From NCBI RefSeq assembly GCF_003334405.1, contig NZ_QOWM01000004.1: DNA of 64,000 nucleotides. One strand, written 5' to 3'. This document shows positions 1 through 64,000 of this stretch, one piece after another. The notes under the pieces are model-generated. The model did not search any database. It was not told the origin of the DNA and saw only the letters and a list, made by a program, of their open reading frames with translations. This DNA comes from Escherichia coli. Its GTDB lineage: Bacteria > Pseudomonadota > Gammaproteobacteria > Enterobacterales > Enterobacteriaceae. Position numbers and translations under genes: made by a program. Numbering within the stretch: position 1 is the first letter of the stretch; the number at the start of each line of letters is the position of its first letter.

Positions 1-406
1 AGGCGACGATCAGATAGGCCGCCTGCATGGAACTGTTGCGAAACGCTGTTTCTTCGGCAAGTTGTGGGCTGGAGGTAAACCAACTGCGGGCATCACCGTG
101 GGGAAACAGTAGTGGTAACCGTTCATAAAATTCACTGTCCCAGGCGACGATAGCGGTGACGGGCGCGGTCAGGGTTTTTTGCAGATTGCCGCTGGAAAGT
201 GCCGGGCGCAGACGTTCTTTTCCTTCTGCCGTGCGGGTAAACACGATCCGTGCCGGAGAACAGTTAGCTGATGTCGGCCCCCATTTCATCAGGGCATAAA
301 TCTCCCGTAACGTCTCATCGCTGACGGGGGTCTCCCGCCAGCCGTTGTGAGTGCGGGCATCGGTGAACAGGGTGCTAAGCGCACCTGGGCTAACGGCTTC
401 GTTCAT
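1..406 (-). CDS. rutE: RutE, putative malonic semialdehyde reductase (nitroreductase family); N-terminal part only, gene continues beyond window start
   Basis: Reverse-strand ATG near 404-406 translates [14 protein letters not shown]...; sits immediately downstream of rutD in the rut operon; ORF runs off the window edge. Confidence 0.8.
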
Positions 407-415
407 AGCAATTCC

Positions 416-1216
416 TTACAGGGCGGCTTCACGGTGATGTAACAGGCTGGCAAGCCCGTTGAGTAACAGAGCATTAAACGTTTCGGGATCGGTCACGTTG
501 CAGGCGTGTCCGCCATAGGGCATCACCATTTTCTGGCTATCGGGCAGGGCGGCATGAAGTTCACTGGAACATGCTGTTGGCACCAGCAGATCATCACTGG
601 CGCAGATGATTTGCACCGGGCAGCGGATGCGATCCGCATGGTGACTAAAGTCAGCGCGTTTGAGGGCGTTAAGTCGACGCAGTAAATTATTTTTGCCCTG
701 AAAATGCGCCAGTGCCAGCGCGTCTTCTGCCTCCAGGCGAGGTGCGCGGGCCGCCATCCAGTCGGCGGGATAGAGGAACAACGGCTGCGCTTCCACCCAT
801 GCCTGCGCGCCGCCGCTATACAGTAATCGTTCGCGAACCTGAAAACAGCGGCGCGTATGGGCGTTTATTCGTAGCCAGCCGTTAACGCTGATCAGCACAG
901 TTACCGACGCGGGATAATCCAGCGCCAGCTGCATTCCCACCAGCGCACCGAGCGCATGGCCGACCACTGCGTAATGCTCAATCCCTGCGGCTACCAGCGC
1001 CTGATGCAGTTCCGCTGCCATCTGGGCGATACTGTAATCTTCTGCCAGCGTGTCGGGATTATTGCCGGTGCCGCGCTGGTCGTAACAGACTACCTGATAC
1101 TCCTGCTCCAGCACCGCCAGTTGCGGTAACCAGTAACTGCCGCTACCCCCAAGACCCGAAATCAACACCACTACGGGCGCATCAGCATAAGGGGGAGGTG
1201 AGAGTGAAAGTTTCAT
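416..1216 (-). CDS. rutD: RutD, alpha/beta-hydrolase of pyrimidine (Rut) degradation pathway
   Basis: ORF track 416..1243 (275 aa); start trimmed to [26 protein letters not shown] (266 aa); alpha/beta hydrolase motifs. Confidence 0.93.
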
Positions 1217-1223
1217 CGCGGCC

Positions 1224-1610
1224 TCACTTGGCGATATGCGCAATTGTGGCGATTTCCACCAGCGCGTCAGGTTTTACCAGTCCGCACTGAATGCAGAATC
1301 GCGCCGGTTTATCACCCGGAAAAAACTCGGCGTAGATTTCGTTAATCGCGGCGTAATTTTTCCAGTCGGTAATAAAGATGCTGTTGAAGGTCACATCCGC
1401 CATCGTGCCACCCGCCGTCTCGATCACCTTGCGGATAGTTTCCAGAACGTGGCGGGTTTGCGCCTTTGGGTCATCGGCAAACAGCACGTTATTATGTTGA
1501 TCAAAAGCCAGCGTACCGGAGACATACACCACGCCATCAGCCAGCGTGCCGGGAACGAAGGGGGCCAGCGGTGCGCTGCTGCCAGCGGGAATAATTACGG
1601 ATTTTGGCAT
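1224..1610 (-). CDS. rutC: RutC, RidA/YjgF-family aminoacrylate peracid reductase
   Basis: ORF track 128 aa [32 protein letters not shown]...; RidA-like. Confidence 0.95.
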
Positions 1611-1621
1611 CGTTAAACTCC

Positions 1622-3462
<1,841 letters not shown>

Positions 3463-3490
3463 ATCCTTTTCAGCCGCGTATTGGCTTGTT

Positions 3491-3507
3491 TGCAAAGCGG
3501 ATGCCAG
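3491..3507 (-). promoter_or_regulatory. sigma54 (-24/-12) promoter of rutA operon
   Basis: Reverse strand reads TGGCAT-ccgct-TTGCA (GG-N10-GC spacing) about 30 nt upstream of rutA ATG. Confidence 0.7.
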
Positions 3508-3569
3508 TTTTTAAAAAGTTAATGTTATTAATCTGTTAACATTACGTTATCTAAAATATCTGGTAAAAA

Positions 3570-3587
3570 GTGGACTAAACGGTCAAA
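3570..3587. promoter_or_regulatory. RutR operator-like palindrome in rutA-rutR intergenic region
   Basis: tggactaaacggtcaa, reverse complement TTGACCgtTTAGTCCA, resembles the RutR box TTGACCAnnTGGTCAA. Confidence 0.55.
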
Positions 3588-3692
3588 ACAGTTGCACATA
3601 AAACATGCATCTGTGCGCGATGAGAGTGCAGAAGGTCGAGGCCGGGCGGGGGTTTTGCTATCCTGTTGCCAATCTACAAGAGGGGAGAGCGC

Positions 3693-4331
3693 ATGACGCA
3701 AGGCGCAGTGAAAACAACGGGTAAACGTTCGCGCGCAGTAAGCGCGAAGAAAAAAGCGATTCTTAGCGCAGCACTGGACACTTTTTCACAATTCGGTTTT
3801 CACGGCACAAGGCTGGAGCAGATCGCAGAGTTGGCGGGTGTTTCAAAAACCAATCTGCTGTATTACTTTCCGTCAAAAGAGGCGCTGTATATTGCCGTGC
3901 TGCGGCAGATTCTCGATATCTGGCTGGCACCGTTAAAAGCGTTTCGTGAAGATTTCGCCCCGCTGGCGGCGATCAAAGAGTACATCCGTCTGAAGCTGGA
4001 AGTCTCACGCGATTATCCGCAGGCTTCGCGCCTGTTCTGTATGGAGATGCTGGCAGGCGCGCCGCTGTTAATGGATGAACTGACGGGCGATTTGAAGGCA
4101 TTAATTGATGAGAAATCGGCGCTGATTGCCGGTTGGGTCAAAAGCGGCAAACTCGCGCCGATTGATCCGCAGCATTTGATTTTTATGATTTGGGCTTCCA
4201 CTCAACATTACGCCGATTTCGCCCCTCAGGTGGAGGCGGTGACAGGCGCGACGTTGCGCGATGAGGTATTTTTCAATCAAACGGTTGAAAACGTGCAGCG
4301 GATTATTATTGAGGGGATTCGACCACGTTAA
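3693..4331 (+). CDS. rutR: RutR, TetR-family transcriptional regulator of rut operon
   Basis: ORF track 3666..4331; start trimmed to MTQGAVKTTGKRSRAVSAKKK (212 aa) with AGGGGAGAG SD; TetR HTH. Confidence 0.93.
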   Translation: MTQGAVKTTGKRSRAVSAKKKAILSAALDTFSQFGFHGTRLEQIAELAGVSKTNLLYYFPSKEALYIAVLRQILDIWLAPLKAFREDFAPLAAIKEYIRLKLEVSRDYPQASRLFCMEMLAGAPLLMDELTGDLKALIDEKSALIAGWVKSGKLAPIDPQHLIFMIWASTQHYADFAPQVEAVTGATLRDEVFFNQTVENVQRIIIEGIRPR

Positions 4332-4336
4332 AGATG

Positions 4337-4364
4337 CCGGAGGAGGTTGTAACATCCTCCGGCT
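4337..4364. terminator. Hairpin between convergent rutR and putA 3' ends (likely bidirectional terminator)
   Basis: gccggagga-N10-tcctccggc inverted repeat directly after both stop codons. Confidence 0.5.
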
Positions 4365-4370
4365 ACCTGT

Positions 4371-7300
4371 TTAACCTATAGTCATTAAGCTGGCGTTACC
4401 GCCAGCGGCAGCGGTATTCACACTCAGCGAACGCTCGATATACAGCCGTTCCAGAAGGATATTGCTTTCGCCACGGGCAAAACCCTGCACCGAAACAATT
4501 GTGCCATCCCGCGCGGCAACTGCTTCACACAATGCGCGAAGCTGATCCGAATCACCGTGGAAGATCACCGCATCAAACGGTTGAGCGGTTATATTTTCCG
4601 CTTTCGCCAGTTGAATACGTTCGCTGACTGCCGATGGCAATGCCTTCACTAACTGACGATGCAGCGCGTCATCCGGCCACAGTACCTGGCTGCCCACCGC
4701 CAGCACGGCGGCGAGCTGAGTCAGCGCATCCTGCTCATCATCGGCAATACACAACACGCGCTCACGCGGCAGCAGCGTCCAGGTGTTGCGTTCACCCGTC
4801 GGCCCCGGCAGCAATCGTTGTGTTCCTGCCTGCGCCAGCTCGCCATATTGCGTACATAACGCCTGCAATTCTGGACGATTTGCTGCCCATTCCCGCAGTG
4901 CATTTAGCGGCTGAGTCAATGCGGCTTTCAACTGCGCATCGACCGGATACTTTGCATCCTGACGCGCGAGCGTCACTGCCAGCGCACTTTCCGGGCGATT
5001 CGCCAGCAGACGGTAGAGATAGAGCGGACCGCCTGCTTTCGGCCCGGTACCGGACAACCCTTCGCCGCCGAACGGCTGCACACCAACCACTGCGCCCACC
5101 ATATTACGGTTAACATACAGGTTACCAACATGGGCCGAGCCAGTGACCTGGGCGATGGTTTCATCAATGCGCGTATGGACGCCAAGCGTCAGACCATAAC
5201 CGGAAGCGTTAATCTGCTCGATCAGCTCTGGTAGCTGGTTACGGTTGTAACGCACCACATGCAGCACCGGACCAAAGACCTCTTTTTGCAATTCGGCAAA
5301 GTCATCCAGTTCGATCAGCGTCGGGGCGACAAAGGTGCCGCTTTGCCATTCACGGGCATCTTCGCTGTTTTCCCGCACCGCCTGGAACACCGGACGGCCT
5401 TTGCTACGCATGGTCTGAATATGGCGCTCAATATTGGCTTTCGCTTCGCTATCAATCACTGGACCGATATCGGTGGTCAGGCGACCCGGATTACCTATCC
5501 GGCATTCGGCCATTGCGCCGCGCAGCATTTTCAACGTGTGGTCGGCAATCTCATCTTGCAGGCACAGCACGCGCAGCGCCGAACAACGCTGACCCGCACT
5601 GTCGAACGCCGAGGCCAGTACATCCACGACGACCTGTTCGGTCAGTGCTGAAGAATCGACAATCATCGCGTTCATGCCGCCGGTTTCAGCGATGAGCGGA
5701 ATAGGGCGACCCTGAGCGTCCAGGCGGCTGGCGATATTGCGCTGCAGTAACGTAGCGACTTCGGTTGAACCGGTAAACATCACCCCGCGCACGCGATCAT
5801 CACCCGTCAGTTGCGCGCCCACGGTTTCACCCCGACCTGGCAGCAATTGCACCACGCCTGGCGGTACACCCGCTTCCAGCAAAATGGCGATCCCTTGCGC
5901 GGCAATCAGCGGCGTTTGTTCTGCCGGTTTTGCCAGCACGCTGTTACCTGCCGCCAGTGCGGCGGCGATCTGCCCGGTGAAAATAGCCAGCGGGAAGTTC
6001 CACGGACTGATACACACCACAGGCCCTAATGGACGGTGGGTTTCGTTAGCGAAATCATCCCGCACCTGTCCGGCGTAGTAGTGGAGAAAATCGACCGCTT
6101 CGCGCACTTCGGCAATGGCGTTACTGAAGGTTTTTCCGGCCTCACGCACCAGAATACCAATCAGTTGCTGCATCTGGCTTTCCATCAGCACGGCAGCGCG
6201 GTGCAAAATCGCTGCGCGTTCAGCCGGAGGCGTGGCAAACCAGATTGGCGCGTTATTAACCGCACTTTCCAGCGCCTGTTCTACTTCACGCGGCGTGGCT
6301 TCACGCACATAGCCCACAATATCTTTCGGTTCCGCAGGGTTAATAACGGGCGACATCTCACCTGCCGCTACCGGTTGTTCCAGCATTGGCAAGGCCTGCC
6401 ATTTTTGCAGTGCACTATTGAGCAGGGCAGAGGAGAGCGAGGCCAGGCGGTGTTCGTTAGCGAGATCCAGCCCTGCCGAGTTGTCGCGCCCGTGACCGTA
6501 AAGATCGCGCGGCAGGGGAATTTTCGGATGCGGTAATCCAGTTTGCCCTTCCTGTTGCGCCAGTTTTTCTACAGCAGTGACCGGATCGGCGACCAGTTCA
6601 TCCAGTGGCAAAGAGGTGTCGGCAATACGGTTAACAAACGAGGTGTTAGCACCGTTTTCCAGCAGGCGACGCACCAGATACGCCAACAGCGTTTCATGTG
6701 TGCCAACCGGAGCATAAATACGACACGGACGGTTAAGTTTGCCGTCGGCAACTTTCCCGGTGACCTGCTCATACAGTGGCTCGCCCATACCATGCAGGCA
6801 CTGGAACTCGTACTGACCCGGGTAGTAGTTCTGCCCCGCCAGTTGATAAATCGCCGCCAGCGTATGGGCGTTGTGCGTCGCGAACTGCGGGTAGATTAGA
6901 TTCGGCACCGCCAGCAGCTTTTTCGCACAGGCGAGATAAGAAACGTCGGTATACACCTTGCGGGTATAAACCGGATAACCTTCAAGGCCGTCCATCTGCG
7001 CACGCTTAATTTCACTATCCCAGTACGCGCCTTTCACCAGGCGAATCATCAGACGGCGACGGCTGCGGGTGGCGAGATCAATCAGGTAATCGATCACCAA
7101 CGGGCAGCGTTTTTGATAAGCCTGAATAACAAAACCGATGCCGTTCCAGCCTGCCAGTTCCGGCTCGAAACAGAGTTTTTCCAGCAGATCGAGGGAGATC
7201 TCCAGGCGATCGGACTCTTCGGCGTCAATGTTGATACCAATATCGTACTGACGCGCCAGCAGGGTGAGTGATTTCAGACGCGGGTAAAGCTCTTCCATTA

Positions 7301-8333
7301 CCCGGTCATACTGGGCGCGGCTATAACGCGGATGCAGCGCCGACAGTTTGATTGAAATGCCCGGCCCTTCATAGATGCCACGACCGTTAGACGCTTTACC
7401 GATGGCGTGAATCGCCTGCTGATAGGAAACCATATACGCCTGTGCATCTGCGGCGGTCAGCGCGGCTTCGCCCAGCATATCGTAAGAGTAACGGAAACCT
7501 TTCTCTTCCAGCTTGCGGGCATTGGCTAACGCTTCCGCGATGGTTTCGCCAGTGACGAACTGCTCACCCATCAGGCGCATCGCCATATCCACACCTTTGC
7601 GGATCAGCGGTTCACCGCTTTTACCGATAATGCGGTTCAGCGAGCGGGAGAGGCTGGCTTCGTTATGGGTGGAAACCAGTTTGCCAGTAAACAGCAGCCC
7701 CCAGGTGGCGGCATTAACAAACAGTGACGGGCTACGACCAATGTGTGACTGCCAGTTACCGTTGCTGATTTTGTCGCGAATTAACGCGTCGCGGGTGGCT
7801 TTGTCGGGAATACGCAACAACGCTTCCGCCAGACACATCAGCGCCACGCCTTCCTGCGATGACAGCGAAAACTCCTGCAATAACCCCTGGACCATACCTG
7901 CGCGACCACTGGCATTTTTTTGATTACGCAGTTTATCGGCCAGCTGATACGCCAGTTTGTGCGCCTGTTCAGCAACTGGCTGCGGCAGGCGGGCTTGTTC
8001 CAGCAGCATAGAAACCGCTTCGGTTTCCGGGCGGCGATAGGCCGCGGTGATCGCGGCGCGGGAAACCGACTGGGGCAATATTTGCTCGGCAAAGTCGAGG
8101 AATGGCTGGTGTGGTTCCTCTGCCGGAGTCGGTGCTTCATCGCTCTCATTGGCCGCGCCAGAAAGCAGCGCAGGTAGCTCCGGCAGAGTATCGCTGTTTT
8201 CCAGTTGTTCGAGATAAGAAAAAATCGCCTGCTTAATTAACCAGTGTGGTGTGCGATCGATACGTGTCGCGGCAGACTTAATACGCTCACGCGTCGCGTC
8301 GTCCAGCTTAACCCCCATGGTGGTGGTTCCCAT
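4371..8333 (-). CDS. putA: PutA, bifunctional proline dehydrogenase / P5C dehydrogenase and transcriptional repressor
   Basis: ORF track 4371..8399; start trimmed to MGTTTMGVKLDDATRERIKSAA (1320 aa, RHH N-terminus). Confidence 0.96.
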   Translation of the reverse strand: MGTTTMGVKLDDATRERIKSAATRIDRTPHWLIKQAIFSYLEQLENSDTLPELPALLSGAANESDEAPTPAEEPHQPFLDFAEQILPQSVSRAAITAAYRRPETEAVSMLLEQARLPQPVAEQAHKLAYQLADKLRNQKNASGRAGMVQGLLQEFSLSSQEGVALMCLAEALLRIPDKATRDALIRDKISNGNWQSHIGRSPSLFVNAATWGLLFTGKLVSTHNEASLSRSLNRIIGKSGEPLIRKGVDMAMRLMGEQFVTGETIAEALANARKLEEKGFRYSYDMLGEAALTAADAQAYMVSYQQAIHAIGKASNGRGIYEGPGISIKLSALHPRYSRAQYDRVMEELYPRLKSLTLLARQYDIGINIDAEESDRLEISLDLLEKLCFEPELAGWNGIGFVIQAYQKRCPLVIDYLIDLATRSRRRLMIRLVKGAYWDSEIKRAQMDGLEGYPVYTRKVYTDVSYLACAKKLLAVPNLIYPQFATHNAHTLAAIYQLAGQNYYPGQYEFQCLHGMGEPLYEQVTGKVADGKLNRPCRIYAPVGTHETLLAYLVRRLLENGANTSFVNRIADTSLPLDELVADPVTAVEKLAQQEGQTGLPHPKIPLPRDLYGHGRDNSAGLDLANEHRLASLSSALLNSALQKWQALPMLEQPVAAGEMSPVINPAEPKDIVGYVREATPREVEQALESAVNNAPIWFATPPAERAAILHRAAVLMESQMQQLIGILVREAGKTFSNAIAEVREAVDFLHYYAGQVRDDFANETHRPLGPVVCISPWNFPLAIFTGQIAAALAAGNSVLAKPAEQTPLIAAQGIAILLEAGVPPGVVQLLPGRGETVGAQLTGDDRVRGVMFTGSTEVATLLQRNIASRLDAQGRPIPLIAETGGMNAMIVDSSALTEQVVVDVLASAFDSAGQRCSALRVLCLQDEIADHTLKMLRGAMAECRIGNPGRLTTDIGPVIDSEAKANIERHIQTMRSKGRPVFQAVRENSEDAREWQSGTFVAPTLIELDDFAELQKEVFGPVLHVVRYNRNQLPELIEQINASGYGLTLGVHTRIDETIAQVTGSAHVGNLYVNRNMVGAVVGVQPFGGEGLSGTGPKAGGPLYLYRLLANRPESALAVTLARQDAKYPVDAQLKAALTQPLNALREWAANRPELQALCTQYGELAQAGTQRLLPGPTGERNTWTLLPRERVLCIADDEQDALTQLAAVLAVGSQVLWPDDALHRQLVKALPSAVSERIQLAKAENITAQPFDAVIFHGDSDQLRALCEAVAARDGTIVSVQGFARGESNILLERLYIERSLSVNTAAAGGNASLMTIG

Positions 8334-8367
8334 GCCATTACTCCTGTTGTTCAGAAAGGTGCAACTT

Positions 8368-8568
8368 AACGTTATCGTGAAATATCCATGATGTTGCAAC
8401 TTTGTGCAACCATGTTAAATGTGACATGCGTAGCAAGCTTAAAAATGAATGAAATGTTAATAAAAGAAATCGATATGACAGGGATTAAAAAAATAACTCA
8501 GACTTTTTCTCTGCGGCAGTTAACATTTTTGAAAGGTGCAACCGCAAAAAATGTGAGAGAGTGCAACC
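8368..8568. promoter_or_regulatory. put control region with clustered PutA operator motifs (GTTGCA / GTGCAAC) between divergent putA and putP
   Basis: At least five copies of GTTGCA-type motif (ggtgcaac, gttgcaac, gtgcaacc, ggtgcaacc, gtgcaacc) in the ~420-bp divergent intergenic region. Confidence 0.7.
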
Positions 8569-8755
8569 TGATGAAAAATAGTGTCGCTGAGCACTAAAAT
8601 TTAATGTAAATGGTGTGTTAAATCGATTGTGAATAACCAGCGCTTCCGGCAGGATACGGTCGCCCTGGTAAAACATAAACTCTGTTACCCCGTTCCGGTG
8701 GCAGATATAACGGCAAGTTTCGACATTGCCGATAATAATTTTTTGGAGACTTTAG

Positions 8756-10264
<1,509 letters not shown>

Positions 10265-10301
10265 GGGACTTAGCCTGCGGCGGTTTTGTTTGGCTTCAGC
10301 A

Positions 10302-10390
10302 GCGGGTTGCGCTCCCTTAATGTGCCTCGCCATATAAATTGAATGGTGCAGGGAGCGCGCAGGGGGCGGCCAATCGCCGCCGCCCCCTGC
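10302..10390 (+). terminator. GC-rich stem-loops downstream of putP (probable terminator / structured element)
   Basis: Inverted repeat agggggcggc-caatc-gccgccccct plus gcgctccc...gggagcgc about 40-125 nt after putP stop; no clean T-tract so terminator role uncertain. Confidence 0.4.
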
Positions 10391-10564
10391 TGTCCCGGCC
10401 TTCGGGGAACGCTTCAGCGATTTTGACGCCACCAACACCCGAGCTGTTATTATGTTCCGGGCAAAAAGTTAGATTTGATAATCGCGGATGGACGAAATTG
10501 CTTGATACACCCGCTTATCAGTTTTACATGGAAGCTCTGATGCATTGAGTCTGGACAGTTTTGT

Positions 10565-10598
10565 CGGCTGGATACGGCGTTTACGCGGCATCCGGCAA
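10565..10598. repeat. REP (repetitive extragenic palindrome) element
   Basis: ggctggatacggcgtttacgcggcatccggcaag matches the GCCGGATGCGGCGT-type REP consensus. Confidence 0.7.
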
Positions 10599-10729
10599 GA
10601 ACACATGGTTCTTTGCAAACAATCCCATCTTTCTACCCTGGAATAATCGTTTATATCCCTTGGCATTACCTCTCTTTGTTTACATTCCAACATCATTTTA
10701 TAAACATTCCGCTTGTGTTTTTCTTTGCC

Positions 10730-10749
10730 GTAATGATAATCGCTATCAC
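10730..10749. promoter_or_regulatory. Fur box upstream of efeU
   Basis: gtaatgataatcgctatcac resembles the GATAATGATAATCATTATC Fur consensus, ~60 nt upstream of efeU ATG. Confidence 0.65.
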
Positions 10750-10806
10750 TGCGATTTACTTTTCTTTGCATAGATTGACTCAGAAAAACGTTTAAGGGTG
10801 GGTGGC

Positions 10807-11637
10807 ATGTTTGTTCCGTTTCTCATTATGTTGCGCGAAGGACTTGAAGCCGCGCTGATTGTCAGTTTGATTGCCAGCTATCTTAAGCGTACCCAGCGAG
10901 GCCGATGGATTGGTGTGATGTGGATTGGCGTGTTGCTTGCCGCTGCGTTGTGCCTGGGCTTGGGTATCTTCATTAACGAAACCACCGGCGAATTTCCGCA
11001 AAAAGAACAGGAACTGTTTGAAGGTATCGTGGCGGTGATCGCCGTGGTGATCCTTACCTGGATGGTTTTCTGGATGCGCAAAGTGTCGCGCAACGTCAAA
11101 GTGCAACTGGAACAGGCAGTCGATAGCGCATTGCAGCGTGGAAATCATCATGGCTGGGCGCTGGTGATGATGGTCTTTTTTGCCGTTGCAAGGGAAGGGC
11201 TGGAGTCGGTCTTTTTCCTGCTGGCGGCATTTCAACAAGATGTCGGGATCTGGCCGCCGCTGGGTGCAATGCTCGGTCTTGCTACTGCCGTGGTGCTAGG
11301 CTTCCTGCTCTACTGGGGCGGTATTCGCCTCAATCTTGGTGCATTTTTTAAATGGACCAGCCTGTTTATTCTCTTCGTCGCCGCAGGGCTGGCAGCTGGT
11401 GCCATTCGCGCATTTCATGAAGCCGGATTGTGGAACCACTTTCAGGAAATCGCCTTCGATATGAGTGCGGTGCTCTCAACTCACTCGCTGTTTGGCACGC
11501 TGATGGAAGGGATTTTTGGCTATCAGGAAGCGCCGAGCGTCAGCGAAGTCGCCGTCTGGTTTATTTATCTCATCCCGGCGCTGGTGGCATTTGCTCTGCC
11601 ACCACGCGCAGGGGCGACAGCGTCTCGCTCCGCGTAA
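10807..11637 (+). CDS. efeU: EfeU, FTR1-family ferrous iron permease (intact reading frame, two REGLE motifs)
   Basis: ORF track 10798..11637 (GTG-extended); ATG at 10807 gives MFVPFLIMLREGLEAALIV...; second REGLES motif present; uninterrupted 276 aa. Confidence 0.93.
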   Translation: MFVPFLIMLREGLEAALIVSLIASYLKRTQRGRWIGVMWIGVLLAAALCLGLGIFINETTGEFPQKEQELFEGIVAVIAVVILTWMVFWMRKVSRNVKVQLEQAVDSALQRGNHHGWALVMMVFFAVAREGLESVFFLLAAFQQDVGIWPPLGAMLGLATAVVLGFLLYWGGIRLNLGAFFKWTSLFILFVAAGLAAGAIRAFHEAGLWNHFQEIAFDMSAVLSTHSLFGTLMEGIFGYQEAPSVSEVAVWFIYLIPALVAFALPPRAGATASRSA

Positions 11638-11694
11638 CAAATACGACGCAAACTCTTGCTTAGTTACAACATACTTTAAAGGGATAGTCTCGTC

Positions 11695-12822
11695 ATGACC
11701 ATTAACTTCCGCCGTAACGCATTGCAGTTGAGCGTGGCTGCGCTGTTTTCTTCTGCTTTTATGGCTAACGCCGCTGATGTGCCGCAGGTCAAAGTGACCG
11801 TGACGGATAAGCAGTGCGAACCGATGACCATTACGGTTAACGCCGGGAAAACACAGTTCATTATTCAGAACCACAGCCAGAAGGCGCTGGAGTGGGAGAT
11901 CCTCAAAGGCGTGATGGTGGTGGAAGAGCGGGAAAATATCGCCCCTGGCTTTAGCCAGAAAATGACGGCGAATTTACAGCCTGGCGAATACGATATGACC
12001 TGCGGTCTGCTGACTAACCCGAAAGGGAAGTTGATCGTCAAAGGTGAGGCAACGGCGGATGCGGCGCAAAGTGATGCGCTGTTAAGTCTTGGTGGTGCAA
12101 TTACTGCATATAAAGCGTATGTCATGGCGGAAACCACGCAGCTGGTGACCGACACCAAAGCCTTTACCGACGCGATTAAAGCAGGCGATATCGAAAAAGC
12201 GAAAGCACTGTATGCACCGACGCGCCAGCACTATGAGCGTATTGAACCGATTGCTGAACTGTTCTCCGATCTGGATGGCAGCATTGACGCCCGTGAAGAT
12301 GATTACGAGCAAAAAGCCGCCGACCCAAAATTCACTGGTTTCCACCGTCTGGAAAAAGCATTGTTTGGCGACAACACCACCAAAGGGATGGATCAGTACG
12401 CTGAGCAGCTTTATACCGATGTGGTCGATTTGCAAAAACGCATCAGTGAACTGGCTTTCCCACCTTCAAAAGTGGTCGGCGGCGCAGCCGGACTGATTGA
12501 GGAAGTGGCAGCCAGCAAAATTAGCGGTGAAGAAGATCGCTACAGCCACACCGATCTGTGGGATTTCCAGGCTAACGTTGAAGGCTCGCAGAAAATTGTC
12601 GATTTGCTGCGTCCACAACTGCAAAAAGCCAACCCGGAACTGCTGGCAAAAGTCGATGCCAACTTTAAAAAGGTCGATACCATTCTGGCGAAATACCGTA
12701 CTAAAGACGGTTTTGAAACCTACGACAAATTGACCGATGCCGACCGGAATGCACTGAAAGGACCGATTACTGCGCTGGCGGAAGATCTGGCGCAACTTCG
12801 CGGTGTGCTGGGACTGGATTAA
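11695..12822 (+). CDS. efeO: EfeO, periplasmic iron-binding component (cupredoxin + M75 peptidase-like domains)
   Basis: ORF track 375 aa [26 protein letters not shown] with signal peptide. Confidence 0.95.
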
Positions 12823-12827
12823 GCGTT

Positions 12828-14099
12828 ATGCAGTATAAAGATGAAAACGGCGTGAATGAACCGTCACGCCGACGTTTACTGAAAGTGATAGGTGCACTGG
12901 CGCTGGCGGGAAGTTGTCCGGTCGCTCATGCACAAAAAACGCAAAGTGCGCCGGGTACGCTTTCACCGGATGCTCGCAATGAGAAACAGCCGTTTTATGG
13001 TGAGCATCAGGCAGGGATCCTGACGCCACAACAGGCCGCAATGATGCTGGTGGCGTTTGATGTGCTTGCCAGCGATAAAGCCGATCTTGAGCGGTTGTTT
13101 CGCTTGTTGACTCAGCGTTTTGCTTTTCTGACTCAGGGCGGAGCAGCACCAGAAACGCCAAATCCGCGCCTGCCACCACTCGATTCCGGCATTCTTGGCG
13201 GCTACATTGCGCCCGATAATCTCACCATCACGTTATCGGTGGGTCACTCATTGTTTGATGAGCGCTTTGGCCTTGCGCCACAGATGCCAAAAAAGCTGCA
13301 GAAGATGACGCGTTTCCCCAACGACTCGCTGGATGCGGCGTTATGTCATGGTGATGTGTTGCTACAGATTTGCGCCAACACCCAGGACACGGTTATCCAT
13401 GCGCTGCGCGATATCATCAAACACACGCCGGATTTGCTCAGTGTGCGCTGGAAGCGGGAAGGGTTTATTTCCGATCACGCGGCGCGTAGTAAAGGCAAAG
13501 AGACGCCGATTAATTTGCTGGGTTTCAAAGACGGCACTGCCAATCCCGATAGCCAGAATGATAAGTTGATGCAAAAAGTGGTGTGGGTAACGGCAGATCA
13601 GCAGGAGCCTGCGTGGACAATCGGTGGCAGCTATCAGGCAGTACGCTTGATTCAGTTTCGAGTGGAATTTTGGGACAGAACGCCGCTGAAAGAACAGCAG
13701 ACGATTTTTGGCCGTGATAAGCAAACCGGTGCGCCGCTGGGAATGCAGCATGAGCATGATGTGCCTGATTACGCCAGCGACCCGGAAGGGAAGGTGATCG
13801 CGCTGGACAGCCATATCCGGCTGGCGAATCCCCGCACGGCGGAGAGTGAGTCCAGCCTGATGCTGCGTCGTGGCTACAGTTATTCACTGGGCGTCACCAA
13901 CTCCGGGCAACTGGATATGGGGTTGCTGTTTGTCTGCTACCAACACGATCTGGAAAAAGGCTTCCTGACAGTACAAAAAAGGCTCAATGGCGAAGCGCTG
14001 GAGGAATACGTTAAACCTATCGGCGGCGGTTATTTTTTTGCGCTGCCGGGGGTGAAGGACGCGAACGATTATTTCGGAAGCGCGTTATTGCGGGTTTAA
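12828..14099 (+). CDS. efeB: EfeB, Tat-exported dye-decolorizing (DyP) haem peroxidase / deferrochelatase
   Basis: ORF track 423 aa; twin-arginine motif SRRRLLK in N-terminus. Confidence 0.95.
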
Positions 14100-14104
14100 T
14101 GTTT

Positions 14105-14248
14105 TTAGGCGGATAAGGCATTTGTGCGCAGATGCCTGATGCGACGCTTGCGCGTCTTATCATGCCTACAATCAGTGCGGGTTTGGTAGGCTGGATAAGG
14201 CGTTCACGCCGCATCCGGCGATCGTGCACTGATGCCTGATGCAAATCC
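14105..14248. repeat. BIME / cluster of REP elements
   Basis: Three or more REP-like units (aggcggataaggc..., gcctgatgcgacgcttgcgcgtcttatcatgcctaca, ggctggataaggcgttcacgccgcatccggcg). Confidence 0.75.
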
Positions 14249-14267
14249 TGCTGAAAGCACACAGCTT

Positions 14268-14298
14268 TTTTCATCACTGTCATCACTCTGTCATCTTT
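14268..14298 (+). promoter_or_regulatory. Pho box (PhoB binding site) upstream of phoH
   Basis: Direct heptamer repeats tcatcaCTGTCATcactCTGTCATc matching the CTGTCAT-N4-CTGTCAT Pho box. Confidence 0.7.
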
Positions 14299-14443
14299 CC
14301 AGTAGAAACTAATGTCACTGAAATGGTGTTTTATAGTTAAATATAAGTAAATATATTGTTGCAATAAATGCGAGATCTGTTGTACTTATTAAGTAGCAGC
14401 GGAAGTTCCCGGCAGTGATAGTCAGTCACTATGGAGATCGCGG

Positions 14444-15508
14444 ATGGTAACGTCCTGTACTGGACATGTTTTAGATAATCAACGCGCCACCACTCGCGGA
14501 GTTTTCTCCTCCGGTAGTCATCTCGTCACTTTGCATTTTCAACCTCATCCTTTCTTTTCATGTGTTACCGACGCCGTAAACGGTGCGCGTAGCCGTTTTT
14601 CGGCATTTTATCCAAAAGCAAACTATGGCTTACAAGGAAGCCAACCCTCTGATGTTCGTGCGCATAATCGCGCTGCCAACGGCGCGTGTGATGAATACAA
14701 ACAACTCAAGGTGCTCTCCATGGGAAGACAAAAAGCAGTGATCAAAGCTCGTCGCGAGGCAAAACGTGTGCTGAGACGGGATTCGCGCAGCCATAAGCAG
14801 CGTGAAGAAGAATCGGTCACCTCGCTTGTGCAGATGGGCGGCGTAGAAGCCATTGGTATGGCCCGCGACAGTCGCGATACTTCGCCCATCCTCGCGCGAA
14901 ATGAAGCGCAATTGCACTATCTGAAGGCTATTGAGAGTAAGCAGCTGATATTCGCCACGGGCGAAGCCGGGTGCGGAAAAACCTGGATCAGCGCAGCAAA
15001 AGCGGCAGAGGCCCTGATACATAAGGATGTCGACAGGATTATCGTCACCCGTCCAGTTCTGCAAGCCGATGAAGATCTTGGCTTCTTACCTGGAGATATC
15101 GCAGAAAAGTTTGCTCCCTATTTTCGCCCGGTCTACGACGTGCTGGTCCGGCGCTTAGGGGCTTCCTTTATGCAGTACTGCCTGCGACCGGAAATAGGGA
15201 AGGTGGAAATTGCGCCGTTCGCCTATATGCGTGGACGTACCTTTGAAAATGCAGTCGTCATTCTTGACGAGGCGCAGAATGTGACTGCCGCGCAAATGAA
15301 AATGTTTTTAACCCGCCTCGGGGAGAACGTGACGGTTATCGTCAACGGTGATATCACGCAATGCGATTTGCCTCGCGGCGTGTGCTCCGGATTAAGTGAC
15401 GCGCTGGAACGTTTCGAAGAAGATGAAATGGTTGGGATCGTCCGGTTCGGTAAAGAGGACTGCGTACGTTCGGCACTTTGCCAACGTACGCTGCATGCCT
15501 ACAGTTAA
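14444..15508 (+). CDS. phoH: PhoH, phosphate-starvation-inducible ATPase (PhoH-like)
   Basis: ORF track 354 aa with Walker A GEAGCGKT. Confidence 0.93.
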   Translation: MVTSCTGHVLDNQRATTRGVFSSGSHLVTLHFQPHPFFSCVTDAVNGARSRFSAFYPKANYGLQGSQPSDVRAHNRAANGACDEYKQLKVLSMGRQKAVIKARREAKRVLRRDSRSHKQREEESVTSLVQMGGVEAIGMARDSRDTSPILARNEAQLHYLKAIESKQLIFATGEAGCGKTWISAAKAAEALIHKDVDRIIVTRPVLQADEDLGFLPGDIAEKFAPYFRPVYDVLVRRLGASFMQYCLRPEIGKVEIAPFAYMRGRTFENAVVILDEAQNVTAAQMKMFLTRLGENVTVIVNGDITQCDLPRGVCSGLSDALERFEEDEMVGIVRFGKEDCVRSALCQRTLHAYS

Positions 15509-15557
15509 GTGTGTTATCGGTGCAGAGCCCGGGCGAACCGGGCTTTGTTTTGGGTGT

Positions 15558-15971
15558 TTATGCCCGGACTAGCGCTTTTTCTGAAACAACCATTTTTATT
15601 TGCCCCTGGCTGGTGAAGTGTACGCTCATCCTGTGGCTTTTTTGTAGTTGCTGATAGAGCTCATCAGGTATTGCTAAGCTCTCTGCATATTCTTGCGGCG
15701 TATATTGGTAGGCTGCATGATGCTGCTGTTTTTGAAAACGCAGCTTATTGTACAGCGCCCAGACAATTAACACGACGGCATTCGCCACTGCCAGCAAAAA
15801 ATAGAACTGAAGTCGGCTTCTGGCCTCGCTTTGCCAGTAATAACCCGTCAGCAGATCCATGGCGAATAAGAATATGAACAACGCAAATAATGTCCACAAG
15901 ATGGTTGTGGCAACATAATCAACCAGTAAACGTACTGGTGATTGTCGGGTCGTAATAATTAAATTGTTCAT
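15558..15971 (-). CDS. pgaD: PgaD, PGA (poly-beta-1,6-GlcNAc) synthesis accessory membrane protein
   Basis: ORF track 137 aa [26 protein letters not shown]; last gene of pgaABCD. Confidence 0.93.
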
Positions 15972-15972
15972 A

Positions 15973-17298
15973 TTAACCTCTCAGAATCCCGCGATCGGGA
16001 CTTACCCAACGGGCGCGTTGCTTTTTAGGCATCAACATGACTCGTGTAAATGATACCAATGTCGTTGCCAGGCTCAGCATCCAGAAAATAACCGGGAACC
16101 AAATAATCCAGAAAAGCGATGAAGTCAGATTATGCTCATAGCGATTCTCGATCATCAGGCTGACAATAAATTGCAGTAAACATAACGTACACAATAATAT
16201 TCCGGCAGTATGTGTCGCAGCGATATGTGTCAATTCAATATTTAACGGTACACCGGCAAGTTGGACTGCGTAAATAATGAAACCGACCAGGCAGGTGAAG
16301 GCCCATATTGTCGTCAGGCAGTATTCAAAAAACAGCGGCCACATTCGAAAGTTTTCTTTGCGCCACAACCTTGTCATATTTTTGAGGAATACTTCTGCAC
16401 CGCCCTGAGCCCAGCGCAGGCGCTGTTTCCACAGCCCTTTTAACGTTTCAGGCATTAATATCCAGCACAGTGCCCGTGGCTCGTAAAAAATCGTCCACTG
16501 ATTCAACTGCAGCTTCCAGCTAATATCAATATCTTCGGTGATCATATCGTCACTCCAGTAACCCACTTCTGCCAGGGCGCTGCGACGAAATGCGGCAATA
16601 ACACCGGAAACGGTAAATACGTTTCCATAGATACGCTGGGTTCGCTTGATCAAACCAATAATTGAGGAATACTCGCCAACCTGAATTTTACCCACCAGGG
16701 TAGAACGTGTTCGAATACGAGGATTACCGGTTACGGCACCCACACGCGGGTTGTACAACATCGGTTCCACAATATATGCCGCCGCATCGCGGTCTAATAA
16801 CGCATCGCCATCAATGCACACCAGATATTCACTTTTCGCCGCGGCAGCTCCGGTTTTAAGCGCAATGGCTTTCCCCTGGTTTTGCGCCAGATGAATGACC
16901 CGCAAATGGGGAATTTGTGCAGCCATGCGATCCAGGATGGCACGGGTTTTATCTGTTGAACCGTCATTTACGGCAATAACTTCAATGTTCTCATAACGCT
17001 GTGCTAAAGCGGCGTGTATGGTTTCCTCAACGTTTTTCTCCTCATTAAAACAGGGAATGATAATGGAGATAGACGGATTATCTTTCAACTGGGGAGCTGG
17101 TGCGTTTTCTCCCCACGGCCAGTGGCGTTCACGATAGACCCAGAAATAGACGCCGCCAACAATCCACATAATGGACATAAAAAACGGCCAGAAGAAAACG
17201 AACCTCATCATCAGTTCACCAGAGTGAAAGTACGCTACGCATAGGGGTATGCATAACACCAGACATAATATAAAAAACGATACGATGCGATTAATCAT
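15973..17298 (-). CDS. pgaC: PgaC, GT2-family poly-beta-1,6-N-acetylglucosamine synthase
   Basis: ORF track 441 aa; glycosyltransferase family 2 motifs ([13 protein letters not shown]-like). Confidence 0.95.
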
Positions 17299-19309
17299 TT
17301 TTCGGATACCAGGCTGTTGAAAACTCAGGACGAATAAGGTCTATTTCAGGTTGGTTATGCAGAAAATTGTCGGGATAATAACCATAGTTTTTCACTCCAT
17401 TCAGTTGTAATAGGCTCATCCAGTGAGCGAGTTGTTGCGAAGAAATAGCCTGATGCTGACCATTTTTCTGCCAGTTTTGTGCCTGTAATTCTAAAATAGA
17501 TTTGTCTTTAGCCTGAGGGATGTTTTTAATTTGATTGGTCAATTGTATTAACCATTGGTCAGCCGATTTTTCTGCGACACCTTCCAGATAAGGCATAGCC
17601 ATAATAGCGGTCCAGTCATAGCTTTTTAGGAAATCAGCATAATTCTGTGCAAACCAGGCTTCACTTTCAGGTTGTATTACCGGAAGTGCAAAAATATTTC
17701 GTGCAGTTTTAATATGTGGACCGCGAATGGCTTTTACGCGCGCACTAAGTTCTAAAGTGAAGTCAGTTAACGCACGACTTTTAAAGCGGGCCCACTGTTT
17801 AAATTGCTCCGGGTTTTGTCGAATTTCGCTCAGACTCCCGCTAAAGCCTGCTTGCTGATAAGCCGTGATAGCCGGTGCACTGGCATCTTCATAATCTGAA
17901 AGCAAAGCATCATCGTGGAACAATATGCCATCAAAAGCAGCATGTCCGGCAAGATCTTCATATAACATGCCAACTTGTGCTCTGACTCTGTCATCGAAAG
18001 GAGAGAGACGGTGATATTGTTCAGGATGAATTTGTGCTTTTTTCTCCCCTGTTGGTAAGTATTTTACTCGCGTTAATGTGGGATCTAAATCCCAGCTTAA
18101 TACCGGCATCCACGCATAGATGTTTACACCTGAGCGGGTACGTAATTGCCAGGCAACCCGACTAAAAATATCTGCTTTCATTGGTAGCAAACGATTTGGA
18201 AACCAGACCTCTTTGACCAGCCCATCACCATCGGGATCAGCAAATGCCTGCAAATACACGGTTGATATTTGCATATCTTTCACCCGCTGAATTAGCACAT
18301 CAATATTGCGATCCATTTGCTGGAGGTTTTCGTCATAAACGTAATCAAGATCGATATGCATTATCCGTTGTGGTGATTTTTCCTGTACGGTAATAATTTG
18401 CTGGGCAAACTCTTTTAATGAGGGATTATTGGCGATTAATACCCGCGGAATGGAATCCAATTGCGACGCATTTGCCAAACCTGATTCAAGGGTGAAGAAC
18501 ATGTCATAACCGATTTTTTTTAATTCCTCTATCGCTATGCCATTCGCTTCGCCATAAGGCCAAACAAAAACGTGTGGATTTACCTCAACCTTTGTACGCA
18601 GGTATTCCGTCATTTTTACAGCATCCAGACGAATTCTTTCCCGGTATTCTGCTGCGGTTTCATACCGTGCGTGGTCAGTAAAATATGCACGATTTACATA
18701 TACAGGCAATAAGCTGCCGGTGGCATTAGCCTGAATACCGTAGTGAGAATTCCATGTATGAGAAGCGAGCTCAACGAGCCGGGAACGCGCAACTTCTCGC
18801 ACTTGTTGCCACGTGGCAAAATATTCTCGATCGACCAACTCATCGCCAAATTTTACTTGTTTATCCGCTGGCGTATCGACCCAACTGCCGACGGGGGCCC
18901 ATACAGCAGGCCACTGGAAGGCCTGAAGAATTGGGAAGACGCGGGTATAAAAACTCTGGTAGCCGTCATCAAAAGTCAGCACTACAGCTTTTTCCGGTAG
19001 CGGTTTTCCTCCTCGATGTGCTTCACGAATTTGAGCAATACTGACCGGTTGATAACCGTTCTCGCGCAGCCAGGCAAATTGTTCACGCAGTGCTGATGTC
19101 CGCACTGACATAAAACGCTGGTCGGCAGCTTCGTCTTCAACGTTATGCCATGAAATCGCTACAAAACCATTATGCGGCCACGGTTGCTCGGCGAGTAAAG
19201 ATTCGCGATCCTGTGGCGGTATAAATGATGTTCTTGACTGGCTAATGCACGCGGTGAGCATAATTATACTCACCAGCATCAGGAGATATTTATTTCCATT
19301 ACGTAACAT
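17291..19309 (-). CDS. pgaB: PgaB, PGA N-deacetylase / export lipoprotein
   Basis: ORF track 672 aa with lipoprotein signal (LTAC); overlaps pgaC start by 8 nt. Confidence 0.95.
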
Positions 19310-19317
19310 ATTTATCC

Positions 19318-21741
19318 TTAAAATCTGAATGTCATATCGAATTCAACGTATAAGTTGTGTTCTCTGTCACCGTCATAAGGTCGTTTTTCCCAGCGTAGCG
19401 TTGCGCCAGCATCAATCACGTCATTCCAACTAATGCGTTGCCCGTAGCCGAGTTGGGTGACGACATCCGTGCCATAATGTTTTTGCCAGGAGGCACCAAC
19501 ACCTGCGCTGAATATTTGCTCCCAGCTATTTTCATAGCTTCGCCATAACAAATGGCTTGCCTCAAATGCCGGAACAATATCGAACGTTTTTATAGGGTTG
19601 TAGTATGGGGTATCGTGTTCTGTATTTTGTTCGTAATACAGACTGGGTAGGAAATCGACAATCAAATATGGTGAAGACCAGATGCGTTCCTGACCCTCAA
19701 GTGAGACTTCATGACGCTGGTTACTGTCGGAAAAATCAGTGAAAGCCCAGGAGACACCGTACTTACGCCGCTCATTTTGATACCAGCGAACATAAGCCTG
19801 AGCACTGTTGCCTGTAACACCATTTTTCATTGCCCGTAATGGAACGCGGTGAGAGAGGCGTTCCAGTTGCGAACCAATACGCCAGTTATCATTAAAATCA
19901 TACCAGCCAGACAGGCGCGCGCCGGGTTTATGCTCATGATTGAAAACGCGTTCAGCGTACTCTGCCTCGAGCCAGATATTACGTGACCGCCACTCAACAC
20001 CCGCAAGCCAGTCGCGAACAATCCCTTTTCCTTCGCTAAATTGTCCATCGGCATAACCGAATCCAGCAAAACCGCGCCAGTTATCCTTCAGCGGTGGTGA
20101 ATAAACGATGGTGGTTAAGTCGACATCATGTTTACCACTATCCGGGCCTTCGGCATCAATTCCTGTTGAGCCAGCGATACGAAGCTCTGCAAGATTATGT
20201 ACATCAACCGCACGTTTTAATCGTACAACGCCGGGATCTTGCGGTTCACGTTCGACAACATCGTGCGTTAAGACAGCTGCCTGCTGCCATTCTTGTAACG
20301 TTAATGCTGTCCAGGCTTGTTCAACCTCCAGATTAATATTACGTGGCTCGATCACTTCTGCTTTTTTTAATTCATTTTCTGCTGCACGAGGCCAACCGCG
20401 GGCTTGTAACACACTCGCGTAATCAATGCGCAGTCCCTGATTTCCTGGTGCGTTATAAGCAAGCTCTCTGGCTGTCATTTCAGCCTGAGGAAGATCATTA
20501 CTATATTTTGCTACGGTTGAGAGAAACGAATGCCCCTGTAACCAGGTATCATTCGGGATGCTCGTAGGCGTGCCCATTAACCGAAGGAAAGGCGGCGAAG
20601 TATTAATGGTATGTTGGGTGACAGTTAGCGCGCCCGGATAATTTTCACTCTCCAGGTGGCTGTAAAAGAGATCCGCAAGTTCTTCATCGGATAAATCCGG
20701 GGCAATGGTCTCCTTGTGATAAAAGAGCTCGGTCATTATTGACTGTGCTTTTTTCGGCTGATGATCTTTGAGATAAGCCGATGCAACCCAATATTGCCCC
20801 CAGGGCGGAATAATTTGCCCCGTCTTTTTTAATCGCTGATAGTGAGAAATAACGTCTTTATAACGATCGCGAGTTAATAACGCGCCAAGATGATCAACCT
20901 GAATACGCTGGTACTGGGCAGTGCGGTCTGGGTTATCGTGCCACAGAATTTCTAATGCAGCGTATTGGGCGAGGGCGCGATCGGCAATGGCATAACGTTC
21001 ACTTTCACTGCGCGTAGGCATAAACGACAGTCTGACCAGTTCGGCATGAATATCAGCGCGAATATCTGGCGTTAAATTGGCATCGTCAATCGCGGCAGCA
21101 AGTTGATTATTACGTAATGCCTGCACGTATTCTGTGGGATATTGTTGCGTAGATGCATTTTCAGGTAATGACTCTGTCATCGCCCGTAATTCATCCTGAT
21201 GACGCCCCGCCAGTTTATAGATATAGGCTTCTGCGAGTAAATTGGCTTTGTCCGGTGCTCCAGAGTTAAGCTGCTTAAGTTTAACCAGCGCAGTATCATA
21301 GTGACCAGCATCTGCCAGGGTTAAAATTTGTCCCCGTTGATAATCCTTATTTTGCGGCTCCAGAGAGAGCGCCTTTTGCCACAGTGTAAGCGAGTTTTGC
21401 CATTGTTGCAGGTTACGATAAGCGACGGCGACAGCTGCATAACCACGCGCTGGTAATTGCTGATGACGGTAGCGGTTGTAAACGGTAATAACCTGTTTAT
21501 CTTGCCCGGCCCATAAGGCAATCTGTAACCAGTCAGCAATTTGGTTATTGCTGAGTGCTGATTTTAGTGCAAACCATGACAAAGCTGGCTGAGTATTACC
21601 CTTGCGAGCTTCAATAATCAATGCATCATAGGCGTTATTAACAGCACTCTTCGCCGCGGGACTCGCTGCTAAAAATGCGGCAGTAAGAAGTTTCAAAGCC
21701 CATTTGGTTTTCGGGCACCTTTTTCTGCTACTTGAATACAT
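19318..21741 (-). CDS. pgaA: PgaA, outer-membrane PGA export porin (TPR + beta-barrel)
   Basis: ORF track 807 aa MYSSSRKRCPKTKWALKLLTAAFLAASPAAKS. Confidence 0.95.
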   Translation of the reverse strand: MYSSSRKRCPKTKWALKLLTAAFLAASPAAKSAVNNAYDALIIEARKGNTQPALSWFALKSALSNNQIADWLQIALWAGQDKQVITVYNRYRHQQLPARGYAAVAVAYRNLQQWQNSLTLWQKALSLEPQNKDYQRGQILTLADAGHYDTALVKLKQLNSGAPDKANLLAEAYIYKLAGRHQDELRAMTESLPENASTQQYPTEYVQALRNNQLAAAIDDANLTPDIRADIHAELVRLSFMPTRSESERYAIADRALAQYAALEILWHDNPDRTAQYQRIQVDHLGALLTRDRYKDVISHYQRLKKTGQIIPPWGQYWVASAYLKDHQPKKAQSIMTELFYHKETIAPDLSDEELADLFYSHLESENYPGALTVTQHTINTSPPFLRLMGTPTSIPNDTWLQGHSFLSTVAKYSNDLPQAEMTARELAYNAPGNQGLRIDYASVLQARGWPRAAENELKKAEVIEPRNINLEVEQAWTALTLQEWQQAAVLTHDVVEREPQDPGVVRLKRAVDVHNLAELRIAGSTGIDAEGPDSGKHDVDLTTIVYSPPLKDNWRGFAGFGYADGQFSEGKGIVRDWLAGVEWRSRNIWLEAEYAERVFNHEHKPGARLSGWYDFNDNWRIGSQLERLSHRVPLRAMKNGVTGNSAQAYVRWYQNERRKYGVSWAFTDFSDSNQRHEVSLEGQERIWSSPYLIVDFLPSLYYEQNTEHDTPYYNPIKTFDIVPAFEASHLLWRSYENSWEQIFSAGVGASWQKHYGTDVVTQLGYGQRISWNDVIDAGATLRWEKRPYDGDREHNLYVEFDMTFRF

Positions 21742-21980
21742 CCTGTATTACTCCATGTATTGCCAAAATCTCTCTCTGTATCTAATTACAGGTAACTGAA
21801 AAGAAAGATATTTTTGCACCTCATAATCCGTTATTAAACGCGGAAGAGAGACGTGAATTGTTGATGATGAGAAGAAGAAATGATGAGCAGAGTGTCCATA
21901 TAAAATCCTTTTCTCGCCCGAAAATCCATTCCAATGATGAGGATCTTCAGGAATACGGCATAAATCCCAATGCCTTTTTC
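21742..21980 (-). promoter_or_regulatory. pgaA 5' leader region (site of CsrA-mediated translational repression)
   Basis: Long untranslated region upstream of pgaA with multiple GGA motifs on the transcribed strand; extent approximate. Confidence 0.5.
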
Positions 21981-22327
21981 AAAATAAATTAGGATTAAAA
22001 TAATTAAATCAGTAAATTCCGATGCATGATTTCGGATTTTTCGAAAGTCCTGATGAAAGGCTGCGCTACGGCACTCACGGATTTAATTGTTATTCCTAAT
22101 GTATCTATGAATTAATGTTTTATAAGGATTTTCTATAACCATTTATAAGTATTTTCAAGCCTGGCTTGTTGCAAACAATGTATAAAGCACTTAGGCAATA
22201 ATAATTACATTCAGCAACTATCATCATCGGTATTGTTTGTGGGCGGAATTTCATATTGACAACAGTACAGTTCTTATATCTATTAATAATAGAAAGGGAT
22301 CTACAACCTACAGATTGGTGTAGCTTT

Positions 22328-23686
22328 ATGGAAAAAGACTATTTGAGAATTAGTAGTACTGTATTAGTGAGCTTATTGTTTGGGCTTGCTTTGGTTTTGG
22401 TGAATAGTTGGTTTAATCAGCCAGGCGTTGAGGAAGTTGTTCCACGATCAACCTATCTGATGGTAATGATTGCTTTATTTTTTATCGATACTGTTGCATT
22501 TATTTTTATGCAGTTGTATTTCATTTATGACCGTAGGCAATTTTCAAACTGTGTACTTAGTTTGGCTTTTCTGAGTTGTTTGATTTACTTTGTTATAACC
22601 GTCATTATCATTCAGCAAATTATTGAGGAGCGTTTGACAAGCAGTGTTGTCCAAAATGACATTGCAATCTATTATTTGTTTCGTCAGATGAGTTTGTGCA
22701 TATTAATATTTCTGGCATTGGTGAATAAAGTTAGTGAAAACACAAAACAGCGCAATTTATTTTCCAAAAAAATGACTTTGTGCATAAGTTTGTTTTTTGT
22801 TTTTGGGGGGCCGATAGTTGCTCACATACTTTCTAGTCATTATGAGAGCTACAATTTACACATTGCCGAGTTAACCAATGAAAATGGTCAGGTGGTTTGG
22901 AAAGCCTCATATGTTACCATAATGATTTTCATGTGGTTAACCTTGCTTTCGGTTAATCTATACTTTAATGGTTTACGCTATGATATCTGGAATGGAGTGA
23001 CGGTGATTGCTTTTTGTGCCGTACTGTACAATATCTCTCTGTTATTTATGAGCAGGTATAGCGTGTCCACTTGGTATATTAGTCGCACTATTGAAGTAGT
23101 CAGTAAGTTAACCGTTATGGTAATATTTATGTGCCATATATTCAGTGCGCTACGAGTAACAAAGAACATTGCACATCGCGATCCCTTAACCAATATATTT
23201 AACAGAAATTATTTTTTTAATGAACTGACAGTTCAATCAGCATCAGCCCAAAAAACGCCTTATTGCGTCATGATTATGGATATCGACCACTTCAAAAAAG
23301 TCAACGACACCTGGGGGCATCCGGTTGGCGATCAGGTGATAAAAACAGTGGTGAATATCATTGGGAAAAGCATACGACCAGATGACCTTTTAGCGCGCGT
23401 CGGCGGCGAAGAGTTTGGCGTCTTGCTGACGGACATCGATACTGAACGTGCGAAAGCTTTAGCGGAAAGGATTCGGGAAAATGTTGAGCGTTTAACTGGC
23501 GATAATCCTGAATACGCTATACCACAAAAAGTGACGATTAGTATTGGCGCTGTTGTGACTCAGGAAAATGCGTTAAACCCAAATGAGATCTATCGACTGG
23601 CTGATAACGCACTTTACGAGGCGAAAGAGACCGGGCGTAATAAGGTGGTTGTGAGGGATGTGGTGAATTTTTGTGAGTCACCATAA
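22328..23686 (+). CDS. dgcT: DgcT (YcdT), membrane-anchored GGDEF diguanylate cyclase
   Basis: ORF track 22256..23686; start trimmed to MEKDYLRISSTVLV (452 aa); C-terminal GGEEF motif (RVGGEEFGVLL). Confidence 0.93.
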   Translation: MEKDYLRISSTVLVSLLFGLALVLVNSWFNQPGVEEVVPRSTYLMVMIALFFIDTVAFIFMQLYFIYDRRQFSNCVLSLAFLSCLIYFVITVIIIQQIIEERLTSSVVQNDIAIYYLFRQMSLCILIFLALVNKVSENTKQRNLFSKKMTLCISLFFVFGGPIVAHILSSHYESYNLHIAELTNENGQVVWKASYVTIMIFMWLTLLSVNLYFNGLRYDIWNGVTVIAFCAVLYNISLLFMSRYSVSTWYISRTIEVVSKLTVMVIFMCHIFSALRVTKNIAHRDPLTNIFNRNYFFNELTVQSASAQKTPYCVMIMDIDHFKKVNDTWGHPVGDQVIKTVVNIIGKSIRPDDLLARVGGEEFGVLLTDIDTERAKALAERIRENVERLTGDNPEYAIPQKVTISIGAVVTQENALNPNEIYRLADNALYEAKETGRNKVVVRDVVNFCESP

Positions 23687-23726
23687 AGCGGCATTTTGAT
23701 CCTACCCACGTAATATGGACACAGGC

Positions 23727-24593
23727 CTAAGCGAGGTTCTTGTTTTCAAATTGTTCCGGACTGAGGCCGCCACACCAACTGTGCCGCCGCCACCGATTGT
23801 AATCACATTCGATATAATTAAACACCGTTGCCCGCATTATTTCCCGGCTGATAAAGTGTTCTCCATGGATACATTCCACTTTCAGCGAATGAAAGAAGCT
23901 TTCCACGCAGGCATTATCGTAGCAGCAACCTTTTGCGCTCATACTTCCACGCAGATTATGCCGCTTCAGTTGCGCCTGATAATCTGCTGAACAGTACTGG
24001 CCTCCACGGTCCGTGTGAACGATAACGTTCCGGGGCCTCTTACGCCGCCACAGCGCCATCTGCAGGGCATCGCAGGCCAGTTGCGCCGTCATGCGTGGCG
24101 ACATTGACCAGCCAATAACGGCACGTGACCACAGGTCAATGACCACTGCCAGATACAGCCAGCCTTCATCTGTACGTAAGTACGTGATGTCTCCTGCCCA
24201 CTTCTGGTTCGGGCCACTGGCGTAAAAATCCTGCTCCAACAGATTTTCTGACACAGGCAGGCCGTGTGCGCGGTAGCTGACCGGGCTGAACTTCCGGGAG
24301 GCCTTTGCCCTCAGTCCCTGACGGCGCAGGCTTGCCGCCACGGTTTTTACGTTAAAGGGGTAACCCTGAGCACGCAGTTCATCCGTCAGGCGTGGGGCAC
24401 CGTAACGCTGTTTTGACCGGGTAAAAGCCGCGAGGACAACGCTGTCGCAGTGTTGGCGGAACTGCTGACGCGTGCTTATCCTTGTCCGCCGCTGACACCA
24501 CGTATACCAGCCGCTGCGGGCCACCCGGAGCACGCGGCACATTGCTTTGATGCTGAACTCAGCCTGATGTTTTTCAATAAAGACATACTTCAT
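23727..24593 (-). CDS. insF: IS3 OrfB (InsF) transposase, DDE catalytic domain
   Basis: ORF track 288 aa [32 protein letters not shown]; overlaps orfA (ATGA). Confidence 0.95.
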
Positions 24594-24889
24594 TTCAGGC
24601 GCTTCGCGAAGTATGTCGCGGCCTTTTGGAGGATAGCCAGCTCTTCATCCCGTTCTGCCAGCTGGCGTTTGAGACGTGCAATCTCGGTAGACATCTCCAG
24701 TTCACGTTCAGAAGACGTCTGCTGATTTTGCTGTTTACTGCGCCAGTTGTAGAGTTGTGATTCATACAGGCTGAGTTCACGGGCTGCGGCAGTAACACCG
24801 ATGCGTTCAGCAAGCTTCAGGGCTTCACTGCGAAATTCAGGCGAATGCTGTTTACGGGGTTTTTTACTGGTTGATACTGTTTTTGTCAT
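24590..24889 (-). CDS. insE: IS3 OrfA (InsE), HTH DNA-binding transposase subunit
   Basis: ORF track 24590..24898 (GTG-extended); ATG gives [31 protein letters not shown] (99 aa). Confidence 0.93.
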
Positions 24890-24954
24890 GTGAGTCACCT
24901 CTGACTGAGAGTTTACTCACTTAGCCGCGTGTCCACTATTGCTGGGTAAGATCA

Positions 24955-25298
24955 GTGCCTGGCACACGCGTTTGATGGAAGACGGCGTTCAGGCAATGCG
25001 CGATTATCTTGCCGGACTGGATATCGCTTCGCCAGAGCATCAGGTTCTGATGAACGTAACAGCAAAAAGCGAGGTCGCTCCGTCAATTATCAAAGAAAAT
25101 CTCTCATTACACTTAACTCATACGGTGAAATGGACTGAATCTCTCGATACATTTCTGAATATGCCAACCCCGGTAGCTTTCCTTGAAATAAGTAATAAGC
25201 CCTATTTGGGGAATATGTTAAATGATTTTGCTGGCGTGGATCAGCAACGAGTTATGCATTGTCGTAAAGCATTTAGTGATGCAAAGGTATTCAAATGA
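24955..25298 (+). pseudogene. ymdE: Truncated C-terminal fragment of an acyltransferase (malonyl-CoA:ACP transacylase-like) gene abutting IS3
   Basis: ORF track 24939..25298 begins inside the IS3 inverted repeat; no plausible N-terminal domain; translation resembles the C-terminal lobe of FabD-like acyltransferases. Confidence 0.6.
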
Positions 25299-26281
25299 TT
25301 CCTGATTATTTAACTTTTATTCGCTTTCAGGATAAACGAAATCTGATATACATTTATGCTATTGGACTTATTCTGATAGGCTTTTATTGGAAGAATGCAG
25401 GGTTTACTTTTCCATCAGAGGATATTGGTGTAGTTAGTGGGATTCTGGCTCTGGTGCTGTATAATTTTATTTTTGATCTCAAGGCGTACTGGGCTTATAA
25501 ATGCGTCACGAAGAATATCGATTTTTCGTGGTTTAAGAAAAAGCAGAACCACAAAATAGAATTATTTCTTACACAACCTCTGGTGGCAGGATTTCTGTCG
25601 TTAATCATGTTGAGTGCAATGAGTTGGGGGCTATACCAGCTTCTACCCTCGTTATATGCGCTGTTCCTGATTTCGTTACTTGGGCCGTTGGTCATCTTTC
25701 TGCTGTTTCGGATGATCCGCACCAGTTATGTCAAGCAGGTCGCTATTTCAGTAGCGAAAAAAGTAAAATATAAAAGTCTGACTCGCTATGTGCTGCTTTC
25801 GGTGTGCATCTCAACGGTTGTTAACCTGCTTACTATCAGCCCGTTGCGTAACAGTGATTCTTTTGTGACAGAGGGGCAGTGGTTAACGTTTAAATCGATA
25901 ATTGCATTGCTCATTCTTTGTGGCGTAGTGTTGGCGATTAATCTGTTTTTTCTGCGCTTCTCCAAGCGGTACGCTTTTCTGGGCAGGCTTTTTTTGCAGG
26001 AAATCGATCTGTTTTTCTCCAGTGAAAATGCGTTGTCGACCTTTTTTGCCAAGCCGCTTTGGCTTCGGTTATTCATATTGCTGGTTATTGAAGTGATGTG
26101 GATTACGCTGGTGTCGGTATTGGCAACGCTTGTAGAATGGCGGATTTGGTTTGAAGCCTATTTTTTACTCTGCTATGTACCGTGCTTAATTTACTATTTT
26201 TTCTATTGTCGATTCCTCTGGCATAACGATTTTATGATGGCATGTGACATGTATTTCCGTTGGGGGCATTTTAATAAGTGA
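25295..26281 (+). CDS. ycdU: YcdU, predicted polytopic inner-membrane protein of unknown function
   Basis: ORF track 328 aa [32 protein letters not shown]; many hydrophobic segments; AT-rich. Confidence 0.9.
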
Positions 26282-26413
26282 GGAAGTGATAGGAAGTGAC
26301 CAGATAATACATATATGTTCTGTACTCTCTTGCGCATTTTGATTGTTGACTGAGTAACCAGACAGTTGATGTGCACGATTTCCCCTCGCCCTAACAGACG
26401 TGGGCGGGGGCAC

Positions 26414-26835
26414 CCGGTGTGTGCAATATACGAAAAAAAAGCCCGTACTTTCGTACGAGCTCTTCTTTAAATATGGCGGTGAGGGGGGGATTGACTCGCT
26501 TCGCTCGCCCTGCGGGCAGCCCGCTCACTGCGTTCACGGTCTGTCCAACTGGCTGTCGCCAGTTGTCGAACCCCGGTCGGGGCTTCTCATCCCCCCGGTG
26601 TGTGCAATATACGAAAAAAAAGCCCGTACTTTCGTACGAGCTCTTCTTTAAATATGGCGGTGAGGGGGGGATTGACTCGCTTCGCTCGCCCTGCGGGCAG
26701 CCCGCTCACTGCGTTCACGGTCTGTCCAACTGGCTGTCGCCAGTTGTCGAACCCCGGTCGGGGCTTCTCATCCCCCCGGTGTGTGCAATATACGAAAAAA
26801 AAGCCCGTACTTTCGTACGAGCTCTTCTTTAAATA
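26414..26835. repeat. Tandem direct repeat, 181-bp unit x ~2.3, each unit carrying a copy of the serX 3' end and its terminator
   Basis: Identical ORF-track fragments begin at 26419, 26600 and 26781 (period 181); sequence ccggtgtgtgcaatatacgaaaaaaaagcccgtactttcgtacgagctcttctttaaatatggcggtgaggggggatt... repeats exactly. Confidence 0.92.
26781..26835 (-). terminator. serX rho-independent terminator (copies recur in each repeat unit)
   Basis: Reverse strand immediately after tRNA CCA: GAGCTCGTACGAAAGTACGGGC hairpin followed by TTTTTTTT. Confidence 0.75.
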
Positions 26836-26923
26836 TGGCGGTGAGGGGGGGATTCGAACCCCCGATACGTTGCCGTATACACACTTTCCAGGCGTGCTCC
26901 TTCAGCCACTCGGACACCTCACC
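26836..26923 (-). tRNA. serX: tRNA-Ser (GGA anticodon), 88 nt with long variable arm and encoded CCA
   Basis: Reverse strand reads GGTGAGGTGTCCGAGTGGCTGAAGGAGCACGCCTGGAAAGTGTGTATACGGCAACGTATCGGGGGTTCGAATCCCCCCCTCACCGCCA. Confidence 0.95.
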
Positions 26924-27117
26924 AAATTGTCGTTCCTGTCTTGCTGGAACGGGCGCTAATTTAGGGAAATCATGACCTGAGGTCAACAAACTTTTTGAAA
27001 AAATCGCGCGTTTATTCAAACTTCAATCAATGTGTGGTTTTAATAAGCGAAATCTGCTTTTTTTGCCACCGACCACGGATTTGTTATGCTGGTGGCCTTT
27101 GTAGATCATAATGATAA

Positions 27118-28095
<978 letters not shown>

Positions 28096-28149
28096 TAAAG
28101 CATCAGGATTCCTGCTATCCTTGGCGGGAATTGAATACAGGAGAGAGTT

Positions 28150-28887
28150 ATGTATCCCGTCGACCTTCATATGCATACCGTTGCCAGCACACATGCATAT
28201 AGCACATTAAGTGATTACATTGCCCAGGCCAAACAAAAGGGCATTAAACTTTTTGCGATCACCGATCATGGCCCGGATATGGAAGATGCGCCGCATCACT
28301 GGCACTTCATTAACATGCGTATCTGGCCGCGAGTGGTTGATGGGGTAGGGATCCTGCGCGGCATCGAAGCTAACATTAAAAATGTTGATGGTGAAATTGA
28401 CTGCAGCGGTAAAATGTTTGACTCGCTGGATCTAATTATTGCCGGTTTTCATGAGCCGGTTTTTGCGCCACATGACAAAGCGACCAATACACAAGCGATG
28501 ATCGCCACTATCGCCAGCGGCAATGTGCATATAATAAGCCATCCCGGAAATCCCAAATATGAAATAGATGTGAAAGCCGTTGCTGAAGCAGCCGCGAAAC
28601 ATCAGGTGGCGCTGGAAATCAATAATTCCTCATTTTTACACTCACGTAAGGGCAGTGAAGACAACTGTCGTGAGGTAGCCGCAGCGGTACGTGATGCTGG
28701 AGGTTGGGTGGCATTAGGCTCGGATTCTCACACCGCGTTTACCATGGGGGAATTTGAAGAGTGTCTTAAAATCCTCGACGCGGTAGATTTTCCGCCAGAG
28801 CGCATTTTGAATGTTTCTCCGCGCCGCTTACTGAACTTCCTTGAATCTCGCGGTATGGCACCGATTGCGGAATTTGCAGACCTTTAA
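28150..28887 (+). CDS. ycdX: YcdX, PHP-family zinc phosphatase
   Basis: ORF track 245 aa [23 protein letters not shown] (PHP domain HxH motif). Confidence 0.94.
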
Positions 28888-28910
28888 TTACTAGTAATGG
28901 AAATATATTA

Positions 28911-29465
28911 ATGAACGAGTTTTCTATCCTCTGTCGTGTGCTGGGTTCGCTCTATTACCGCCAACCACAAGATCCTTTACTGGTGCCGCTGTTTACCCTG
29001 ATTCGTGAGGGGAAACTGGCTGCGAACTGGCCACTGGAGCAGGATGAGTTGCTGACACGTTTGCAGAAAAGCTGTGATATGACGCAAGTCTCTGCCGATT
29101 ACAATGCGTTGTTTATCGGCGATGAATGTGCTGTGCCGCCATATCGTAGCGCATGGGTTGAGGGCGCGACGGAAGCGGAAGTGCGCGCTTTTCTTTCTGA
29201 GCGAGGGATGCCATTAGCGGATACGCCAGCCGATCACATCGGCACATTGCTGCTCGCAGCTTCCTGGCTGGAAGATCAGTCAACGGAAGATGAGAGCGAA
29301 GCACTGGAAACACTGTTCAGTGAGTATCTGTTACCCTGGTGTGGTGCGTTCCTTGGCAAAGTGGAGGCCCATGCAACCACGCCTTTCTGGCGCACCATGG
29401 CACCGCTAACCCGCGATGCCATTAGTGCAATGTGGGACGAGCTGGAAGAAGATTCTGAAGAATAA
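28911..29465 (+). CDS. ycdY: YcdY, TorD-family redox-enzyme maturation chaperone (partner of YcdX)
   Basis: ORF track 184 aa MNEFSILCRVLGSLYYRQPQDPLLVPLF. Confidence 0.93.
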   Translation: MNEFSILCRVLGSLYYRQPQDPLLVPLFTLIREGKLAANWPLEQDELLTRLQKSCDMTQVSADYNALFIGDECAVPPYRSAWVEGATEAEVRAFLSERGMPLADTPADHIGTLLLAASWLEDQSTEDESEALETLFSEYLLPWCGAFLGKVEAHATTPFWRTMAPLTRDAISAMWDELEEDSEE

Positions 29466-29566
29466 GTGTGATCTACGTCACTCATAACTGCAACGGATAA
29501 TTTGTTGTTGCATAAAATGTGTGCTCGATCTCATTCATGGCCGCGTTTTCTGCTATCATGCGCGGC

Positions 29567-30058
29567 ATGAACATACTTCTCTCTATTGCAATCACAACAG
29601 GCATTCTCTCCGGTATCTGGGGATGGGTGGCTGTTTCCCTGGGCTTACTAAGCTGGGCGGGCTTCCTGGGCTGTACGGCCTACTTTGCCTGCCCGCAAGG
29701 TGGGCTGAAAGGGCTGGCGATCTCCGCTGCAACCCTGCTTAGTGGCGTGGTGTGGGCGATGGTCATTATTTACGGTAGTGCACTGGCACCACATCTGGAA
29801 ATTCTCGGTTATGTCATAACCGGTATTGTCGCGTTTCTGATGTGTATTCAGGCCAAACAGCTGCTGCTTTCATTTGTTCCGGGGACGTTTATAGGCGCAT
29901 GCGCGACGTTTGCCGGGCAGGGTGACTGGAAACTGGTGTTACCTTCGCTGGCGCTTGGGCTGATATTTGGTTACGCAATGAAAAACAGTGGCCTGTGGCT
30001 GGCGGCGCGTAGTGCAAAGACGGCGCACCGTGAGCAGGAAATCAAAAATAAAGCGTGA
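29567..30058 (+). CDS. ycdZ: YcdZ, DUF1097 inner-membrane protein
   Basis: ORF track 29519..30058; start trimmed to MNILLSIAITTGILSGIWGW (163 aa). Confidence 0.9.
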   Translation: MNILLSIAITTGILSGIWGWVAVSLGLLSWAGFLGCTAYFACPQGGLKGLAISAATLLSGVVWAMVIIYGSALAPHLEILGYVITGIVAFLMCIQAKQLLLSFVPGTFIGACATFAGQGDWKLVLPSLALGLIFGYAMKNSGLWLAARSAKTAHREQEIKNKA

Positions 30059-30089
30059 GGGGCACTCACGCTTTCGCTTAAACAGTAAA

Positions 30090-30118
30090 ATGCCGGATGA
30101 TAATTCCGGCTTTTTTAT
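30090..30118 (+). terminator. Rho-independent terminator after ycdZ, between convergent ycdZ and csgG
   Basis: tgccggatgataattccggc hairpin followed by ttttttat. Confidence 0.7.
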
Positions 30119-30121
30119 CTG

Positions 30122-30955
30122 TCAGGATTCCGGTGGAACCGACATATGGCGGTATTTCACCAGAATGTCATTCTGCCGTTCTGCTTTATTTTGCAAATCC
30201 CACAGACCACGGTCGATACCATCATTAATCAGGAAAATGACCCCTGTTTCGATAGCCGACATCAGGCACAGCATAACAGGTTCGTTCGAGGTGTAACCCA
30301 CTTCCCCTTCAAGCAAGCGCTGGTAGTCAATAAAGCGGAAAACCCCGGCCTGAACTTCATAGGAAAGTATCGTCTTACTGGTGTTCACCGAAGAAAGGAT
30401 CTCGCCGGTACTCACATTGACGACGCGCAGGTTCACGGCAATCTGATCGAGCTGGTATTGCGTGTCGGCACCGATGCCAAAATATCTTGCCCCAACCCCG
30501 CCAGATTTGACGTTGCTTTCATAACCGATAATCGAACCTTCAACCATGATATTTGCCGCCGTTAAAGATTGCAGCGGGATTCGGTTATTAATGGCAACCG
30601 TGCCGTTTTCTTGTGCCGCACGAATAATCTTGCGCTCGTTAAGCAGGTTTTGTAAGCCCTGGCGCTCCAGCGGTATAAACCAGCGAGAATCTTTCAGTGC
30701 CGTGACCAGCATTGCCGTGGCGCTTTGCGGAACAGCAGTGGAGAAGTTACTTGCCGGGTAGGGTTTAAATTGCCCGGTTTCGTCCTGAATGTTGTATACC
30801 GAAACAAAGATTTTACCCGTCGGCGCTGGCAGATGGGTCAAATCTTTGTAGCTCTGAGCACGAGGCATTAATGTCGGTCTGGCGGCTTCTTTAGGCGGGG
30901 CGGTTAAGCATCCGCTCAGTAACATGACGGCAACCAAAAGAAATAAGCGCTGCAT
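30122..30955 (-). CDS. csgG: CsgG, curli secretion outer-membrane lipoprotein channel
   Basis: ORF track 277 aa MQRLFLLVAVMLLSGCLTAPPKEA. Confidence 0.97.
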   Translation of the reverse strand: MQRLFLLVAVMLLSGCLTAPPKEAARPTLMPRAQSYKDLTHLPAPTGKIFVSVYNIQDETGQFKPYPASNFSTAVPQSATAMLVTALKDSRWFIPLERQGLQNLLNERKIIRAAQENGTVAINNRIPLQSLTAANIMVEGSIIGYESNVKSGGVGARYFGIGADTQYQLDQIAVNLRVVNVSTGEILSSVNTSKTILSYEVQAGVFRFIDYQRLLEGEVGYTSNEPVMLCLMSAIETGVIFLINDGIDRGLWDLQNKAERQNDILVKYRHMSVPPES

Positions 30956-30981
30956 GATTATTTTCCTTATGAAGCTGGGGC

Positions 30982-31398
30982 TTAAAAATCGGTTGAGTTA
31001 TTTTGTAAACCCGAAACCTGGATGGTCGAGGTTTGTCCGGTTTTACGATCTGTCACGTTCAACTGCAATTGACCATCGCGGTTGGCAATATCGACAATAT
31101 AATCGTTGGTCACCATGCGGCCCGGTTTACCGGTATTAATATTCGACAGTAGCCCACCTAAAATTTGTGACTGGATGGCCTGAGTAAAGTTATCTAACGC
31201 TGAGGGTGTTTCAATACCAAAGTCATCGTTATAGCTCGGATCTTTATAAGAGTTTTGGGCCTGAGCGCTATTTAATAAAAAAGCGCCATTATTTGGGTTA
31301 CCACCAAAGTTTGGATTACGGAACTGGAAAGTCATGGTTCCAGCCCAACTTAATGGCGAAATAAGCATGAGTAGAACTACTGCATGTTTGACACGCAT
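30982..31398 (-). CDS. csgF: CsgF, curli assembly/nucleation accessory protein
   Basis: ORF track 138 aa [33 protein letters not shown]. Confidence 0.96.
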
Positions 31399-31422
31399 TG
31401 CAGCCTCCGAACAATTTTTTAT

Positions 31423-31812
31423 TTAGAATTCATCATGCGCCAAATCGCCCGTACTTAATAACGCCTGATTTATCTGGCGACGATTTAGTGCTTCTTCAGT
31501 TTGAATCAGTGCAAAGACGACAGTTTTCTCGAAGTCTCTTTTCAACGGAAATAAAAAAGTCTGGAAAATAACGTCCTGATTGACCGTTATAGTGATCCAG
31601 CTTCCCCATCGTGCACTGGGCCTTTCATTAATCGTTAAGTTACCCGTATAGTCACTTTCCCATTTATCACTAAAGGCTCGGTAAAAATCATGGCCAATAG
31701 ATGAAACAGTATGGTCAGTTAGCAATCCCGGGACTTCTACCTCAACGGCGTGAAGATTCCCTGCGGCGAACAGAAATTCTGCCGCCACAATCCAGCGTAA
31801 ATAACGTTTCAT
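31423..31812 (-). CDS. csgE: CsgE, curli secretion specificity factor
   Basis: ORF track 129 aa [31 protein letters not shown]. Confidence 0.96.
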
Positions 31813-31816
31813 GGCT

Positions 31817-32467
<651 letters not shown>

Positions 32468-33221
32468 GATGAAACCCCGCTTTTTTTATTGATCGCACAC
32501 CTGACAGCTGCCTCTAAAATAGAAGCACCAGAAGTACTGACAGATGTTGCACTGCTGTGTGTAGTAATAAATCAGCCCTAAATGGGTAAAATATAAAACT
32601 AATGGATTACATCTGATTTCAATCTAGCCATTACAAATCTTAAATCAAGTGTTAAACATGTAACTAAATGTAACTCGTTATATTAAAATGTTAACCTTAA
32701 GGTTTTGTTAAGTTTAGAAATGATAGAAAAGTTGTACATTTGGTTTTTATTGCACAATTTTAAAAAATCATACAAATGGTGATAACTTACTAATAATGCA
32801 TATAAAAAATATTTCGGTGTAGTCCTTTCGTCATGTAAAACGTTCTTGTTTTTTCTCCACACCTCCGTGGACAATTTTTTACTGCAAAAAGACGAGGTTT
32901 GTCACGGCTTGTGCGCAAGACATATCGCAGCAATCAGCGACGGGCAAGAAGAATGACTGTCTGGTGCTTTTTGATAGCGGAAAGCGGAGATTTAAAAGAA
33001 AACAAAATATTTTTTTGCGTAGATAACAGCGTATTTACGTGGGTTTTAATACTTTGGTATGAACTAAAAAAGAAAAATACAACGCGCGGGTGAGTTATTA
33101 AAAATATTTCCGCAGACATACTTTCCATCGTAACGCAGCGTTAACAAAATACAGGTTGCGTTAACAACCAAGTTGAAATGATTTAATTTCTTAAATGTAC
33201 GACCAGGTCCAGGGTGACAAC
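32468..33221. promoter_or_regulatory. csgD-csgB divergent intergenic regulatory region (csgDEFG and csgBAC promoters)
   Basis: 754-bp AT-rich non-coding region between divergently transcribed csgD and csgB; only short spurious ORFs. Confidence 0.8.
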
Positions 33222-33677
33222 ATGAAAAACAAATTGTTATTTATGATGTTAACAATACTGGGTGCGCCTGGGATTGCAGCCGCAGCAGGTTATGATTTAG
33301 CTAATTCAGAATATAACTTCGCGGTAAATGAATTGAGTAAGTCTTCATTTAATCAGGCAGCCATAATTGGTCAAGCTGGGACTAATAATAGTGCTCAGTT
33401 ACGGCAGGGAGGCTCAAAACTTTTGGCGGTTGTTGCGCAAGAAGGTAGTAGCAACCGGGCAAAGATTGACCAGACAGGAGATTATAACCTTGCATATATT
33501 GATCAGGCGGGCAGTGCCAACGATGCCAGTATTTCGCAAGGTGCTTATGGTAATACTGCGATGATTATCCAGAAAGGTTCTGGTAATAAAGCAAATATTA
33601 CACAGTATGGTACTCAAAAAACGGCAATTGTAGTGCAGAGACAGTCGCAAATGGCTATTCGCGTGACACAACGTTAA
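33222..33677 (+). CDS. csgB: CsgB, curli minor subunit / nucleator
   Basis: ORF track 33195..33677; start trimmed to MKNKLLFMMLTILGAPGIAAA (151 aa); Q/N-rich repeats. Confidence 0.96.
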   Translation: MKNKLLFMMLTILGAPGIAAAAGYDLANSEYNFAVNELSKSSFNQAAIIGQAGTNNSAQLRQGGSKLLAVVAQEGSSNRAKIDQTGDYNLAYIDQAGSANDASISQGAYGNTAMIIQKGSGNKANITQYGTQKTAIVVQRQSQMAIRVTQR

Positions 33678-33717
33678 TTTCCATTCGACTTTTAAATCAA
33701 TCCGATGGGGGTTTTAC

Positions 33718-34173
33718 ATGAAACTTTTAAAAGTAGCAGCAATTGCAGCAATCGTATTCTCCGGTAGCGCTCTGGCAGGTGTTGTTCCTCAGTACGGCGG
33801 CGGCGGTAACCACGGTGGTGGCGGTAATAATAGCGGCCCAAATTCTGAGCTGAACATTTACCAGTACGGTGGCGGTAACTCTGCACTTGCTCTGCAAACT
33901 GATGCCCGTAACTCTGACTTGACTATTACCCAGCATGGCGGCGGTAATGGTGCAGATGTTGGTCAGGGCTCAGATGACAGCTCAATCGATCTGACCCAAC
34001 GTGGCTTCGGTAACAGCGCTACTCTTGATCAGTGGAACGGCAAAAATTCTGAAATGACGGTTAAACAGTTCGGTGGTGGCAACGGTGCTGCAGTTGACCA
34101 GACTGCATCTAACTCCTCCGTCAACGTGACTCAGGTTGGCTTTGGTAACAACGCGACCGCTCATCAGTACTAA
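33718..34173 (+). CDS. csgA: CsgA, curli major subunit (amyloid, five imperfect repeats)
   Basis: ORF track 151 aa MKLLKVAAIAAIVFSGSALAGVVPQYGGGGNHGGGGNNSGPNSELNIYQYGGGNSALALQ. Confidence 0.97.
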   Translation: MKLLKVAAIAAIVFSGSALAGVVPQYGGGGNHGGGGNNSGPNSELNIYQYGGGNSALALQTDARNSDLTITQHGGGNGADVGQGSDDSSIDLTQRGFGNSATLDQWNGKNSEMTVKQFGGGNGAAVDQTASNSSVNVTQVGFGNNATAHQY

Positions 34174-34192
34174 TACATCATTTGTATTACAG

Positions 34193-34220
34193 AAACAGGG
34201 CGCAAGCCCTGTTTTTTTTC
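34193..34220 (+). terminator. Rho-independent terminator after csgA
   Basis: aacagggcgcaagccctgtt hairpin followed by T8. Confidence 0.75.
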
Positions 34221-34231
34221 GGGAGAAGAAT

Positions 34232-34996
<765 letters not shown>

Positions 34997-35090
34997 GTTT
35001 CTGAACAACTCACGTTGCTGAGCAGAAAAATGCGATTTAACCAAAAAGCCTGCTGTACACTTAAGAAACAAGAAGGTGTAAGGAGGCGTT

Positions 35091-35624
35091 ATGAAAACGC
35101 GTATTCATGTTGTGCAGGGTGATATTACCAAACTGGCCGTTGATGTGATTGTGAATGCGGCTAATCCGTCATTAATGGGAGGCGGCGGCGTCGATGGGGC
35201 CATTCATCGCGCAGCGGGTCCGGCCCTGCTGGATGCTTGTTTAAAAGTCAGGCAACAGCAGGGCGATTGCCCTACGGGGCATGCCGTTATTACGCTTGCA
35301 GGCGATCTTCCCGCTAAAGCCGTAGTGCACACCGTCGGGCCAGTCTGGCGTGGTGGTGAACAAAACGAAGACCAGCTTTTGCAGGATGCCTATCTCAATA
35401 GCCTACGACTGGTGGCGGCAAACAGCTATACGTCAGTGGCTTTTCCTGCAATCAGTACTGGGGTTTATGGTTACCCTCGTGCGGCAGCGGCTGAAATCGC
35501 AGTAAAAACCGTTTCAGAATTTATTACCCGTCACGCTTTACCCGAACAGGTATACTTTGTCTGTTATGATGAAGAAAACGCCCACCTCTACGAAAGACTC
35601 CTTACCCAACAAGGAGATGAATGA
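35091..35624 (+). CDS. ymdB: YmdB, macrodomain O-acetyl-ADP-ribose deacetylase / RNase III regulator
   Basis: ORF track 177 aa [43 protein letters not shown] (macro domain). Confidence 0.95.
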
Positions 35625-37047
35625 TTTGCCCCGGCTGGCGAGCGCGGTGCTGCCACTGTGTTCGCAACATCCCGGTCAGTGTGGCCTTTTTCCTCTGGAG
35701 AAAAGTCTGGATGCGTTTGCCGCCCGGTATCGTCTGGCCGAAATGGCAGAGCATACGCTCGATGTTCAGTATTACATCTGGCAGGACGATATGTCGGGTC
35801 GGTTACTGTTTTCCGCCCTGTTAGCCGCAGCAAAGCGTGGCGTTCGCGTCCGTTTGTTGCTGGACGACAACAATACGCCCGGACTTGACGACATTTTACG
35901 CTTGCTTGACAGTCATCCACGCATTGAAGTCCGGCTTTTTAATCCTTTCTCGTTTCGCTTGCTGCGTCCGCTTGGTTATATCACCGACTTTTCCCGTCTT
36001 AATCGCCGTATGCACAATAAAAGTTTCACTGTCGATGGCGTGGTGACCCTGGTGGGAGGACGAAATATTGGTGATGCCTATTTTGGAGCAGGGGAGGAGC
36101 CACTTTTTTCGGATTTAGATGTCATGGCAATAGGACCCGTGGTAGAGGACGTTGCCGATGATTTCGCCCGCTACTGGTATTGCAAATCGGTTTCACCCTT
36201 ACAGCAGGTGCTGGATGTCCCGGAGGGTGAAATGGCGGATCGCATCGAGTTACCCGCCTCCTGGCATAACGATGCCATGACGCATCGTTATTTACGCAAA
36301 ATGGAATCCAGTCCATTTATAAATCATCTGGTTGATGGAACATTGCCGCTTATCTGGGCGAAGACACGTTTATTAAGTGATGATCCGGCGAAAGGGGAGG
36401 GCAAGGCAAAACGGCATTCACTGTTACCGCAGCGCCTGTTCGATATCATGGGCTCACCCAGTGAACGCATCGATATTATCTCTTCCTATTTTGTACCGAC
36501 ACGCGCAGGTGTGGCGCAACTCTTACGGATGGTGAGAAAAGGGGTAAAGATTGCGATCCTAACCAATTCTCTTGCCGCTAACGATGTTGCTGTCGTCCAT
36601 GCCGGATACGCGCGCTGGCGCAAAAAATTGCTCCGCTATGGCGTGGAATTATATGAACTCAAGCCGACGCGTGAACAAAGTAGTACGTTACACGATCGCG
36701 GCATAACCGGTAATTCCGGAGCCAGCCTGCATGCTAAAACCTTTAGCATCGATGGTAAAACGGTGTTTATCGGCTCTTTCAATTTCGATCCGCGTTCAAC
36801 ATTGCTCAATACTGAAATGGGCTTCGTGATAGAGAGCGAAACGCTGGCACAGTTAATTGATAAACGCTTTATTCAGAGCCAGTATGATGCGGCCTGGCAG
36901 CTCCGTCTGGACAGGTGGGGACGGATCAACTGGGTTGATCGTCATGCAAAGAAAGAGATTATTCTCAAAAAAGAACCCGCCACCAGTTTCTGGAAGCGGG
37001 TTATGGTCAGACTGGCGTCGATATTGCCCGTGGAATGGTTATTGTAA
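35617..37047 (+). CDS. clsC: ClsC, phospholipase-D-family cardiolipin synthase C
   Basis: ORF track 35557..37047; two HKD motifs (HNKSF..., HAKTFSIDG); start ambiguous (ATG at 35617 overlapping ymdB stop, or TTG at ~35626 giving 473 aa). Confidence 0.9.
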
Positions 37048-37054
37048 ATGTGGC

Positions 37055-38212
37055 TTAACGGGCTGGTGCTTTATCGTTCTCACGCTTAACAACCGGTTTA
37101 CCAGAGAACAAAAACTTCAGTAACGGGATGCGCAAATGAATTTCATACAGAATTATCGCAATCCCTACTACAAATATCAGGCCACAGAGAAAACCAAGCC
37201 AGTTGGAGGTGATGTGCGGTGTAATGTATGCGCCGAAAAACAGCGTTAACGGGTGGTGAACCAGATAGATAAACAGCGATGCGTTAACAAAATAAGTCAC
37301 CCGCGCTGACTGGAAGTTAAGCAAACGGTGGCCAAAGGAGAAGACCACATTCACCATCCACAGACCGAGGACCATGGTGATCACCGACTCGGTTTCGTAC
37401 ATCCAGGCATCGCCACTGCCATAGCGCTGGTTGAGTAAATAAGCGACAAACGCCAATGCTGCTGCAAGGGTACAGCCACGAGACGGCGTGGTAAACAAGG
37501 CTTTAAGATGAGGGAAAATGAAAGCCAGTGCGCCGAGGATAAAGAACGGCAAATAAAACAGCGTTTGCATGACAATAAAATTGAACATGCCATTACTCAG
37601 AATGGGCGGATACACAATAAAAATCGTTCTTCTTATTACCGCATAACCGATGCCGAGGCATAAAAAAATCACCGATAGTTTTACCATCGAGAATTTTTTA
37701 TTCGTTTTATCAGAATTTTCTAAATTATTTCTGATGCGCTTAAATATCCATACGCACAGCGTCGTCATGACCACTAACACCAGTAAAAACCACAGGTGTG
37801 ATATTAATTCCCAGGCCAACGTATTATATTTGTCATACAATGACAGCCCAGGCCAACTTTCCGCTTTTCCTTTGACATATTGCAGCATAATAAATTGCGG
37901 TAATGTCAGTAGGGGGATGGCTGTTAACATCGGGATACCTACACGTTCGACACGTACTTTCCACCATTTTTTCAAGGGATAGCGTAAAAAAAGCATGTAG
38001 GAAAAGTAGCCGGATATAACGAAAAATACCTGCATGCGGAACGAGTGGATGAAGTCATTAAAAAGGGTCAGCCACAATGATGATTCGGCGCTATTCACAT
38101 GCCATGTATGGCTCGAATAGATTAAAGAAATATGAAAAGGTATCCCTAACAACATCAGCCAGGCGCGGATGGAGTCGAGGAAATATTCACGTTGCGCGGG
38201 TACTGGGTTCAT
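37055..38212 (-). CDS. opgC: OpgC (MdoC), membrane acyltransferase succinylating osmoregulated periplasmic glucans
   Basis: ORF track 385 aa [27 protein letters not shown], acyltransferase-3 family. Confidence 0.94.
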
Positions 38213-38494
38213 ATATGGTTAACTAATCTCGGATTTTTCGTCTTATCCCTGTCGGGTTATGCCTTTAGGCTTGTTGCCATAGTGACACCGACCTGACCGC
38301 GCCAGGCGCAGGCTTCAAGGTTTTTATGCATAGCATCATCGCTACCACTAACCAGAATGGAAGCGTCTGTAAGACGGTTGATAAATAAATTTGCTGGCAA
38401 ACCCTACACGAAGTCGATGCTTCTGTCTTTAGGAGAAGCACGGAAAGTGAAAACGGTTGCAATCAGGTGCTTAATCCATGAGCCAGCGTGCTGA

Positions 38495-42677
<4,183 letters not shown>

Positions 42678-42685
42678 AAACGTAG

Positions 42686-42786
42686 TTGCCTGATGCGCTA
42701 CGCTTATCAGGCCTACATCGTTCCTGCAATTTATTGATTTTGCAAGACTTTGTGGGTCGGATAAGGCGTTCACGCCGCATCCGGCA
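42686..42786. repeat. REP elements (two units) downstream of opgH
   Basis: gcctgatgcgctacgcttatcaggcctaca and ggtcggataaggcgttcacgccgcatccggcaa. Confidence 0.75.
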
Positions 42787-42804
42787 AAAACAACGAGCCA
42801 ATAA

Positions 42805-42836
42805 AAATACCGGCGTTATGCCGGTATTTTTTTACG
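42805..42836 (+). terminator. Rho-independent terminator-like hairpin between opgH and yceK
   Basis: accggcgttatgccggt hairpin followed by attttttt. Confidence 0.65.
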
Positions 42837-42849
42837 AAAGAGGTATCAA

Positions 42850-43077
42850 ATGCGTTTAATTGTGGTGAGCATCATGGTGACCTTGCTGAGTGGCTGTGGC
42901 AGCATTATTAGTCGCACTATACCGGGGCAGGGGCATGGCAACCAATATTATCCCGGTGTGCAATGGGATGTGCGTGACTCCGCCTGGCGTTATGTCACGA
43001 TCCTTGATCTGCCATTCTCTCTGGTTTTTGATACTTTACTGCTGCCGATCGACATTCATCATGGCCCGTATGAGTGA
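42850..43077 (+). CDS. yceK: YceK, small outer-membrane lipoprotein (DUF1375)
   Basis: ORF track 75 aa MRLIVVSIMVTLLSGCGSIISRT (lipobox LSGC). Confidence 0.9.
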   Translation: MRLIVVSIMVTLLSGCGSIISRTIPGQGHGNQYYPGVQWDVRDSAWRYVTILDLPFSLVFDTLLLPIDIHHGPYE

Positions 43078-43452
43078 TTAACGTTCATCCCACTCATCAG
43101 CTGCTGCGCGTCCTTCCTCGGTATCCAGCGGTGGCTCAAGCTGAAATTCCCCCTCGTCCCATTCATGTAATGTATTCTCTTCCTGCCACTCCTGGCGTAT
43201 CTCTATCTCATCATAGTCGCCATCAAAAACACTTTGCGCGGCTTCACCGCTAAGCATAGGTAAACATTCACCTTCTTCCCCTTCGTCGGCAAAAAACTCA
43301 ACTTGCCACATGATGTCGCCGTCCTGCAAAACGTATTTTTGGGCATTGAACTGTTGCACATTCGCATCTTCGGCGTCGATGCCGGGGTTGTCTGCAAGAA
43401 ATTCTTCGCGTGCAGCGTCAATGGCTTCTTCAAGCGTTGCGTACATGGTCAT
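43078..43452 (-). CDS. msyB: MsyB, acidic protein (multicopy suppressor of secY)
   Basis: ORF track 43078..43455; ATG gives MTMYATLEEAIDAAREEFLADNPG (124 aa, highly acidic). Confidence 0.93.
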   Translation of the reverse strand: MTMYATLEEAIDAAREEFLADNPGIDAEDANVQQFNAQKYVLQDGDIMWQVEFFADEGEEGECLPMLSGEAAQSVFDGDYDEIEIRQEWQEENTLHEWDEGEFQLEPPLDTEEGRAAADEWDER

Positions 43453-43534
43453 CACGATTCTCCCTTTGAGTTGATGAGGTTTCAGGGAAAAGGATAGCTG
43501 ATTCTCCGCTTTTGCAAGTATGAAAGGCGAAAAA

Positions 43535-44761
43535 TCAGTTCGATACCTGGGGTATTCGACGACGACGTAGACTGTTCCATGAATAGACTGCGTTGAATAA
43601 CACTACGCCAGCGGTGACGAGAAATACCGCTCTGAAACCGTAGTTCGCTGAAATCGCTGCTCCCATCAATGGTCCGGTAACGTTGCCAATATCACGAAAC
43701 GATTGGTTATAGCTGAAGATACGCCCGGCGATCTGGTTGCTCGAGTTGTAAACCAACAGTGTCTGTACGGCGGGGAGTAGTGCACCATCGGCGGCACCGA
43801 GCAAAAAACGTAAAATCCCAAGTTGCAATGGCGTCTGAACGTAAGACATTGGGATCAACAGCAGTACAGAAAAGATCAGCGCTGTAATCAGGATCTTTTC
43901 GGGTCCGATACGATCGCCAAGTTTGCCGAGTCGTGGTGCACTTAGCAGAGCCGCCACGCCTGGCACCGAGGCGATCATGCCACTGATAAAGGCGACGTTA
44001 CTGACGTTACCCGCCAGTTCGCGGACATACAGCGTCAGAATGGGGGCAATTGAGCCCGTCGCCACCTGGATGATTAACGTAGTGACAAACAGGCTGAGTA
44101 CCAGTTTCGGGTTTTTAAGTGATGTCACCACTTCCCGCATGTGCAGCATCTCTTTTTTGCTGACCGGCTGGAATTTTTCTCTGATGCAAAACAGGGTGAC
44201 GAAAAAGCAGAGTATGAGCACACTGGCGGTAATAAAGAATACCGGACGTAAGCCGTAGCTATCGGCGAGCAGGCCGCCAGCCATTGGGCCGAGCAACGCA
44301 CCACTAACGCCGCCTGTGGAGAGCGTACCCAGCGCCCAGCCGCTTTTATTACGCGGTACTTGTGTGGCGATAAGAGCATTAGCGTTGGGGACAAATCCGC
44401 CAAGTAACCCAAGAAGCGCCCGCAGGATCAAAAACTGCCAGATATTTTGTGCCAGCCCCATCAACACCATCACGATGCCCATGCCGAGGGCAGAGCGTAA
44501 TAGCATGAGTTTTCGGCCTTTACGGTCGGCGAGTCCACCCCAAAACGGTGAGGCGATGGCCGAAAATAAAAATGTAATGCTGAAGACAATACCGGACCAC
44601 ATATTCAGGGCGGAGTGACCGGTAACGCCAAGCTGCTCAACGTAGAGGGGTAAGAAGGGCATTACCAGACTGAAGGCGGCACCGGTAAGAAAACAGCCTA
44701 GCCAGGCGACGATCAGGTTTCGTTTCCAGTTTATAGGGGTGTCATTTTCACAGGGTGACAT
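43535..44761 (-). CDS. mdtG: MdtG, MFS multidrug efflux transporter
   Basis: ORF track 408 aa [41 protein letters not shown]. Confidence 0.95.
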
Positions 44762-44895
44762 AGCAATCCGCTGTTGGTGCGCCAGGCGCGGTGAACATAA
44801 GAAGAAAAGATAAGCACACTAATTATGCGCCCGACTTCCAGGGGGCGCAATCCAGAGAGCTTTTATCGCTAAATCAGGGGGATTTGCTGTGGTAA

Positions 44896-44924
44896 TGCCG
44901 GATGCCATTCTGAAGCATCCGGCA
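44896..44924. repeat. REP-like palindrome downstream of lpxL
   Basis: gccggatgccattctgaagcatccggc perfect inverted repeat. Confidence 0.65.
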
Positions 44925-44932
44925 TGGGAGAT

Positions 44933-45853
44933 TTAATAGCGTGAAGGAACGCCTTCCGGGCGTGTTTTAAAGCGACGGTGTAACCACATATACTGCTCTG
45001 GTGCCATCATGATGCATTTTTCGACCACTTTGTTCATCCACGCGGCGGTAGTTTCGGCATCATCCAGTGGCGGAGAACACTCTGGCGGCAGCATAATCAA
45101 TTGATACCCTTTGCCATCTGGCTTACGGCGTGGAACGAAGGGCACCAGACATGCGCCGGACATCCGTGCCAGCATCCAGGTTCCGGTCGTGGTCGCAGCC
45201 TGCTCAACGGCAAACAACGGGACGAAAACGCTTGAGCGCGGGCCGTAATCATGATCCGGTGCGTACCAGACCACTTCGCCTTTTTTCAGGGCTTTAATCA
45301 TGCCTTTTAAATCTTTGCGGTCGAGCATCGATTTATTTGAGCGCAAACGGCCCCAGGTTTGTAGCCAGTCAATCAGTGGATTATCGTTCGGGCGATAAAC
45401 GCCAATACCCGGTTCCTGCATACCAAACTGCCGCGCACCCAGCTCCAGTGTCAGAAAATGGATGCCAACTAACAGGATGCCGCGTTTTTGCGCCTGCACG
45501 TCACGAATGTGTTCCATGCCGATCACTTCCGTCCAGCGGGCGATTCGGCGGTCCGGCCAGAACCACGCCATGCCGGTTTCCATCAGGCCCATGCCAACGG
45601 ATTCGAAATTCTTCACCACCATTTTACGGCGTTCTTGTTCGCTCATTTCCGGGAAGCACAGTTCCAGGTTGCGATGCACAATTTTTGCGCGTCGTTTCAT
45701 AAAACGTAACGCCAGTTTTCCTAATCCACAACCGAGGCGGTAGATAACCGGGTAGGGCAATTGCACGACTAACCAAAGTACGCCAATACCCAACCAGGTT
45801 AACCAATAACGCGGATGAAGCAGTGCGGTGGAGAACTTGGGTAGATTCGTCAT
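44933..45853 (-). CDS. lpxL: LpxL (HtrB), lipid A lauroyl acyltransferase
   Basis: ORF track 44933..45916; start trimmed to [24 protein letters not shown] (306 aa). Confidence 0.95.
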
Positions 45854-46077
45854 ATCAATCCTGTTTTTCAACCTATTCGGGCAATTGTATGTATTGTCGC
45901 ATTTTTTCGCCCGCAACCAAAATTTGTGGCTGAAGACTGGGCGAAATTGCCGCGCTTGTAAATAACAAATAATTTTTAATGCGCAAATGTAGCGTAAAAT
46001 GTGTGGATGTTAATTATCGATAATTGCTATATCATGCCGCGGATTTTTACTTTCCCATCTCGCAGGAACCGTACACC

Positions 46078-47130
46078 ATGCCAGTGTTACACAACCGCAT
46101 TTCCAACGACGCGCTAAAAGCCAAAATGTTGGCTGAGAGCGAACCGCGAACCACCATTTCGTTTTACAAGTATTTCCACATCGCCGATCCTAAGGCGACC
46201 CGTGACGCTTTATATCAGCTGTTTACCGCGCTGAATGTTTTTGGGCGAGTGTATCTGGCGCATGAGGGCATTAACGCGCAAATCAGCGTACCTGCGAGCA
46301 ATGTTGAAACATTTCGCGCGCAGCTCTATGCCTTCGACCCGGCTTTAGAGGGTTTACGCCTGAATATCGCGTTGGATGATGACGGGAAATCCTTCTGGGT
46401 ACTGCGCATGAAGGTACGCGATCGCATTGTTGCCGACGGTATTGACGATCCTCACTTTGATGCCAGCAATGTTGGTGAGTATCTGCAAGCGGCGGAAGTG
46501 AACGCCATGCTTGACGATCCCGATGCACTATTTATCGACATGCGTAACCACTATGAGTATGAAGTGGGGCACTTTGAAAACGCGCTCGAAATTCCGGCAG
46601 ATACCTTCCGTGAGCAGCTGCCAAAAGCAGTCGAGATGATGCAGGCACATAAAGATAAAAAAATCGTCATGTACTGCACCGGCGGCATTCGTTGTGAAAA
46701 GGCCAGTGCCTGGATGAAACATAACGGATTCAACAAAGTCTGGCATATCGAGGGCGGAATTATTGAATACGCCCGTAAGGCGCGCGAGCAGGGCTTGCCG
46801 GTGCGTTTTATTGGCAAAAATTTTGTTTTTGACGAGCGGATGGGCGAACGTATATCGGATGAGATTATCGCGCATTGCCACCAGTGCGGCGCGCCGTGCG
46901 ACAGCCATACCAACTGTAAAAATGATGGCTGCCACCTGCTGTTTATTCAGTGTCCAGTATGCGCGGAAAAATACAAAGGTTGTTGTAGTGAGATTTGCTG
47001 CGAAGAAAGCGCGTTACCGCCAGAAGAACAGCGACGCCGTCGGGCAGGACGTGAAAATGGCAATAAGATCTTTAATAAGTCTCGTGGACGTCTGAATACA
47101 ACACTGTGCATTCCTGATCCAACAGAATAA
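46078..47130 (+). CDS. trhO: TrhO (YceA), rhodanese-domain tRNA U34 hydroxylase
   Basis: ORF track 46024..47130; start trimmed to [23 protein letters not shown] (350 aa); rhodanese CTGGIRC motif. Confidence 0.93.
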
Positions 47131-47136
47131 ATATCA

Positions 47137-47161
47137 TTGCCGGATGCGTGCCATCCGGCAA
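47137..47161. terminator. Hairpin between convergent trhO and yceI (bidirectional terminator-like)
   Basis: ttgccggatg-cgtg-ccatccggcaa palindrome. Confidence 0.5.
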
Positions 47162-47171
47162 CATTTCACGC

Positions 47172-47747
47172 TTACTTCTGCTGTACGCCTTCCACTGAAA
47201 TAATCAGATCCACTTCCTGAGAAGCTGGACCTAAATCTGTCTTGATATTGAAGTCCTTGAGCTTAATTTTGCCTTCGGCCTCGAAGCCTGCACGTTTACC
47301 ACCCCATGGGTCGTCGCCCTGACCAATTAATTTCGCTTCCAGCGTGACGGGTTTGGTTACGCCATTCAGCGTCAGATCGCCGGTAATATCCAGTTCGTCA
47401 CCGTCTTTCTTCACGCTGGTGGAGGTGAATGTTGCCTGTGGATATTTTGCGGTATTGAGGAAATCTGCACTGCGAAGATGTTTATCGCGTTCGGCGTGAT
47501 TAGTATCGACGCTGGTGGTGTTAATTGTCACATTCACTTTATCGGCAGCCGGATTTTTTTCGTCAAAGGTAAAAGTACCGTCGAAATCTTTAAAGGTGCC
47601 GTATAACCAGCTATAGCCAAGGTGCTGGATGCGGAAATTAACAAAGGTGTGCTGACCTTCTTTGTCAATTTTGTAATCGGCGGCAACCGCTGAACCGGCA
47701 GAGAACATCAGGGACGCGAAGGTTAAACCAAGCAGGCTTTTTTTCAT
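47172..47747 (-). CDS. yceI: YceI, periplasmic polyisoprenoid-binding protein (YceI family)
   Basis: ORF track 191 aa [38 protein letters not shown]. Confidence 0.95.
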
Positions 47748-47750
47748 TTT

Positions 47751-48317
47751 TTATACTCCATAGTCAGATGACGACTTTCCCAGCATGCGCTTCAGAGTGT
47801 CGTCTTTATCGATGAAATGATGCTTCAGGGCCATAAATCCGTGCATAACGGACAGTACTACGACGCTCCACGCGAGCCAAAAATGCAGGGCACCGGCAAA
47901 GTCTGCCTGTGCGCCAGCGTCGGCAAGGGTCGCGGGGACGTCAAACCAGCCAAAAACGCTGATCGGTTTACCATCGGCAGTTGAGATCAGATAGCCGCTG
48001 ATGCCGATGGCGAAAAGCAATAGGTACAATGCGAGATGTCCAGCTCTTGCGGCAAGACGAGTCATGGGCGAATAACTCGGCAGCGGACCCGGCGGTGGAG
48101 ATATGACACGCCACAGAACGCGAATAACCAGCCCCATCATTAACAAAATACCGATGCTTTTATGCAGTTCGGGTGCTTTGTGATACCAGCCATCGTAATA
48201 ACTGAGCGTGACCATCCACAGACCTAAAGCAAACATGCCGTAGACAATAATTGCGCTTAGCCAATGGAAGGCCGCAGATATAACACCATAGCGTTCAGGG
48301 GTATTTGTGAATGACAT
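47751..48317 (-). CDS. yceJ: YceJ, cytochrome b561 family membrane protein
   Basis: ORF track 47751..48392; start trimmed to MSFTNTPERYGVISAAFHWLSAIIVYG (188 aa). Confidence 0.92.
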   Translation of the reverse strand: MSFTNTPERYGVISAAFHWLSAIIVYGMFALGLWMVTLSYYDGWYHKAPELHKSIGILLMMGLVIRVLWRVISPPPGPLPSYSPMTRLAARAGHLALYLLLFAIGISGYLISTADGKPISVFGWFDVPATLADAGAQADFAGALHFWLAWSVVVLSVMHGFMALKHHFIDKDDTLKRMLGKSSSDYGV

Positions 48318-48577
48318 AAGTGCATCCAAAACGAATTTGCGAGAGAAAGAAAATGGCGTGTCGGAGAATGAATTGCAACACAAAAATAACAAATTGAATG
48401 ATATTTATTTTTATTTCAATAATTTTGAATTAATAATGAAAGAATCTTCATAAGTTTAGTGGGTTCAGCATCAGAGATGTCTGGTGAGTGCTGTAGAAGC
48501 AGGAATAATCTCATTCAATTTTTCACGCTAAATGAAAGGGAGATTAAATATTTGTCAGTTTATGTCAGTGCGGAAAA

Positions 48578-48718
48578 CTAAAAATAAAACACATAGATCA
48601 GATCCATAATTGCCAACAATCCCCAGAGAAAAAGATAAAGCATCAGATGCTCGCGAATATTATTGATGAGATAGTGCAACAGCCGACGCATTAAATACTC
48701 CTGTAAAAACGGCCTCAT
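48578..48718 (-). CDS. yceO: YceO, 46-aa hydrophobic small protein (below the 60-aa ORF-track cutoff)
   Basis: Manual reverse-strand translation [46 protein letters not shown]; 20 nt downstream of solA stop on same strand. Confidence 0.75.
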
Positions 48719-48738
48719 TCTGGAGGCCGTAATGATGA

Positions 48739-49857
48739 TTATTGGAAGCGGGAAAGCCTGAATGGCGTCAAATCAAAATCGCTTTTTTTGTCTTGCGCAA
48801 AATCGGCAGCTATTTCCCCTAAAACTGACGCAAATTTAAAACCGTGCCCACTCAGGCCGGTAATGAGCAGTGTATTATCGTGGCCGGGTAGGGTATCGAT
48901 AATAAAATCTTCGTCAGGCGAATTATCATAGGTGCAGGCAGCGCCGTACAGGCAGCAACCGATACCCGGCAATACATTGCGCAAGAACGGGAAGGCTTCT
49001 GACCCATCACTGGCCACTTCGGCAAACGGAACTCGTTCATCCGCTGAATGGATAACCTGGCCTCCGTTATGTTTGCCAATCTTCAACGCGTCGTTTTCTG
49101 CCGGAAAACCATAATATTGATCGCCATTGGGCAGTTCACCGGTAAACGCCGGGAATTTATTCTTCACGCTATAGCGGCCATCGGCCTGATACCAGGCAAA
49201 TACTTTGCGTACGGGCTGGACAGGCAGCTCCGGGAGCAGGTCTTTTACCCATGTTCCCGCGCAGACAATCGCTTTTTTCGCCTGATACTCACCGTCAGCC
49301 GTTTCAATAGTTACGCCATCATCGTCATGACGAATTGCGGTGACCGGGCAGTTGAACAGTTGCGCACAGCCCGCTTCCTTCGCCAGTTGGATCCAGGTTT
49401 TAATCGCCAGTTCGCTGCGCAAAAAACCGGAATCAGTTTCAAATAAGCCGATGTAGTTGTCCGGGACGCGTATTTCCGGCCAGCGGGCCATAATCCCTTG
49501 CGCATCGAGCTTTTCAACGTTGAGTTGCCATTGTTCGGCGCTGTGGGCGACGTTGGCGAGAAATGTGGAATCAGCCGGGCCAAGGTTAATGACGCCAGAG
49601 CGTACAAAAATGGGATCTTCTTCGTTGTGGCGGGAGAGTTCATCCCACAGCGTTTGCGCGCGGAGGACCAGCGGGACATACTTTTCGCCTTCACCATAAG
49701 CATGGCGAATTAATCGCGTATCGCCGTGGTGGCTGCCGTGTTGATGCGGTGGCATATGGGCGTCGGTCATTAGCACGTTTAAACCGGCGCGGGTTGCATA
49801 ATACCCGGCGGCAGCGCCTACGGAACCGCTGCCAATAATGATGAGATCGTATTTCAT
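48739..49857 (-). CDS. solA: SolA, FAD-dependent N-methyl-L-tryptophan oxidase
   Basis: ORF track 372 aa [34 protein letters not shown] (FAD-binding GxGxxG). Confidence 0.96.
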
Positions 49858-49971
49858 TTTTTTCTCTCTGCTCTCATGGTTTAAGCAGAGTAATTAACTG
49901 AATGCAGATATACAACCCAGAAATGGTAAAGGCACCGGTGAGGTGCCTTTTGGGTGGATGGTCATGTCATG

Positions 49972-50226
49972 TTAATGACGCCGATACTCGTTTACCTGGA
50001 AATCACCGGATTCAATTTTGGCGATTCCTGCTTCTAATATCGAAATAAATTGTCTGGCAACATCAGTGGTTAACCAGAGCGTCTGACCAACTTCAGTCCC
50101 TTCCTGCTCGGACTTATTTGGGGTCTGGTAGTGCAAACGCAACATCAGCGCATCATAGCTATCAACGGTGCTGATGTCCCACCCTACGAGCGGATGAGTC
50201 TGAATGACTTCATTATTTTTTTCCAT
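49972..50226 (-). CDS. bssS: BssS, biofilm regulator
   Basis: ORF track 49972..50229; ATG gives MEKNNEVIQTHPLVGWDISTVDSYDAL (84 aa). Confidence 0.93.
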   Translation of the reverse strand: MEKNNEVIQTHPLVGWDISTVDSYDALMLRLHYQTPNKSEQEGTEVGQTLWLTTDVARQFISILEAGIAKIESGDFQVNEYRRH

Positions 50227-50474
50227 CATGGCCCCCTAATTCGTGTTACTAGACAACGTTATTCGAGGTTCAATGCGTTTTTATCTGAAGCAACTTCAGT
50301 ATACCAATAAGTAAGGGTATTCACCGAATTTTTAAAGGGGGAAACAGATAAATTTCTGCTTTTAAGATTTATATGAACAATAAAACAGCATGTCATTCAT
50401 ATTTTTTTAGCATATTGTGCAATTATTTTGAGGAAGTGTAGAAATTTTGTACTCAAAATTCGTAAGTAAAATAA

Positions 50475-50505
50475 AAAAGCCGGGGCGACCCGGCAAAAAA
50501 AAATC
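50475..50505 (-). terminator. Bidirectional-type terminator after dinI (hairpin flanked by A/T runs)
   Basis: aaaaaagccggggcgacccggcaaaaaaaaa immediately downstream of dinI stop. Confidence 0.7.
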
Positions 50506-50513
50506 ACTGCATA

Positions 50514-50759
50514 TTATTCGCTGACAAACCAGTCATCGGCGCTTTCCCACGTTTCCTGGAGAATTTCACTAATGCGCTGTTTATCTTCTTTTGTCGCGCC
50601 AATAACCGATAAATTATTCGCTGCGGCATAACGTACCGATACGTGGCCTTCATTATCAGGAAACGCATACTGAATACGGCGGGAAAGTTCGCCAGCCAGG
50701 GCGTCAATAGCCCCAGCTGGCAATGGAGAAGTTTTCGCTATGGTGACTTCAATTCGCAT
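50514..50759 (-). CDS. dinI: DinI, DNA-damage-inducible SOS modulator (RecA filament regulator)
   Basis: ORF track 50514..50891; start trimmed to MRIEVTIAKTSPLPAGAIDALAGEL (81 aa) preceded by AGGGGG SD. Confidence 0.94.
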   Translation of the reverse strand: MRIEVTIAKTSPLPAGAIDALAGELSRRIQYAFPDNEGHVSVRYAAANNLSVIGATKEDKQRISEILQETWESADDWFVSE

Positions 50760-50778
50760 AATAGCCCCCTGTTGAATA

Positions 50779-50798
50779 TACTGGTTATTTATACAGGT
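50779..50798 (-). promoter_or_regulatory. LexA (SOS) box in dinI promoter
   Basis: Reverse strand aCCTGTATAAATAACCAGta fits CTG-N10-CAG LexA consensus, ~25-40 nt upstream of dinI ATG. Confidence 0.8.
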
Positions 50799-50832
50799 AA
50801 AATAACCTAATGACAACAGGAAGCTACGATTT

Positions 50833-51879
50833 TTATTGTTTAACGGACCAGCGTACCGTTTCCCCGGCGAGGAATGGCACCAGCGTGTCATCAGTCAGTG
50901 CGATGCTTTCAGCAACCTGTTGCTCTTCACGTACCAGTTCGATGAATGTGTCGTTGACCGGCAACCCATAGAACTGCGGGCCGTTTACAGAACAGAATGC
51001 TTCAAAGTGCTGCAAAGCATTCATTTCTTCAAAGACGGTAGCGTAACTGCCCAGCGCGGTTGGGGCGTTGAAGCAGCCCGCGCAGCCGCAACTGCTCTCT
51101 TTGCGATGACGTGCATGTGGCGCAGAATCCGTACCGAGGAATACTCGATTAAAACCGCTGGCGACCAGTTCACGCAATGCCTGTTGGTGAATATTACGTT
51201 TGAGGATGGGTAGACAATACAGGTGCGGACGCACGCCTCCAACCAGCATATGGTTGCGGTTAAACATCAGATGCTGCGGAGTGATGGTGGCAGCCAGCCG
51301 TTCATTTCCGTCACGGACATAGTCGGCAGCATCTTTGGTGGTGATGTGCTCAAAAACGACTTTCAGCGCAGTCAGGCGCTGGCGCAGAGGTTCCATCACG
51401 CTTTCTATAAAGCGCGCTTCACGATCAAAAATGTCGATATCTGCATGTGTCACTTCACCATGCACCAGTAGCGGCATACCGATTTTTTCCATGCGCTCAA
51501 GTACCGGCATGATTGCGTCAATTGACGTCACGCCGTGGCTGGAGTTAGTGGTTGCGTTTGCCGGGTAAAGTTTTGCAGCGGTGAACACGCCTTCGTTAAA
51601 TCCGCGCTCCAGCTCATTAGGATCCAGCGAATCTGTTAAATAACAGGTCATCAATGGGGTGAAATCGTGCCCGGCAGGTACGGCGTCAAGAATACGCTGG
51701 CGATACGCCACGGCAGCCTCAACGGTGGTCACGGGCGGAGCCAGATTGGGCATTACGATAGCCCGTCCATAAATTTCGCTGGTATATGGCACGACAGTTT
51801 TTAACATGTCGCCATCGCGGAGGTGAAGGTGCCAGTCGTCTGGGCGGCGGATCTTTAATACCTGGGATGGTGCAGTCAT
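50833..51879 (-). CDS. pyrC: PyrC, dihydroorotase
   Basis: ORF track 348 aa [46 protein letters not shown]. Confidence 0.97.
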
Positions 51880-51928
51880 TAATCTCTATGCTCCGGCTGA
51901 AGGGATGTTTTTGCCGGACACAAAGGAT

Positions 51929-64000: not shown

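Follow-up and report, generated by a model that had tools for sequence, protein, structure and literature searches.

The textbook example of an NtrC-activated sigma54 promoter is glnAp2, at which near-consensus NtrC sites centred at -108 and -140 lie about three helical turns apart. The promoter of the rutA pyrimidine-degradation operon resembles glnAp2 in combining a -24/-12 element with paired upstream NtrC-like dyads on one helix face (here at about -121 and -142). Unlike those of glnAp2, the rutA dyads match the NtrC consensus at only 9-10 of 14 positions and are two turns apart, and a repressor operator absent from glnAp2 lies between enhancer and promoter. The glnA and rutA loci occur together in the same sigma54 and NtrC ChIP-seq lists (PMC4591121, PMC4066584). 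With IHF-assisted promoters of the glnHp2/nifH type, rutA shares an AT-rich spacer holding a candidate IHF match at about -52 between enhancer and promoter, although here the AT block may instead belong to the sigma70 promoter of rutR. The operator, known as the RutR box, is the same 16-bp uracil-sensitive motif as that of carP1 (carAB), with a KD of 8.6 nM at rutA-rutR versus 9.5 nM at carP1 (PMC2952853). However, the carP1 box, located at -184.5, acts positively by anti-repression, whereas the box analysed here represses and lies 3' of the rutR transcription start and 5' of the sigma54 promoter. The closest system is the published rutAp/rutR region itself, which has the same sigma54 17-mer, the same RutR 16-mer and the same gene order, the present DNA differing from it by a private SNP at position 3414. 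This E. coli control region is reportedly also covered by Zimmer 2000, Loh 2006, Shimada 2007 and Brown 2014.

The window, i.e., the whole 64-kb stretch of DNA that was analysed, is E. coli K-12-like DNA with 99.8% identity to K-12 strain JM109, in which rutA, rutR and putA are annotated. The divergent rutA-rutR spacer, which is the control region of rutR and rutABCDEFG in E. coli K-12, occupies positions 3462-3700. The two genes are transcribed divergently, and the gene order rutA<->rutR-putA is that of the JM109 and MG1655 annotations (Table 1). This is an already characterised control region, that of the rutA operon and the repressor gene rutR, ordinary except for where the rutA start codon lies. 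The original prediction of a nitrogen-regulated, RutR-gated operon is supported and describes what was known, the sigma54 and RutR sites being identical to the published ones and an NtrC ChIP-seq peak being on record. Since the region has been mapped experimentally, the main finding brings nothing new on rut regulation; it is of use as a positive control, in that both published sites, for sigma54 and for RutR, were recovered exactly from the bare sequence. What is added comes from a comparison of 80 sequences, the window plus 79 other Enterobacterales rutA loci from many genera. The comparison assigns explicit coordinates to two weak NtrC-like dyads that are conserved as a pair and whose distance to the promoter varies only in whole helical turns, makes a case against the 382-residue reference start of rutA and for the 363-residue form, and exposes a conserved, unexplained leader element.

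Table 1. Features of the rutA-rutR control region (positions in the window; a point marks a feature without strand).
Feature	Position	Strand	Basis or remark
Probable rutA translation start, ATG 3405 or 3408 (MKIGVF), with Shine-Dalgarno 3412-3417	3403..3417	-	PGAP; conservation
Conserved leader block ACGCGGC-N6-GGA-N2-TGCAGGATGCA-N2-GCCCCGT	3442..3479	-	Alignment of leaders
Sigma54 (RpoN) -24/-12 element CTGGCATCCGCTTTGCA	3491..3507	-	Exact pattern match; PWM; ChIP-seq site OS10
Conserved AT-rich block TATTAATCTGTTAACA	3526..3541	+	Kept in Enterobacteriaceae as TGTTATTAnnnTGTTAA
RutR operator (RutR box) TGGACTAAACGGTCAA	3571..3586	.	Identical to published site; PWM rank 1
Proximal NtrC-like 17-bp dyad TGCACATAAAACATGCA	3593..3609	.	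9/14 to TGCACCAnnnTGGTGCA; centre about -121
Distal NtrC-like 17-bp dyad TGCGCGATGAGAGTGCA (rutA strand TGCACTCTCATCGCGCA)	3614..3630	.	10/14; centre about -142
rutR CDS (TetR-family, uracil-sensing repressor)	3693..4331	+	Translation; RefSeq annotation in JM109 and MG1655

In the sigma54 promoter, TGGCATCCGCTTTGCA at 3491-3506 on the minus strand agrees with TGGCAYN5TTGCW without a mismatch, and it is the only exact match in the 64-kb window, where 0.41 would be expected by chance. Its GG (-24/-25) and GC (3492-3493, -12/-13) dinucleotides are 10 bp apart and oriented toward rutA. Scored with a position weight matrix (PWM) built from 41 other ChIP-seq sigma54 motifs, the element reaches 14.4 bits, second among about 128,000 window positions and within the training range of 8.6-22.0 bits. 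Each of the 80 sequences has the motif, which scores 13.2-19.4 bits and in which GG and TGC are invariant. Binding of sigma54 is established by published data for the very sequence matched here, CTGGCATCCGCTTTGCA being letter for letter the ChIP-seq site OS10 assigned to rutA (Bonocora 2015, PMC4591121), and the rutA/rutR spacer is also a peak in genomic SELEX with sigma54 holoenzyme (PMC8743547). The -12 element predicts a rutA transcription start at about 3480, which fits the value of 18 listed for OS10 as its distance from the annotated start of the gene. The EcoCyc status of the promoter is given as 'P' (predicted) in the same table (PMC4591121). The literature searched yielded no mapped transcription start for rutA. 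The NtrC dependence of rutA is credited to expression arrays (PMC4066584, PMC10891134).

Upstream of the promoter, the RutR-like palindrome that had been placed about 80 nt away is found 79.5 bp centre-to-centre from the sigma54 motif, its own centre at about -98.5 relative to the predicted rutA transcription start. It agrees with 11 of 14 positions of the 16-bp TTGACCAnnTGGTCAA-like consensus, including the key A4 and T13, a level at which the window holds two matches versus 2.95 expected and thus not more than chance. With a PWM derived from 14 further RutR sites, the palindrome emerges as the top site of the window (17.9 bits, the next best reaching 12.0), and a box of at least 13 bits is present in 77/80 loci at quantised distances from the promoter. 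TGGACTAAACGGTCAA is letter for letter the rutA RutR site obtained by ChIP-chip (Shimada 2008, Table 1, PMC2475637), and on the rutA-rutR fragment purified RutR shows a KD of about 8.6 nM, uracil displacing it with an I0.5 of about 9 nM (PMC2952853). The box sits downstream of the rutR transcription start, and its mutation abolishes rutR autoregulation (PMC4325133). Published data thus establish both RutR binding and the role of the box in rutR autoregulation, for a sequence matched here.

The share of RutR in rutA control is more delicate. In exponential growth rutA mRNA is not raised by deletion of rutR, nor is it changed by RutR acetylation (PMC10891134), which indicates that release of RutR alone is insufficient and leaves the direct effect of RutR on rutA uncertain in size. 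The box might therefore serve mainly to autoregulate rutR and hardly act on the sigma54 promoter directly, in which case rutA would in practice respond to NtrC only and 'RutR-gated' would be an overstatement. The position of the box downstream of the rutR start, where it is needed for autoregulation (PMC4325133), agrees with this, as does the fact that the box, at about -98, is clear of the promoter and, in the strict sense, of the NtrC 17-mers too. Nevertheless, the rutR-deletion experiment was run without nitrogen limitation, with the promoter off anyway (PMC10891134), and reviews of the primary work have RutR repressing rutABCDEFG via this single box. Moreover, across the 80 loci the box is held 23-24 bp from the proximal dyad and phased to the promoter, as expected if it acts together with the enhancer. 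A RutR box with hardly any direct bearing on rutA is thus rather unlikely, and the reading in which RutR also dampens the sigma54 promoter is preferred.

The geometry of the spacer suits action at a distance. Between the RutR box and the promoter the DNA is 81% A+T, and in the 80 loci the distances separating them form three classes (68.5-70.5, 78.5-80.5 and 87.5-89.5 bp) that differ by whole helical turns, as needed for looping from a nearby enhancer. On its other side the box is 6 bp from the edge of the proximal dyad. At carP1 the DNase I footprint of RutR extends 6-8 bp past the box (PMC2952853), an extension that, transferred to rutA, would reach this dyad. The AT-rich block contains an IHF-like match, TATTAATCTGTTA at 3526-3538 (about -52), with one mismatch to WATCAANNNNTTR; one-mismatch matches occur at 1.1 per kb in the window and are commoner in AT-rich DNA. 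The block may be a candidate IHF site and/or part of the rutR sigma70 promoter. No IHF binding at rutA was reported in the literature searched, and no sigma70 promoter for rutR passed a simple scan of 3400-3760.

Occupancy of the region by NtrC is established by published ChIP-seq, which under nitrogen starvation gives a 94-fold peak (1073221-1073301) at ycdM, i.e., rutA, of ycdMLKJIHG (PMC4066584). The bases contacted are probably those of the two dyads. In the literature searched, the NtrC sites at rutA are shown as a drawing in a figure (PMC10891134) and nowhere spelled out as sequence; the two-dyad assignment is therefore made in this analysis. Both dyads retain correctly spaced TGC...GCA ends, and in the proximal one the NtrC end spacing is complete, with TGCA at positions 1-4 and 14-17. 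The original prediction had proposed a partial TGCAC...TGCA dyad at about 3593-3612 as a possible NtrC half-site: the dyad is there and conserved in position, but it ends at 3609 and is a full 17-mer, one of a pair, rather than a half-site, and the better-matching distal dyad had been overlooked. The match of the proximal dyad means little by itself, because matches of at least 9/14 occur at 2.8 per kb in the window, and no site with at most three mismatches to the NtrC consensus TGCACCAnnnTGGTGCA was found in the rutA-rutR spacer. The dyad centres are 21 bp apart, and only two pairs spaced 20-22 bp exist in the 64 kb. At the proximal position a GTGCA 3' arm together with an nGC 5' arm lies 23-24 bp from the RutR-box centre in 72/80 loci, the background being that 6.5% of control windows reach 8/14. 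At the distal position, 43-46 bp from that centre, at least 9/14 is reached in 74/80 loci and in 1.3% of background windows, the aligned group consensus being TGCACnnnnAnnGCGCA.

An alternative is that NtrC acts from elsewhere, e.g., from GGCACAAGGCTGGAGCA at 3804-3820 within rutR or from near the promoter, and that the dyads are conserved for other reasons, kept for another protein or for the rutR 5' leader RNA containing them. The site in rutR agrees with the NtrC consensus at 11/14 positions, better than both spacer dyads, but 11/14 matches arise at the chance rate (four found in the window, 4.6 expected). In addition, it stands alone at a distance of about 330 bp, and it lies within codons of the RutR DNA-binding domain, so that the protein explains its conservation. 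The ChIP-seq peak maps to about 3449-3529, centred over the promoter and off the dyads; however, the glnK and glnH peaks are shifted likewise in the same study, and the resolution of the method thus does not place the NtrC site. In genomic SELEX with NtrC alone, the rutA/rutR spacer is not among the regions listed above the 40% cut-off, and the dyads would lie inside the transcribed rutR leader if rutR transcription starts 5' of the RutR box, as reported. Against this, the spacer dyads have the usual paired layout, on one helix face at -120/-140 and at a promoter distance that changes in whole helical turns. Action of NtrC from another site is therefore considered improbable, and the dyad pair is retained as the putative enhancer.

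For the rutA start codon, the analysis departs from the reference annotation. In MG1655 rutA starts at ATG 3462 and encodes 382 residues, whereas NCBI PGAP places the start at 3405 in strain JM109. In relatives, another Escherichia genome among them, stops or frameshifts interrupt the 19 additional codons, while (A)GAGG(T) followed by ATG AAA ATT GG is kept across the aligned leaders. Among the RutA crystal structures, 5WAN has 382 residues and the four later ones have the 363/364-residue form. The true start is thus probably 3405 or 3408 and not 3462, which would make the 382-residue reference start wrong and the 363-residue form right. Starting at 3405, the promoter would lie about 86 nt 5' of the start codon and the 5' leader would measure about 75 nt. 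This affects two points of the original prediction. The near-consensus TGGCAT-N5-TTGCA was correctly recognised, but the interval of about 30 nt given for it applies to ATG 3462 only (29 nt) and fails for the PGAP start. Likewise, the longer open reading frame does begin inside the sigma54 element, TTG 3495 sitting within the -12 element, and was rightly set aside; the shorter start chosen in its place, ATG 3462, probably does not stand either, in view of the PGAP annotation, the broken extension and the structures.

What was read as the beginning of RutA in MG1655 (codons 1-7, MQDAAPR) is a block conserved in the leader, with the pattern GGA...TGCAGGATGCA...GCnGCGC across loci. GCRGGANGC occurs in the leader of 62 of the 80 loci, 58 of which also have the upstream GGA, and neither a start codon nor a reading frame is conserved with it. 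ATG 3462 could be the real start all the same, with 3442-3479 coding for an N-terminal extension or a small upstream peptide, MQ[DE]Ax[PQ]R. The 382-residue form is the one in the MG1655 reference and in 5WAN, CAGGA is preceded by ATG, GTG or TTG in most loci, and some of the variable bases are third codon positions (CCC/CCA/CCG, CGT/CGC, GAT/GAC). Yet the frame relative to rutA varies by genus (fused, stopped early or with an overlapping ATG), the extension has an in-frame stop in the Escherichia genome L003, and in loci such as L028, L054, L062, L072 and L076 the block is present with no in-frame start codon before CAGGA. Constraint also falls on bases that coding would leave free (the G that precedes CAG, the third base of CAG and that of GCA), while the first two bases of the following codon vary. 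AGGA is, furthermore, just 1 nt from ATG 3462, and PGAP and the four later structures all favour 363/364 residues. A genuine start at 3462 is hence hard to sustain, and a conserved upstream peptide or N-terminal extension was largely rejected as an account of the block on the grounds that frame and start codon are not conserved.

With translation placed at 3405/3408, the block would become part of the 5' leader. A permissive Rfam scan of 3300-3750 gave no real match (the sole hit had E = 7.8), and RNAalifold on 51 leaders returned no consensus structure past the 2-bp core of a small hairpin. An outer stem drawn by hand is paired in 84% with weak covariation, one pair switching between G-C and A-U and two pairs often mismatched, and the folding energy of the single sequence does not improve on that of shuffled versions (z = +0.66). 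Given this weak covariation and shuffle-level folding, no RNA structure is claimed. The supplement of a CsrA CLIP-seq study lists rutR and not rutA; expression of rutA is not expected without nitrogen limitation. No leader element of rutA was described in the literature searched. The block, with its GC-rich arms on either side of GGA-N-TGCAGGATGCA, is tentatively seen as an undescribed cis-regulatory element, either a small hairpin with an AGGA loop for, e.g., CsrA or a short regulatory uORF, a proposal less likely to be right than wrong. If it were true, it would add a post-transcriptional layer to the Rut pathway and make the RutA N-terminus of the reference a misannotation; a regulatory element here could also help to explain why loss of RutR is by itself not enough to turn the operon on. 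The block is unexplained and possibly the sole new item of the locus.

That the motifs are functionless chance matches is refuted despite window-wide counts for the RutR box (three mismatches) and the NtrC dyad consensus that do not exceed chance, since the sigma54 and RutR sequences are identical to experimentally bound sites and the elements are invariant or fixed in position in the 80 loci.

It is therefore considered very probable that the region works as a divergent rutR-rutABCDEFG switch, activated by NtrC and sigma54 and repressed by RutR. In this model sigma54 RNA polymerase would wait as a closed complex on the -24/-12 element and would not initiate unaided. Upon nitrogen limitation, NtrC-phosphate would occupy the two weak adjacent dyads, on the same helix face and two turns apart, oligomerise there and contact the promoter by looping out the A+T-rich spacer, possibly aided by IHF at about -52, and would then drive open-complex formation and transcription from near 3480. 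Without uracil, a RutR dimer would fill the box between enhancer and promoter, adjoining the proximal dyad. RutR would repress rutR because the box lies downstream of the rutR start, and would also dampen rutA, most probably by impeding NtrC assembly or looping, until uracil releases it. Translation of RutA would most probably begin at ATG 3405/3408. The bases contacted by NtrC, the transcription start, the role of IHF and the manner in which RutR interferes with activation are the inferred parts of this model.

A minor observation concerns the Shine-Dalgarno sequence of rutA, which at the private SNP reads GAGTGG here and GAGAGG in K-12 and relatives. None of 5,421 complete E. coli genomes carries the variant, which constitutes the sole difference from JM109 in 3.5 kb.

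The region 3462-3700 is, from the RefSeq placement of the genes (see the table), the divergent rutA-rutR spacer of Escherichia coli. The interval 3300-3800 is matched by 5,422 of the 5,426 complete E. coli genomes, with 99.8% identity to K-12 strain JM109. The original prediction of a σ54 promoter with a RutR operator and an NtrC-type site in this spacer is confirmed as an observation, and both published binding data and conservation support its interpretation. This control region is already known, and the remaining value of the analysis lies in the explicit pair of NtrC dyads, a correction of the rutA start codon and an unexplained leader block.

Features of the rutA-rutR region (positions in the window)
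Feature	Position	Strand	Basis or remark
rutB and rutA		minus	RefSeq annotation
Leader block GGA...TGCAGGATGCA...GCnGCGC	3442-3479	minus	DNA conserved, start codon and frame not
σ54 element TGGCAT-CCGCT-TTGCA	3491-3506	minus (rutA strand)	sequence match
AT-rich spacer block TGTTATTAnnnTGTTAA	3526-3541		conserved in Enterobacteriaceae
RutR-like palindrome TGGACTAAACGGTCAA	3571-3586		consensus 11/14 and PWM
Proximal NtrC-like dyad	3593-3609		9/14 to TGCACCAnnnTGGTGCA; NtrC end spacing
Distal NtrC-like dyad	3614-3630		10/14, slightly better than proximal; overlooked in the original prediction
rutR	3693-4331	plus	RefSeq annotation
putA	after rutR		RefSeq annotation

The proposed near-consensus σ54 element holds up well. 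Nothing else in the window matches TGGCAYN5TTGCW exactly (0.41 matches expected). A position weight matrix (PWM) trained on 41 other intergenic, sense-oriented ChIP-seq motifs from Bonocora et al. gives the element 14.4 bits, inside the training range and second among about 128,000 positions. The best score (15.0 bits) belongs to TTGGCAAAAATTTTGTT at 46811-46827 (+), which lies in sense orientation within a 368-residue ORF and carries GT instead of GC at -12. In the E. coli σ54 ChIP-seq map the rutA 17-mer CTGGCATCCGCTTTGCA appears as site OS10, assigned to rutA, with the distance to the annotated start given as 18 (PMC4591121), consistent with transcription beginning near 3480. Genomic SELEX with the σ54 holoenzyme likewise has a peak in the spacer (PMC8743547).

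As for the RutR box, its consensus match is not above chance across the window; with a PWM trained on 14 other RutR sites it comes out first, 6 bits ahead, and the same 16-mer is the rutA entry of the RutR ChIP-chip table (PMC2475637). The KD of RutR for the rutA-rutR fragment is 8.6 nM, and binding is half-inhibited at about 9 nM uracil (PMC2952853). The box is located downstream of the rutR start, and four substitutions in it abolish rutR autoregulation (PMC4325133).

Conservation was assessed in 80 fetched Enterobacterales rutA loci (RutA 83-99% identical), of which 79 were usable and gave 80 sequences with the window, by scanning the 500 bp that precede the conserved MKIGVF start. The σ54 motif occurs in all 80 (13.2-19.4 bits; GG and TGC invariant) and a RutR box of at least 13 bits in 77. 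The TGCAC...TGCA sequence, predicted as a possible NtrC half-site, has a consensus match insufficient by itself to show that it is real, dyads of its level occurring at 2.8 per kb in the window. Its fixed position is more telling: the GTGCA arm is kept 23-24 bp from the RutR-box centre in 72/80 loci, and the distal dyad reaches at least 9/14 at 43-46 bp in 74/80, while control windows reach 9/14 in 1.3% and 8/14 in 6.5% of cases. Pairs of this kind, here spaced by 21 bp, occur only twice in 64 kb. Judged by this conservation, the predicted dyad is a real element, with a narrower span than proposed and as one member of a pair. A better match to the NtrC consensus (11/14, a level found at chance rate across the window), GGCACAAGGCTGGAGCA at 3804-3820, lies in rutR codons for the DNA-binding domain; its recurrence in many loci probably reflects constraint on the protein.

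NtrC ChIP-seq of nitrogen-starved cells shows a 94-fold peak at the rut operon, listed under its former name ycdMLKJIHG (PMC4066584). This peak covers the promoter (about 3449-3529) and, since the glnK and glnH peaks of the same study are likewise promoter-centred, it cannot place the enhancer. The spacer is missing from the genomic list of SELEX with NtrC alone. NtrC boxes are drawn in the rutA promoter figure of a 2024 paper (PMC10891134); their letters were not found in the literature searched.

Three classes of spacing between RutR box and promoter occur: 32 loci, from Enterobacteriaceae, have 78.5-80.5 bp, 42, mostly from Erwiniaceae and Yersiniaceae, have 87.5-89.5 bp, and 4 have 68.5-70.5 bp. 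The classes differ by about one helical turn each (~69.5, 79.5 and 88.5 bp). The NtrC-like dyads shift together with the box relative to the σ54 motif, and such whole-turn steps fit a face-of-the-helix requirement. Most of the extra ~9 bp in Erwiniaceae and Yersiniaceae (e.g., loci L026-L063) is due to a conserved, half-site-like GACCA block ~5 nt promoter-side of the box, which is absent from Enterobacteriaceae.

The textbook NtrC/σ54/RutR reading is the best supported. A σ54 closed complex would wait at 3491-3507, and NtrC-phosphate would assemble on the dyads at about -121 and -142 (relative to the predicted rutA transcription start) and loop over a spacer of 81% A+T, with RutR between enhancer and promoter, centred at about -98.5. 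RutR protection at carP1 extends 6-8 bp past the box (PMC2952853) and the proximal dyad begins 6 bp from the box, so that, if this extent holds here, the footprint would touch the dyad; hence, in our view, repression probably acts by hindering NtrC assembly or looping. In exponential phase rutA mRNA does not rise in a rutR deletion (PMC10891134), as would be the case if activation by NtrC were required too; this result is compatible with either a large or a small direct effect of RutR on rutA. The AT-rich block, which includes an IHF-like match with one mismatch, may be an IHF site or, equally, part of the rutR σ70 promoter, which a simple σ70 scan did not find.

The rutA start needs correction. 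Rejection of TTG 3495 was sound, as this codon sits within the -12 element. The choice of ATG 3462 agrees with the MG1655 reference (382 residues), but several lines of evidence argue that it is probably wrong. NCBI PGAP places the start at 3405 in JM109 (363 residues), and seven solved RutA structures have 363/364 residues against one entry with the long form. The fate of the 19-codon extension differs between genomes: some keep it in frame, some (Escherichia locus L003 among them) interrupt it with an early stop, and in a third set it is out of frame and its stop overlaps the ATG. At 3462 AGGA lies only 1 nt from the ATG; a Shine-Dalgarno GAGAGG 6-8 nt before ATG AAA ATT GG is conserved in aligned leaders. 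The promoter thus probably precedes the actual rutA start by about 86 nt rather than about 30 nt. A single base in 3.5 kb, 3414 (A here, T in K-12), separates the window from JM109, and the window's 60-mer around this position occurs in none of the 5,421 complete E. coli genomes matching the stretch. On the rutA strand this changes GAGAGG to GAGTGG within the probable Shine-Dalgarno sequence (R17W in the 382-residue annotation).

The leader block contains GCRGGANGC, found in 62/80 loci, usually preceded at a few bases by GGA and flanked on either side by GC-rich arms. Candidates are a protein-binding RNA hairpin or a short upstream reading frame. From RNAalifold no more than a very small hairpin (UGC-AGGAU-GCA) remains; an outer stem drawn by hand reaches 84% pairing, but two of its pairs are often mismatched and one exchanges G-C for A-U. 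Rfam has no family at this leader, and shuffled sequences fold as well as the E. coli leader does. The AGGA loop is similar to CsrA sites; rutR but not rutA is named in the CsrA CLIP-seq supplement, and we would not expect rutA expression without nitrogen limitation. The rutR peak (Potts 2017 supplement) lies within its coding sequence, at about 3979-4155. As for a reading frame, some variable bases of the block fall on third codon positions and others contradict coding. The block is absent in some Enterobacter and Buttiauxella (loci L013, L018, L021, L035, L036, L041 and L042), whose leaders are only about 30-35 nt (about 2450-2500 in the numbering of the loci), so the element is dispensable in those lineages. 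The leader of Buttiauxella gaviniae L032 carries a ~125-nt insertion (about 2340-2470 of that locus), which we take to resemble an ERIC-type enterobacterial intergenic repeat.

Follow-up and report, generated by a model that had tools for sequence, protein, structure and literature searches.

The 422-bp spacer between putA and putP in this E. coli genome is almost certainly the put control region, an autoregulatory region with five PutA operators that share the core GTTGCA and extend to approximately GGTTGCACC. The identity of the region, the motif cluster, its non-randomness, its conservation and the ribbon-helix-helix (RHH) domain of PutA come from the present analysis; PutA binding and the redox switch are taken from the literature. 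The put control region is well studied and the feature is already known. Our data bring no new biology of PutA, and the comparative data give small refinements. All positions refer to the window, the whole 64-kb stretch of DNA that was analysed, and the features are collected in Table 1.

Table 1. Features of the putA-putP control region, in window coordinates
Feature	Position	Strand	Details
putA-putP spacer	8334-8755		422 bp, exactly from the putA start codon to the putP ATG
putA	4371..8333	minus	trifunctional PutA: N-terminal RHH repressor domain, proline dehydrogenase and P5C dehydrogenase
putP	8756..10264	plus	sodium/proline symporter, divergent from putA; 502-aa ORF
PutA operator nearest putA	8358..8366	minus	aGTTGCAcc, core 8360-8365; +12 to +17 of putA TSS
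PutA operator, palindromic GTTGCAAC	8393..8400	no strand	first of adjacent pair; -17 to -24 of putA TSS, inside 17-bp promoter spacer
PutA operator, second of pair	8404..8412	minus	gGTTGCAca, core 8405-8410; -29 to -34 of putA TSS, overlaps -35-like TTGCAC
PutA operator, perfect extended motif GGTTGCACC	8536..8544	minus	core 8537-8542; -82 to -77 of putP P1
PutA operator	8561..8569	minus	gGTTGCAct, core 8562-8567; -57 to -52 of putP P1
Degenerate sixth site GTAGCA	8431..8436	plus	found by 1-mismatch scan
putA promoter	8376..8409	minus	TSS ~8376; -10-like GATATT 8386-8381; 17-bp spacer; -35-like TTGCAC 8409-8404 (hexamers inferred)
Published ArcA-P box ATGTTGCAACTTTGTGCAACCATGTTAAATG	8391..8421	plus	string-identical to PMC3798270 site; overlaps PutA operator pair
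Published ArcA-P box ATGTAAATGGTGTGTTAAATCGATTGTGAATAA	8604..8636	plus	string-identical to PMC3798270 site; covers putP P1 -10 region and TSS 8619
CRP-type half-site AAATGTGA	8417..8424	plus	13 nt, start to start, after operator GTGCAACC (8404)
CRP-type half-site AAATGTGA	8549..8556	plus	13 nt after operator GTGCAACC (8536); putative site centred near -59.5 of putP P1
69-aa ORF	8388..8597	plus	PGAP: hypothetical protein
ymdG small ORF, annotated 40 aa	8475..8597	plus	3' part (last 40 codons) of 69-aa ORF
63-aa ORF	8485..8676	minus	
putP 5' leader hairpin	8683..8703	plus	7-bp covarying stem, loop CCGUUCC, GTTCCG invariant

The spacer and its GTTGCA sites

The start codon of putA is an ATG at 8333-8331 on the minus strand. 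Its translation opens MGTTTMGVKLDDATRERIK, and the longer N-terminal translation from 8333 reads MGTTTMGVKLDDATRERIKSAATRIDRTPHWLIKQAIFSYLEQLE. PutA residues 1-52 align end to end with the RHH domain of PDB entries 2gpe, 2rbf and 2ay0 (E ~5e-31). On the other side of the spacer, putP starts with an ATG at 8756 and its product has the N-terminus MAISTPMLVTF. The RefSeq annotation of the identical K-12 locus agrees on both genes, naming putA a trifunctional regulator/dehydrogenase and putP a symporter. The spacer shows 100% identity to E. coli K-12 MG1655 over all 422 bp and is matched in 5421 of 5426 complete E. coli genomes, and the whole window is ~99.97% identical to the MG1655 record. Gene identity, orientation and annotation thus bear out the preliminary description, which had taken this stretch for the divergent putA-putP control region.

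When both strands of the spacer are searched, GTTGCA matches at 8360(-), 8393(+)/8395(-), 8405(-), 8537(-) and 8562(-). Because the two matches at 8393 and 8395 are one palindrome, GTTGCAAC, these six strand matches amount to five distinct sites. Two of the sites form an adjacent pair, with the string gttgcaactttgtgcaacc located at 8393-8411. The same description had claimed at least five GTTGCA-type motifs, two of them adjacent; we find exactly five exact sites, the pair, and one further site with a single mismatch (GTAGCA, 8431). The related heptamer GTGCAAC occurs in four copies in the spacer, and repeats longer than the hexamer include GTGCAACC (three copies) and GAAAGGTGCAAC (two copies). 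Elsewhere in the window, a small cluster of three GTTGCA matches within 35 bp lies inside flgA.

In sequence, genes, GTTGCA core and number of sites, the region does not differ from the E. coli K-12 put control region. The put region of Salmonella enterica serovar Typhimurium, a species with no locus in our sample, likewise has divergent putA and putP and a trifunctional autorepressor PutA. The Salmonella put spacer is ~420 bp long, and its control region was reportedly described by Hahn et al. in 1988 and by Ostrovsky de Spicer and Maloy in 1993. Among the sampled Enterobacteriaceae, the putA-putP spacer measures 389-478 bp.

Conservation of the operators across genomes

We retrieved 120 loci from a species-level genome collection with a degenerate DNA pattern for the RHH peptide PHWLIKQAI. 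All encode an RHH N-terminus, and they come from Enterobacterales, Pseudomonas, Aeromonas, Burkholderiales and other groups. putA and putP are arranged divergently at 75 of 116 RHH-PutA loci across the sampled genomes. Enrichment was tested at those 107 loci for which the complete 500 bp preceding putA were available. Across these loci, many of which are from closely related Pseudomonas and therefore are not independent samples, GTTGCA occurs at 8.8 per kb upstream of putA and at 0.61 per kb in the remaining sequence, which amounts to an enrichment of 14.5-fold. Every one of the 107 loci has at least two sites. An unbiased comparison of 6-mers upstream of putA in the 107 genomes placed GTGCAA, GTTGCA, GCAACC and GGTGCA at the top. 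At the cross-genome loci, the hexamer is flanked preferentially by G at -1 (65%) and by C at +6/+7 (76-77%), so that the extended motif GGTTGCACC emerges from 107 genomes without prior assumptions.

Among the loci outside the enterobacteria, those of Pseudomonas resemble E. coli closely. The RHH domain of Pseudomonas putida PutA (PpPutA45, PDB 2jxg/2jxh/2jxi) is related to that of E. coli PutA (E = 2e-20), and the Pseudomonas loci have the GTTGCA core, typically five sites, a ~460-bp spacer and a tight pair next to putA. The pair itself differs: in Pseudomonas it is a direct repeat, GGTTGCACCCGGTTGCACC, whereas in E. coli it consists of the palindrome and an inverted copy.

We then aligned the spacer from 19 Enterobacteriaceae. 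The operator pair at 8393-8411 is unchanged in all 19, and the invariant stretch that holds it spans 19 columns, TGTTGCAACTTTGTGCAAC. Exact copies of sites 8537 and 8562 are present in 16 of the 19 genomes each, and the remaining genomes deviate by one or two bases. Between the operator groups, the DNA is rich in indels and barely alignable. Site 8360 is restricted to E. coli and is absent from that position in the other 18 genomes; K-12 has it, as does an ST95 strain whose spacer differs at five other positions, and this divergent ST95 allele keeps all five sites intact. At the position of the degenerate site 8431, an exact hexamer (GTTGCA, or TGCAAC offset by ~2 bp) is found in E. albertii, Kluyvera, Mangrovibacter and a Pseudocitrobacter MAG. 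The sites thus turn over: 8431 corresponds to an intact hexamer in these four taxa, and 8360 is confined to E. coli. Read from the alignment, four of the five E. coli operators are ancient and the site nearest putA is E. coli-specific, and an ancestral site at 8431 appears to have decayed to GTAGCA. Because site 8360 is not kept outside E. coli, conservation is uninformative as to whether it functions. An ArcA box and the -35 and spacer elements of the putA promoter coincide in part with the invariant pair, so the perfect conservation of the pair is not to be credited to PutA alone.

Two long ORFs run across the spacer, and the preliminary description had called both spurious, giving their size as 60-70 aa. 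PGAP annotates the 69-aa ORF in essentially all E. coli genomes. In 17 of the 18 other Enterobacteriaceae, its frame is open for 12-44 codons before a stop (34 in E. albertii). The conserved first residues, MLQLCAT, are what the operator pair encodes when translated. No relative has a minus-strand ORF comparable in length to the 63-aa one; in their spacers, the longest ORF on that strand measures 11-51 aa. With frames that are not open in relatives, both long ORFs were rejected as conserved genes. That part of the earlier claim stands, and the word spurious goes too far for the 3' part of the 69-aa ORF, which is ymdG. The published ymdG sequence, MTGIKKITQTFSLRQLTFLKGATAKNVRECNLMKNSVAEH, equals the C-terminus of the 69-aa ORF, and its tagged product has been detected (PMC6001520). 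According to ribosome profiling, only the last 8 codons are translated (8571-8597, MKNSVAEH; bioRxiv 10.1101/511675). This 8-codon mini-ORF is not kept beyond E. coli and E. albertii.

These data bear on two other explanations of the motif cluster. One is that GTTGCA clusters by chance, or through the composition of an AT-rich intergenic region; in its favour, the hexamer is not enriched over the window as a whole (44 matches versus 57 +/- 8 expected), and other 422-bp stretches contain up to 4 matches. Six matches in the spacer are nevertheless far more than the 0.25 per 422 bp predicted by the rate outside it (Poisson P(>=6) = 3e-7). In 20,000 dinucleotide-preserving shuffles of the spacer, which averaged 0.41 matches, 4 reached five and none reached six. 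The count is thus well above random expectation, the point on which the preliminary description had let its proposal hang. The copies also share bases outside the hexamer, their positions are kept in the Enterobacteriaceae alignment while the surroundings diverge, and the hexamer is enriched 14.5-fold over 107 genomes. Shuffles, cross-genome enrichment and positional conservation together refute an origin by chance or composition, to which we give next to no probability. The motifs might instead be conserved because they lie inside a protein-coding 69-aa ORF, as its nearly universal annotation in E. coli and the detected ymdG product could suggest. Against this reading, the frame closes early in 17 of 18 relatives, indels abound between the operator groups, the ORF does not include site 8360, and ribosome profiling supports only the 8-codon ORF, which is downstream of the last operator (bioRxiv 10.1101/511675). 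Conservation through coding is likewise extremely improbable, and we retain PutA operators as the explanation of the cluster.

Promoters, ArcA, CRP and PutA repression

Published ArcA sites allowed us to place the promoters. An ArcA box at genome positions 1078163-1078193 is given as -45 to -15 of putA (Park et al. 2013, PMC3798270), which puts the putA transcription start site (TSS) at ~8376. The AATATC block is conserved together with the operator pair in the alignment of 19 Enterobacteriaceae. A second ArcA box is listed at -15 to +9 of putP P1, and footprinting of the P1 fragment showed protection of DR1 and DR2 (PMC3798270). This box puts the P1 TSS at 8619, in agreement with the reported location of P1 at -137 of the ATG (PMC2760140), and the block 8604-8636 is strongly conserved in the same alignment. 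Further putP promoters have been reported at ~-95 (P4) and ~-13 (P5) (PMC2760140). A consensus promoter scan returned 2 sites versus 1.9 expected and missed every documented put promoter, so it is uninformative here.

An ArcA ChIP peak has been reported, and in an arcA mutant putA was 30.8-fold and putP 2.4-fold higher (PMC3798270). The repeats at 8391-8421 could therefore be primarily an ArcA-P direct-repeat box for anaerobic putA repression, with only a secondary likeness to PutA sites. The exact 31-bp string is listed with three direct repeats in the study that reported the ChIP peak and the derepression of putA (PMC3798270), and the words TGTTAA and GTTAAA, too, are over-represented in the putA upstream regions of the genome set. 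The three repeats score 7, -0.1 and 10.3 bits, however, and the best of them is the TGTTAAAT element, outside the PutA pair. An ArcA box also leaves sites 8360, 8537 and 8562 unexplained. Pseudomonas loci likewise have clusters of GGTTGCACC, among them a tight pair close to putA, and the top enriched words are of the PutA type, not TGTTAA. We consider it very unlikely that ArcA accounts for the repeats in place of PutA. The sensible reading is that ArcA and PutA sites overlap at 8391-8421, neither replacing the other.

The spacer also contains CRP-type half-sites. Two of the window's three copies of AAATGTGA fall in this spacer, and the module GTGCAACC-N5-AAATGTGA at 8536 recurs at 8404-8424. 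In the alignment of 19 Enterobacteriaceae, the half-site at 8417 is conserved, as is GTGA at 8549. Compared with TGTGA-N6-TCACA, both putative CRP sites have perfect left halves and weak right halves, with 3/5 matches at 8417 (TAGCA) and 2/5 at 8549. The right half of the putative site at 8549, AAATGTGA-N6-GCAAC, overlaps operator 8562. The same 230 bp are common to PutA, to ArcA at its published site and probably also to CRP at these putative sites.

The operators are distributed unequally with respect to the two promoters. Three sites at -34 to +17 of putA clearly overlap its promoter, and two at -82 to -52 of putP P1 lie upstream of the core promoter. Gel shifts by Zhou et al. 2008 (J Mol Biol 381:174) reportedly revealed five GTTGCA operators, three being required to repress putA and two to repress putP, and their crystal structure is said to show contacts to a 9-bp element. 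The arrangement of three sites near putA and two toward putP matches that split. PDB 2RBF is the complex of PutA52 with operator DNA, and its 21-mer is presumably the 8537 site, TTTGCGGTTGCACCTTTCAAA or its complement.

Published work places PutA on this DNA. In a genome-wide gSELEX screen in E. coli, PutA bound only the putA/putP spacer, with a single peak (PMC8249747). Site 8537 is identical to the published PutA/2rbf consensus, cGGTTGCACc (PMC4655474). Gel shifts with 420-bp put control DNA gave a Kd of ~45 nM for PutA (PMC5293562). DNA-bound PutA represses putA and putP, and a switch driven by proline and FAD reduction moves it to the membrane (PMC5293562, PMC5879082). The RHH domain, the motif enrichment and the cross-genome conservation, together with the gSELEX result and the consensus, support the autoregulatory architecture that the preliminary description had proposed, in which PutA represses both promoters. 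PutA resembles the RHH repressors Arc, MetJ, CopG and NikR in placing a beta-sheet in the major groove at short repeated operators; PutA is reported to act as a single RHH dimer per site and not as a dimer of dimers on inverted repeats (PMC2777438). As an enzyme doubling as a repressor, it also resembles the trigger enzymes BirA, NadR and PepA (PMC8249747). PutA responds to the reduction of its FAD, after which it binds the membrane, and not to a co-repressor.

These observations are consistent with the following model. The N-terminal RHH domain of PutA would bind each operator, and when proline is scarce PutA would occupy the operators and repress both divergent genes. Proline oxidation would reduce the FAD cofactor and send PutA to the membrane as an enzyme, so that putA and putP would be derepressed. 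At the putA promoter, operator 8405 would lie on the -35-like hexamer, 8393 in the promoter spacer and 8360 just past the start. Occupancy of these three sites would exclude RNA polymerase, although we infer which operator affects which promoter step. On the other side, operators 8537 and 8562 lie 50-80 bp upstream of putP P1 and flank or overlap the CRP-like site. Here, PutA plausibly competes with activation by CRP, or it may target further putP promoters that have been reported.

A covarying hairpin in the putP leader

Separate from the operators, the putP leader contains a predicted hairpin that is a modest lead, and the only one here with discovery potential. RNAalifold, run on the 19-species alignment, predicts exactly the helix 8683-8703, with double changes at 5 of its 7 pairs; overall, 5-6 of the 7 stem pairs show compensatory changes. 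When the hairpin is taken together with a second candidate helix, 88% of cells in this alignment can pair (90% for the hairpin alone), versus 28-49% in slid controls, and none of 500 shuffles reached the observed score. We extended the comparison to a gapless alignment of 26 Enterobacterales, which adds Pantoea, Serratia, Yersinia, Pectobacterium and Brenneria. In this set the hairpin is 85% paired versus 27-45% in slid controls, and doubly changed cells number 49 versus 17.6 +/- 4.7 in shuffles. The presence of 12 U-G cells versus 2 C-A cells favours the putP-sense strand. The hairpin occurs across Enterobacterales, 42-120 nt upstream of putP, and is absent from the Pseudomonas loci. The covariation marks the hairpin as a genuine conserved structure.

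A published RNA 3' end lies close to the hairpin. Adams et al. 2021 (PMC7815308, supplementary file 3) map it 45 nt upstream of putP at genome position 1079260, class it as not dependent on Rho and flag it only as downstream of the ymdG uORF. In the window this end falls at 8711, 8 nt past the hairpin stem. The element at 8683-8703 is not a canonical intrinsic terminator or attenuator: the stem is followed by GAUAUAACGG with no U-run, and a terminator scan returned nothing. In a search of Rfam 15 over 8250-8850, the best matches scored 10-18 bits against thresholds of 50-65 (E > 3), and the match to the PutA 5' UTR thermometer RF02780 was at chance level. A literature search for a putP leader or 5' UTR element in enterobacteria found no description. 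The hairpin could be a non-canonical attenuator or processing stop that gives a short 5' UTR RNA, or its loop could be recognised specifically by a protein or small RNA; we offer this tentatively, as a proposal slightly less probable than an even chance. A stop at the hairpin would give an RNA of ~93 nt from P1 or ~51 nt from P4. If this is true, the hairpin would add a post-transcriptional layer to put regulation.

Other structures in the leader were also considered. A longer 5' hairpin at 8627-8678, present in the minimum free energy fold of the E. coli P1 leader, is only 59% paired across species and was rejected as a conserved element. The z-score for the fold of the whole P1 leader is modest, at -1.9. 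A second hairpin at 8708-8734 has 85% of cells paired and some covariation; it is missing or unalignable in 4-6 of the 19 species and is not called by RNAalifold. We also observe that UUCCGG in the hairpin at 8683-8703 can pair with the putP Shine-Dalgarno region, CUGGAG.

Operators, CRP-type half-sites and ArcA boxes

The putA-putP spacer (8334-8755) contains a duplicated module in which a PutA operator is joined with a perfect CRP-type half-site. The two copies are 76% identical and lie 132 bp apart. Two of the three copies of AAATGTGA in the window belong to this module. Published ArcA-P boxes also fall in the spacer, and TGTTAA words of the ArcA type are enriched upstream of putA across genomes.

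Features of the putA-putP spacer and putP leader
Feature	Position	Strand	Remarks
Module GTGCAACC-N5-AAATGTGA, two copies	8404-8424; 8536-8556		21 nt
Published ArcA-P box	8391-8421	+	PMC3798270; overlaps PutA operator pair
Published ArcA-P box	8604-8636	+	PMC3798270; spans putP P1 -10 region and start
ymdG small gene	8475-8597	+	annotated 40 aa; nested in 69-aa ORF
Covarying hairpin, putP 5' leader	8683-8703	+	covariation and conservation

When we aligned the spacers of 19 Enterobacteriaceae species, the operator closest to putA (8360-8365) was found in E. coli only. At 8431-8436, where E. coli has GTAGCA, the exact operator hexamer is aligned in E. albertii, Kluyvera, Mangrovibacter and a Pseudocitrobacter MAG. 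Judged from this alignment, both sites are instances of operator turnover.

Transcripts and RNA structure

The preliminary description had dismissed the 69-aa ORF (8388-8597, +) as spurious. Its frame is indeed not conserved, but the ORF contains the small gene ymdG, so the label is only partly apt. Ribosome profiling backs just 8 codons of ymdG, at 8571-8597 (bioRxiv 10.1101/511675). Because this short ORF precedes the P1 start of putP (8619), its translation requires a transcript initiated further upstream.

The putP 5' leader contains a covarying hairpin that is kept across Enterobacterales and is absent in Pseudomonas, with an invariant GUUCCG within and beside its loop. A published Rho-independent RNA 3' end maps to 8711 (PMC7815308), 8 nt beyond the hairpin. 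The hairpin matched no family in an Rfam search, and our literature search found no description of it. On the putA side, an Rfam match to RF02780 ("PutA 5' UTR thermometer") spans the putA leader and start codon (8304-8367, -). This match scores 15.5 bits where the threshold is 51 (E = 5.3), is at chance level and is not evidence for an RNA thermometer.

put loci in other genomes

Upstream of putA, RHH-PutA loci of the Burkholderiales type (L007, L015, L027 and others) have just 2-3 GTTGCA sites, and none has a divergent putP within 700 bp. Pseudomonas RHH-PutA loci typically have 5 such sites, and their spacer measures about 460 bp. The Silvimonas terrae locus (L006) has, about 190-250 bp upstream of putA, a perfect (TGCAAC)x12 hexanucleotide microsatellite that amounts to twelve tandem PutA cores and is adjoined by three ordinary GGTTGCACC-type sites.

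The locus is disrupted in E. coli EC22 (L123, from NZ_CM169479.1; positions 3001-3865 of the locus), where IS1 directly follows spacer position 152 (window about 8485) and is itself followed by a truncated pgaB. This arrangement entails a deletion of the putP-side operators and of putP through phoH and pgaD/pgaC into pgaB.

Other observations in the window

Three GTTGCA hexamers, one as GGTTGCAC, occur within a 35-bp stretch of coding sequence inside flgA (60447-60482). This cluster is probably due to chance, since published gSELEX reports the put spacer as the sole PutA target (PMC8249747). A comparison covering 50 kb gives about 99.97% identity, not 100%, between the window and the MG1655 record NZ_CP032667.1. 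Beside a tRNA at 26839-26923, the window carries 181-bp RtT-type tandem repeats (26413-26854), with two units (362 bp) fewer than that record.

Follow-up and report, generated by a model that had tools for sequence, protein, structure and literature searches.

The two GC-rich hairpins that follow putP in this Escherichia coli genome are, with very little room for doubt on sequence grounds, helices A and B, the front (5′) part of the repeat element TRIP1b, or partial RRS (replication risk sequence). TRIP1b has already been catalogued, so the feature is real but known. We think it probable that TRIP1b is an internally deleted copy of the TRIP1/RRS element that is decaying, a largely non-functional relic which may now serve as an incidental barrier to 3′ exonucleases for putP. 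We favor decay because four features of functional RRS are missing from this copy, because no gap peak is reported at the putP site, because TRIP1b cannot stand in for the two full RRS, and because independent decay variants are found at the locus.

Two abutting hairpins between putP and efeU

The window, that is, the whole stretch of 64,000 nucleotides analyzed here, contains a putP-efeU spacer of 542 nt with two abutting inverted repeats inside it. The landmarks of the locus are as follows.

8756 to 10264, + strand: putP coding sequence, the upstream gene, from the open reading frame list; identical to MG1655 b1015
10309 to 10317 and 10350 to 10358 (span 10309 to 10358), + strand: hairpin A, GCGCTCCCT/AGGGAGCGC, 9 bp with a 32-nt loop, from an inverted-repeat search and folds
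10359 to 10370 and 10379 to 10390 (span 10359 to 10390), + strand: hairpin B, GCAGGGGGCGGC/GCCGCCCCCTGC, a perfect 12-bp stem with the 8-nt loop CAATCGCC, from the inverted-repeat search
10566 to 10602, + strand: a single REP element, separate from TRIP1, from a partial Rfam naRNA4 match covering the first REP stem-loop
10729 to 10747, + strand: Fur-box-like site upstream of efeU, CGTAATGATAATCGCTATC, 15/19 to the consensus GATAATGATAATCATTATC
10807 to 11637, + strand: efeU coding sequence, the downstream gene, intact here, from the open reading frame list with the ATG at 10807

Over the 3356 nt that run from the putA end across putP and the spacer, the window and MG1655 show 0 mismatches, and all 542 nt of the spacer are the same in both. 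Within efeU, one extra G at 10912 relative to MG1655 gives an intact 276-aa EfeU; the MG1655 efeU is a frameshifted pseudogene.

A reading of this DNA from sequence only had reported GC-rich inverted repeats after putP, and both were located. Hairpin B stands far above chance: perfect hairpins with a stem of at least 12 bp and a loop of 3 to 10 nt occur twice in the 64-kb window, against an expectation of 0.02 derived from 100 first-order Markov simulations. The only other perfect 12-bp short-loop hairpin in the window, AAAAATACCGGC at 42803-42831 with a 5-nt loop, is probably an intrinsic terminator. The geometry of the putP repeats differs from that first description. The strong stem has 12 bp and an 8-nt loop rather than 11 bp and 5 nt; the 5-nt-loop register (GGGGGCGGC/GCCGCCGCC) is a slipped alternative that arises from the GCC repeats and carries one mismatch. 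The two hairpins are tandem and abutting instead of nested, and they do not follow putP immediately, the stop codon ending at 10264 and the structures beginning 41-45 nt beyond. The neighboring elements were placed correctly: the REP element announced some 180 nt downstream begins 176 nt past hairpin B, and the efeU Fur box corresponds to the Fur-box-like site listed above.

Folded as DNA, the segment comprising both hairpins reaches -30.4/-28.1 kcal/mol (z -5.5/-4.9) and hairpin B alone -17.5/-18.3 kcal/mol. The RNA folding energy, which had been proposed as a check, is -81.6 kcal/mol for 10255-10420 (z -2.8), with both hairpins present in the minimum free energy structure. Like an intrinsic terminator, TRIP1b is a stable GC-rich stem-loop shortly past a stop codon. 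Unlike one, it has no U/T-tract after either hairpin, and its 12-bp stem and 8-nt loop belong to a larger repeat. No T-tract follows hairpin B, where the tail reads TGTCCCGGCC, and the terminator scan was empty at 10300-10450, in agreement with the earlier view that this is not a textbook intrinsic terminator.

Dispersed palindromes of the REP/BIME type (and naRNA4) offer a second comparison. They too are GC-rich and extragenic, often lie in gene 3′ regions, can stabilize the mRNA upstream of them, and are found clustered, with copies direct or inverted, as TRIP1-like elements are in Citrobacter and Klebsiella. In sequence and size they are unrelated, a 35-nt single stem-loop against the seven-helix TRIP1 fold of about 270 nt. 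An Rfam search of the window region and three paralogous loci gave no match on the hairpins, REP-type or other. It returned only a sub-threshold REP (naRNA4), placed in the window at 10566-10602, where the match scores 28 bits (E 0.0095), under the gathering score.

Three further observations concern the spacer. Between TRIP1b and the REP element, at 10476-10484 / 10512-10520, there is an imperfect inverted repeat with 27-nt spacing, TGATAATCG / CGCTTATCA, whose arms resemble Fur-box half-sites. In some genomes PGAP calls a 100-aa 'hypothetical protein' (WP_001323669.1) at 10469-10771 on the minus strand; it overlaps the REP element and the efeU promoter/Fur box, and the call is probably spurious. 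E. coli O157:H7 SS52 has neither of the spacer types described below. Its putP and efeU are separated by a different insert, which contains a hypothetical gene of 1344 nt on the other strand and no TRIP1 copy.

The hairpins belong to TRIP1b, a partial RRS

The hairpins can be identified as TRIP1b because their coordinates match the published element exactly. TRIP1b was first listed by Rudd (1999, Res Microbiol 150:653). Li et al. (2024, Genes 15:236, PMC10888264) place it at NC_000913.3 1080855-1081000, 146 bp in length and 41 bp past the putP stop, and describe it as a partial form with an internal deletion of about 125 bp. With a window offset of 1070549, these coordinates are 10306-10451. 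RRS is TRIP1, and the authors of the RRS work count a 'third partial repeat' (Pham et al. 2023/2024, PMC10287960, PMC11194060). Independently of coordinates, the window copy aligns with TRIP1a and TRIP1c at both ends of the element (alignments A1/A2), and a family profile run with nhmmer matches 10289-10390 (E = 8.7e-22, 5′ part) and 10389-10455 (E = 1.4e-15, 3′ part). Compared with the TRIP1 repeats of Rudd 1999 and Li 2024, the window element is therefore the same object, no different in sequence. Three things are added here to the published description: 921 of 5426 complete genomes have a full-length allele at this locus, the junction of the deletion is mapped exactly, and TRIP1b is inverted relative to TRIP1a with respect to replication. 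The parts of the element are as follows.

10306 to 10451, + strand (the C-rich 'RRS-C' strand): TRIP1b, a 146-bp internally deleted TRIP1/RRS copy, from coordinates, alignments A1/A2 and nhmmer
10388 to 10393, no strand assigned: junction of a 126-nt internal deletion, between CCCCCTG and CTGTCCC, from alignment with the long putP-locus allele of strain 2014C-3011 (locus L007)
10391 to 10451, + strand: TRIP1b 3′ tail, with the orphaned 3′ half of helix C, GCGATTTTG, at 10417-10425, from alignments A1/A2/A3
10377 to 10396, − strand: remnant of the RRS G4 motif, with one G5 tract lost

The deletion took helices D, E, F and G, four of the seven, together with the 5′ partner strand of helix C. The window copy retains hairpins A and B and a 60-nt tail, and about 95 nt are left of the 222-bp RRS core. 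Its DNA fold energy is -36 kcal/mol, of which A and B alone give about -30, compared with -80 to -84 for TRIP1a. The G-quadruplex motif is affected as well. As published, it is the reverse complement of the hairpin B 3′ arm together with the CACCCCC that follows it. With the last G5 tract lost through the deletion, the minus strand reads GGGACAGCAGGGGGCGGCGG where the published motif is GGGGGTGCAGGGGGCGGCGG; the exact motif was not found in the window copy. G4Hunter gives this copy -1.36, against -1.8 to -2.8 for full copies.

The orientation of the copy is also distinct. The + strand of the window is the K-12 top strand (GC skew +0.030), which at 1.08 Mb, in the right replichore, makes it the lagging-strand template. 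Thus the G-rich strand of TRIP1b, the window minus strand, is the leading-strand template; TRIP1a is the opposite, with its G4 motif on the top strand. At 1.081 Mb, TRIP1b lies about 165 kb inside RRS-lysO (0.915 Mb), nearer dif, and has no symmetric partner.

A dispersed repeat family with a conserved fold

Part of the spacer recurs elsewhere in E. coli, at a median of three places per genome (BLAST of 5426 complete genomes). The sequence-only reading was right that the hairpins are real, unusually stable and not a textbook intrinsic terminator. It missed that they belong to a dispersed multi-copy repeat, so they are not a local putP/efeU device. The paralogues are in the dusC-yohP and aqpZ-lysO spacers, and hairpin A, hairpin B and the 3′ tail are common to all. 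In one of them hairpin B is changed on both arms with pairing kept (GGGGGAGGA/TCCTCCCCC). Orientation relative to the upstream gene varies: the MG1655 TRIP1c is inverted with respect to dusC, and TRIP1d with respect to alx. That TRIP1 is a 3′-UTR element always co-oriented with its upstream gene, a notion true of the first three copies examined, was refuted by these two.

The family extends well beyond E. coli. A pattern scan of 100,044 species genomes followed by nhmmer gave 112 matches, 79 of them distinct near-full-length copies, in about 10 enterobacterial genera (Escherichia, Citrobacter, Klebsiella, Raoultella, Enterobacter, Kluyvera, Pseudocitrobacter, Pseudescherichia, Pluralibacter), with more distant relatives in Pantoea and Rahnella. 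Near-identical TRIP1 also appeared on short contigs of metagenome-assembled genomes assigned to Sporobacter termitidis, Desulfacinum sp. and 'Proteobacteria bacterium' (loci L075, L022 and L042); these contigs are most likely mis-binned enterobacterial DNA.

The seven-helix structure was tested on a sequence-only MAFFT alignment (A3). Across the seven helices, 95.5% of alignment cells are paired, compared with 84.0% in shuffled alignments and 37-46% with slid partners. The covariation score is 0.348, compared with 0.145 for shuffled alignments, none of 500 of which reached the observed value, and 0.041-0.073 for slid partners. Changes on both sides occur at 31 of the 52 pairs in the 79-copy family. 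For the helix of hairpin B, 10 of 12 pairs show compensatory changes and 98.7% of cells are paired; for that of hairpin A (A3 columns 27-35/70-78) the figure is 5 of 9 pairs. Helix C lies at A3 columns 135-142/275-282. Although the published 222-bp RRS does not include the 5′ arm of hairpin A, this arm covaries with the 3′ arm, and the natural unit is thus probably the TRIP1 of about 270 nt rather than the 222-bp RRS.

This pattern of change bears on what kind of element TRIP1 is. A palindrome bound by a protein, such as a regulator controlling putP or efeU, would account for the perfect 12-bp dyad symmetry of hairpin B. We consider it very improbable. The family contains at least six different arm sequences with the pairing kept, the signature of a nucleic-acid fold and not of a sequence-specific protein site, and the same palindrome stands at unrelated loci. 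The regulatory sites that are known lie elsewhere, the Fur box at 10729-10747 and the PutA operators in the putA-putP control region.

The repeats could also be only a substrate for recombination, supplying dispersed homology for inversions and rearrangements with TRIP1a and TRIP1c while the hairpins have no role of their own. Such events do occur, five between TRIP1a and TRIP1b and five between TRIP1b and TRIP1c among 156 events in 6725 genomes (Li et al. 2024, PMC10888264), but ten in 6725 genomes is rare. Homology of this kind explains consequences and not the conserved fold, since compensatory changes mark selection on pairing, which homology does not need. We regard this explanation as unlikely.

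Other origins were considered and set aside. The long element had no match in a phage collection, and we saw no sign of phage origin. Only short open reading frames overlap the element, and the indels and stem-wise compensatory changes of the family fit structure rather than coding. Clean insertion in the manner of a MITE does not fit either, as the alleles with and without TRIP1 at both putP-efeU and alx-sstT differ by segment replacement, with differing flanks and no target-site duplication. In K-12 the alx-sstT spacer has GC-rich CCCTCTCCC...GGGGCGAGGGG repeats that are box C-like in look; in TRIP1d-bearing strains that segment is wholly swapped for one in which TRIP1 is inverted relative to alx.

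The stems are 93% Watson-Crick. Wobble amounts to 87 G:T and 48 A:C of 4024 cells, mostly at two or three positions, and the comparison of G:T with A:C as a test of the folding strand gave no clear strand asymmetry. The pattern is no less compatible with a fold of either DNA strand than with an RNA fold. As regards a structured non-coding RNA, there is no Rfam match; covariation is strong, but wobble is scarce and roughly symmetric.

G4-capable tracts are present only in the Escherichia, Klebsiella and Enterobacter types. The Citrobacter, Pseudescherichia and Pluralibacter subfamilies have none (G4Hunter about -1.0), and the Citrobacter type keeps every helix. Many genomes carry 6-13 TRIP1 copies, some as inverted or tandem pairs. 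Because compensatory changes are found in all helices, because there are subfamilies without G4 and because so many genomes hold 6-13 copies, we tentatively raise the possibility that the conserved and selected feature of TRIP1/RRS is the seven-helix fold, hairpin A included, rather than the G-quadruplex. TRIP1b might then be a natural separation-of-function allele: with A and B on the lagging-strand template and no G4, it could keep a weak ability to trigger gaps.

Alleles at the putP locus and the fate of putP transcripts

BLAST of the spacer against 5426 complete E. coli genomes found the K-12-type spacer form in 3563. By content of the locus, the short TRIP1b is present in about 2640 genomes and the long form in 921, and about 1860 have neither, making the short allele the commonest form in the species. 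Conservation of the palindrome among E. coli strains had been proposed as a check, and the answer is divided. The hairpin region is at least 99% identical within the species, over about 3150 genomes carrying the element; the third of genomes that have none at the locus do not share it. The identity is a case of low within-species divergence, in which constraint and recency are indistinguishable. Decay at the locus has happened more than once. The long-form TRIP1 at putP in APEC E956 (locus L125, 780-800) carries a 9-nt slippage deletion between repeated GCAGGG motifs, which removes the 3′ arm of hairpin A and is independent of the 126-nt deletion of the K-12 type.

The alleles differ in how putP could end. 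In the allele without TRIP1, the spacer measures 219 bp and putP is followed by a canonical hairpin and T-tract terminator (gcagagggcaatcagtgattgccctctgcgttttttctc). In the K-12-type spacer, the terminator scan found no hairpin-plus-T-tract terminator from putP to the efeU promoter. Because this spacer has no canonical terminator and putP transcripts must enter TRIP1b, its hairpins may form an incidental barrier to 3′ exonucleases that protects putP mRNA.

A stronger version makes TRIP1b an RNA element proper to the putP 3′ UTR, a barrier to 3′-to-5′ exonucleases and perhaps a site of U-tract-less or Rho-assisted termination, or a pause, that limits read-through into efeU. The element is in the sense strand and starts 41 nt past the putP stop, its RNA fold is stable with both hairpins in the structure, strains without TRIP1b have the canonical terminator that the K-12-type spacer lacks, and stable 3′ stem-loops such as REP elements are established protectors of bacterial mRNA. 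The wider family speaks against it. TRIP1 can face either way with respect to the gene before it and is spread across many genera and unrelated loci, and so was not shaped for putP. It also follows genes that already have a terminator: aqpZ has its own ahead of the TRIP1 copy. Taken with the variable orientation, this counts against any role devoted to terminating putP or insulating efeU. Almost all stem pairs are Watson-Crick, unlike those of most helices selected as RNA, and no T-tract follows the hairpin. As for mapped ends, the supplements of Adams 2021 list only a 5′-UTR end at 1079260 for putP, and TERMITe 2025 has no putP entry. A putP-specific RNA role is thus, in our judgment, a minority possibility.

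Comparison with functional RRS

The two full copies in E. coli, at lysO and dusC (about 270 nt), adopt their fold in single-stranded DNA; they stall synthesis of the lagging strand, and gaps are left behind after replication (Pham et al., PMC10287960, PMC11194060). Full RRS have the G4 motif GGGGGTGCAGGGGGCGGCGG on the lagging-strand template (Pham et al. 2024, PMC11194060), block Pol I, II and IV, and produce RecA/SSB-bound gaps of up to 2 kb (Pham et al. 2023/2024, PMC10287960, PMC11194060). They form an inverted pair about 650 kb either side of dif, flanking Ter (Pham et al. 2023/2024). Only two prominent RecA/SSB ssDNA peaks are reported, those at lysO and dusC, and deletion of both RRS-lysO and RRS-dusC is inviable without compensation (Pham et al., PMC10287960, PMC11194060). 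The authors' own genome search found no additional site with the G4 motif (Pham et al. 2024, PMC11194060).

The window copy is homologous to RRS-lysO and RRS-dusC and has the same GC-rich stem-loops, the 3′ arm of hairpin B lying within the G4 motif. It differs in lacking 126 nt of the core and the exact G4, and in having its G-rich strand as the leading-strand template. Four features of a functional RRS are thus missing: the complete 222-bp core, the G4 motif, the orientation of the G4 strand and a paired position flanking Ter. It also differs in that no gap peak is reported for it and in that it does not compensate for the loss of both full RRS. TRIP1b cannot replace two full RRS, because the double deletion is inviable although TRIP1b is still present.

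We therefore prefer decay. A full-length TRIP1/RRS adopts its multi-hairpin fold (with a G-quadruplex in the E. coli type) once single-stranded behind the replicative helicase, a mechanism that others have demonstrated by experiment for the lysO and dusC copies. The 126 nt missing from the window copy held four of seven helices, one strand of a fifth and a G-tract, and the copy is inverted as well; most likely, then, it is a largely non-functional relic.

Some observations pull the other way. The complementary RRS-C strand folds too, and when it serves as lagging-strand template, synthesis in vitro is still blocked in about 66% of encounters (Kusi-Appauh et al. 2026 preprint, PMC13308219). TRIP1b is oriented in this way, with A and B intact and very stable. 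A weak gap signal at the putP locus could be hidden in the published profiles, which use 10-kb windows, and the predominance of the short allele fits neutrality and also some retained use.

TRIP1b might on this account be a weak but working replication-risk element, in which A and B fold on the lagging-strand template, occasionally stall an Okazaki fragment and make a minor programmed gap site between the main RRS. Its + strand is that template, the DNA fold of A and B is strong (-30.4 kcal/mol, z -5.5), the RRS-C strand of the full element blocks in vitro at the rate just given, and this strand blocks Pol II at a non-G4 site (Pham et al. 2024, PMC11194060). We nevertheless consider such activity improbable: no more than two prominent peaks have been reported across the genome, loss of both full RRS is not rescued by TRIP1b, over half of the structured core is gone, and about a third of E. 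coli genomes have no copy at the putP locus.

For annotation, identification as TRIP1b removes a false lead: the palindromes are not a regulatory invention of putP or efeU, and their full-length relatives act on replication and chromosome topology. RRS elements are described as conditionally essential and have been proposed as topological relief valves (RRS literature). For the RRS field, the comparative data provide a modest new lead in that the hairpin architecture, and not only the G4, is conserved in evolution, and the putP copy is a ready-made truncated variant for asking which parts suffice.

Two observations on the arrangement of the family complete the analysis. Relative to replication, as judged by local GC skew, which is a noisy measure, 49 copies split 31 to 18. 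In Citrobacter, TRIP1/RRS-like copies form closely spaced inverted pairs about 50 nt apart (loci L011, L021, L037, L039, L040, L080, L087 and L112-L114). Klebsiella has tandem direct copies (K. pneumoniae locus L010, 1009-1305 and 1446-1742), and one K. pneumoniae chromosome has 13 matching places. In these two genera the pattern resembles that of a repeat present in many clustered copies, not of a two-copy device flanking Ter.

Follow-up and report, generated by a model that had tools for sequence, protein, structure and literature searches.

The 64,000-nucleotide stretch of DNA analysed here (the window) carries an uninterrupted efeU gene, followed by intact efeO and efeB, at the site where Escherichia coli K-12 carries an efeU pseudogene. 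Taken as a whole, these results are best explained, with a probability of roughly 95%, by a source strain that is a phylogroup-A-type close relative of K-12, itself not K-12, which would have retained the ancestral, working efeUOB operon; no feature of the sequence speaks against this reading. A sequence-only reading of the window had offered two alternatives, either a non-K-12 E. coli or a strain with a functional transporter where the reference lacks one; the comparisons below indicate that both are true together, the source being a non-K-12 E. coli which also has an intact efeUOB.

The efeU frame is continuous for 276 codons plus a stop, from an ATG at 10807 to 11637, as that reading had stated, and its start coincides with the efeU start annotated in both MG1655 and NCTC9041; the program-made open reading frame begins 9 nt earlier, at a GTG at position 10798. 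The encoded protein matches the Pfam FTR1 family (PF03239) over its full length (E = 2e-89, residues 1-275 of 276) and scores above the cut-offs of the NCBIfam EfeU equivalog model NF041756 (331 bits, cut-off 255) and of TIGR00145 (352 bits, cut-off 304). A crude Kyte-Doolittle scan of EfeU gives seven hydrophobic stretches (approximately aa 2-23, 32-60, 67-94, 123-139, 146-175, 175-204 and 244-268), and both REGLE motifs, which had been recognised from the letters alone, are present and fall in the first and fourth of these. EfeU is predicted to be a seven-helix FTR1-type inner-membrane permease in which the two RExxE motifs would bind iron. A sequence search with EfeU returned no solved relative in the copy of the PDB that was searched.

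EfeU resembles Ftr1p, the high-affinity iron permease of Saccharomyces cerevisiae (also PF03239), in its full-length profile match, its two RExxE motifs and its approximately seven hydrophobic segments, but the partners of the two permeases differ. Ftr1p works with the multicopper oxidase Fet3p, whereas the bacterial permease pairs with EfeO, which has a cupredoxin-like N-terminal domain, and with the DyP-type peroxidase EfeB. The genes for both partners lie directly downstream of efeU, confirming the arrangement given in the sequence-only reading; the three genes are adjacent on the same strand, all intact, and are separated by gaps of 57 and 5 nt (Table 1). EfeU, EfeO and EfeB each score above the cut-off of an equivalog model. 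The translated N-terminus of EfeB contains the twin-arginine motif SRRRLLK, and the TIGR01412 model is named 'tat_substr_1'. Together with the periplasmic EfeO and the Tat-exported haem peroxidase EfeB, EfeU would import ferrous iron.

Table 1. Coordinates of the efeUOB operon, its upstream elements and the IS3 insertion in the window.
Feature	Position	Strand	Evidence or remark
Fur-box-like palindromic 19-mer CGTAATGATAATCGCTATC	10729..10747	+	60-78 nt upstream of efeU ATG; candidate from sequence
CpxR-box-like GCAAAGAAAAGTAAA	10755..10769	-	One mismatch to GTAAA-N5-GTAAA; between candidate Fur box and start codon
efeU, intact FTR1-family iron permease gene	10807..11637	+	Open reading frame, profile matches, same coordinates as annotated efeU of NCTC9041
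First REGLE (RExxE) motif, aa 10-14	10834..10848	+	In first hydrophobic segment
GG dinucleotide, single G in K-12; K-12 frameshift site, codon 36	10911..10912	+	Pairwise and three-way alignment
Second REGLE (RExxE) motif, aa 129-133	11191..11205	+	In fourth hydrophobic segment
efeO, periplasmic component	11695..12822	+	NCBIfam EfeO NF041757, 480 bits, cut-off 270
efeB, Tat-exported DyP-type peroxidase/deferrochelatase	12828..14099	+	TIGR01412, 618 bits, cut-off 428
IS3 between dgcT and truncated ymdE	23697..24954	-	Collinear with MG1655 IS3D

In MG1655 (NC_000913.3), efeU is annotated as the pseudogene b4490 (formerly ycdN, b1016/b1017) at 1081356..1082185, with a length of 830 nt versus 831 nt in the window. 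Global alignment of the two genes gives exactly one difference, an extra G at window position 10912, which is gene position 106 and lies in codon 36; the window reads GGATTGGTGTG at this site and MG1655 reads GGATT-GTGTG. The MG1655 frame ends in ...RGRWIV* after 36 residues, and what follows of the gene lies in another frame. The statement in the sequence-only reading that K-12 efeU is frameshifted was therefore right, and the alignment it proposed against MG1655 yields a single one-base indel rather than an identical sequence. In open papers citing Grosse 2006 and Cao 2007, this frameshift is described as inactivating the transporter (PMC2808357, PMC7549933, PMC4361602, PMC4746246, PMC9600279).

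The efeU locus of MG1655 is otherwise the same as that of the window in gene, position, flanks, promoter region, efeO and efeB, the two being one base apart across the operon. The efeO and efeB genes are base-for-base identical, with zero differences between window positions 10912 and 18514, and the G at 10912 is the sole difference from MG1655 in the whole interval from 5497 to 18513, so that efeUOB and its promoter region amount to the K-12 sequence with one base restored. In the 2007 work of Cao and colleagues, repair of this single-base deletion in K-12 reportedly gave a functional system.

As one-base length errors are common in short runs, a difference of GG versus G might be read as a sequencing or assembly error in a K-12 genome, which would make the intact frame an artefact. 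GG is, however, also present in O157:H7 strain TR01, in NCTC9041 and in the great majority of genomes, and the window departs from K-12 at other lineage markers, leaving no K-12 background in which the error could have occurred. An error at 10912 was rejected on these two grounds and is given virtually no chance.

The relative frequency of the two alleles was obtained from 5,426 complete E. coli genomes. When these were probed with 70 nt containing the MG1655 deletion, 368 gave an exact match, and all 60 of the matches listed are laboratory strains, nearly all recognisable K-12 derivatives (MG1655, C600, DH1, DH5alpha, J53, NCM3722). Searching with the 1,001-nt efeU region of the window gave matches in 5,418 genomes, and many wild and reference strains, including E. 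coli C, ETEC H10407 and UMNF18, have this region at 100% identity, with an intact EfeU permease annotated there. The rarity of the deletion allele and its confinement to the K-12 set, together with the wide occurrence of the intact region, indicate that the one-G deletion which K-12 has in codon 36 is derived and private to the K-12 lineage, and that the window holds the ancestral state. E. coli normally has an intact efeU and its presence here is ordinary, so the significance attached to it in the sequence-only reading was overstated. Both the normality of intact efeUOB and the K-12 frameshift are already known, documented since 2006-2007 (Grosse 2006; Cao 2007, as represented in the papers that cite them).

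The window is collinear with MG1655 1070550..1134728 at ~99.97% identity, the match running through the IS3 element, and differs from it by 17 substitutions, two single-base indels and one 181-bp repeat unit. The wild strain NCTC9041 aligns over 64,000 of the 64,000 bases with no gaps and 13 mismatches, which are scattered substitutions with none in efeUOB; its efeU (EfeU WP_000497942.1), efeO and efeB are identical in DNA to those of the window, and it has the same IS3 and the same repeat copy number. No genome was found with fewer mismatches to the window than NCTC9041. When 25-kb pieces were searched, no complete genome was identical to the window, the best having ~3 mismatches in 1-25000 and ~6 in 39001-64000.

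A three-way table of the window, MG1655 and NCTC9041 contains 8 sites private to MG1655, 3 private to NCTC9041 and 10 private to the window. At each of the 8 MG1655-private sites, namely efeU and seven further sites at positions 329 to 53366, the window agrees with NCTC9041. The K-12-private alleles sought across the 64 kb, namely the efeU deletion, an A8 run, six substitutions and an extra 181-bp repeat unit, are all absent from the window. The A run lies between bssS and dinI, where the window (50487-50495) and NCTC9041 have A9 and MG1655 has A8. Exact matches to the A8 allele occur in 372 genomes, which are essentially those with the efeU deletion, and the allele is a second K-12-lineage marker travelling with that deletion. 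A GC-rich hairpin 3' of dinI adjoins this run.

The wild state at all 8 MG1655-private sites and the confinement of the A8 allele to the K-12 set place the window outside the K-12 laboratory lineage, although very close to K-12. Its source would be a phylogroup-A-type E. coli that is a very close, collinear relative of K-12 without belonging to the laboratory lineage. The sequence-only reading had seen a tension between the intact efeU and a K-12-like remainder of the window, but there is none, as every MG1655-private difference is absent.

Collinearity with MG1655 at 99.97% identity, IS3 included, and an efeUOB equal to the MG1655 sequence plus one G would also be expected of a K-12 derivative in which efeU had been restored, either through engineering of the kind in Cao et al. 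2007 or through a spontaneous +1 reversion, or else of a K-12 strain that had received the region from a wild donor by transduction or conjugation. Such a strain does not account for the non-K-12 state at the seven further MG1655-private sites, for the lack of one 181-bp repeat unit of MG1655 or for A9 in place of a marker confined to essentially the K-12 set, and the shared IS3 is common to 42% of genomes. Simple repair or reversion would leave the seven other K-12-private differences, which extend over >53 kb, unexplained and is excluded. That leaves only a replacement of >53 kb by DNA of an unknown donor, an event for which there is no need, and a repaired or replaced K-12 is scarcely credible. 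The G at 10912 and the A run ending at 50495 provide quick markers for telling K-12 derivatives apart from the wild strains nearest to them.

The IS3 between dgcT and ymdE, which had been taken as a K-12-like feature of the window, is present at the same junction as in K-12, but the IS3/dgcT junction also occurs in 2,301 of the 5,426 complete genomes, among them a B-lineage strain and many wild isolates, and is therefore not diagnostic of K-12. It is an old, widely inherited insertion and is unfit for use as a K-12 marker. In O157:H7 TR01, roughly 30 kb of extra genes are present between dgcT and ycdU, where the window, K-12 and the other genomes with the junction have IS3 and a truncated ymdE; these genes include an EAL protein, fimbrial genes, an FHA/ShlB two-partner secretion pair, an acyl-carrier/fatty-acid-like cluster and a full-length ACP S-malonyltransferase. 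Given these extra genes in O157:H7, the IS3 marks an old deletion.

The function of the operon was assessed by comparison with O157:H7, using strain TR01. The proteins of the two strains are identical at 275 of 276 residues in EfeU, 372 of 375 in EfeO and 418 of 423 in EfeB, the single substitution in EfeU being A221 in the window versus E in O157:H7, with a few more in EfeO and EfeB. The O157:H7 efeU frame is intact with the same GG, so that this alignment, also proposed in the sequence-only reading, has no indel at the K-12 site. The Fur-box and ribosome-binding regions are identical to those of the window, and only two positions differ in the last 130 nt before the efeU ATG, which include the candidate Fur box. 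In papers citing Cao et al. 2007 (PMC2808357, PMC7549933), EfeUOB of O157:H7 is presented as a functional low-pH Fe2+ transporter. The near-identity of the window EfeU to that of O157:H7, together with this literature, suggests that it would likewise transport Fe2+, and the preference for low pH would be carried over from the same reports. As the operon is that of K-12 with the missing G and its proteins are 99% identical to those of O157:H7, efeUOB here is very probably a working, Fur-repressed ferrous-iron importer.

Beyond the efeU upstream region, O157:H7 differs from the window in its flanking DNA. Homology between the two upstream of efeU stops ~130 nt before the ATG (window about 10560-10680), and the O157:H7 putP-efeU interval has an extra 1.3-kb hypothetical ORF that is absent from the window and from K-12. 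TR01 also has an island inserted at serX.

Upstream of efeU, the Fur-box-like sequence reported in the sequence-only reading agrees with the consensus GATAATGATAATCATTATC at 15 of 19 positions, more closely than any other site on either strand of the 64-kb window; it is identical in MG1655 and O157:H7 in a three-way alignment. A terminator scan gave a hairpin with a T-rich tail at 10738-10756 (+), overlapping the candidate Fur box and just upstream of the efeU ribosome-binding region; the simplest explanation of this hairpin is the dyad symmetry of the Fur site. CpxR-box-like matches number 7 in the window versus 4.0 +/- 2.1 expected by chance, which is no excess over chance, so the one upstream of efeU weighs little alone, but its position fits the CpxR repression of efeU reported in PMC9600279, citing Cao 2007. 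Control of efeUOB would combine Fur repression with the CpxR repression reported at high pH, as far as the published regulation applies to this strain.

A crude scan for the sigma-70 consensus gave no promoter match upstream of efeU, and deletion of efeOB was without effect on virulence in one ExPEC strain (PMC7549933); both observations would suit an operon with an intact frame that is nonetheless inactive in this strain, perhaps through lack of expression or a defective partner outside the window. The same upstream DNA is nevertheless shared by strains in which the operon works. No motif is missing, the profiles match at full length, and the regulatory and partner sequences equal those of strains with a reported working system, making a non-working operon very unlikely. 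With a working importer, the preferred reading, aerobic uptake of ferrous iron at low pH would be expected of the source strain, an ability that K-12 lacks.

The nearest wild relatives, which share the IS3, the gene order and ~99.98% identity, with the window and K-12, are all efeU-intact, and among the matches listed the deletion was seen only in laboratory strains. This distribution prompts the tentative and rather doubtful suggestion that the efeU frameshift and the A8 indel by dinI arose very late, not in a natural population but in the immediate ancestry of the 1922 isolate or early in its storage in the laboratory. The source strain could be a near-isogenic, naturally efeU-positive comparator for K-12. 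Separately, and equally tentatively, the window-private substitutions might mark a mutagenised or error-prone source.

The ten window-private substitutions relative to MG1655 and NCTC9041 are at positions 3414, 18514, 32707, 34760, 43910, 47648, 49021, 49033, 53559 and 55792. They comprise seven transversions and three transitions, versus one transversion and 5 transitions among the MG1655-private substitutions. Six of the coding changes are non-synonymous (rutA R17W, numbered from the MG1655 start, pgaB L266I, ymdA V26L, yceI A34T, mdtH A347V and yceH A122P) and three are synonymous. The rutA change, at 3414, depends on the long MG1655 start; the RefSeq rutA of NCTC9041 starts 57 nt later, which puts this site upstream of the coding sequence. 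Shared natural polymorphism was considered as an origin for the window-private substitutions, but both solA changes together were found in no complete genome searched. The spectrum is unusual for natural variation, although with ten sites it is not statistically firm, and a mutagenised strain, errors of assembly or genuine private mutations could lie behind it.

The remaining length difference from MG1655 lies in a tandem repeat with a 181-bp period at window 26413-26854, between ycdU and serX, which is annotated as RtT sRNA-like in NCTC9041; MG1655 has one unit more than the window and NCTC9041.

Follow-up and report, generated by a model that had tools for sequence, protein, structure and literature searches.

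The stretch of the Escherichia coli chromosome that is bounded by the phoH terminator and the RtT repeats of serX, and carries pgaABCD, dgcT, an IS3 element, the ymdE remnant and ycdU, is very probably an old composite accessory region, assembled in a hot spot by several insertions and a deletion and silenced by H-NS and StpA. The block is a mosaic of an ancient pgaABCD-dgcT module, a right-end stump of an OI-47-like island (ymdE'-ycdU), and an IS3 copy that marks a clade-wide deletion. That the region is AT-rich, variably present and silenced by H-NS is already textbook knowledge; the practical value of the present analysis is modest and current understanding is unchanged. The locus is a worked example of a housekeeping-looking K-12 region that is actually layered accessory DNA, combining a biofilm operon and its c-di-GMP partner, an island stump, an IS deletion scar, a tRNA hot spot, and quieting by H-NS/StpA. 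It accounts for the cryptic PNAG of laboratory strains and for the roughly one fifth of E. coli in which PNAG is absent. Its empty site is relevant to a question raised in the literature, namely loss of pga by Salmonella or gain by Escherichia.

Organization of the locus

The window, that is the whole stretch of 64,000 nucleotides that was analyzed, comes from a K-12-like E. coli and is 99.97% identical to MG1655 (NC_000913.3) from about position 1,070,550. The block spans window positions 15552–26412, and the region is laid out as follows.

15509–15551: left boundary, phoH stop codon and phoH terminator hairpin GAGCCCGGGCGAACCGGGCTTTGTTTT
15558–21741, minus strand: pgaDCBA operon, transcribed from pgaA to pgaD
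15558–15971, minus strand: pgaD
15973–17298, minus strand: pgaC
17291–19309, minus strand: pgaB
19318–21741, minus strand: pgaA
21742–22327: pgaA-dgcT intergenic region, divergent regulatory spacer
22328–23686, plus strand: dgcT (ycdT), membrane diguanylate cyclase, annotated MASE4 and GGDEF
23697–24954, minus strand: IS3 (IS3D; insE/insF)
24996–25298, plus strand: ymdE pseudogene
25295–26281, plus strand: ycdU, polytopic membrane protein
26413–26854, minus strand: right boundary, 2.4 tandem 181-bp RtT-type units
26836–26923, minus strand: serX, tRNA-Ser(GGA), 3' end towards the block

The four co-oriented pga genes encode, in order, an outer-membrane porin (PgaA), a deacetylase (PgaB), a GT2 synthase (PgaC), and a small membrane subunit (PgaD) that makes up the PNAG synthase with PgaC. 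Their open reading frames are intact and near-identical to those annotated in K-12, the sole base change being in pgaB at window position 18514, and the match carries the RefSeq pga names in more than 4000 genomes. Eight TM-like segments are found in DgcT and seven in YcdU, which matched none of the NCBIfam models. The gene content given in a preliminary description of this DNA (biofilm polysaccharide and c-di-GMP genes, a membrane protein, an IS element and a pseudogene) is borne out, with the exact coordinates listed above.

Base composition and codon usage

The same description had presented the region, by eye, as a low-G+C block enriched in rare codons. Sliding-window G+C analysis places it outside the sampled background range. 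The G+C content of the block is 44.8% (43.6% without IS3), to be compared with a mean of.513 (sd.018, minimum.460) for the 10-kb windows of a 200-kb sample of MG1655. It is thus AT-richer than the genome average, as expected of xenogeneic DNA, lying about 3.6 to 4.3 sd below windows of the same size and below all 10-kb background windows. The exception inside the block is IS3, which is not AT-rich (.53; insF.551).

The gene values are.442 for pgaD,.467 for pgaC,.444 for pgaB,.473 for pgaA,.386 for dgcT,.413 for ymdE, and.405 for ycdU, corresponding to percentiles 1.3–7.7 among the 155 ORF-proxy genes of the MG1655 sample (mean.518, sd.035). Third-position G+C falls in the lowest 2–15%, and dgcT and ycdU also have a low second-position G+C. 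The AT-richest segment of the block is the pgaA-dgcT intergenic region (.370). Outside, phoH (.522), putA (.570), ghrA (.512), and opgH (.550) are higher. The claimed contrast with the flanking putA and opg genes stands for putA and opgH but not for opgC (.439), which matches the block in AT-richness, as do csgDEF, csgB, and csgC (.42–.43). By codon adaptation index, pgaD, dgcT, and ycdU rank around the 1st percentile, and pgaB, pgaA, and pgaC between the 8th and 20th. Richness in rare codons (AGA, AGG, AUA, CUA, CGA) is confirmed for pgaD and dgcT (98th–99th percentile) and for pgaB (94th), but pgaA is ordinary.

Of the compositional signatures of genomic islands, the block shows an atypical G+C content and codon usage but not an atypical dinucleotide signature. 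The strand-symmetric delta* is 46 for the block and 37 ± 13 for background windows of the same size, 21% of which are equal or higher; this fits an old acquisition. The curli (csg) genes, a few kb away, are AT-rich like the block yet syntenic in Salmonella and Citrobacter, so that low G+C alone is weak evidence for acquisition.

Distribution and the empty site

The comparison of genomes showed that the block is not universally conserved. Among 5426 complete E. coli genomes, pga is present in 79% (4271, with at least 80% coverage), dgcT in 77%, and ymdE-ycdU in 48%. The distance between phoH and ghrA is within about 2 kb in 641 genomes, which have either IS1 deletions or a DUF2726 cassette. The IS1 deletions leave pgaD/pgaC stumps and are secondary losses. 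The cassette, found in IAI1-type strains, is 1.2 kb long (G+C.40) and occupies the identical slot, with boundaries at 15551 and about 26413.

Strains and genera without the block are homologous to the window on the left side up to position 15551: the hairpin is common to IAI1, Salmonella, and C. koseri, and the sequences then diverge. The site is empty in Salmonella enterica and C. koseri, where 5–240 bp separate the phoH terminator from an RtT unit, which serX and ghrA follow. The intervening sequence amounts to 5 bp in Salmonella and consists of REP-like repeats alone in C. koseri. The outgroups that define the empty site are few, with a single genome each of Salmonella, C. koseri, and another Citrobacter. 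Such variable presence at the same site among relatives is characteristic of genomic islands.

Relatives of the pga operon

No pga gene was found near phoH, serX, or ghrA in any non-Escherichia genome examined. An E. coli-type pga operon occurs in Citrobacter sp. Awk 4 at an unrelated locus, among MCP, APC-permease, and TRAP-transporter genes. The operons of Klebsiella, C. youngae, and Cedecea lie at other loci and have the G+C of their hosts. Loci of the pgaABCD/hmsHFRS type (Klebsiella, Enterobacter, Citrobacter, Cupriavidus) share with E. coli the four- or three-gene pgaA-B-C(-D) architecture. The E. coli operon differs from them by a location unlike that of each other genus examined, by a G+C content 4–7 points under that of the host whereas the other PNAG loci match theirs, and by its pairing with dgcT, seen in Escherichia only among the loci compared. 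It also forms a separate long branch relative to other Enterobacterales loci. PgaA is 42–51% identical to the proteins of Enterobacter and Klebsiella, and likewise to those of Xenorhabdus, Serratia, and Plesiomonas, while PgaC is 66% identical to that of Klebsiella and 61% to that of Cupriavidus. This flat profile contrasts with that of GhrA, which is 79–81% identical to its Salmonella and Citrobacter counterparts.

Within Escherichia, the order phoH-pga-dgcT-RtT-serX is unchanged in the divergent lineage L005, and the pgaA-dgcT intergenic region is the most divergent segment in comparison with a distant lineage (75.7% nucleotide identity). Identity to the B2 strain Nissle is 97.2–99.2% for the block genes and 96.1–97.2% for the flanks. 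No genuine plasmid with a pga operon was found; the 11 'plasmid' matches are large non-mobilizable E. coli records of up to 4.8 Mb and are probably mislabelled pieces of chromosome. The search identified neither a donor for the block nor a direct repeat flanking it. Proximity of pga to a tRNA gene was seen at serX in Escherichia and next to tRNA-Phe/yjdC in Klebsiella pneumoniae.

Mosaic structure downstream of dgcT

The region had been read as a single block, a reading that is not upheld: the modules differ in frequency (79% versus 48%) and in their junctions, which points to separate events. The last ~34 bp of dgcT differ between K-12/O157-type and B2-type strains. In Nissle, dgcT is joined directly to the RtT array, in the middle of a unit and not at the att core. 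In the window, dgcT is followed by IS3, for which the 3-bp target-site duplication of a simple insertion is absent (flanks TTT and GTG). It thus lies at the junction left by a deletion or recombination, in agreement with the truncation of the adjoining malonyltransferase gene. The exact dgcT-IS3 junction is found in 2298 of the 5426 genomes (42%).

The ymdE pseudogene retains about 38% of an ACP S-malonyltransferase gene, from its 3' end; in O157:H7 the gene has its full length of 942 bp. The final gene is ycdU of an OI-47-like cluster of lipid/polyketide type. The complete cluster, which we take to be O-island 47 (OI-47), lies between dgcT and ycdU in O157:H7, with its gene content verified in strain 4276. 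The window keeps only the last 1.3 kb of it (ymdE'-ycdU), IS3 replacing the rest. The slot, the ycdU flank, serX, and the att core TGGCGGTGAGGGGG are all identical to those of the O157:H7 phoH-serX region (PMC3064760), which differs by having OI-48/SpLE1 at serX, whereas the window is without a serX-integrated island.

RtT repeats and serX

Between the ycdU stop codon and the 3' end of serX there are 555 bp, which include the RtT units. Every unit holds a copy of the serX terminator together with 19 nt from the 3' end of serX; among these is the 14-bp att core defined by Bielaszewska et al. 2011 (PMC3064760), present at 26474, 26655, and 26836. The Rfam RtT family (RF00391) gave two matches on the minus strand, at 26474–26610 and 26655–26791, by a narrow margin (46.3 bits, gathering threshold 45), and the same element is called RtT sRNA by PGAP in strain NRZ106056. 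At tyrT, the RtT (tpr) array has a 178-bp unit repeated 3.14 times downstream of the gene, each unit including 19 nt from the 3' end of the tRNA. The serX array is likewise tandem (181 bp), is located 3' of a tRNA gene, and has a terminator and 19 nt of tRNA 3' end in every copy. It differs in belonging to serX, in that its copies include the att core of serW/serX-specific islands, and in its variable copy number, both between close strains (2.4 versus 3.4) and between genera.

In other strains, islands of the OI-48/SpLE1 and Nissle types, with P4-type integrases, are integrated at serX, which is unoccupied here. These integrases are confined to the separate serX islands in O157 and Nissle, and no integrase ORF was found in the block, where IS3 is the sole mobile element. 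The preliminary description had a tRNA gene with att-like repeats bounding the region on one side. Indeed, serX adjoins it and each RtT unit contains the att core, but the repeats do not bracket the block, as, apart from the three copies listed, TGGCGGTGAGGGGG was found neither at the left edge nor elsewhere in the 64-kb window with up to two mismatches. With neither bracketing repeats nor an integrase, the tRNA adjacency marks a hot spot and is not proof of an integrase-mediated insertion of pga-dgcT. In carrier strains the serX islands sit between the block and serX, so that the block is their chromosomal flank. The att cores of serX and the RtT units, used by other islands, did not detectably mediate the insertion of the block.

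Alternative origins

Echeverz et al. 2017 (PMC5464674) inferred that pga descended vertically for the most part in Enterobacteriaceae and was lost in Salmonella, the PgaABCD trees agreeing broadly with phoH and with the species tree and losses being frequent. For the present locus, pga would be ancestral, Salmonella and some Citrobacter would have lost it, and the low G+C would result from regulatory or functional constraint, as in the curli genes, and not from a foreign origin. The IS1 stumps show that secondary loss occurs in E. coli, csgDEFG/BAC are as AT-rich and yet syntenic across genera, and the dinucleotide signature is normal. However, Salmonella has just about 5 bp from the phoH terminator to the RtT unit, so that a loss there would need an exact excision. 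The phoH/serX/ghrA neighbourhood is without pga in all the non-Escherichia genomes examined, E. coli PgaA is equally distant from genera of the same family and from other families, and the IAI1 cassette, although different, has identical boundaries. An ancestral pga at this site is considered unlikely.

It is still less plausible, to the point of being very doubtful, that the entire 10.8 kb entered as one tRNA island by means of a serX-specific P4-type integrase acting at the att core, the integrase and the distal att having decayed. The 3' end of serX does point at the block, the att core is present three times at the right edge, and such islands occupy serX in O157:H7 and Nissle. Against this stand the missing left att core and integrase, the position of the known serX islands between block and serX, the unequal module frequencies, and the mid-unit junction of dgcT in B2. 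Finally, the low G+C could be a regional fluctuation due to the amino-acid composition of membrane proteins, devoid of evolutionary meaning: PgaC, PgaD, DgcT, and YcdU are hydrophobic, with 2–8 TM-like segments each, and dgcT and ycdU have the low second-position G+C noted above. This can practically be dismissed, since third-position G+C is also depressed, the soluble PgaB and outer-membrane PgaA are affected too, the AT-richest part is non-coding, no background 10-kb window is as low, and the presence/absence data independently agree with acquisition.

Proposed history

Horizontal acquisition, already put forward in the preliminary description, is supported by the empty outgroup sites, the polymorphism within E. 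coli, the IAI1 cassette in the slot, and the different location of pga in Awk 4. On these comparative data, an Escherichia ancestor would have gained an AT-rich pgaABCD-dgcT module of ~8 kb, coding for the synthesis and export of PNAG and for a diguanylate cyclase, with the phoH terminator on one side and an RtT unit on the other. An OI-47-like island of ~30 kb, ending with the malonyltransferase gene and ycdU, would then have entered the 3' end of dgcT in an ancestor of phylogroup A/B1/E type. As can be read directly from the sequence, IS3 then removed the DNA that began just past the stop codon of dgcT and ended midway through the malonyltransferase gene, giving the IS3-ymdE'-ycdU haplotype of the window and of 42% of complete E. 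coli genomes.

It is suggested, tentatively and with somewhat less than even confidence, that the module was inserted cleanly in the Escherichia ancestor, after the phoH terminator and next to RtT/serX, that Salmonella, contrary to the published proposal, did not lose pga, that pga may recur as cargo of tRNA hot spots, and that RtT units with an att core could serve as extra or decoy landing sites, allowing islands to pile up while serX stays intact.

Silencing by H-NS and StpA

As a last step, for which there are published data, H-NS and StpA would bind and fold the DNA of the block because it is AT-rich, leaving it near-silent in laboratory growth. Expression would require counter-silencing together with the known pga regulators NhaR, CsrA, and c-di-GMP.

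The silencing by H-NS that had been surmised from composition is borne out by RNA-seq. Gavrilov et al. 2025 (PMC12460168, Supplementary Table 1) list pgaA-D, ycdT, and ycdU as horizontally transferred genes (HTGs) overlapping H-NS/StpA-dependent hairpins (CHINs). The locus is identical to that of these K-12 CHIN/CHID-associated HTGs, nothing differing, and its mosaic structure and insertion site were not dissected in that work. All six genes are derepressed upon deletion of hns, as expected of xenogeneic DNA, with log2 fold changes of 2.7 (pgaA), 2.9 (pgaB), 4.0 (pgaC), 3.2 (pgaD), 1.9 (ycdT), and 3.6 (ycdU). In the hns stpA mutant the values are 3.9, 4.0, 5.5, 4.6, 6.3, and 5.9, respectively. 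This represents a 4–16-fold derepression in hns and 15–78-fold in hns stpA (PMC12460168). In the same study, pgaC was one of four HTGs validated by RT-qPCR, and netropsin also derepressed pgaA-D, ycdT, and ycdU.

Insertion between phoH and serX

The window derives from a K-12-like E. coli and matches MG1655, starting near position 1,070,550, at 99.97% identity. It has one 181-bp RtT unit fewer next to serX, and a 1-bp indel (extra G at 10912) leaves efeU (10798–11637) as an intact 279-codon ORF, where MG1655 carries the classic K-12 frameshift pseudogene. Intact efeU and about a dozen SNPs relative to MG1655 indicate a K-12-like strain other than MG1655. According to the ORF list, the genes named for the AT-rich block in the preliminary description were correct, and the limits proposed there (15500–26300) coincide almost exactly with those of the insertion delineated below.

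Features from phoH to ghrA (coordinates in the window; strand in brackets)
14444–15508 (+), phoH
15558–15971 (-), pgaD
15973–17298 (-), pgaC
17291–19309 (-), pgaB
19318–21741 (-), pgaA
21742–22327, pgaA-dgcT intergenic region
22328–23686 (+), dgcT
23697–24954, IS3
24996–25298, ymdE pseudogene
25295–26281, ycdU
26413–26854, tandem repeats (RtT-type)
26836–26923 (-), serX
27157–28095, ghrA

The whole block is absent from E. coli IAI1, where homology to the window ends at 15551, just past the phoH terminator hairpin, and restarts inside the repeat array at about 26413. In Salmonella enterica, the phoH terminator is followed by 5 bp, one repeat unit, serX and ghrA. The slot of Citrobacter koseri contains only REP-like repeats, and in Citrobacter sp. 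Awk 4 the repeat-serX-ghrA segment is preceded by unrelated genes (Big_1, GntR, PTS). As the slot is empty or otherwise filled in IAI1 and the outgroups, the block is a 10.86-kb insertion spanning 15552–26412. No long repeats, direct or inverted, were found to bracket it; the search yielded only short matches at chance level.

The slot of IAI1 (locus L003, 3044–4278) is occupied by an AT-rich cassette of 1,235 bp (G+C.40) with a DUF2726 gene, which, in many E. coli that lack pga, takes the exact place of the 10.9-kb block. To the left of the block, the flank is likewise variable among genera: the putP-phoH interval of the Salmonella and C. koseri loci (L088, 3785–8478; L089, 7856–8302) has no efeUOB, and in the Salmonella strain it contains an LRR/NEL effector gene and a transposase instead. 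Directly beside the left edge of the block, on the strand opposite the 3' end of phoH (15310–15503, - strand), Rfam gives a strong match to the Yersinia antisense sRNA family Ysr251 (189 bits for a gathering score of 100).

Distribution among E. coli genomes

Presence was counted in 5,426 complete E. coli genomes, with a coverage of at least 80% for pga. The block is not universal: the pga operon was found in 4,271 genomes (79%), dgcT with the intergenic region in 4,183 (77%), and ymdE-ycdU in 2,601 (48%). The distance from phoH to serX-ghrA is within about 2 kb in 641 genomes, which are either IS1-mediated deletions with a pgaD/pgaC stump, as in NRZ106056, or carriers of the DUF2726 cassette. 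No credible plasmid carrier of the pga operon was found in PLSDB; the 11 matches are all large non-mobilizable E. coli records of up to 4.8 Mb, and are probably chromosome pieces. Together with the empty or otherwise filled slot in IAI1, Salmonella and C. koseri, the presence of pga in 79% of genomes supports the proposal of horizontal acquisition beside a tRNA hot spot.

Base composition and codon usage

The G+C content of the block is.448, or.436 without IS3, whereas 10-kb windows from four 50-kb MG1655 regions have a mean of.513 (sd.018, minimum.460). The pga genes have values of.442 (pgaD),.467 (pgaC),.444 (pgaB) and.473 (pgaA). Those of the intergenic region, dgcT, ymdE and ycdU are.370,.386,.413 and.405, and the flanking phoH, putA and ghrA are at.522,.570 and.512. 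Compared with 155 long-ORF proxy genes from the same MG1655 regions (mean.518, sd.035), the block genes stand at percentiles 1.3–7.7. The low G+C noted by eye is thus borne out quantitatively, except for IS3, which had been included in the low-GC block and is normal to rich in G+C (.53; insF.551).

The codon adaptation index, with ribosomal-protein genes, tufA and fusA as reference, places pgaD, dgcT and ycdU around the 1st percentile, and pgaB, pgaA and pgaC between the 8th and 20th. The supposed richness in rare codons holds for pgaB, dgcT and pgaD, where the five rarest codons reach the 94th–99th percentile, but not for pgaA, which is ordinary. The strand-symmetric dinucleotide signature of the block is not atypical (delta* 46 vs 37 ± 13 in the background), and promoter-like sites are not enriched beyond composition (24 vs 22.3 ± 5.6 in shuffles).

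Elsewhere in the window (30982–34564 and 37055–38212), the curli genes csgDEF, csgB and csgC, as well as ymdA and opgC, equal the block in AT-richness (G+C.42–.44), yet they are syntenic in Salmonella and Citrobacter. Low G+C alone is therefore no proof of recent transfer.

Silencing by H-NS

That the block is silenced by H-NS, as the preliminary description proposed, is well supported by the RNA-seq and Micro-C data of Gavrilov et al. (2025; PMC12460168). In Supplementary Table 1 of that work, pgaA, pgaB, pgaC, pgaD, ycdT (dgcT) and ycdU are each classed as horizontally transferred and as overlapping H-NS/StpA-dependent chromosomal hairpins. Their wild-type expression is low, at about 15–95 normalized counts, and they are derepressed in the mutants (PMC12460168). 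Netropsin has effects on these genes similar to those of the hns and hns stpA mutations, and pgaC was among four such genes validated by RT-qPCR (PMC12460168).

Derepression of the block genes (log2 fold change in the hns mutant; in the hns stpA mutant; PMC12460168)
pgaA: 2.7; 3.9
pgaB: 2.9; 4.0
pgaC: 4.0; 5.5
pgaD: 3.2; 4.6
ycdT (dgcT): 1.9; 6.3
ycdU: 3.6; 5.9

Repeats at serX

The serX repeats are RtT units with att cores for other islands. In each 181-bp unit (26413–26854), 19 nt from the 3' end of serX are present together with its terminator. With 46.3 bits for a gathering score of 45, the tandem units are narrowly accepted as RtT RNA by Rfam, and the same element is annotated as RtT sRNA by PGAP. 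The units include the 14-bp att core TGGCGGTGAGGGGG, the direct repeat through which O-islands 43/48 and the Shigella SRL island integrate and excise at serW/serX (Bielaszewska et al., PMC3064760). As every repeat unit has an att core, the serX locus offers several potential landing sites. The number of repeat copies varies, from about 1.4 in Salmonella and C. koseri to 2.4 in the window and 3.4 in MG1655.

Three copies of the att core are present in the window, all at the serX edge of the block, and no further copy with up to two mismatches was found elsewhere in the 64 kb, including the far edge of the block. The att-like repeats attributed to serX are thus real, but they lie at one edge only and serve other islands. 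The ORF list contains no integrase gene in the block, and in strains with serX islands (O157:H7, Nissle) these sit between the block and serX. Adjacency to the tRNA gene is consequently the mark of a hot spot, and is silent on the arrival of pga-dgcT.

Mosaic structure of the block

The block is a mosaic of multiple events, whose intermediate states are seen in other strains. In O157:H7 strain 4276, a cluster of about 30 kb lies between dgcT and ycdU, with genes for two-partner secretion and for fimbriae, a set of fatty-acid/polyketide-like genes, an ABC exporter, a LolA-like protein and a full-length ACP S-malonyltransferase gene (942 bp). It is followed by a P4-type integrase island, with the junction exactly at the att core. 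Of the malonyltransferase gene, the window retains the 3' ~38%, as ymdE. The bases next to IS3 are TTT on one side and GTG on the other; the element thus lacks a 3-bp target duplication and sits on a deletion junction. As 2,298 of the complete E. coli genomes share precisely this dgcT-IS3 junction, it is an old clade-wide haplotype rather than a K-12 peculiarity. IS3 marks a widespread deletion of an island resembling OI-47. In the B2 strain Nissle and in the divergent Escherichia lineage L005, the ycdU cluster is absent and the dgcT stop codon directly abuts a partial repeat unit; the last ~34 bp of dgcT differ between the K-12 and B2 types.

Age and origin of pga-dgcT

Acquisition of pga-dgcT was probably an ancient event. 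The gene order phoH-pgaDCBA-dgcT-repeat-serX-ghrA is kept in L005, with flanks of 88–95% nucleotide identity. While pgaD and pgaC are flank-like (91–92%), pgaB, pgaA, the intergenic region and dgcT (L005, 3649–10008; window, 17291–23686) are only 76–80% identical. This step points to a recombination breakpoint near pgaC/pgaB, and the sharp change within the operon suggests allelic replacement through recombination. A divergent pga allele, in the 80–90% identity band, is present in about 80 complete "E. coli" genomes. Relative to Nissle, conservation of the block genes (97.2–99.2%) equals or exceeds that of the flanks (96.1–97.2%).

Relatives of PgaC were sought in genome contigs with exact 8-mer peptide patterns, which yielded few Enterobacteriaceae and many distant GT2 enzymes, the informative loci being confined to L004–L018. 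In no non-Escherichia genome examined was pga found near phoH, serX or ghrA. An E. coli-like operon is present in Citrobacter sp. Awk 4 and sp. NCU1 (PgaC 89%, PgaA 73–74%), with no phoH, dgcT or ghrA nearby in either genome; in Awk 4 its neighbours are MCP, APC-permease, Ldh-family, TRAP-transporter and GntR genes. The operons of Klebsiella, C. youngae and Cedecea are at other loci, with PgaA at 41–43%, PgaC at 65–67% and a G+C content matching that of the host. PgaA identity reaches a plateau of 42–51% in genera of the same family (Enterobacter, Klebsiella, Kluyvera), equal to that in other families (Xenorhabdus, Serratia, Plesiomonas, Erwinia), and PgaC shares 61% identity with its counterpart in Cupriavidus, a betaproteobacterium. 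In contrast, GhrA is 79–81% identical in Salmonella and Citrobacter.

The published scenario is vertical descent of pga with loss in Salmonella (PMC5464674), and the gene-tree congruence reported there is real counter-evidence to a gain by Escherichia. The empty sites, the identity plateau and the lack of shared synteny outside Escherichia nevertheless favour, from a small outgroup sample, an ancient gain of pga-dgcT by Escherichia. As all features are annotated and well studied, the finding is already known; only the clean empty-site evidence brings a mildly new angle, on gain versus loss of pga.

In Klebsiella pneumoniae ATCC 13883 (L010, 175–7984), the Klebsiella-type pga operon is some 2.4 kb away from a tRNA-Phe gene, beside a dicD/yjdC homologue. 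This site is the neighbourhood of pheU, likewise well known as a hot spot for islands, and pga may be a cargo of tRNA hot spots in more than one genus.

Follow-up and report, generated by a model that had tools for sequence, protein, structure and literature searches.

The 586 bp between pgaA and dgcT are almost certainly the known, thoroughly characterised divergent control region of pgaABCD and dgcT, working as published. The pgaABCD genes give rise to the biofilm adhesin poly-N-acetylglucosamine (PGA), and dgcT encodes a diguanylate cyclase. The pgaA locus is the textbook case of CsrA acting at several layers, and Rho termination induced by a protein has its prototype here; its confirmation in itself adds nothing new. 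The useful outcome is a negative one, namely that the freely evolving 185 bp in the middle of the region are probably without a hidden gene. In addition, three leads could refine the published model: a 5′-terminal hairpin with GGA in its loop, an AUG at leader position +77 that outlives the CsrA motif overlapping it, and the recurrent insertion of IS1. Here we report the identity, coordinates, composition and conservation pattern of the region and its fit to the published structure, and take the action of CsrA, Rho and NhaR from the literature.

Identity and composition of the intergenic region

The gap between pgaA and dgcT (formerly ycdT) measures exactly 586 bp and occupies positions 21742-22327 of the window, by which we mean the whole 64,000-nucleotide stretch of Escherichia coli DNA analysed. 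It is identical in sequence to E. coli K-12 MG1655 NC_000913.3 1092290-1092875, the NC_000913.3 coordinate being the window position plus 1070548. The first-pass annotation, made from the DNA letters, had assigned the region to pgaA and dgcT, and this assignment was correct, the RefSeq names and exact coordinates agreeing with it. Its description of the DNA as extremely AT-rich was likewise borne out: GC content is 0.340 compared with 0.499 for the whole window, within the lowest 1.5% among 586-bp windows. The low-GC tract (0.30-0.38) extends from 21700 to about 23250 and includes the first ~900 bp of dgcT, making a total of ~1.5 kb with an AT content far above the genome mean. The homopolymer runs mentioned in the same description do exist, as three T5 runs (Table 1), but mononucleotide shuffles give 3.0 ± 1.7 such runs, and hence this detail carries no information. 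The statement that no open reading frame of 60 aa or more lies here holds for frames wholly within the gap, where there are four of 31-44 aa. Beyond these, the dgcT frame stays open in the 5′ direction up to a TTG at 22256, and the frame of this upstream extension is not conserved in divergent alleles.

Table 1. Features of the pgaA-dgcT region. Leader positions count from the pgaA transcription start (+1); identities are for K-12 versus other Escherichia lineages.
Feature	Window position	Strand	Leader position or landmarks	Basis or remark	Identity
pgaA	19318..21741	(-)	A of AUG = 21741	807-aa ORF; name from RefSeq annotation	0.80 (both lineages)
pgaA ribosome-binding region	21741..21754	(-)	GGA +222 on Shine-Dalgarno, +233 overlapping AUG		
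pgaABCD 5′ untranslated leader	21742..21975	(-)	+1 = 21975		0.66-0.85
Stable RNA 3′ end	21819	(-)	+157	Adams 2021 Term-seq supplement	
uORF, 21 codons	21834..21899	(-)	AUG +77 = 21897-21899; stop 21834-21836		
rut region, C>G bubble	21846..21926	(-)	+50..+130	published (PMC4052769)	
Anti-terminator hairpin HP3	21869..21915	(-)	+61..+107	published; MFE and centroid folds	
CsrA GGA in HP3 left arm	21906-21908	(-)	+68		
CsrA GGA in HP3 left arm	21895-21897	(-)	+79		
HP1 stem-loop	21957..21974	(-)	+2..+19; GGA +9..+11 in loop	predicted fold, conservation	
Citrobacter island		(-)	+3..+18	HP1	
Citrobacter island		(-)	+62..+82	first CsrA site + AUG	
Citrobacter island		(-)	+225..+244	pgaA RBS	
pgaA promoter + upstream activator region	21976..22060	(-)			0.82-0.86
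Variable AT-rich spacer	22061..22245	none		GC ~0.30; 185 bp	0.35-0.55
dgcT promoter-like block + leader	22246..22327	(+)		conservation	0.73-0.80
TTGACA	22256-61	(+)			
TTATATCTATTAAT	22274-87	(+)			
GGA	22297-99	(+)			
SD-like GGTG	22317-20	(+)			
dgcT	ATG at 22328	(+)		name and start from RefSeq annotation	0.80 (YPE3); 0.90 (L061)
T5 run	21811-15				
T5 run	21975-79				
T5 run	22037-41				
IS1	21686-94			inside pgaA	
IS1	21848		+128	joined to a deletion from dgcT to near serX	
IS1	21890-97		+79..+86		
IS1	21948-58		+18..+28		
IS1	21985-93		-9..-17		
IS1	about 22005-35		about -29..-59		
IS1	22013-21		-37..-45		
IS1	22095-105		-119..-129		

The pgaA leader and Rho-dependent attenuation

When +1 is placed at 21975, the sequence reproduces the published 234-nt leader length and the layout of hairpin, CsrA sites and rut without adjustment. 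In the account given by PMC4052769, the pgaA 5′ untranslated region is 234 nt long and carries six CsrA sites (Wang 2005), which are backed by footprint and boundary analysis and by genetic tests. Nucleotides +61..+107 form an imperfect hairpin with the two upstream-most CsrA sites in its left arm and half of rut in its right arm, and CsrA induces Rho termination in the distal leader (Figueroa-Bossi 2014, PMC4052769). The long pgaA leader with CsrA-target GGA motifs that the first-pass annotation had proposed is therefore real, the published length, sites and hairpin mapping exactly onto the sequence. According to the literature, NhaR bound just upstream activates the pgaA promoter (+1 ~21975), from which the leader is transcribed leftward. 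When CsrA is low, the +61..+107 hairpin (HP3) hides the C-rich rut and transcription continues into pgaA; when CsrA is abundant, it binds the left arm at GGA +68 and +79 and opens the hairpin, Rho terminates in the distal leader, and a trimmed RNA of ~157 nt is left.

Several features of the leader and of published data sets match a Rho-dependent attenuator. The right arm of HP3 is the 5′ half of rut, and the 54 nt from +82 to +135 are rich in C and poor in G (C 20, G 3, T 21, A 10). The Term-seq data of Adams 2021, which cover three growth conditions, contain one 3′ end in the entire intergenic region, at MG1655 1092367(-), seen in LB at OD600 2.0 only and represented by 58,095 reads; this 3′ end, at +157, is that of the attenuated pgaA leader RNA. 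Also reported there is a Rho region sensitive to bicyclomycin, at 1092292(-), window position 21744 (score 4.85, p 1.5e-14). With regard to structure, the helices of HP3 are 85-90% paired across the sequences compared and show both-sided changes at three pairs (GC to AU in three sequences, AU to UA in two and CG to UA in four), albeit from few independent lineages. For the whole leader structure there are 16 both-sided cells compared with 4.4 in shuffles, again drawn from few independent lineages. The lower stem of HP3 is retained by RNAalifold, and the folding energy of the 157-nt leader is near chance (z = -0.9). We also observe that the T5 run at 21811-15, which is A5 at +161..+165 on the pgaA strand and lies just past the +157 end, varies from A5 to ~A9 among E. 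coli alleles.

The leader strand contains eight GGA motifs, at +9, +44, +49, +68, +79, +147, +222 and +233, a number that is not an enrichment over dinucleotide shuffles (5.5 ± 1.5, P ~0.1), although in practice an excess of this kind does not define a CsrA-regulated leader. The first-pass annotation had proposed a count of those in hairpin loops: in co-transcriptional folds +9 alone lies in a loop. A second hairpin contains +44 and +49 in its 3′ arm; +222 and +233 are largely unpaired, and the full-length fold places them in a loop of 13 nt. A spacing of 11 nt separates +68 from +79 and likewise +222 from +233, and the range over which a CsrA dimer is described as bridging paired sites is 10-63 nt. 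GGA +222 and +233 are the published CsrA sites for translational repression, and both are retained in all lineages compared, Citrobacter included.

Compared with the published pgaA attenuator (Wang 2005; Figueroa-Bossi 2014), the locus is the same and the leader length, hairpin, rut and CsrA sites at the ribosome-binding region coincide. For K-12 there is no difference; what is added here is the knowledge of which GGA motifs persist beyond E. coli proper. As in the classical leaders of glgC and cstA, whose translation CsrA represses, GGA motifs of pgaA overlap the Shine-Dalgarno sequence and start codon and form pairs within 10-63 nt. The pgaA leader differs in its far greater length, its larger number of sites and an additional layer of transcription termination.

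Conservation across lineages

The relatives compared comprised E. coli alleles that are 94-100% identical, a divergent allele (strain YPE3, locus L003), the loci L009 and L061, and two Citrobacter loci. The divergent allele occurs in 81 complete genomes labelled E. coli, with 72% identity in the intergenic DNA and 80% in both genes, and L009 is the GTDB species representative of the same clade; loci of this type are L003, L009, L035 and L050. L061, from a metagenome, represents a third lineage in which PgaA is 79% and DgcT 88% identical and the intergenic region is 502 bp long, 84 bp shorter. At the nucleotide level its pgaA is 79% and its dgcT 90% identical to K-12, a mosaic pattern that suggests recombination within the locus.

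The two Citrobacter loci have pgaA with no dgcT neighbour. Their leaders are 42-43% identical to that of K-12 overall, and within them three islands reach at least 75% (Table 1), two of which are documented CsrA sites. GGA +9, GGA +68 and the GGA motifs on Shine-Dalgarno and AUG persist to Citrobacter, and GGA +79 and +147 are limited to E. coli proper.

The two promoter regions

The pgaA promoter region contains a -10-like TATTTT at 21981-21986 and conserved islands at -32..-47 and -57..-73, which are common to Citrobacter. Two further observations concern this side of the region. The sole sigma-70-like match, TTTTCA-17-AATAAT at 21976-22004 (+), stands back-to-back with the pgaA core promoter and would be aimed at dgcT from ~320 bp upstream. 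A 23-nt imperfect inverted repeat (21999-22021/22069-91) brackets the upstream activator region, and a 15-nt direct repeat, TTTATAAG(G/T)ATTTTC, occurs in the spacer at 22119-33/22142-56 with 23 bp spacing; both repeats are short two-copy matches, partly kept in other alleles.

On the dgcT side, the motifs of the promoter-like block listed in Table 1, that is, TTGACA, TTATATCTATTAAT, the 22297-99 GGA and the ATG together with its SD-like GGTG or GGAG, are invariant across the three Escherichia lineages. The distance from TTGACA to the best -10-like hexamers, read from the sequence, is non-canonical. We infer that the dgcT promoter lies within this conserved block, probably ~40-70 bp upstream of the ATG. 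The earlier placement of the dgcT promoter in the region thus gains an invariant promoter-like block in the dgcT-proximal 80 bp, an assignment that is made from conservation. The block would drive weak rightward transcription of dgcT, whose expression is described in the literature as very weak, and the short dgcT leader would be a target of CsrA and a predicted target of OmrB. In the literature the dgcT/ycdT mRNA is listed as a direct CsrA target, and pairing of OmrB with it has been predicted at -12..+2. An additional GGA (22330-32) overlaps the dgcT start codon just beyond the block.

Recurrent insertion of IS1 near the start of pgaA

In the best database matches, IS1 occupies no fewer than eight independent positions around the start of pgaA, its leader and its promoter, in both orientations (Table 1; loci L002, L004 and L080-L085). 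In EAEC strain 55989, IS1 in the pgaA promoter region creates outward hybrid promoters (Richter 2014). Like that strain, several genomes carry IS1 between pgaA and dgcT; unlike its single site, the insertion points here number at least eight and run from within the pgaA codons to -129. Those downstream of the native start, at +18..+28, +79..+86 and +128, would cut the leader and not only the promoter. In natural isolates, recurrent insertion of this kind would release pga from its control by NhaR and CsrA. We regard the multiple independent sites as a modest addition to Richter 2014.

Possible silencing of the AT-rich tract

It is worth considering whether a putative coat of H-NS or StpA over the AT-rich tract, which takes in the gap and the 5′ two-thirds of dgcT, is a main reason for the weak expression of dgcT and perhaps of pgaA. 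The first-pass annotation had named the region a candidate site for nucleoid-protein binding, which would fit its composition. We consider this a real possibility, to which we would nonetheless give somewhat less than an even chance. It accords with the GC content of 0.30-0.38 over ~1.5 kb and with the very weak dgcT expression noted above. A published bicyclomycin-sensitive Rho region inside dgcT (MG1655 1093357(+), window position 22809) fits as well, such regions being typical of poorly translated or silenced genes, and so does the repeated insertion of IS1, an element that prefers AT-rich targets. The genomic-SELEX peaks of three unrelated factors at ~22909, which resemble non-specific DNA affinity, point the same way. 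Even so, silencing by H-NS or StpA would add to the CsrA- and Rho-based explanation of the locus and would not replace it.

The SELEX peaks themselves, of RcdA, FlhDC and SrsR, are listed under "pgaA/ycdT" but map inside dgcT, outside the intergenic region. All three fall together within the AT-rich 5′ half of that gene, and they look more like a general attraction to AT-rich DNA than like specific control.

A conserved hairpin at the 5′ end of the leader

The first nucleotides of the leader form a predicted stem-loop, HP1, that is recovered by RNAalifold without guidance and whose loop GGA is invariant in the 20 distinct leaders compared, those of Citrobacter included. Its four core pairs are standard in each of these 20, where a single change, from C-G to U-G, occurs. 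As fifth pair, 14 sequences have the outer G2-C19 and 6 have the inner A7-U14, such that every lineage keeps 5 bp. In the fold model the G, G and A at +9..+11 have predicted probabilities of being unpaired of 0.69, 0.96 and 0.93, and in local folds this is the sole upstream leader GGA in a hairpin loop. HP1 thus has the shape of a high-affinity CsrA hairpin, in which a conserved GGA lies in the loop of a short stem. The two upstream-most published CsrA sites lie within +61..+81 in the account of PMC4052769, and by that account HP1 was therefore not scored as a CsrA site in vitro. Its GGA is 59 nt from GGA +68, a distance inside the range that a CsrA dimer bridges.

These features raise the idea that HP1 is a seventh, so far unlisted, candidate CsrA contact, which could nucleate CsrA on the nascent leader or couple CsrA binding to 5′-end-dependent decay. 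We think this unlikely, although worth stating. If it were true, a corollary would be that the abundant 157-nt leader fragment, with six GGA, acts as a local CsrA decoy that feeds back on the pga switch. Such an RNA would be similar to the CsrA decoy of the Salmonella fim leader (Sterzenbach 2013), in the terms in which PMC4052769 cites it, with which the pgaA RNA shares abundance and multiple GGA motifs; this is a resemblance only, and we do not claim titration of CsrA. The simplest alternative for HP1 is a stem-loop that protects the 5′ end, but this would not explain the invariant GGA of the loop.

An HP1-like element is absent from more distant pgaA homologues (38-50% identity). A metagenome scan for the pattern of HP1 plus the first CsrA site gave 67 matches, and all true ones were Escherichia; the remaining matches, which lacked pgaA, were rejected as chance. 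We view the conservation of HP1 as a minor new point beyond the published model.

The conserved AUG at +77

The AUG at +77 opens a frame of 21 codons and sits 6 nt after AAGGA. It is conceivable that this upstream frame is translated and that translation keeps Rho off rut, with CsrA blocking it through AAGGA/AUGGA in the manner of a classical leader-peptide attenuator, but we find this unlikely. In its favour, AAGGA-N6-AUG makes a good ribosome-binding site, all 20 of 20 leaders have the AUG although the GGA that overlaps it (+79) is lost outside E. coli proper, and the frame spans the rut region. The length of the frame is 20-21 codons in four lineages (three of Escherichia and one of Citrobacter), and L061 has a 3-nt deletion that preserves the frame. 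Against this, mutation of the AUG was without effect on pgaA expression (Figueroa-Bossi 2014, PMC4052769), and the variable columns are distributed 7:7:6 over the three codon positions, so that the codon-position bias of a coding sequence is absent. Stops are moreover rare in such a G-poor stretch, where the other two frames, taken from +77 in K-12, run on for 25 and 49 codons. In one Citrobacter the frame is just 10 codons long, and a frameshift affects it in one E. coli variant. The conserved bases are also shared with the CsrA site and the hairpin arm.

The central spacer

Between the two promoter regions, the spacer has an identity of 35-55% between Escherichia lineages and varies in length. 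Its low identity and the 84 bp missing in one lineage argue against a hidden gene for a small RNA or a small protein. The first-pass annotation had named the region a candidate site for additional small RNAs, and this is not supported by the data: Rfam has no match, shuffles contain more promoter-like sites, the spacer is unconserved, and the single Term-seq 3′ end belongs to pgaA. Specifically, Rfam was searched over 19000-25000 with a permissive E-value and matched nothing in the intergenic region. The promoter scan found one site compared with 4.4 expected from shuffles, and in the combined promoter and terminator scan the one terminator-like signal was the complement of HP1. In the Term-seq data of Adams 2021 (three conditions) there is no 3′ end inside 22061-22245 and none on the + strand in 1092100-1092899. 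Nor is there an intact small protein across alleles, as both of the 44-aa frames, 22120-22254(-) and 21858-21992(+), have their start lost or are frameshifted or truncated in other E. coli alleles; for 22120-22254(-) it is the start or the frame that is lost.

An extra independent small RNA or small protein, encoded in the spacer or antisense to the leader, is thus very improbable: the region is long for E. coli intergenic DNA and offers a terminator-like hairpin with T5 on the + strand (21957-21979), the + strand promoter-like site described above and the four short frames, but the hairpin is the complement of the 5′ hairpin of pgaA and against the reading stand the shuffles, Term-seq ends, Rfam search and allele comparisons just given. 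We infer instead that the ~185 bp between the promoter regions are an unconstrained AT-rich spacer that contains no gene. Since this DNA evolves freely, the 185 bp left unassigned by earlier work probably hold none that has been overlooked.

Distribution of the locus

Of 5426 complete E. coli genomes, 4306 contain the intergenic DNA and ~1100 have no match to the pgaA-dgcT region at all; seven matches in the same search are on plasmids. Outside the lineages compared above, a metagenomic relative (L086/L087, 1501-4437) encodes a 478-aa protein similar to the N-terminus of PgaA (48% identity). After it, in the same orientation, comes a MASE4-GGDEF gene resembling dgcT, and an AraC-type regulator precedes it. 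The linkage of PGA export with a DgcT-type cyclase thus recurs there in another arrangement.

Follow-up and report, generated by a model that had tools for sequence, protein, structure and literature searches.

Introduction

The question raised by this locus is how a complete copy of the insertion sequence IS3 came to lie, with unmatched flanks, between an intact diguanylate cyclase gene and a severed gene fragment in Escherichia coli. The window, that is, the whole 64,000-nucleotide stretch of E. coli DNA that was analysed (NCBI RefSeq assembly GCF_003334405.1, contig NZ_QOWM01000004.1), carries around the element, in this order, pgaA, dgcT, IS3, the short gene fragment, ycdU, a tRNA-Ser gene, and ghrA. 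An earlier note on this DNA had explained the arrangement by a deletion linked to IS3, whether adjacent deletion or recombination between two IS3 copies, in which the 5' part of an acyltransferase-like gene was lost together with an unspecified amount of neighbouring DNA.

Positions 23397 to 25298 of the window are base-for-base identical to MG1655 positions 1093945 to 1095846. The surrounding 10 kb, in which the window is short of one 181-bp repeat near serX, is otherwise 99.97% identical, with a few single-nucleotide polymorphisms. The window element and its neighbour are the same object as IS3D/insEF4 and ymdE (b1028) of MG1655, whose reference record annotates IS3D, insF4, insE4, the pseudogene ymdE (b1028), and ycdU. 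Annotations or publications therefore already cover the element and the pseudogene, as well as the missing island described below. The absence of a duplication, the exact breakpoints, and the second allele go beyond the published accounts of IS3D, ymdE, and O-island 47 (OI-47) that were consulted, and may add a little to them.

A complete IS3 with unmatched flanks

The gene dgcT (ycdT; 22328 to 23686, plus strand), identified by its open reading frame, by GGDEF matches, and by an exact match to MG1655 b1025, is intact and ends, at its stop codon, 10 bp short of the IS3 end. The element occupies positions 23697 to 24954 on the minus strand, from TGATCC at its first bases to GATCA at its last. 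It is complete at 1258 bp and 100% identical to the K-12 copy IS3D (NC_000913.3, “insertion sequence:IS3D,” 1094245 to 1095502). Its two reading frames, both present in the annotation, are orfB (insF4; 23727 to 24593, minus strand), which encodes the DDE transposase domain and matches the NCBIfam IS3-family transposase profile NF033516 at 3.3e-101 (339 bits; cut-off, 160), and orfA (insE4; 24590 to 24889, minus strand, with its ATG at 24889 and its end at 24590), which covers positions 1 to 87 of the same profile (2e-09). A motif search located A-AAA-G at 24627 to 24623 on the minus strand (24623..24627), about 30 nt upstream of the orfA stop and just before the orfA/orfB overlap; this is the predicted slippery site for the -1 programmed frameshift joining orfA and orfB, and RefSeq labels identical IS3 copies “programmed frameshift.”

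The terminal inverted repeats lie at 23697 to 23735 (the orfB-distal end, toward dgcT) and at 24916 to 24954 (the orfA-proximal end, toward the fragment), and 28 of their first 39 positions are identical in an ungapped comparison. The earlier description of a 1258-bp IS3 with inverted repeats, orfA, orfB, and A-AAA-G thus holds in every particular, the repeats being present in imperfect form. Length, imperfect TG...CA repeats, orfA/orfB with a DDE transposase, and the slippery motif are all those of IS3, and the feature that is absent is the 3-bp direct target duplication. The flanking 3 bp are TTT (23694 to 23696) on one side and GTG (24955 to 24957) on the other, and the 4-bp flanks, ATTT and GTGC, do not match either, so that at exact coordinates neither a 3-bp nor a 4-bp repeat, which the earlier note had named as grounds for abandoning its reading, is found. 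The mismatch between TTT and GTG indicates that this copy did not arise by simple insertion and leaves its identity as IS3 unaffected.

The flanks of the other four IS3 copies of MG1655 were inspected as a same-genome control. IS3B and IS3E have clean 3-bp duplications (GAT and GAC, respectively), and each splits one gene into contiguous halves; IS3C is flanked by GGT and GAT. IS3A, annotated as 1255 bp, lies between the unrelated pseudogenes eaeH' and ykgA', and neither a match to the normal IS3 right terminus nor a matching duplication was recovered for it. With two or three of the five K-12 copies devoid of a perfect duplication, its absence is meaningful but not rare. IS3A resembles the window element in lying between two unrelated gene fragments without a recovered duplication, and differs from it in its annotated length and in the lack of a normal right terminus.

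The earlier note had also suggested an outward-reading hybrid promoter at the IS3 end facing the fragment. That end is the orfA-proximal one, and in the IS3 family the outward -35 element is carried by the opposite end. A promoter scan of positions 23500 to 25500 returned no plus-strand sigma-70-like site, and nothing in the analysis supports an outward or hybrid promoter toward the fragment and ycdU.

The ymdE remnant

The fragment beside IS3, ymdE' (24955 to 25298, plus strand; pseudogene b1028 in the MG1655 annotation), derives from a FabD-type malonyl-CoA:acyl carrier protein (ACP) transacylase gene. As had been noted before, the mechanically called reading frame of 24939 to 25298 opens inside the IS terminal repeat, at a TTG at 24939, whereas the IS ends at 24954; non-IS DNA begins at 24955, and the first whole codon of the remnant is at 24957. 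The remnant corresponds to nucleotides 599 to 942 of a 942-nucleotide gene, that is, to residues 201 to 313 (113 codons) and the stop codon. It aligns with positions 197 to 264 of the 290 positions of the FabD profile TIGR00128 at 37.1 bits, far below the curated cut-off of 260.9, and so is not a full-length ACP S-malonyltransferase match. Judged by these alignments, it is the C-terminal part of a malonyl-CoA:ACP transacylase, an assignment that agrees with the earlier “acyltransferase-like” and is more specific.

In alignments the full-length O157 protein matches PksC (1e-32) and E. coli FabD (1.3e-22), and its GHSVGE lines up with the GHSLGE nucleophile motif of PksC/FabD-type enzymes. The GHSxG nucleophile serine falls within the deleted residues 1 to 200. 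The remnant begins at A201, just ahead of a conserved histidine, and keeps only the downstream histidine motif (AWHT). With the catalytic serine deleted, the remnant cannot be an active transacylase, and ymdE' is a catalytically dead fragment. Goldstone et al. described ymdE in 2016 as “foreshortened by an IS3 element,” with 945-bp homologues outside phylogroup A, cited expression data for it, and proposed that function is possibly kept, since the gene has not decayed (PMC4951805). The lost catalytic serine counts against an enzymatic function of this kind. Between the K-12 and O157 versions of the remnant there are five substitutions, three synonymous and two non-synonymous, which are too few to judge selection.

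The membrane protein gene ycdU (25295 to 26281, plus strand; supported by its reading frame and by annotation) starts within the ymdE' stop codon, the two overlapping in ATGA. In O157:H7 the stop codon of the full-length malonyltransferase gene overlaps the ycdU start. In island-bearing strains ycdU closes the island's long run of genes on one strand, and in the window its upstream neighbours are missing.

An island lies between the same flanks in four genomes without the element

In O157:H7 strain MB41-1, window positions 21800 to 23697 align at 99.5% identity and positions 24955 to 26487 at 98.6%, in the same order and orientation, and 31,741 bp lies between the two IS3 flanks. This interval comprises an OI-47-type island and nucleotides 1 to 598 of the 942-nucleotide malonyltransferase gene, and it starts and stops exactly at the two IS3 termini: the left breakpoint is the flank TTT at 23694 to 23696, as comparison with island-bearing genomes shows, beyond which the sequence in those genomes runs on as TAGCGGGTGATTTTGG, and the right breakpoint is 24954|24955. 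Besides an EAL-domain protein gene next to dgcT, the island contains genes for a winged-helix regulator and a short-chain dehydrogenase/reductase (SDR), a fimbrial operon of the chaperone-usher type, and a two-partner secretion pair. It also includes an ABC transporter with a LolA-like protein, as well as a cluster comprising acpS, SDR, FabZ-like, ACP, aminomethyltransferase-family, and ketosynthase genes. The same island, in the same order and free of any IS, is present in the unrelated non-O157 strains TUM18530, TB06051, and UCPROB-002, and no IS3 was found inside it in these three genomes. Alignment to IS-free genomes, which the earlier note had recommended, thus defined the deleted interval in O157:H7 and in three unrelated strains, and its claim that the 5' part of the gene and adjoining DNA had been lost is borne out, with the flanks collinear.

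Collinear flanks around a gap that ends at both IS termini are the pattern of an IS-anchored deletion. On this comparison, the IS3 almost certainly marks a deletion rather than a simple insertion, with its termini as the breakpoints. A simple insertion would require that IS3 entered a locus already island-free and truncated and that its 3-bp duplication later mutated. Imperfect duplications do exist, since the flanks of IS3C differ at one base (GGT and GAT); TTT and GTG, however, differ at two of three positions, and the breakpoints relative to four IS-free genomes coincide on both sides with the IS termini. Moreover, none of the genomes inspected was truncated here yet free of the IS; a genome of that kind is what the earlier note had listed as overturning its reading. 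Simple insertion is on these grounds very improbable.

The lost DNA corresponds to O-island 47 of strain EDL933 (z1528 to z1556, 31,727 bp), which is classed as an O157 “O island” missing from K-12 (PMC8565820). The two agree in the EAL gene by dgcT, the ToxR-type winged-helix regulator, the fimbrial operon, the secretion pair, and the fatty-acid/polyketide-like cluster. They differ in interpretation: OI-47 was defined by its absence from K-12 and is usually treated as an O157 acquisition, whereas the comparison made here gives K-12 the derived, deleted state, and the OI-47-type island is present in non-O157 strains too. That the island was gained in the O157 lineage, with K-12 ancestral, would suit its classification (PMC8565820), and some E. 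coli strains, such as EC444, do have dgcT beside tRNA-Ser with no island. K-12-type genomes, however, keep 344 or 529 bp of an island gene together with ycdU, and the kept part is 98.6% identical to O157, a divergence similar to that of the adjoining backbone. Since the gain of an island cannot leave a piece of it behind in the recipient, the remnant refutes the gain. Joining of the flanks by inversion or translocation between IS3 copies fares no better; flank order and orientation are those of IS-free genomes, which excludes an inversion. Together, these two possibilities are scarcely credible.

Two nested alleles among complete E. coli genomes

The junctions were surveyed in 5,426 complete E. 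coli genomes. A dgcT|IS3 junction identical to that of the window was present in 2,293 of them (42%), an IS3|remnant junction of either allele described below in 2,184, and the remnant with ycdU at at least 80% coverage in 2,590. The whole deleted 598 bp, and with it the full gene, was found in 390 genomes, which answers the earlier suggestion to look for an intact full-length homologue, and the last 185 bp alone of the 598 bp was found in about 727; all 39 of 39 sampled partial matches to the 598-bp query start at nucleotide 414.

The 598-bp segment occurs in two classes only, whole or reduced to its last 185 bp, and the partial matches reveal a second allele. In allele A, that of K-12 and the window, the junction is IS3|GTGCC with a 344-bp remnant (about 1,457 genomes, by subtraction). 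In allele B the junction is IS3|GGCGG with a 529-bp remnant, 185 bp longer (about 727 genomes); E. coli 55989, which we take to be the phylogroup B1 reference strain, carries it. The alleles have the left junction in common, their right endpoints lie 185 bp apart, and neither has a duplication; nested alleles of this form, with one IS junction common and the other differing, are those expected of deletion. Between A and B, 0 to 4 of 1258 bases differ in the IS and 3 to 7 of 1400 in the left flank, and these near-identical IS3 copies and left flanks indicate that both alleles go back to one insertion.

The counts bear again on simple insertion into an already truncated locus, for the remnant-bearing genomes nearly add up: the 390 with the full gene and the 2,184 with an IS3 junction leave only about 16 of the 2,590 over, and one sampled genome has an IS1 in this stretch. 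Roughly 100 to 190 genomes have the left junction without the right junction of A or B, among them the E110019 type.

Derivative and IS3-free arrangements

Derivatives of the IS3 alleles, rarer than A and B, show loss at either end of the element. In WP7-S17-ESBL-04 the other IS3 end, itself intact, is fused to pgaC at window position 16567; the 7.1 kb lost there takes in dgcT, pgaA, pgaB, and a portion of pgaC. Two genomes, E110019 among them, lack IS3 bases 24410 to 24954: base 24409, inside the element, directly adjoins the allele-B flank, and the cut-back stops exactly at the IS terminus. In p10B, ISKpn26 stands where the first 29 bp of IS3 and the greater part of dgcT would be.

Other arrangements are free of IS3. 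In NCTC9064 a deletion without an IS, about 29.6 kb long, runs from the regulator gene into ycdU; in EC444, dgcT directly adjoins tRNA-Ser; and in PK-F-10122 and STEC1588 the order is phoH-DUF2726-tRNA-Ser (serX), with the whole pga-ycdU block absent. The last two had been considered as deeper IS3 deletions in K-12-like serX regions without ycdU and were set aside, both being IS3-free phoH-DUF2726-serX genomes. Two further candidates were rejected. An apparent third endpoint in E110019, 9 bp upstream of site B, was a BLAST extension through chance matches, since at base level the junction consists of internal IS3 sequence joined to the allele-B flank; and E110019 and Z1323HEC0393, taken for two-copy intermediates at site A, are truncated-IS3 derivatives of allele B whose pieces had been joined in reverse.

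How the deletions may have arisen

A series of adjacent deletions made by the transposase of a single IS3 stands about an even chance of being the explanation of the locus. An ancestor of the K-12-type lineages had an OI-47-type island between dgcT and ycdU, as the comparison above shows. An IS3 would then have inserted in or next to that island, most simply at TTT in the spacer between dgcT and vmpA. In a second step, the IS3 transposase, acting in cis, would have joined the orfA-proximal end to a target in ymdE after nucleotide 413, and the intervening DNA would have been discarded, leaving allele B. A second event of the same kind would have taken 185 bp more and produced allele A. Later, the same element would have given rise to the 7.1-kb deletion from its other end into pgaC and, elsewhere, to the cut-back of the IS from its own terminus. 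Read parsimoniously, the nested endpoints place B before A.

Because no ancestor was found among the 5,426 genomes, the first insertion site and the order of events are inferred, and because deletions are possible from both IS3 ends, the first insertion need not have been at TTT by dgcT. The predicted ancestor, with the IS3 right end followed by TTT and island sequence, was found in 0 of the 5,426 genomes, the best matches being other IS3 copies. The junction expected of a single-copy ancestor is IS3|TTTTAGCGGGTG; in a two-copy intermediate, the IS3 end TGATCCTACC would come directly after ymdE sequence.

The other serious explanation is that a second IS3, in direct orientation, inserted in ymdE (after nucleotide 413 and later after nucleotide 598) and underwent RecA-dependent recombination with the copy on the dgcT side. 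Such recombination leaves one IS3 whose left flank stems from one insertion and whose right flank stems from the other. It thereby predicts what is observed, namely a complete IS3 between collinear flanks, without a duplication, and endpoints that are nested. The five IS3 copies of K-12 attest to past transposition activity. The IS3-family element IS150 offers a precedent, in that the rbs deletions have a common IS-side endpoint and have been ascribed to new insertion and recombination of identical copies, and about 70% of the large rearrangements in the long-term evolution experiment were due to recombination between IS copies (PMC4173774). Against two-copy recombination, an IS3 at site A with upstream ymdE kept was found in 0 of the 5,426 genomes, and for site B none of the same 5,426 split the 598-bp query into two places. 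The E110019 structure, cut back at the IS terminus, is not expected from recombination of complete copies, and, in an IS-free host, IS3 transposase by itself gave adjacent deletions of plasmid DNA (PMC8860574). None of this is conclusive, and two-copy recombination retains a probability somewhat short of even.

For the transposase route, terminus-anchored events run in both directions, and the E110019 structure could not be derived from recombination between two complete copies. Counting against it, IS3-family transposition proceeds by copy-out-paste-in, which by itself deletes no adjacent DNA. Transposase-dependent adjacent deletions that leave IS3 intact have been obtained in the IS-free host MDS42 (PMC8860574). 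As no intermediate survives, adjacent deletion and two-copy recombination are not separable by sequence alone.

Comparison with known IS-associated deletions

The IS150/rbs case resembles the present one in having an IS3-family element beside lost genes, a common IS-side endpoint with differing far endpoints, and one intact IS copy left without a matching duplication (PMC4173774). It differs in that its events took place in a laboratory experiment, whereas those at the dgcT-IS3 junction are old and widespread (42% of complete genomes). Kanai et al. (2022), citing Sekine et al. (1994), likewise reported deletions of various lengths from an IS3 end, with IS3 sometimes fully kept; their deletions were on the scale of a plasmid, with an expressed transposase and often the excision enhancer IEE, whereas the deletion here is chromosomal and spans 31.7 kb (PMC8860574).

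Discussion

The type of event is textbook and the locus is well known, so that the meaning of the finding beyond bookkeeping is small. What may be added is the breakpoint map, allele B, and the derivative alleles, which together show repeated deletion from both IS3 termini.

A broader reading is that IS3D has been a long-lived, two-ended generator of deletions that has repeatedly reshaped the pga-dgcT-OI-47-ycdU region in some 40% of sequenced E. coli. This is speculative and rather unlikely. If it were true, loss of the island would have been followed by the 185-bp loss and then by losses of dgcT and pgaABC in sublineages, and the survival of ymdE'-ycdU and, mostly, of dgcT would reflect selection on ycdU and dgcT, not chance. 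The ymdE-ycdU pair has been reported as a member of a mastitis-associated core gene set, an observation with which such a history would fit.

For the biology of E. coli, the comparison means that the K-12 arrangement at dgcT and ycdU is derived, OI-47 having been lost from K-12-type lineages and not simply gained by O157. In these lineages ycdU is the orphaned last gene of a lost cluster, which bears on the use of ycdU and ymdE as lineage markers and on studies of dgcT regulation. The allelic series, from the full gene through B and A to the pgaC-fused and truncated-IS forms, is a clean natural case of deletion anchored at an IS terminus and a possible lineage marker in its own right.

Secondary rearrangements of the IS3-marked locus

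Three derivatives in which an end of the dgcT-ycdU IS3 had been altered or joined to new sequence were found in other E. coli genomes. In WP7-S17-ESBL-04 (comparison locus L008), the intact dgcT-side end of IS3 was fused inside pgaC at local position 5000/5001 (window 16567/23697), a fusion that removes 7.1 kb, comprising part of pgaC together with pgaB, pgaA, and dgcT. Attrition of the pga locus in phylogroup A has been reported by Goldstone et al. (PMC4951805), and fusions of this kind may be the source of some of it. E110019 (L010, at about 6713) and Z1323HEC0393 carried a truncated IS3 that lacked the bases equivalent to window 24410-24954, orfA included, and in which internal IS3 sequence directly abutted the flank of allele B (the right junction with 185 bp more of ymdE than in the window), with a 1-bp overlap. 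The endpoint of this deletion was exactly the IS terminus, as expected for transposase cleavage followed by end joining. In p10B (L009, 3806-5001), the IS5-like element ISKpn26 took the place of the greater part of dgcT together with the initial 29 bp of IS3, and this is a case of one IS eroding another.

Among the 5,426 complete E. coli genomes, about 100 to 190 had the dgcT-IS3 junction and neither the right junction of allele A (that of the window and K-12) nor that of allele B. The E110019 type was the sole kind identified among them, and there could be further rightward endpoints among the remainder. Separately, in the allele B strain 55989 (L021, 1-2047), dgcT carried a frameshifted annotation, and a transposase gene of the IS4-like element ISVsa5 lay immediately upstream of it.

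Other IS3 copies of MG1655

IS3A (MG1655 315229-316483) is annotated at 1,255 bp and has the pseudogenes eaeH' and ykgA' on its two sides. A search for its normal right terminus gave no match, and this, with the annotated length and the pseudogene flanks, indicates that IS3A is probably a second deletion scar. IS3C (566777-568034), located in renD, was flanked by GGT and GAT, and the motif GATTAC opened the right flanks of both IS3B and IS3C.

ycdU and the serX repeat

The ycdU gene (window 25295-26281), whose ATG overlaps the stop codon of the malonyltransferase gene (ATGA), had no match in an NCBIfam family search. In island-bearing genomes it closes the long same-strand gene run of the island, and it is therefore an orphan of the lost cluster in K-12-type genomes. 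Downstream, a perfect 181-bp tandem repeat of 2.4 copies (window 26413-26854) extended into the region of the tRNA-Ser gene serX (26836-26923, minus strand), and it accounts for the repeated overlapping ORFs listed at window 26400-26960. The repeat units carry RtT sRNA-like annotation in other records, and their number differed between genomes, with MG1655 having one unit more than the window.

States of the locus without IS3

Several genomes lacked IS3 at the locus. In EC444 (L006), dgcT directly adjoined tRNA-Ser, and its 3' end diverged from window position 23649 on. PK-F-10122 (L012) and STEC1588 (L013) had the arrangement phoH-DUF2726-tRNA-Ser and were without pgaABCD, dgcT, the island, and ycdU. 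In NCTC9064 (L007, about 6995-7001), an IS-free deletion had taken about 29.6 kb out of the island. It left a winged-helix regulator gene, itself truncated, joined to a ycdU that lacked its 5' part, and the EAL gene adjoining dgcT was retained. This deletion is independent of the IS3-marked one; loss of the island has therefore occurred more than once and by differing routes.

Follow-up and report, generated by a model that had tools for sequence, protein, structure and literature searches.

The repeated DNA adjoining serX is very probably a tandem array of two RtT elements located in the 3' trailer of this tRNA gene, a reading that best explains the region as a whole. RtT (Rfam RF00391) designates a structured RNA element that immediately follows certain tRNA genes of Enterobacteriaceae, with tyrT/tyrV as the classic case. 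The serX repeats are thus an already catalogued structured RNA element, first found beside tyrT, and are known and of low novelty; in the literature searched, no mention of the serX repeats was found.

Tandem Repeats Finder was applied to the whole window (the complete 64-kb stretch of DNA that was analysed) and reported one tandem array at 26413-26854 (period: 181 bp; 2.4 copies; 100% matches; 0% indels; score: 884; assigned to neither strand) and no other sizeable tandem repeat. The perfect 181-bp repeat that the initial annotation had described beside serX was confirmed, with a constant period and 100% identity. Perfect periodic identity over 442 bp cannot have arisen by chance, and the identical array was found in thousands of independent complete genomes, indicating that it is not an assembly artefact. 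A repeat search placed two copies with 100% identity at 26413-26593 and 26594-26774 and a third at 26775-26955, which reached only 61% because it runs into the tRNA. This tRNA-Ser(GGA) was identified by ARAGORN and Rfam (53.8 bits) at 26836-26923 on the minus strand and is identical to serX (b1032) of MG1655. On the plus strand, the 19-mer TGGCGGTGAGGGGGGGATT is present at positions 26474, 26655 and 26836, and the occurrence at 26836 is the genuine 3' end of serX (26836-26854, minus strand), which is re-copied in each repeat. Both the merging of the third copy into the real tRNA and the sharing of this 19-mer between the units and serX had been claimed initially and were correct; the string quoted at that time was itself one G short, a trivial error.

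Read on the tRNA strand, each unit comprises a 61-nt intrinsic-terminator module, a GC-rich and hairpin-rich body of ~101 nt and the 19-nt serX 3' end with its CCA, and the unit sequence matches the anatomy first proposed (terminator, tRNA 3' end and a GC-rich segment of ~100 nt). The array has the layout tRNA-A-(B-A)n with n=2, in which an extra terminator module closes the array before unique DNA. All of its parts lie on the minus strand. Module A1 (26775-26835), recognized from sequence and RNA folding, is the terminator of serX itself, with a hairpin core at 26806-26819 in the terminator scan; it consists of an 8-bp GC-rich stem, a GAAA loop, U8 and a 20-nt spacer with a CCGGG end. The proximal RtT element follows at 26655-26791 and ends with the 19 nt copied from the tRNA 3' end, CCA among them, at 26655-26673. 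Module A2 (26594-26654; hairpin core: 26625-26638) is identical in sequence to A1, and the distal RtT element (26474-26610; tRNA 3'-end copy: 26474-26492) is identical to the proximal one. The partial last repeat is module A3 (26413-26473; hairpin core: 26444-26457), where the array stops within the G-run that would open the next RtT body. Read on the plus strand, the A3 hairpin faces the convergent gene ycdU. A third, degenerate unit to the left of 26413 was considered, since the motif GGGCGAG is present in the unique DNA there, but it was rejected because no Rfam match appeared at E values up to 10. The flanking genes, both on the plus strand, are ycdU (25295-26281; ORF list and RefSeq annotation of matching records), which converges with serX, and ghrA (27157-28095), which diverges from it; the ORF list gives the latter as 27118-28095 from the first GTG, and the RefSeq ghrA measures 939 nt.

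Both serX units matched the Rfam RtT model over its full length (1-130/130) at 46.3 bits, slightly over the gathering score of 45; the E value was 4.6e-7 for a search of 3.5 kb and 8.4e-6 for the whole window. Serine-associated units in general scored 45-58 bits, compared with 100-137 bits for tyrT-type units, and membership of the serX type is borderline by Rfam score alone. A second covariance model, R1, was built from 15 serX-type units of different genera with all tyrT-type units excluded. R1 gave 162.8 bits for each of the two units in the window, recovered rttR of MG1655 (L002, 1567-1699; 44 bits, E: 9e-10) and also matched every other tyrT-type unit (E: 1e-15 to 2e-6). Judged by these reciprocal matches, homology and not mere similarity links the bodies of the serX units to the rtT repeats of tyrT. 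Moreover, in many E. coli genomes the serX locus is given the label 'RtT sRNA' by RefSeq/PGAP. The likeness to the tyrT repeats noted at the outset was thus strengthened to homology. In the MG1655 reference record, the repeat region at serX carries no annotation, and serX-type units with ~1% divergence were without RefSeq annotation; this automatic labelling is erratic because serX-type units sit at the Rfam threshold.

Position and distribution agree with this assignment. The first RtT body begins 64 nt past the serX CCA on the same strand, and across loci from ~25 enterobacterial species, RtT units begin 60-69 nt past the CCA of tRNA-Ser(GGA) or tRNA-Tyr(GTA). The unit end AATCCCCCCCTCACCGCCA at 26474-26492 and 26655-26673 exactly matches serX at 26836-26854, whereas tyrT units end with AATCCTTCCCCCACCACCA. 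In addition, the RtT body was found behind tRNA-Ser(GGA) in Citrobacter, Enterobacter, Kosakonia, Pluralibacter, Phytobacter, Pseudocitrobacter, Superficieibacter and E. albertii. Beyond these hosts, Pasteurellaceae are reported to carry RtT copies beside tRNA-Asn and tRNA-Lys.

RNA folding of the serX unit gave a z-score of -5.1, and the body folds into 3-4 hairpins and a closing stem, in which the 5' G-rich segment pairs with the tRNA-derived 3' segment. Of 64 distinct units, 61 had this closing stem in their minimum-energy fold. MAFFT misaligned the hairpins of serX-type and tyrT-type units, and anchored segments and a covariance-model alignment were used instead. In the resulting alignment of 67 distinct sequences, which was fitted to the model structure so that the pairing counts are inflated, 91.8% of cells were paired, compared with 74.1% in shuffles (none of 500 shuffles reached 91.8%) and 34-59% in slid controls, and 24 of 34 pairs had changed on both sides. 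Nine compensatory pairs occurred within the serX-type units alone, and covariation support for RtT has also been obtained with CaCoFold (PMC7657543). The maintenance of hairpins by compensatory changes across genera indicates that selection has acted on a folded single strand. A hammerhead-like core was also considered, as GGAUGAG-stem-CGAC recalls CUGAUGAG-stem II-CGAAA, but it lacks matches to the invariant C3, U4 and A14, and this candidate was rejected.

The T-stem-like segments of RtT change along with the T-stem of the host tRNA, although only 3 or 4 independent changes were observed. Units behind tRNA-Ser read GGGGGG/CCCC/GGGG/CCCCCC and units behind tRNA-Tyr read GGAAGG/CTTC/AAGG/CCTTCC. 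In Pseudocitrobacter, a T-stem pair of the tRNA is flipped, and the units read GGCGGGG/GCCCG/CGGGG/CCCCGCC. All four segments (G-rich; C-rich; G-rich with UUCGA; AUCC with C-rich; E1 to E4) track the host T-stem in this manner. They can form two mutually exclusive sets of pairings, E1:E4 with E2:E3 or E1:E2 with E3:E4, and the second form looks like a T-arm with a loop insertion of ~75 nt, followed by a free acceptor 3' strand and CCA. On this basis, we speculated that the RtT body is a conformational switch matched to its tRNA, or a mimic of the tRNA 3' half, rather than a passive by-product, although we consider this improbable. E1 complements the 3' strand of the upstream tRNA itself equally well, and a read-through transcript could therefore sense or disturb how its own tRNA folds or matures at the 3' end; the element could instead serve as a decoy that engages enzymes or toxins recognizing the T-arm or the CCA end. 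If the switch or mimic were real, the terminator before each serX-type copy would make RtT a read-through-gated device.

The terminator modules carry the hairpin GCUCGUAC GAAA GUACGGGC followed by U8, which stretches to 16 bp in the minimum-energy fold. Their stems vary by genus yet remain paired (GTAC/GTAC, GCAT/ATGC and GCGT/ATGC), and the hairpin, the U-run and these compensatory stem changes predict Rho-independent terminators. A predicted terminator lies between the CCA and the body in 62 of 66 distinct serX-type trailers, compared with none of 98 tyrT-type trailers. Because a strong terminator is predicted between the tRNA and every RtT body, little transcription may reach the bodies. 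The terminator-free co-transcription of tRNA and RtT in the tyrT prototype was not found at serX, and this property is possibly not a defining one. A consensus scan of the tRNA strand detected no promoter-like site inside the repeat units, and the only site was a sigma-70-like promoter, TTGACC-17-TAAATT, upstream of serX (26958-26986, minus strand; consensus match only). The possibility that each unit has its own promoter was rejected, since the TATATT after the U-run lacks a usable -35 and is unconserved in other genera, in line with the empty scan.

A stable processed rtT RNA at tyrT is attributed to Bosl & Kersten 1991 in the citing passages of PMC3318445, PMC4986893 and PMC7542023, and rttR is annotated as starting 7 nt past the 3' end of tyrV and stopping at the CCA of the first repeat. 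The sole role proposed for RtT RNA in the literature searched is modulation of the amino-acid starvation response. It is plausible, as the initial annotation had proposed, that the serX units are also a source of a processed small RNA, which is complicated by the terminator ahead of every unit. With no promoter of their own, they would be transcribed only upon read-through of the serX terminator by RNA polymerase, and the read-through RNA would then be cut and trimmed to CCA ends by the tRNA 3'-maturation machinery, as at tyrT. The papers and supplements searched yielded no expression data for the serX units; in the supplements of one 3'-end-mapping paper and one pseudouridine-mapping paper, serX, ycdU and rttR were absent.

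The copy number of the units was derived from a flank-only query, in which n units give a span of 1080+181n between the same flanks. In a spread sample of E. coli genomes, n was 0, 1, 2, 3 or 4 (range: 0 to at least 4), with 3 units in MG1655 (NC_000913.3) and 4 units in K-12 NBRC 3301. The zero-copy allele of strain 300709 equals the window sequence minus exactly 2 x 181 bp, so that the copy-number-variable locus suggested initially was established. Such alleles occur in near-identical strains and, as their backgrounds are otherwise identical, show that the array is dispensable. The RtT body was present in 3366 of 5426 complete E. coli genomes (~62%), with bodies in 1-11 places per carrier genome (median: 2) when all loci were counted. 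The variable number of units here can account for their perfect identity. The number would shift when the 181-bp units undergo unequal homologous recombination or replication slippage, with the 80-bp 'tRNA end + terminator' repeats as an alternative exchange substrate, and the same process would keep the copies identical by concerted evolution. The array is a ready copy-number marker that differs even between K-12 stocks, and it is also a trap for short-read assembly.

Alternatively, the units could be neutral or selfish duplications of the serX terminator region that have no RNA function, persist only through tandem expansion and contraction and at most add back-up bidirectional terminators between the convergent ycdU and serX. 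The perfectly identical copies, their number from 0 to at least 4 with zero-copy alleles and the low body transcription expected behind a predicted terminator are consistent with this explanation. A truncated remnant is also tolerated, as strain FAH retains only the first ~45 nt of the body, fused to the dgcT end. However, many genera have retained the body behind tRNA-Ser(GGA), its hairpins preserved by compensatory changes, its closing-stem segment tracks the flipped T-stem pair of Pseudocitrobacter, and the tyrT homolog gives a stable RNA according to the rttR annotation and the citing passages mentioned above. Neutral duplication was consequently regarded as unlikely.

An origin of the repeats as scars of a tRNA-targeting integrase, with the 19-mers left as att repeats by insertion of an island and its excision or internal deletion and then amplified, was largely refuted and is very unlikely. 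OI-48, OI-43 and the SRL island are flanked by a 14-bp direct repeat, TGGCGGTGAGGGGG, which is the last 14 bp of serX/serW (PMC3064760), and this att core lies inside each 19-mer, three times in the window (26474, 26655 and 26836). Furthermore, a tyrosine recombinase gene follows the 14-mer beside one RtT unit in NCTC86, an island directly abuts serX in UTI89, and the serX flanks are apart from each other in ~60% of E. coli genomes. Nevertheless, the copies are separated only by 162 bp of terminator and RtT body, with no real ORF and no integrase or island DNA, and the identity to the tRNA extends over 19 nt rather than 14. The intervening body is homologous to the element behind tRNA-Tyr, whose 3' end differs, and in many genera it is conserved after tRNA-Ser(GGA), with compensatory changes; in NCTC86, the island-side sequence by the 14-mer (ACCGCCTGAAATAAATC...) is unrelated to it. 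Moreover, the 5' segment of the body complements and co-varies with the tRNA-derived 3' segment, which is not expected of integration scars. The integration-site remnant considered in the initial annotation therefore fails as an origin, given the missing island DNA and the same body at tRNA-Tyr, while the 14-bp att core within each 19-mer stands, and the array multiplies the att core used by serX-targeting pathogenicity and resistance islands.

Coding of small proteins by the units is extremely improbable and was rejected, whether through plus-strand GTG ORFs (137, 119 and 64 aa) or through a Tpr-like peptide from GGAUGAGAA on the tRNA strand. The GTG-start ORFs at 26419, 26600 and 26781 do exist mechanically and open with the same residues as first listed, tyrT has a 29-aa 'protamine-like protein' (tpr) annotated within rttR that starts at the same conserved ATG, and the serX unit has an 18-codon ORF at the corresponding place (MRSPDRGSTTGDSQLDRP). 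However, the 181-bp period is no multiple of 3, so the frame changes with each unit, and the plus-strand ORFs cross the terminator and the tRNA in antisense orientation. Nothing is annotated at this place in the MG1655 reference record. In a set of 64 distinct units, the ORF that opens at the conserved ATG/GTG can be as short as 5 codons or longer than 37, and substitutions track base-pairing rather than codons. The three spurious ORFs are accounted for by the array.

The tandem RtT array thus remains the preferred reading. RtT has been an orphan RNA since 1991, and the serX subfamily constrains any functional model by its re-tuning to the host T-stem, its copy of the tRNA 3' end, the terminator in front at serX and its dispensability in many strains.

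The closest known system is the rtT/rttR array of tyrT-tyrV. Like the serX array, it consists of tandem units of ~180 bp directly behind a tRNA gene on the same strand, each ending in the last 19 nt of its own tRNA with CCA. The units of both loci share the core GGAUGAGAA, CGAC, GGUUCGA, CCCGNAGGGCGAG and CGAGU-AUCC and have a common multi-hairpin fold, whose closing stem involves the tRNA-derived 3' segment. They differ in the host tRNA (tRNA-Ser(GGA) at serX and tRNA-Tyr at tyrT), in the period (181 bp and 178 bp, respectively) and in the sequence and length of the internal hairpins, and the T-stem-like segments of the serX units are re-tuned to the serine tRNA. An intrinsic terminator precedes each serX-type unit, whereas tyrT-type spacers have none. 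In addition, an RNA product has been reported for tyrT rtT, whereas that of the serX units is putative.

The P4-family islands at serX/serW (OI-48, OI-43 and SRL-PAI) also repeat the tRNA 3' end downstream of the gene. The serX array differs from their att direct repeats in that neither an integrase nor island DNA lies between the copies, the repeat measures 19 nt and is part of a conserved structured element, and the architecture is seen again at tyrT, where the tRNA end is another one. A third group comprises small RNAs from tRNA 3' external transcribed spacers, such as 3'ETS-leuZ. Like the putative RtT RNA, they originate in the trailer of a tRNA transcript, from which tRNA processing enzymes release them; in contrast, RtT has a tRNA 3'-end copy, a large conserved fold and tandem arrays, and nothing here ties it to Hfq or sRNA sponging. 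Finally, the serX array resembles bacterial minisatellites (VNTRs) in its long identical units, whose number differs between close strains, whereas the serX unit is a conserved, functional-looking RNA element with a terminator and not anonymous DNA or a coding repeat.

The tandem array in the serX 3' trailer spans 26413-26854; Tandem Repeats Finder gives it a period of 181 and 2.4 copies, which match at 100% without indels. No other substantial tandem repeat is present in the 64 kb of the window; a small 20-bp repeat at 13097-13136 (2 copies, 85% match) is probably insignificant. The tRNA-Ser(GGA) gene serX was placed at 26836-26923 on the minus strand by ARAGORN and Rfam. Copies of the 19-mer TGGCGGTGAGGGGGGGATT are found at 26474, 26655 and 26836 (this third one being the genuine serX 3' end), and GTG ORFs with identical starts are present at 26419, 26600 and 26781. 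The initial annotation, which had described a perfect 181-bp repeat, three ORFs 181 nt apart and a tRNA 3' end common to the units and serX, was therefore right in all details. Flanking ORFs and RefSeq matches identified the locus as E. coli ycdU - serX - ghrA, with IS3 and ymdE further left. The IS3 copy (insF/insE; 288-aa and 102-aa ORFs, 23727-24898, minus strand) lies left of ymdE-ycdU, as in K-12, so the arrangement of the window is K-12-like. Four other minus-strand RNA elements exceeded the Rfam thresholds: Ysr251 (15310-15503, 189 bits), ES056 (32523-32614), ES036/CssrF (42709-42751) and the PyrC leader (51880-51929). Judging from their positions, Ysr251 probably lies within the pga operon and ES056 probably represents the csgD 5' region.

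On the tRNA strand, serX (88 nt) is followed by two A-B module pairs, a last A and unique DNA. Module A (61 nt) comprises UAUUUAAAGAAGA, the hairpin GCUCGUAC-GAAA-GUACGGGC, U8 and a 20-nt spacer with a CCGGG end, and module B (120 nt) comprises a GC-rich body and then AATCCCCCCCTCACCGCCA, identical to the last 19 nt of serX. Thus, an 80-nt block of tRNA 3' end plus terminator is repeated on each side of a 101-nt body core. The predicted fold of the unit (-79.8 kcal/mol, z-score -5.1) contains the terminator hairpin and a multi-branched domain closed by the 8-bp stem GGGGGGAU / AUCCCCCC, which leaves CUCACCGCCA as an unpaired 3' end. The only promoter-like site found by scanning the tRNA strand was at 26986-26958, upstream of serX, and none was found inside the units.

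Both bodies were matched full-length by the Rfam model of the structured RNA family RtT (RF00391; 46.3 bits, E 4.6e-7; gathering score 45 bits). Because serX-type units score borderline (45-58 bits, versus 100-137 bits for units behind tRNA-Tyr(GTA), the tyrT type), homology was also tested from the serX side. A covariance model, R1, trained on 15 serX-type units from different genera and on no tyrT-type unit, recovered all tyrT-type units, including the prototype rttR at 44 bits (E 9e-10). The likeness to tyrT that the initial annotation had pointed out therefore reflects true homology rather than analogy. Motifs common to both types include GGAUGAGAA, CGAC, GGUUCGA, CCCGNAGGGCGAG and CGAGU-AUCC. 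The serX array is a member of this catalogued family, and the locus is already named in public annotation: RefSeq records carry 'RtT sRNA' at exactly this position, 1-4 times per genome. The curated MG1655 record has no annotation between ycdU and serX. The labelling is also inconsistent, with units that diverge by just about 1% left unannotated in E. coli genomes (matches H5, H52 and H141-H151); this erratic annotation follows from the narrow distance between the serX-type scores and the threshold.

When one genome per species was scanned for the pattern, RtT units turned up in at least about 25 enterobacterial species, and among the matches listed the unit always started 60-69 nt past the CCA of tRNA-Ser(GGA) or tRNA-Tyr(GTA). 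Rfam-based surveys place RtT beside other tRNAs in Pasteurellaceae and Erwinia (PMC4986893, PMC7542023). More distant relatives follow tRNA-Ser(GCT) in Pseudoalteromonas, again with a terminator in front (L107, 7404-7850; L121; L007; R1, E 1e-3 to 3e-6). They stand in tandem, 2 or 3 at a time, and read GGGTGAGAA-CCCTC-GAC-CAGGG-TTCGA. Their 5' segment, GAAGG(A/C)GGG, has its complement in the 3' strand of tRNA-Ser(GCT), and the copy of the tRNA end is either degenerate or missing. In an alignment of 67 distinct sequences, which is fitted to the model, standard pairs filled 91.8% of cells versus 74.1% in shuffles (reached by 0 of 500), and 24 of 34 pairs had changes on both sides (slid controls, 34-59%). 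RNAalifold on a plain MAFFT alignment gave 9 compensatory pairs in serX-type units alone, and covariation has been reported for the family by CaCoFold (PMC7657543). The ORF from the conserved ATG/GTG, which at tyrT is tpr, differs in length among 64 units, the shortest having 5 codons and the longest more than 37, indicating that the folded RNA, not a protein, is conserved.

Four short body segments, E1-E4, vary in step with the host tRNA's T-stem. They read GGGGGG, CCCC, GGGG(UUCGA) and (AAU)CCCCCC behind tRNA-Ser(GGA) (in the window, 26474-26610 and 26655-26791) and GGAAGG, CUUC, AAGG and CCUUCC behind tRNA-Tyr(GTA). In Pseudocitrobacter, a T-stem pair of the tRNA itself is flipped (CCGGGG...CCCCGCC) and all units read GGCGGGG / GCCCG / CGGGG / CCCCGCC, and one Enterobacter unit has GAGGG / CCCUC; the loci noted for this tracking, besides the window, are L099, L102, L017 and L002. 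The tracking rests on 3 or 4 independent changes, and no description of it was found in the literature searched. Anchored counts over 64 distinct units gave 93% pairing for E1:E4 (58-73% when slid) and 86% for E2:E3, as well as 88% for the alternative E1:E2 and 99% for E3:E4; since all four score high, two mutually exclusive schemes (E1:E4 with E2:E3, or E1:E2 with E3:E4) both fit the data. In E. coli SCPM-O-B-8794 (L091, minus strand, about 63-170 nt past serX), a 106-nt unit lacks an insert of about 75 nt, so that E3-UUCGAAUCC-E4 forms a plain intact T-arm and the RtT 5' part joins directly to this T-arm and the tRNA 3' end (...GACCGGGGTTCGAATCCCCCCCTCACCGCCA). It looks either ancestral or like a product of recombination between RtT GGGGTTCGA and the tRNA T-arm. 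This unit suggests that the RtT body is built around a T-arm carrying an insertion in its loop; a weak R1 match on the serX 3' half (26836-26879, 20 bits, E 0.003) fits such a build.

The initial annotation had also named an integration-site remnant as one possibility. P4-family integrase islands at serX/serW (OI-48, OI-43, SRL-PAI) are flanked by a repeat of the tRNA's final 14 bp, TGGCGGTGAGGGGG (PMC3064760), and this core sits within each 19-mer, giving three copies in the window. In E. coli NCTC86 (L126, 3475-5047), an island with a tyrosine recombinase gene first is inserted at this 14-mer and separates serX from one RtT unit, beside which a cryptic tRNA end is left; in UTI89 an island directly abuts serX, and a flank-only query found the two flanks separated in about 60% of genomes. 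As the origin of the repeats, island scars were rejected: a conserved RtT body lies between the 19-mers, the same body stands behind tRNA-Tyr, whose 3' end differs, and in NCTC86 the junction sequence on the island side is unrelated to the body. What stands of the proposal is the att core inside each unit.

The suggestion of a copy-number-variable RtT locus was borne out. With only the two unique flanks as query, spans of 1080+181n (n, units) in a spread sample gave n=0 in 7 rows, 1 in 3, 2 in 8, 3 in 3 and 4 in 2. Strain 300709, with flanks 100% identical to the window, matches it exactly minus the two units. MG1655 (NC_000913.3) has 3 units (L003, 1097022-1097564), the distal one with two SNPs absent from the window's units, and K-12 NBRC 3301 and several other 'K-12 MG1655' assemblies have 4 (compared with L001, H43, H106 and H133); either the number varies between stocks or a unit was collapsed in one assembly. 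A search with the body alone gave 3366 positive genomes out of 5426 complete ones, with 1-11 sites in each (median 2). Perfect identity of the window's two copies is the outcome expected from ongoing expansion and contraction, presumably by unequal recombination or slippage. A parallel is provided by an old laboratory strain that lost RtT along with one of its tyr tRNA genes (PMC12584984). In E. coli FAH (L125, 2498-2602), whose lineage lacks ymdE and ycdU, dgcT ends straight against a cut-off RtT body (first ~45 nt only), followed by the terminator and serX; a deletion endpoint lies inside the element. This remnant and the zero-copy strains show that the array is dispensable.

The finding is real and was well interpreted initially; little of it is new, since RtT is catalogued and the locus is named in RefSeq. 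Worth keeping are the copy-number polymorphism, the tuning of the element to the T-stem of its host tRNA and the apparently terminator-gated layout of the serX subfamily. No published report on expression of the serX bodies was found in the literature and supplements searched, and the sole published suggestion for rtT RNA, as relayed by later papers (PMC3318445, PMC4986893, PMC7542023), is that it modulates the amino-acid starvation response (Bosl & Kersten 1991). The tyrT-tyrV prototype is alike in plan: its units measure 175-178 nt and each closes with the 19 nt that end tRNA-Tyr, and the rttR annotation starts 7 nt past tyrV and stops at the first unit's CCA. The two types differ in the predicted intrinsic terminator before the body: a hairpin and T-run separate the CCA from the RtT body in 62 of 66 distinct serX-type trailers, with stems that vary across genera yet stay paired (loci L008-L111; in the window, 26413-26835), whereas none was found in 98 tyrT-type trailers (including L002, L013 and L100). 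Transcription of the serX bodies should therefore depend on terminator read-through, judging from this layout.
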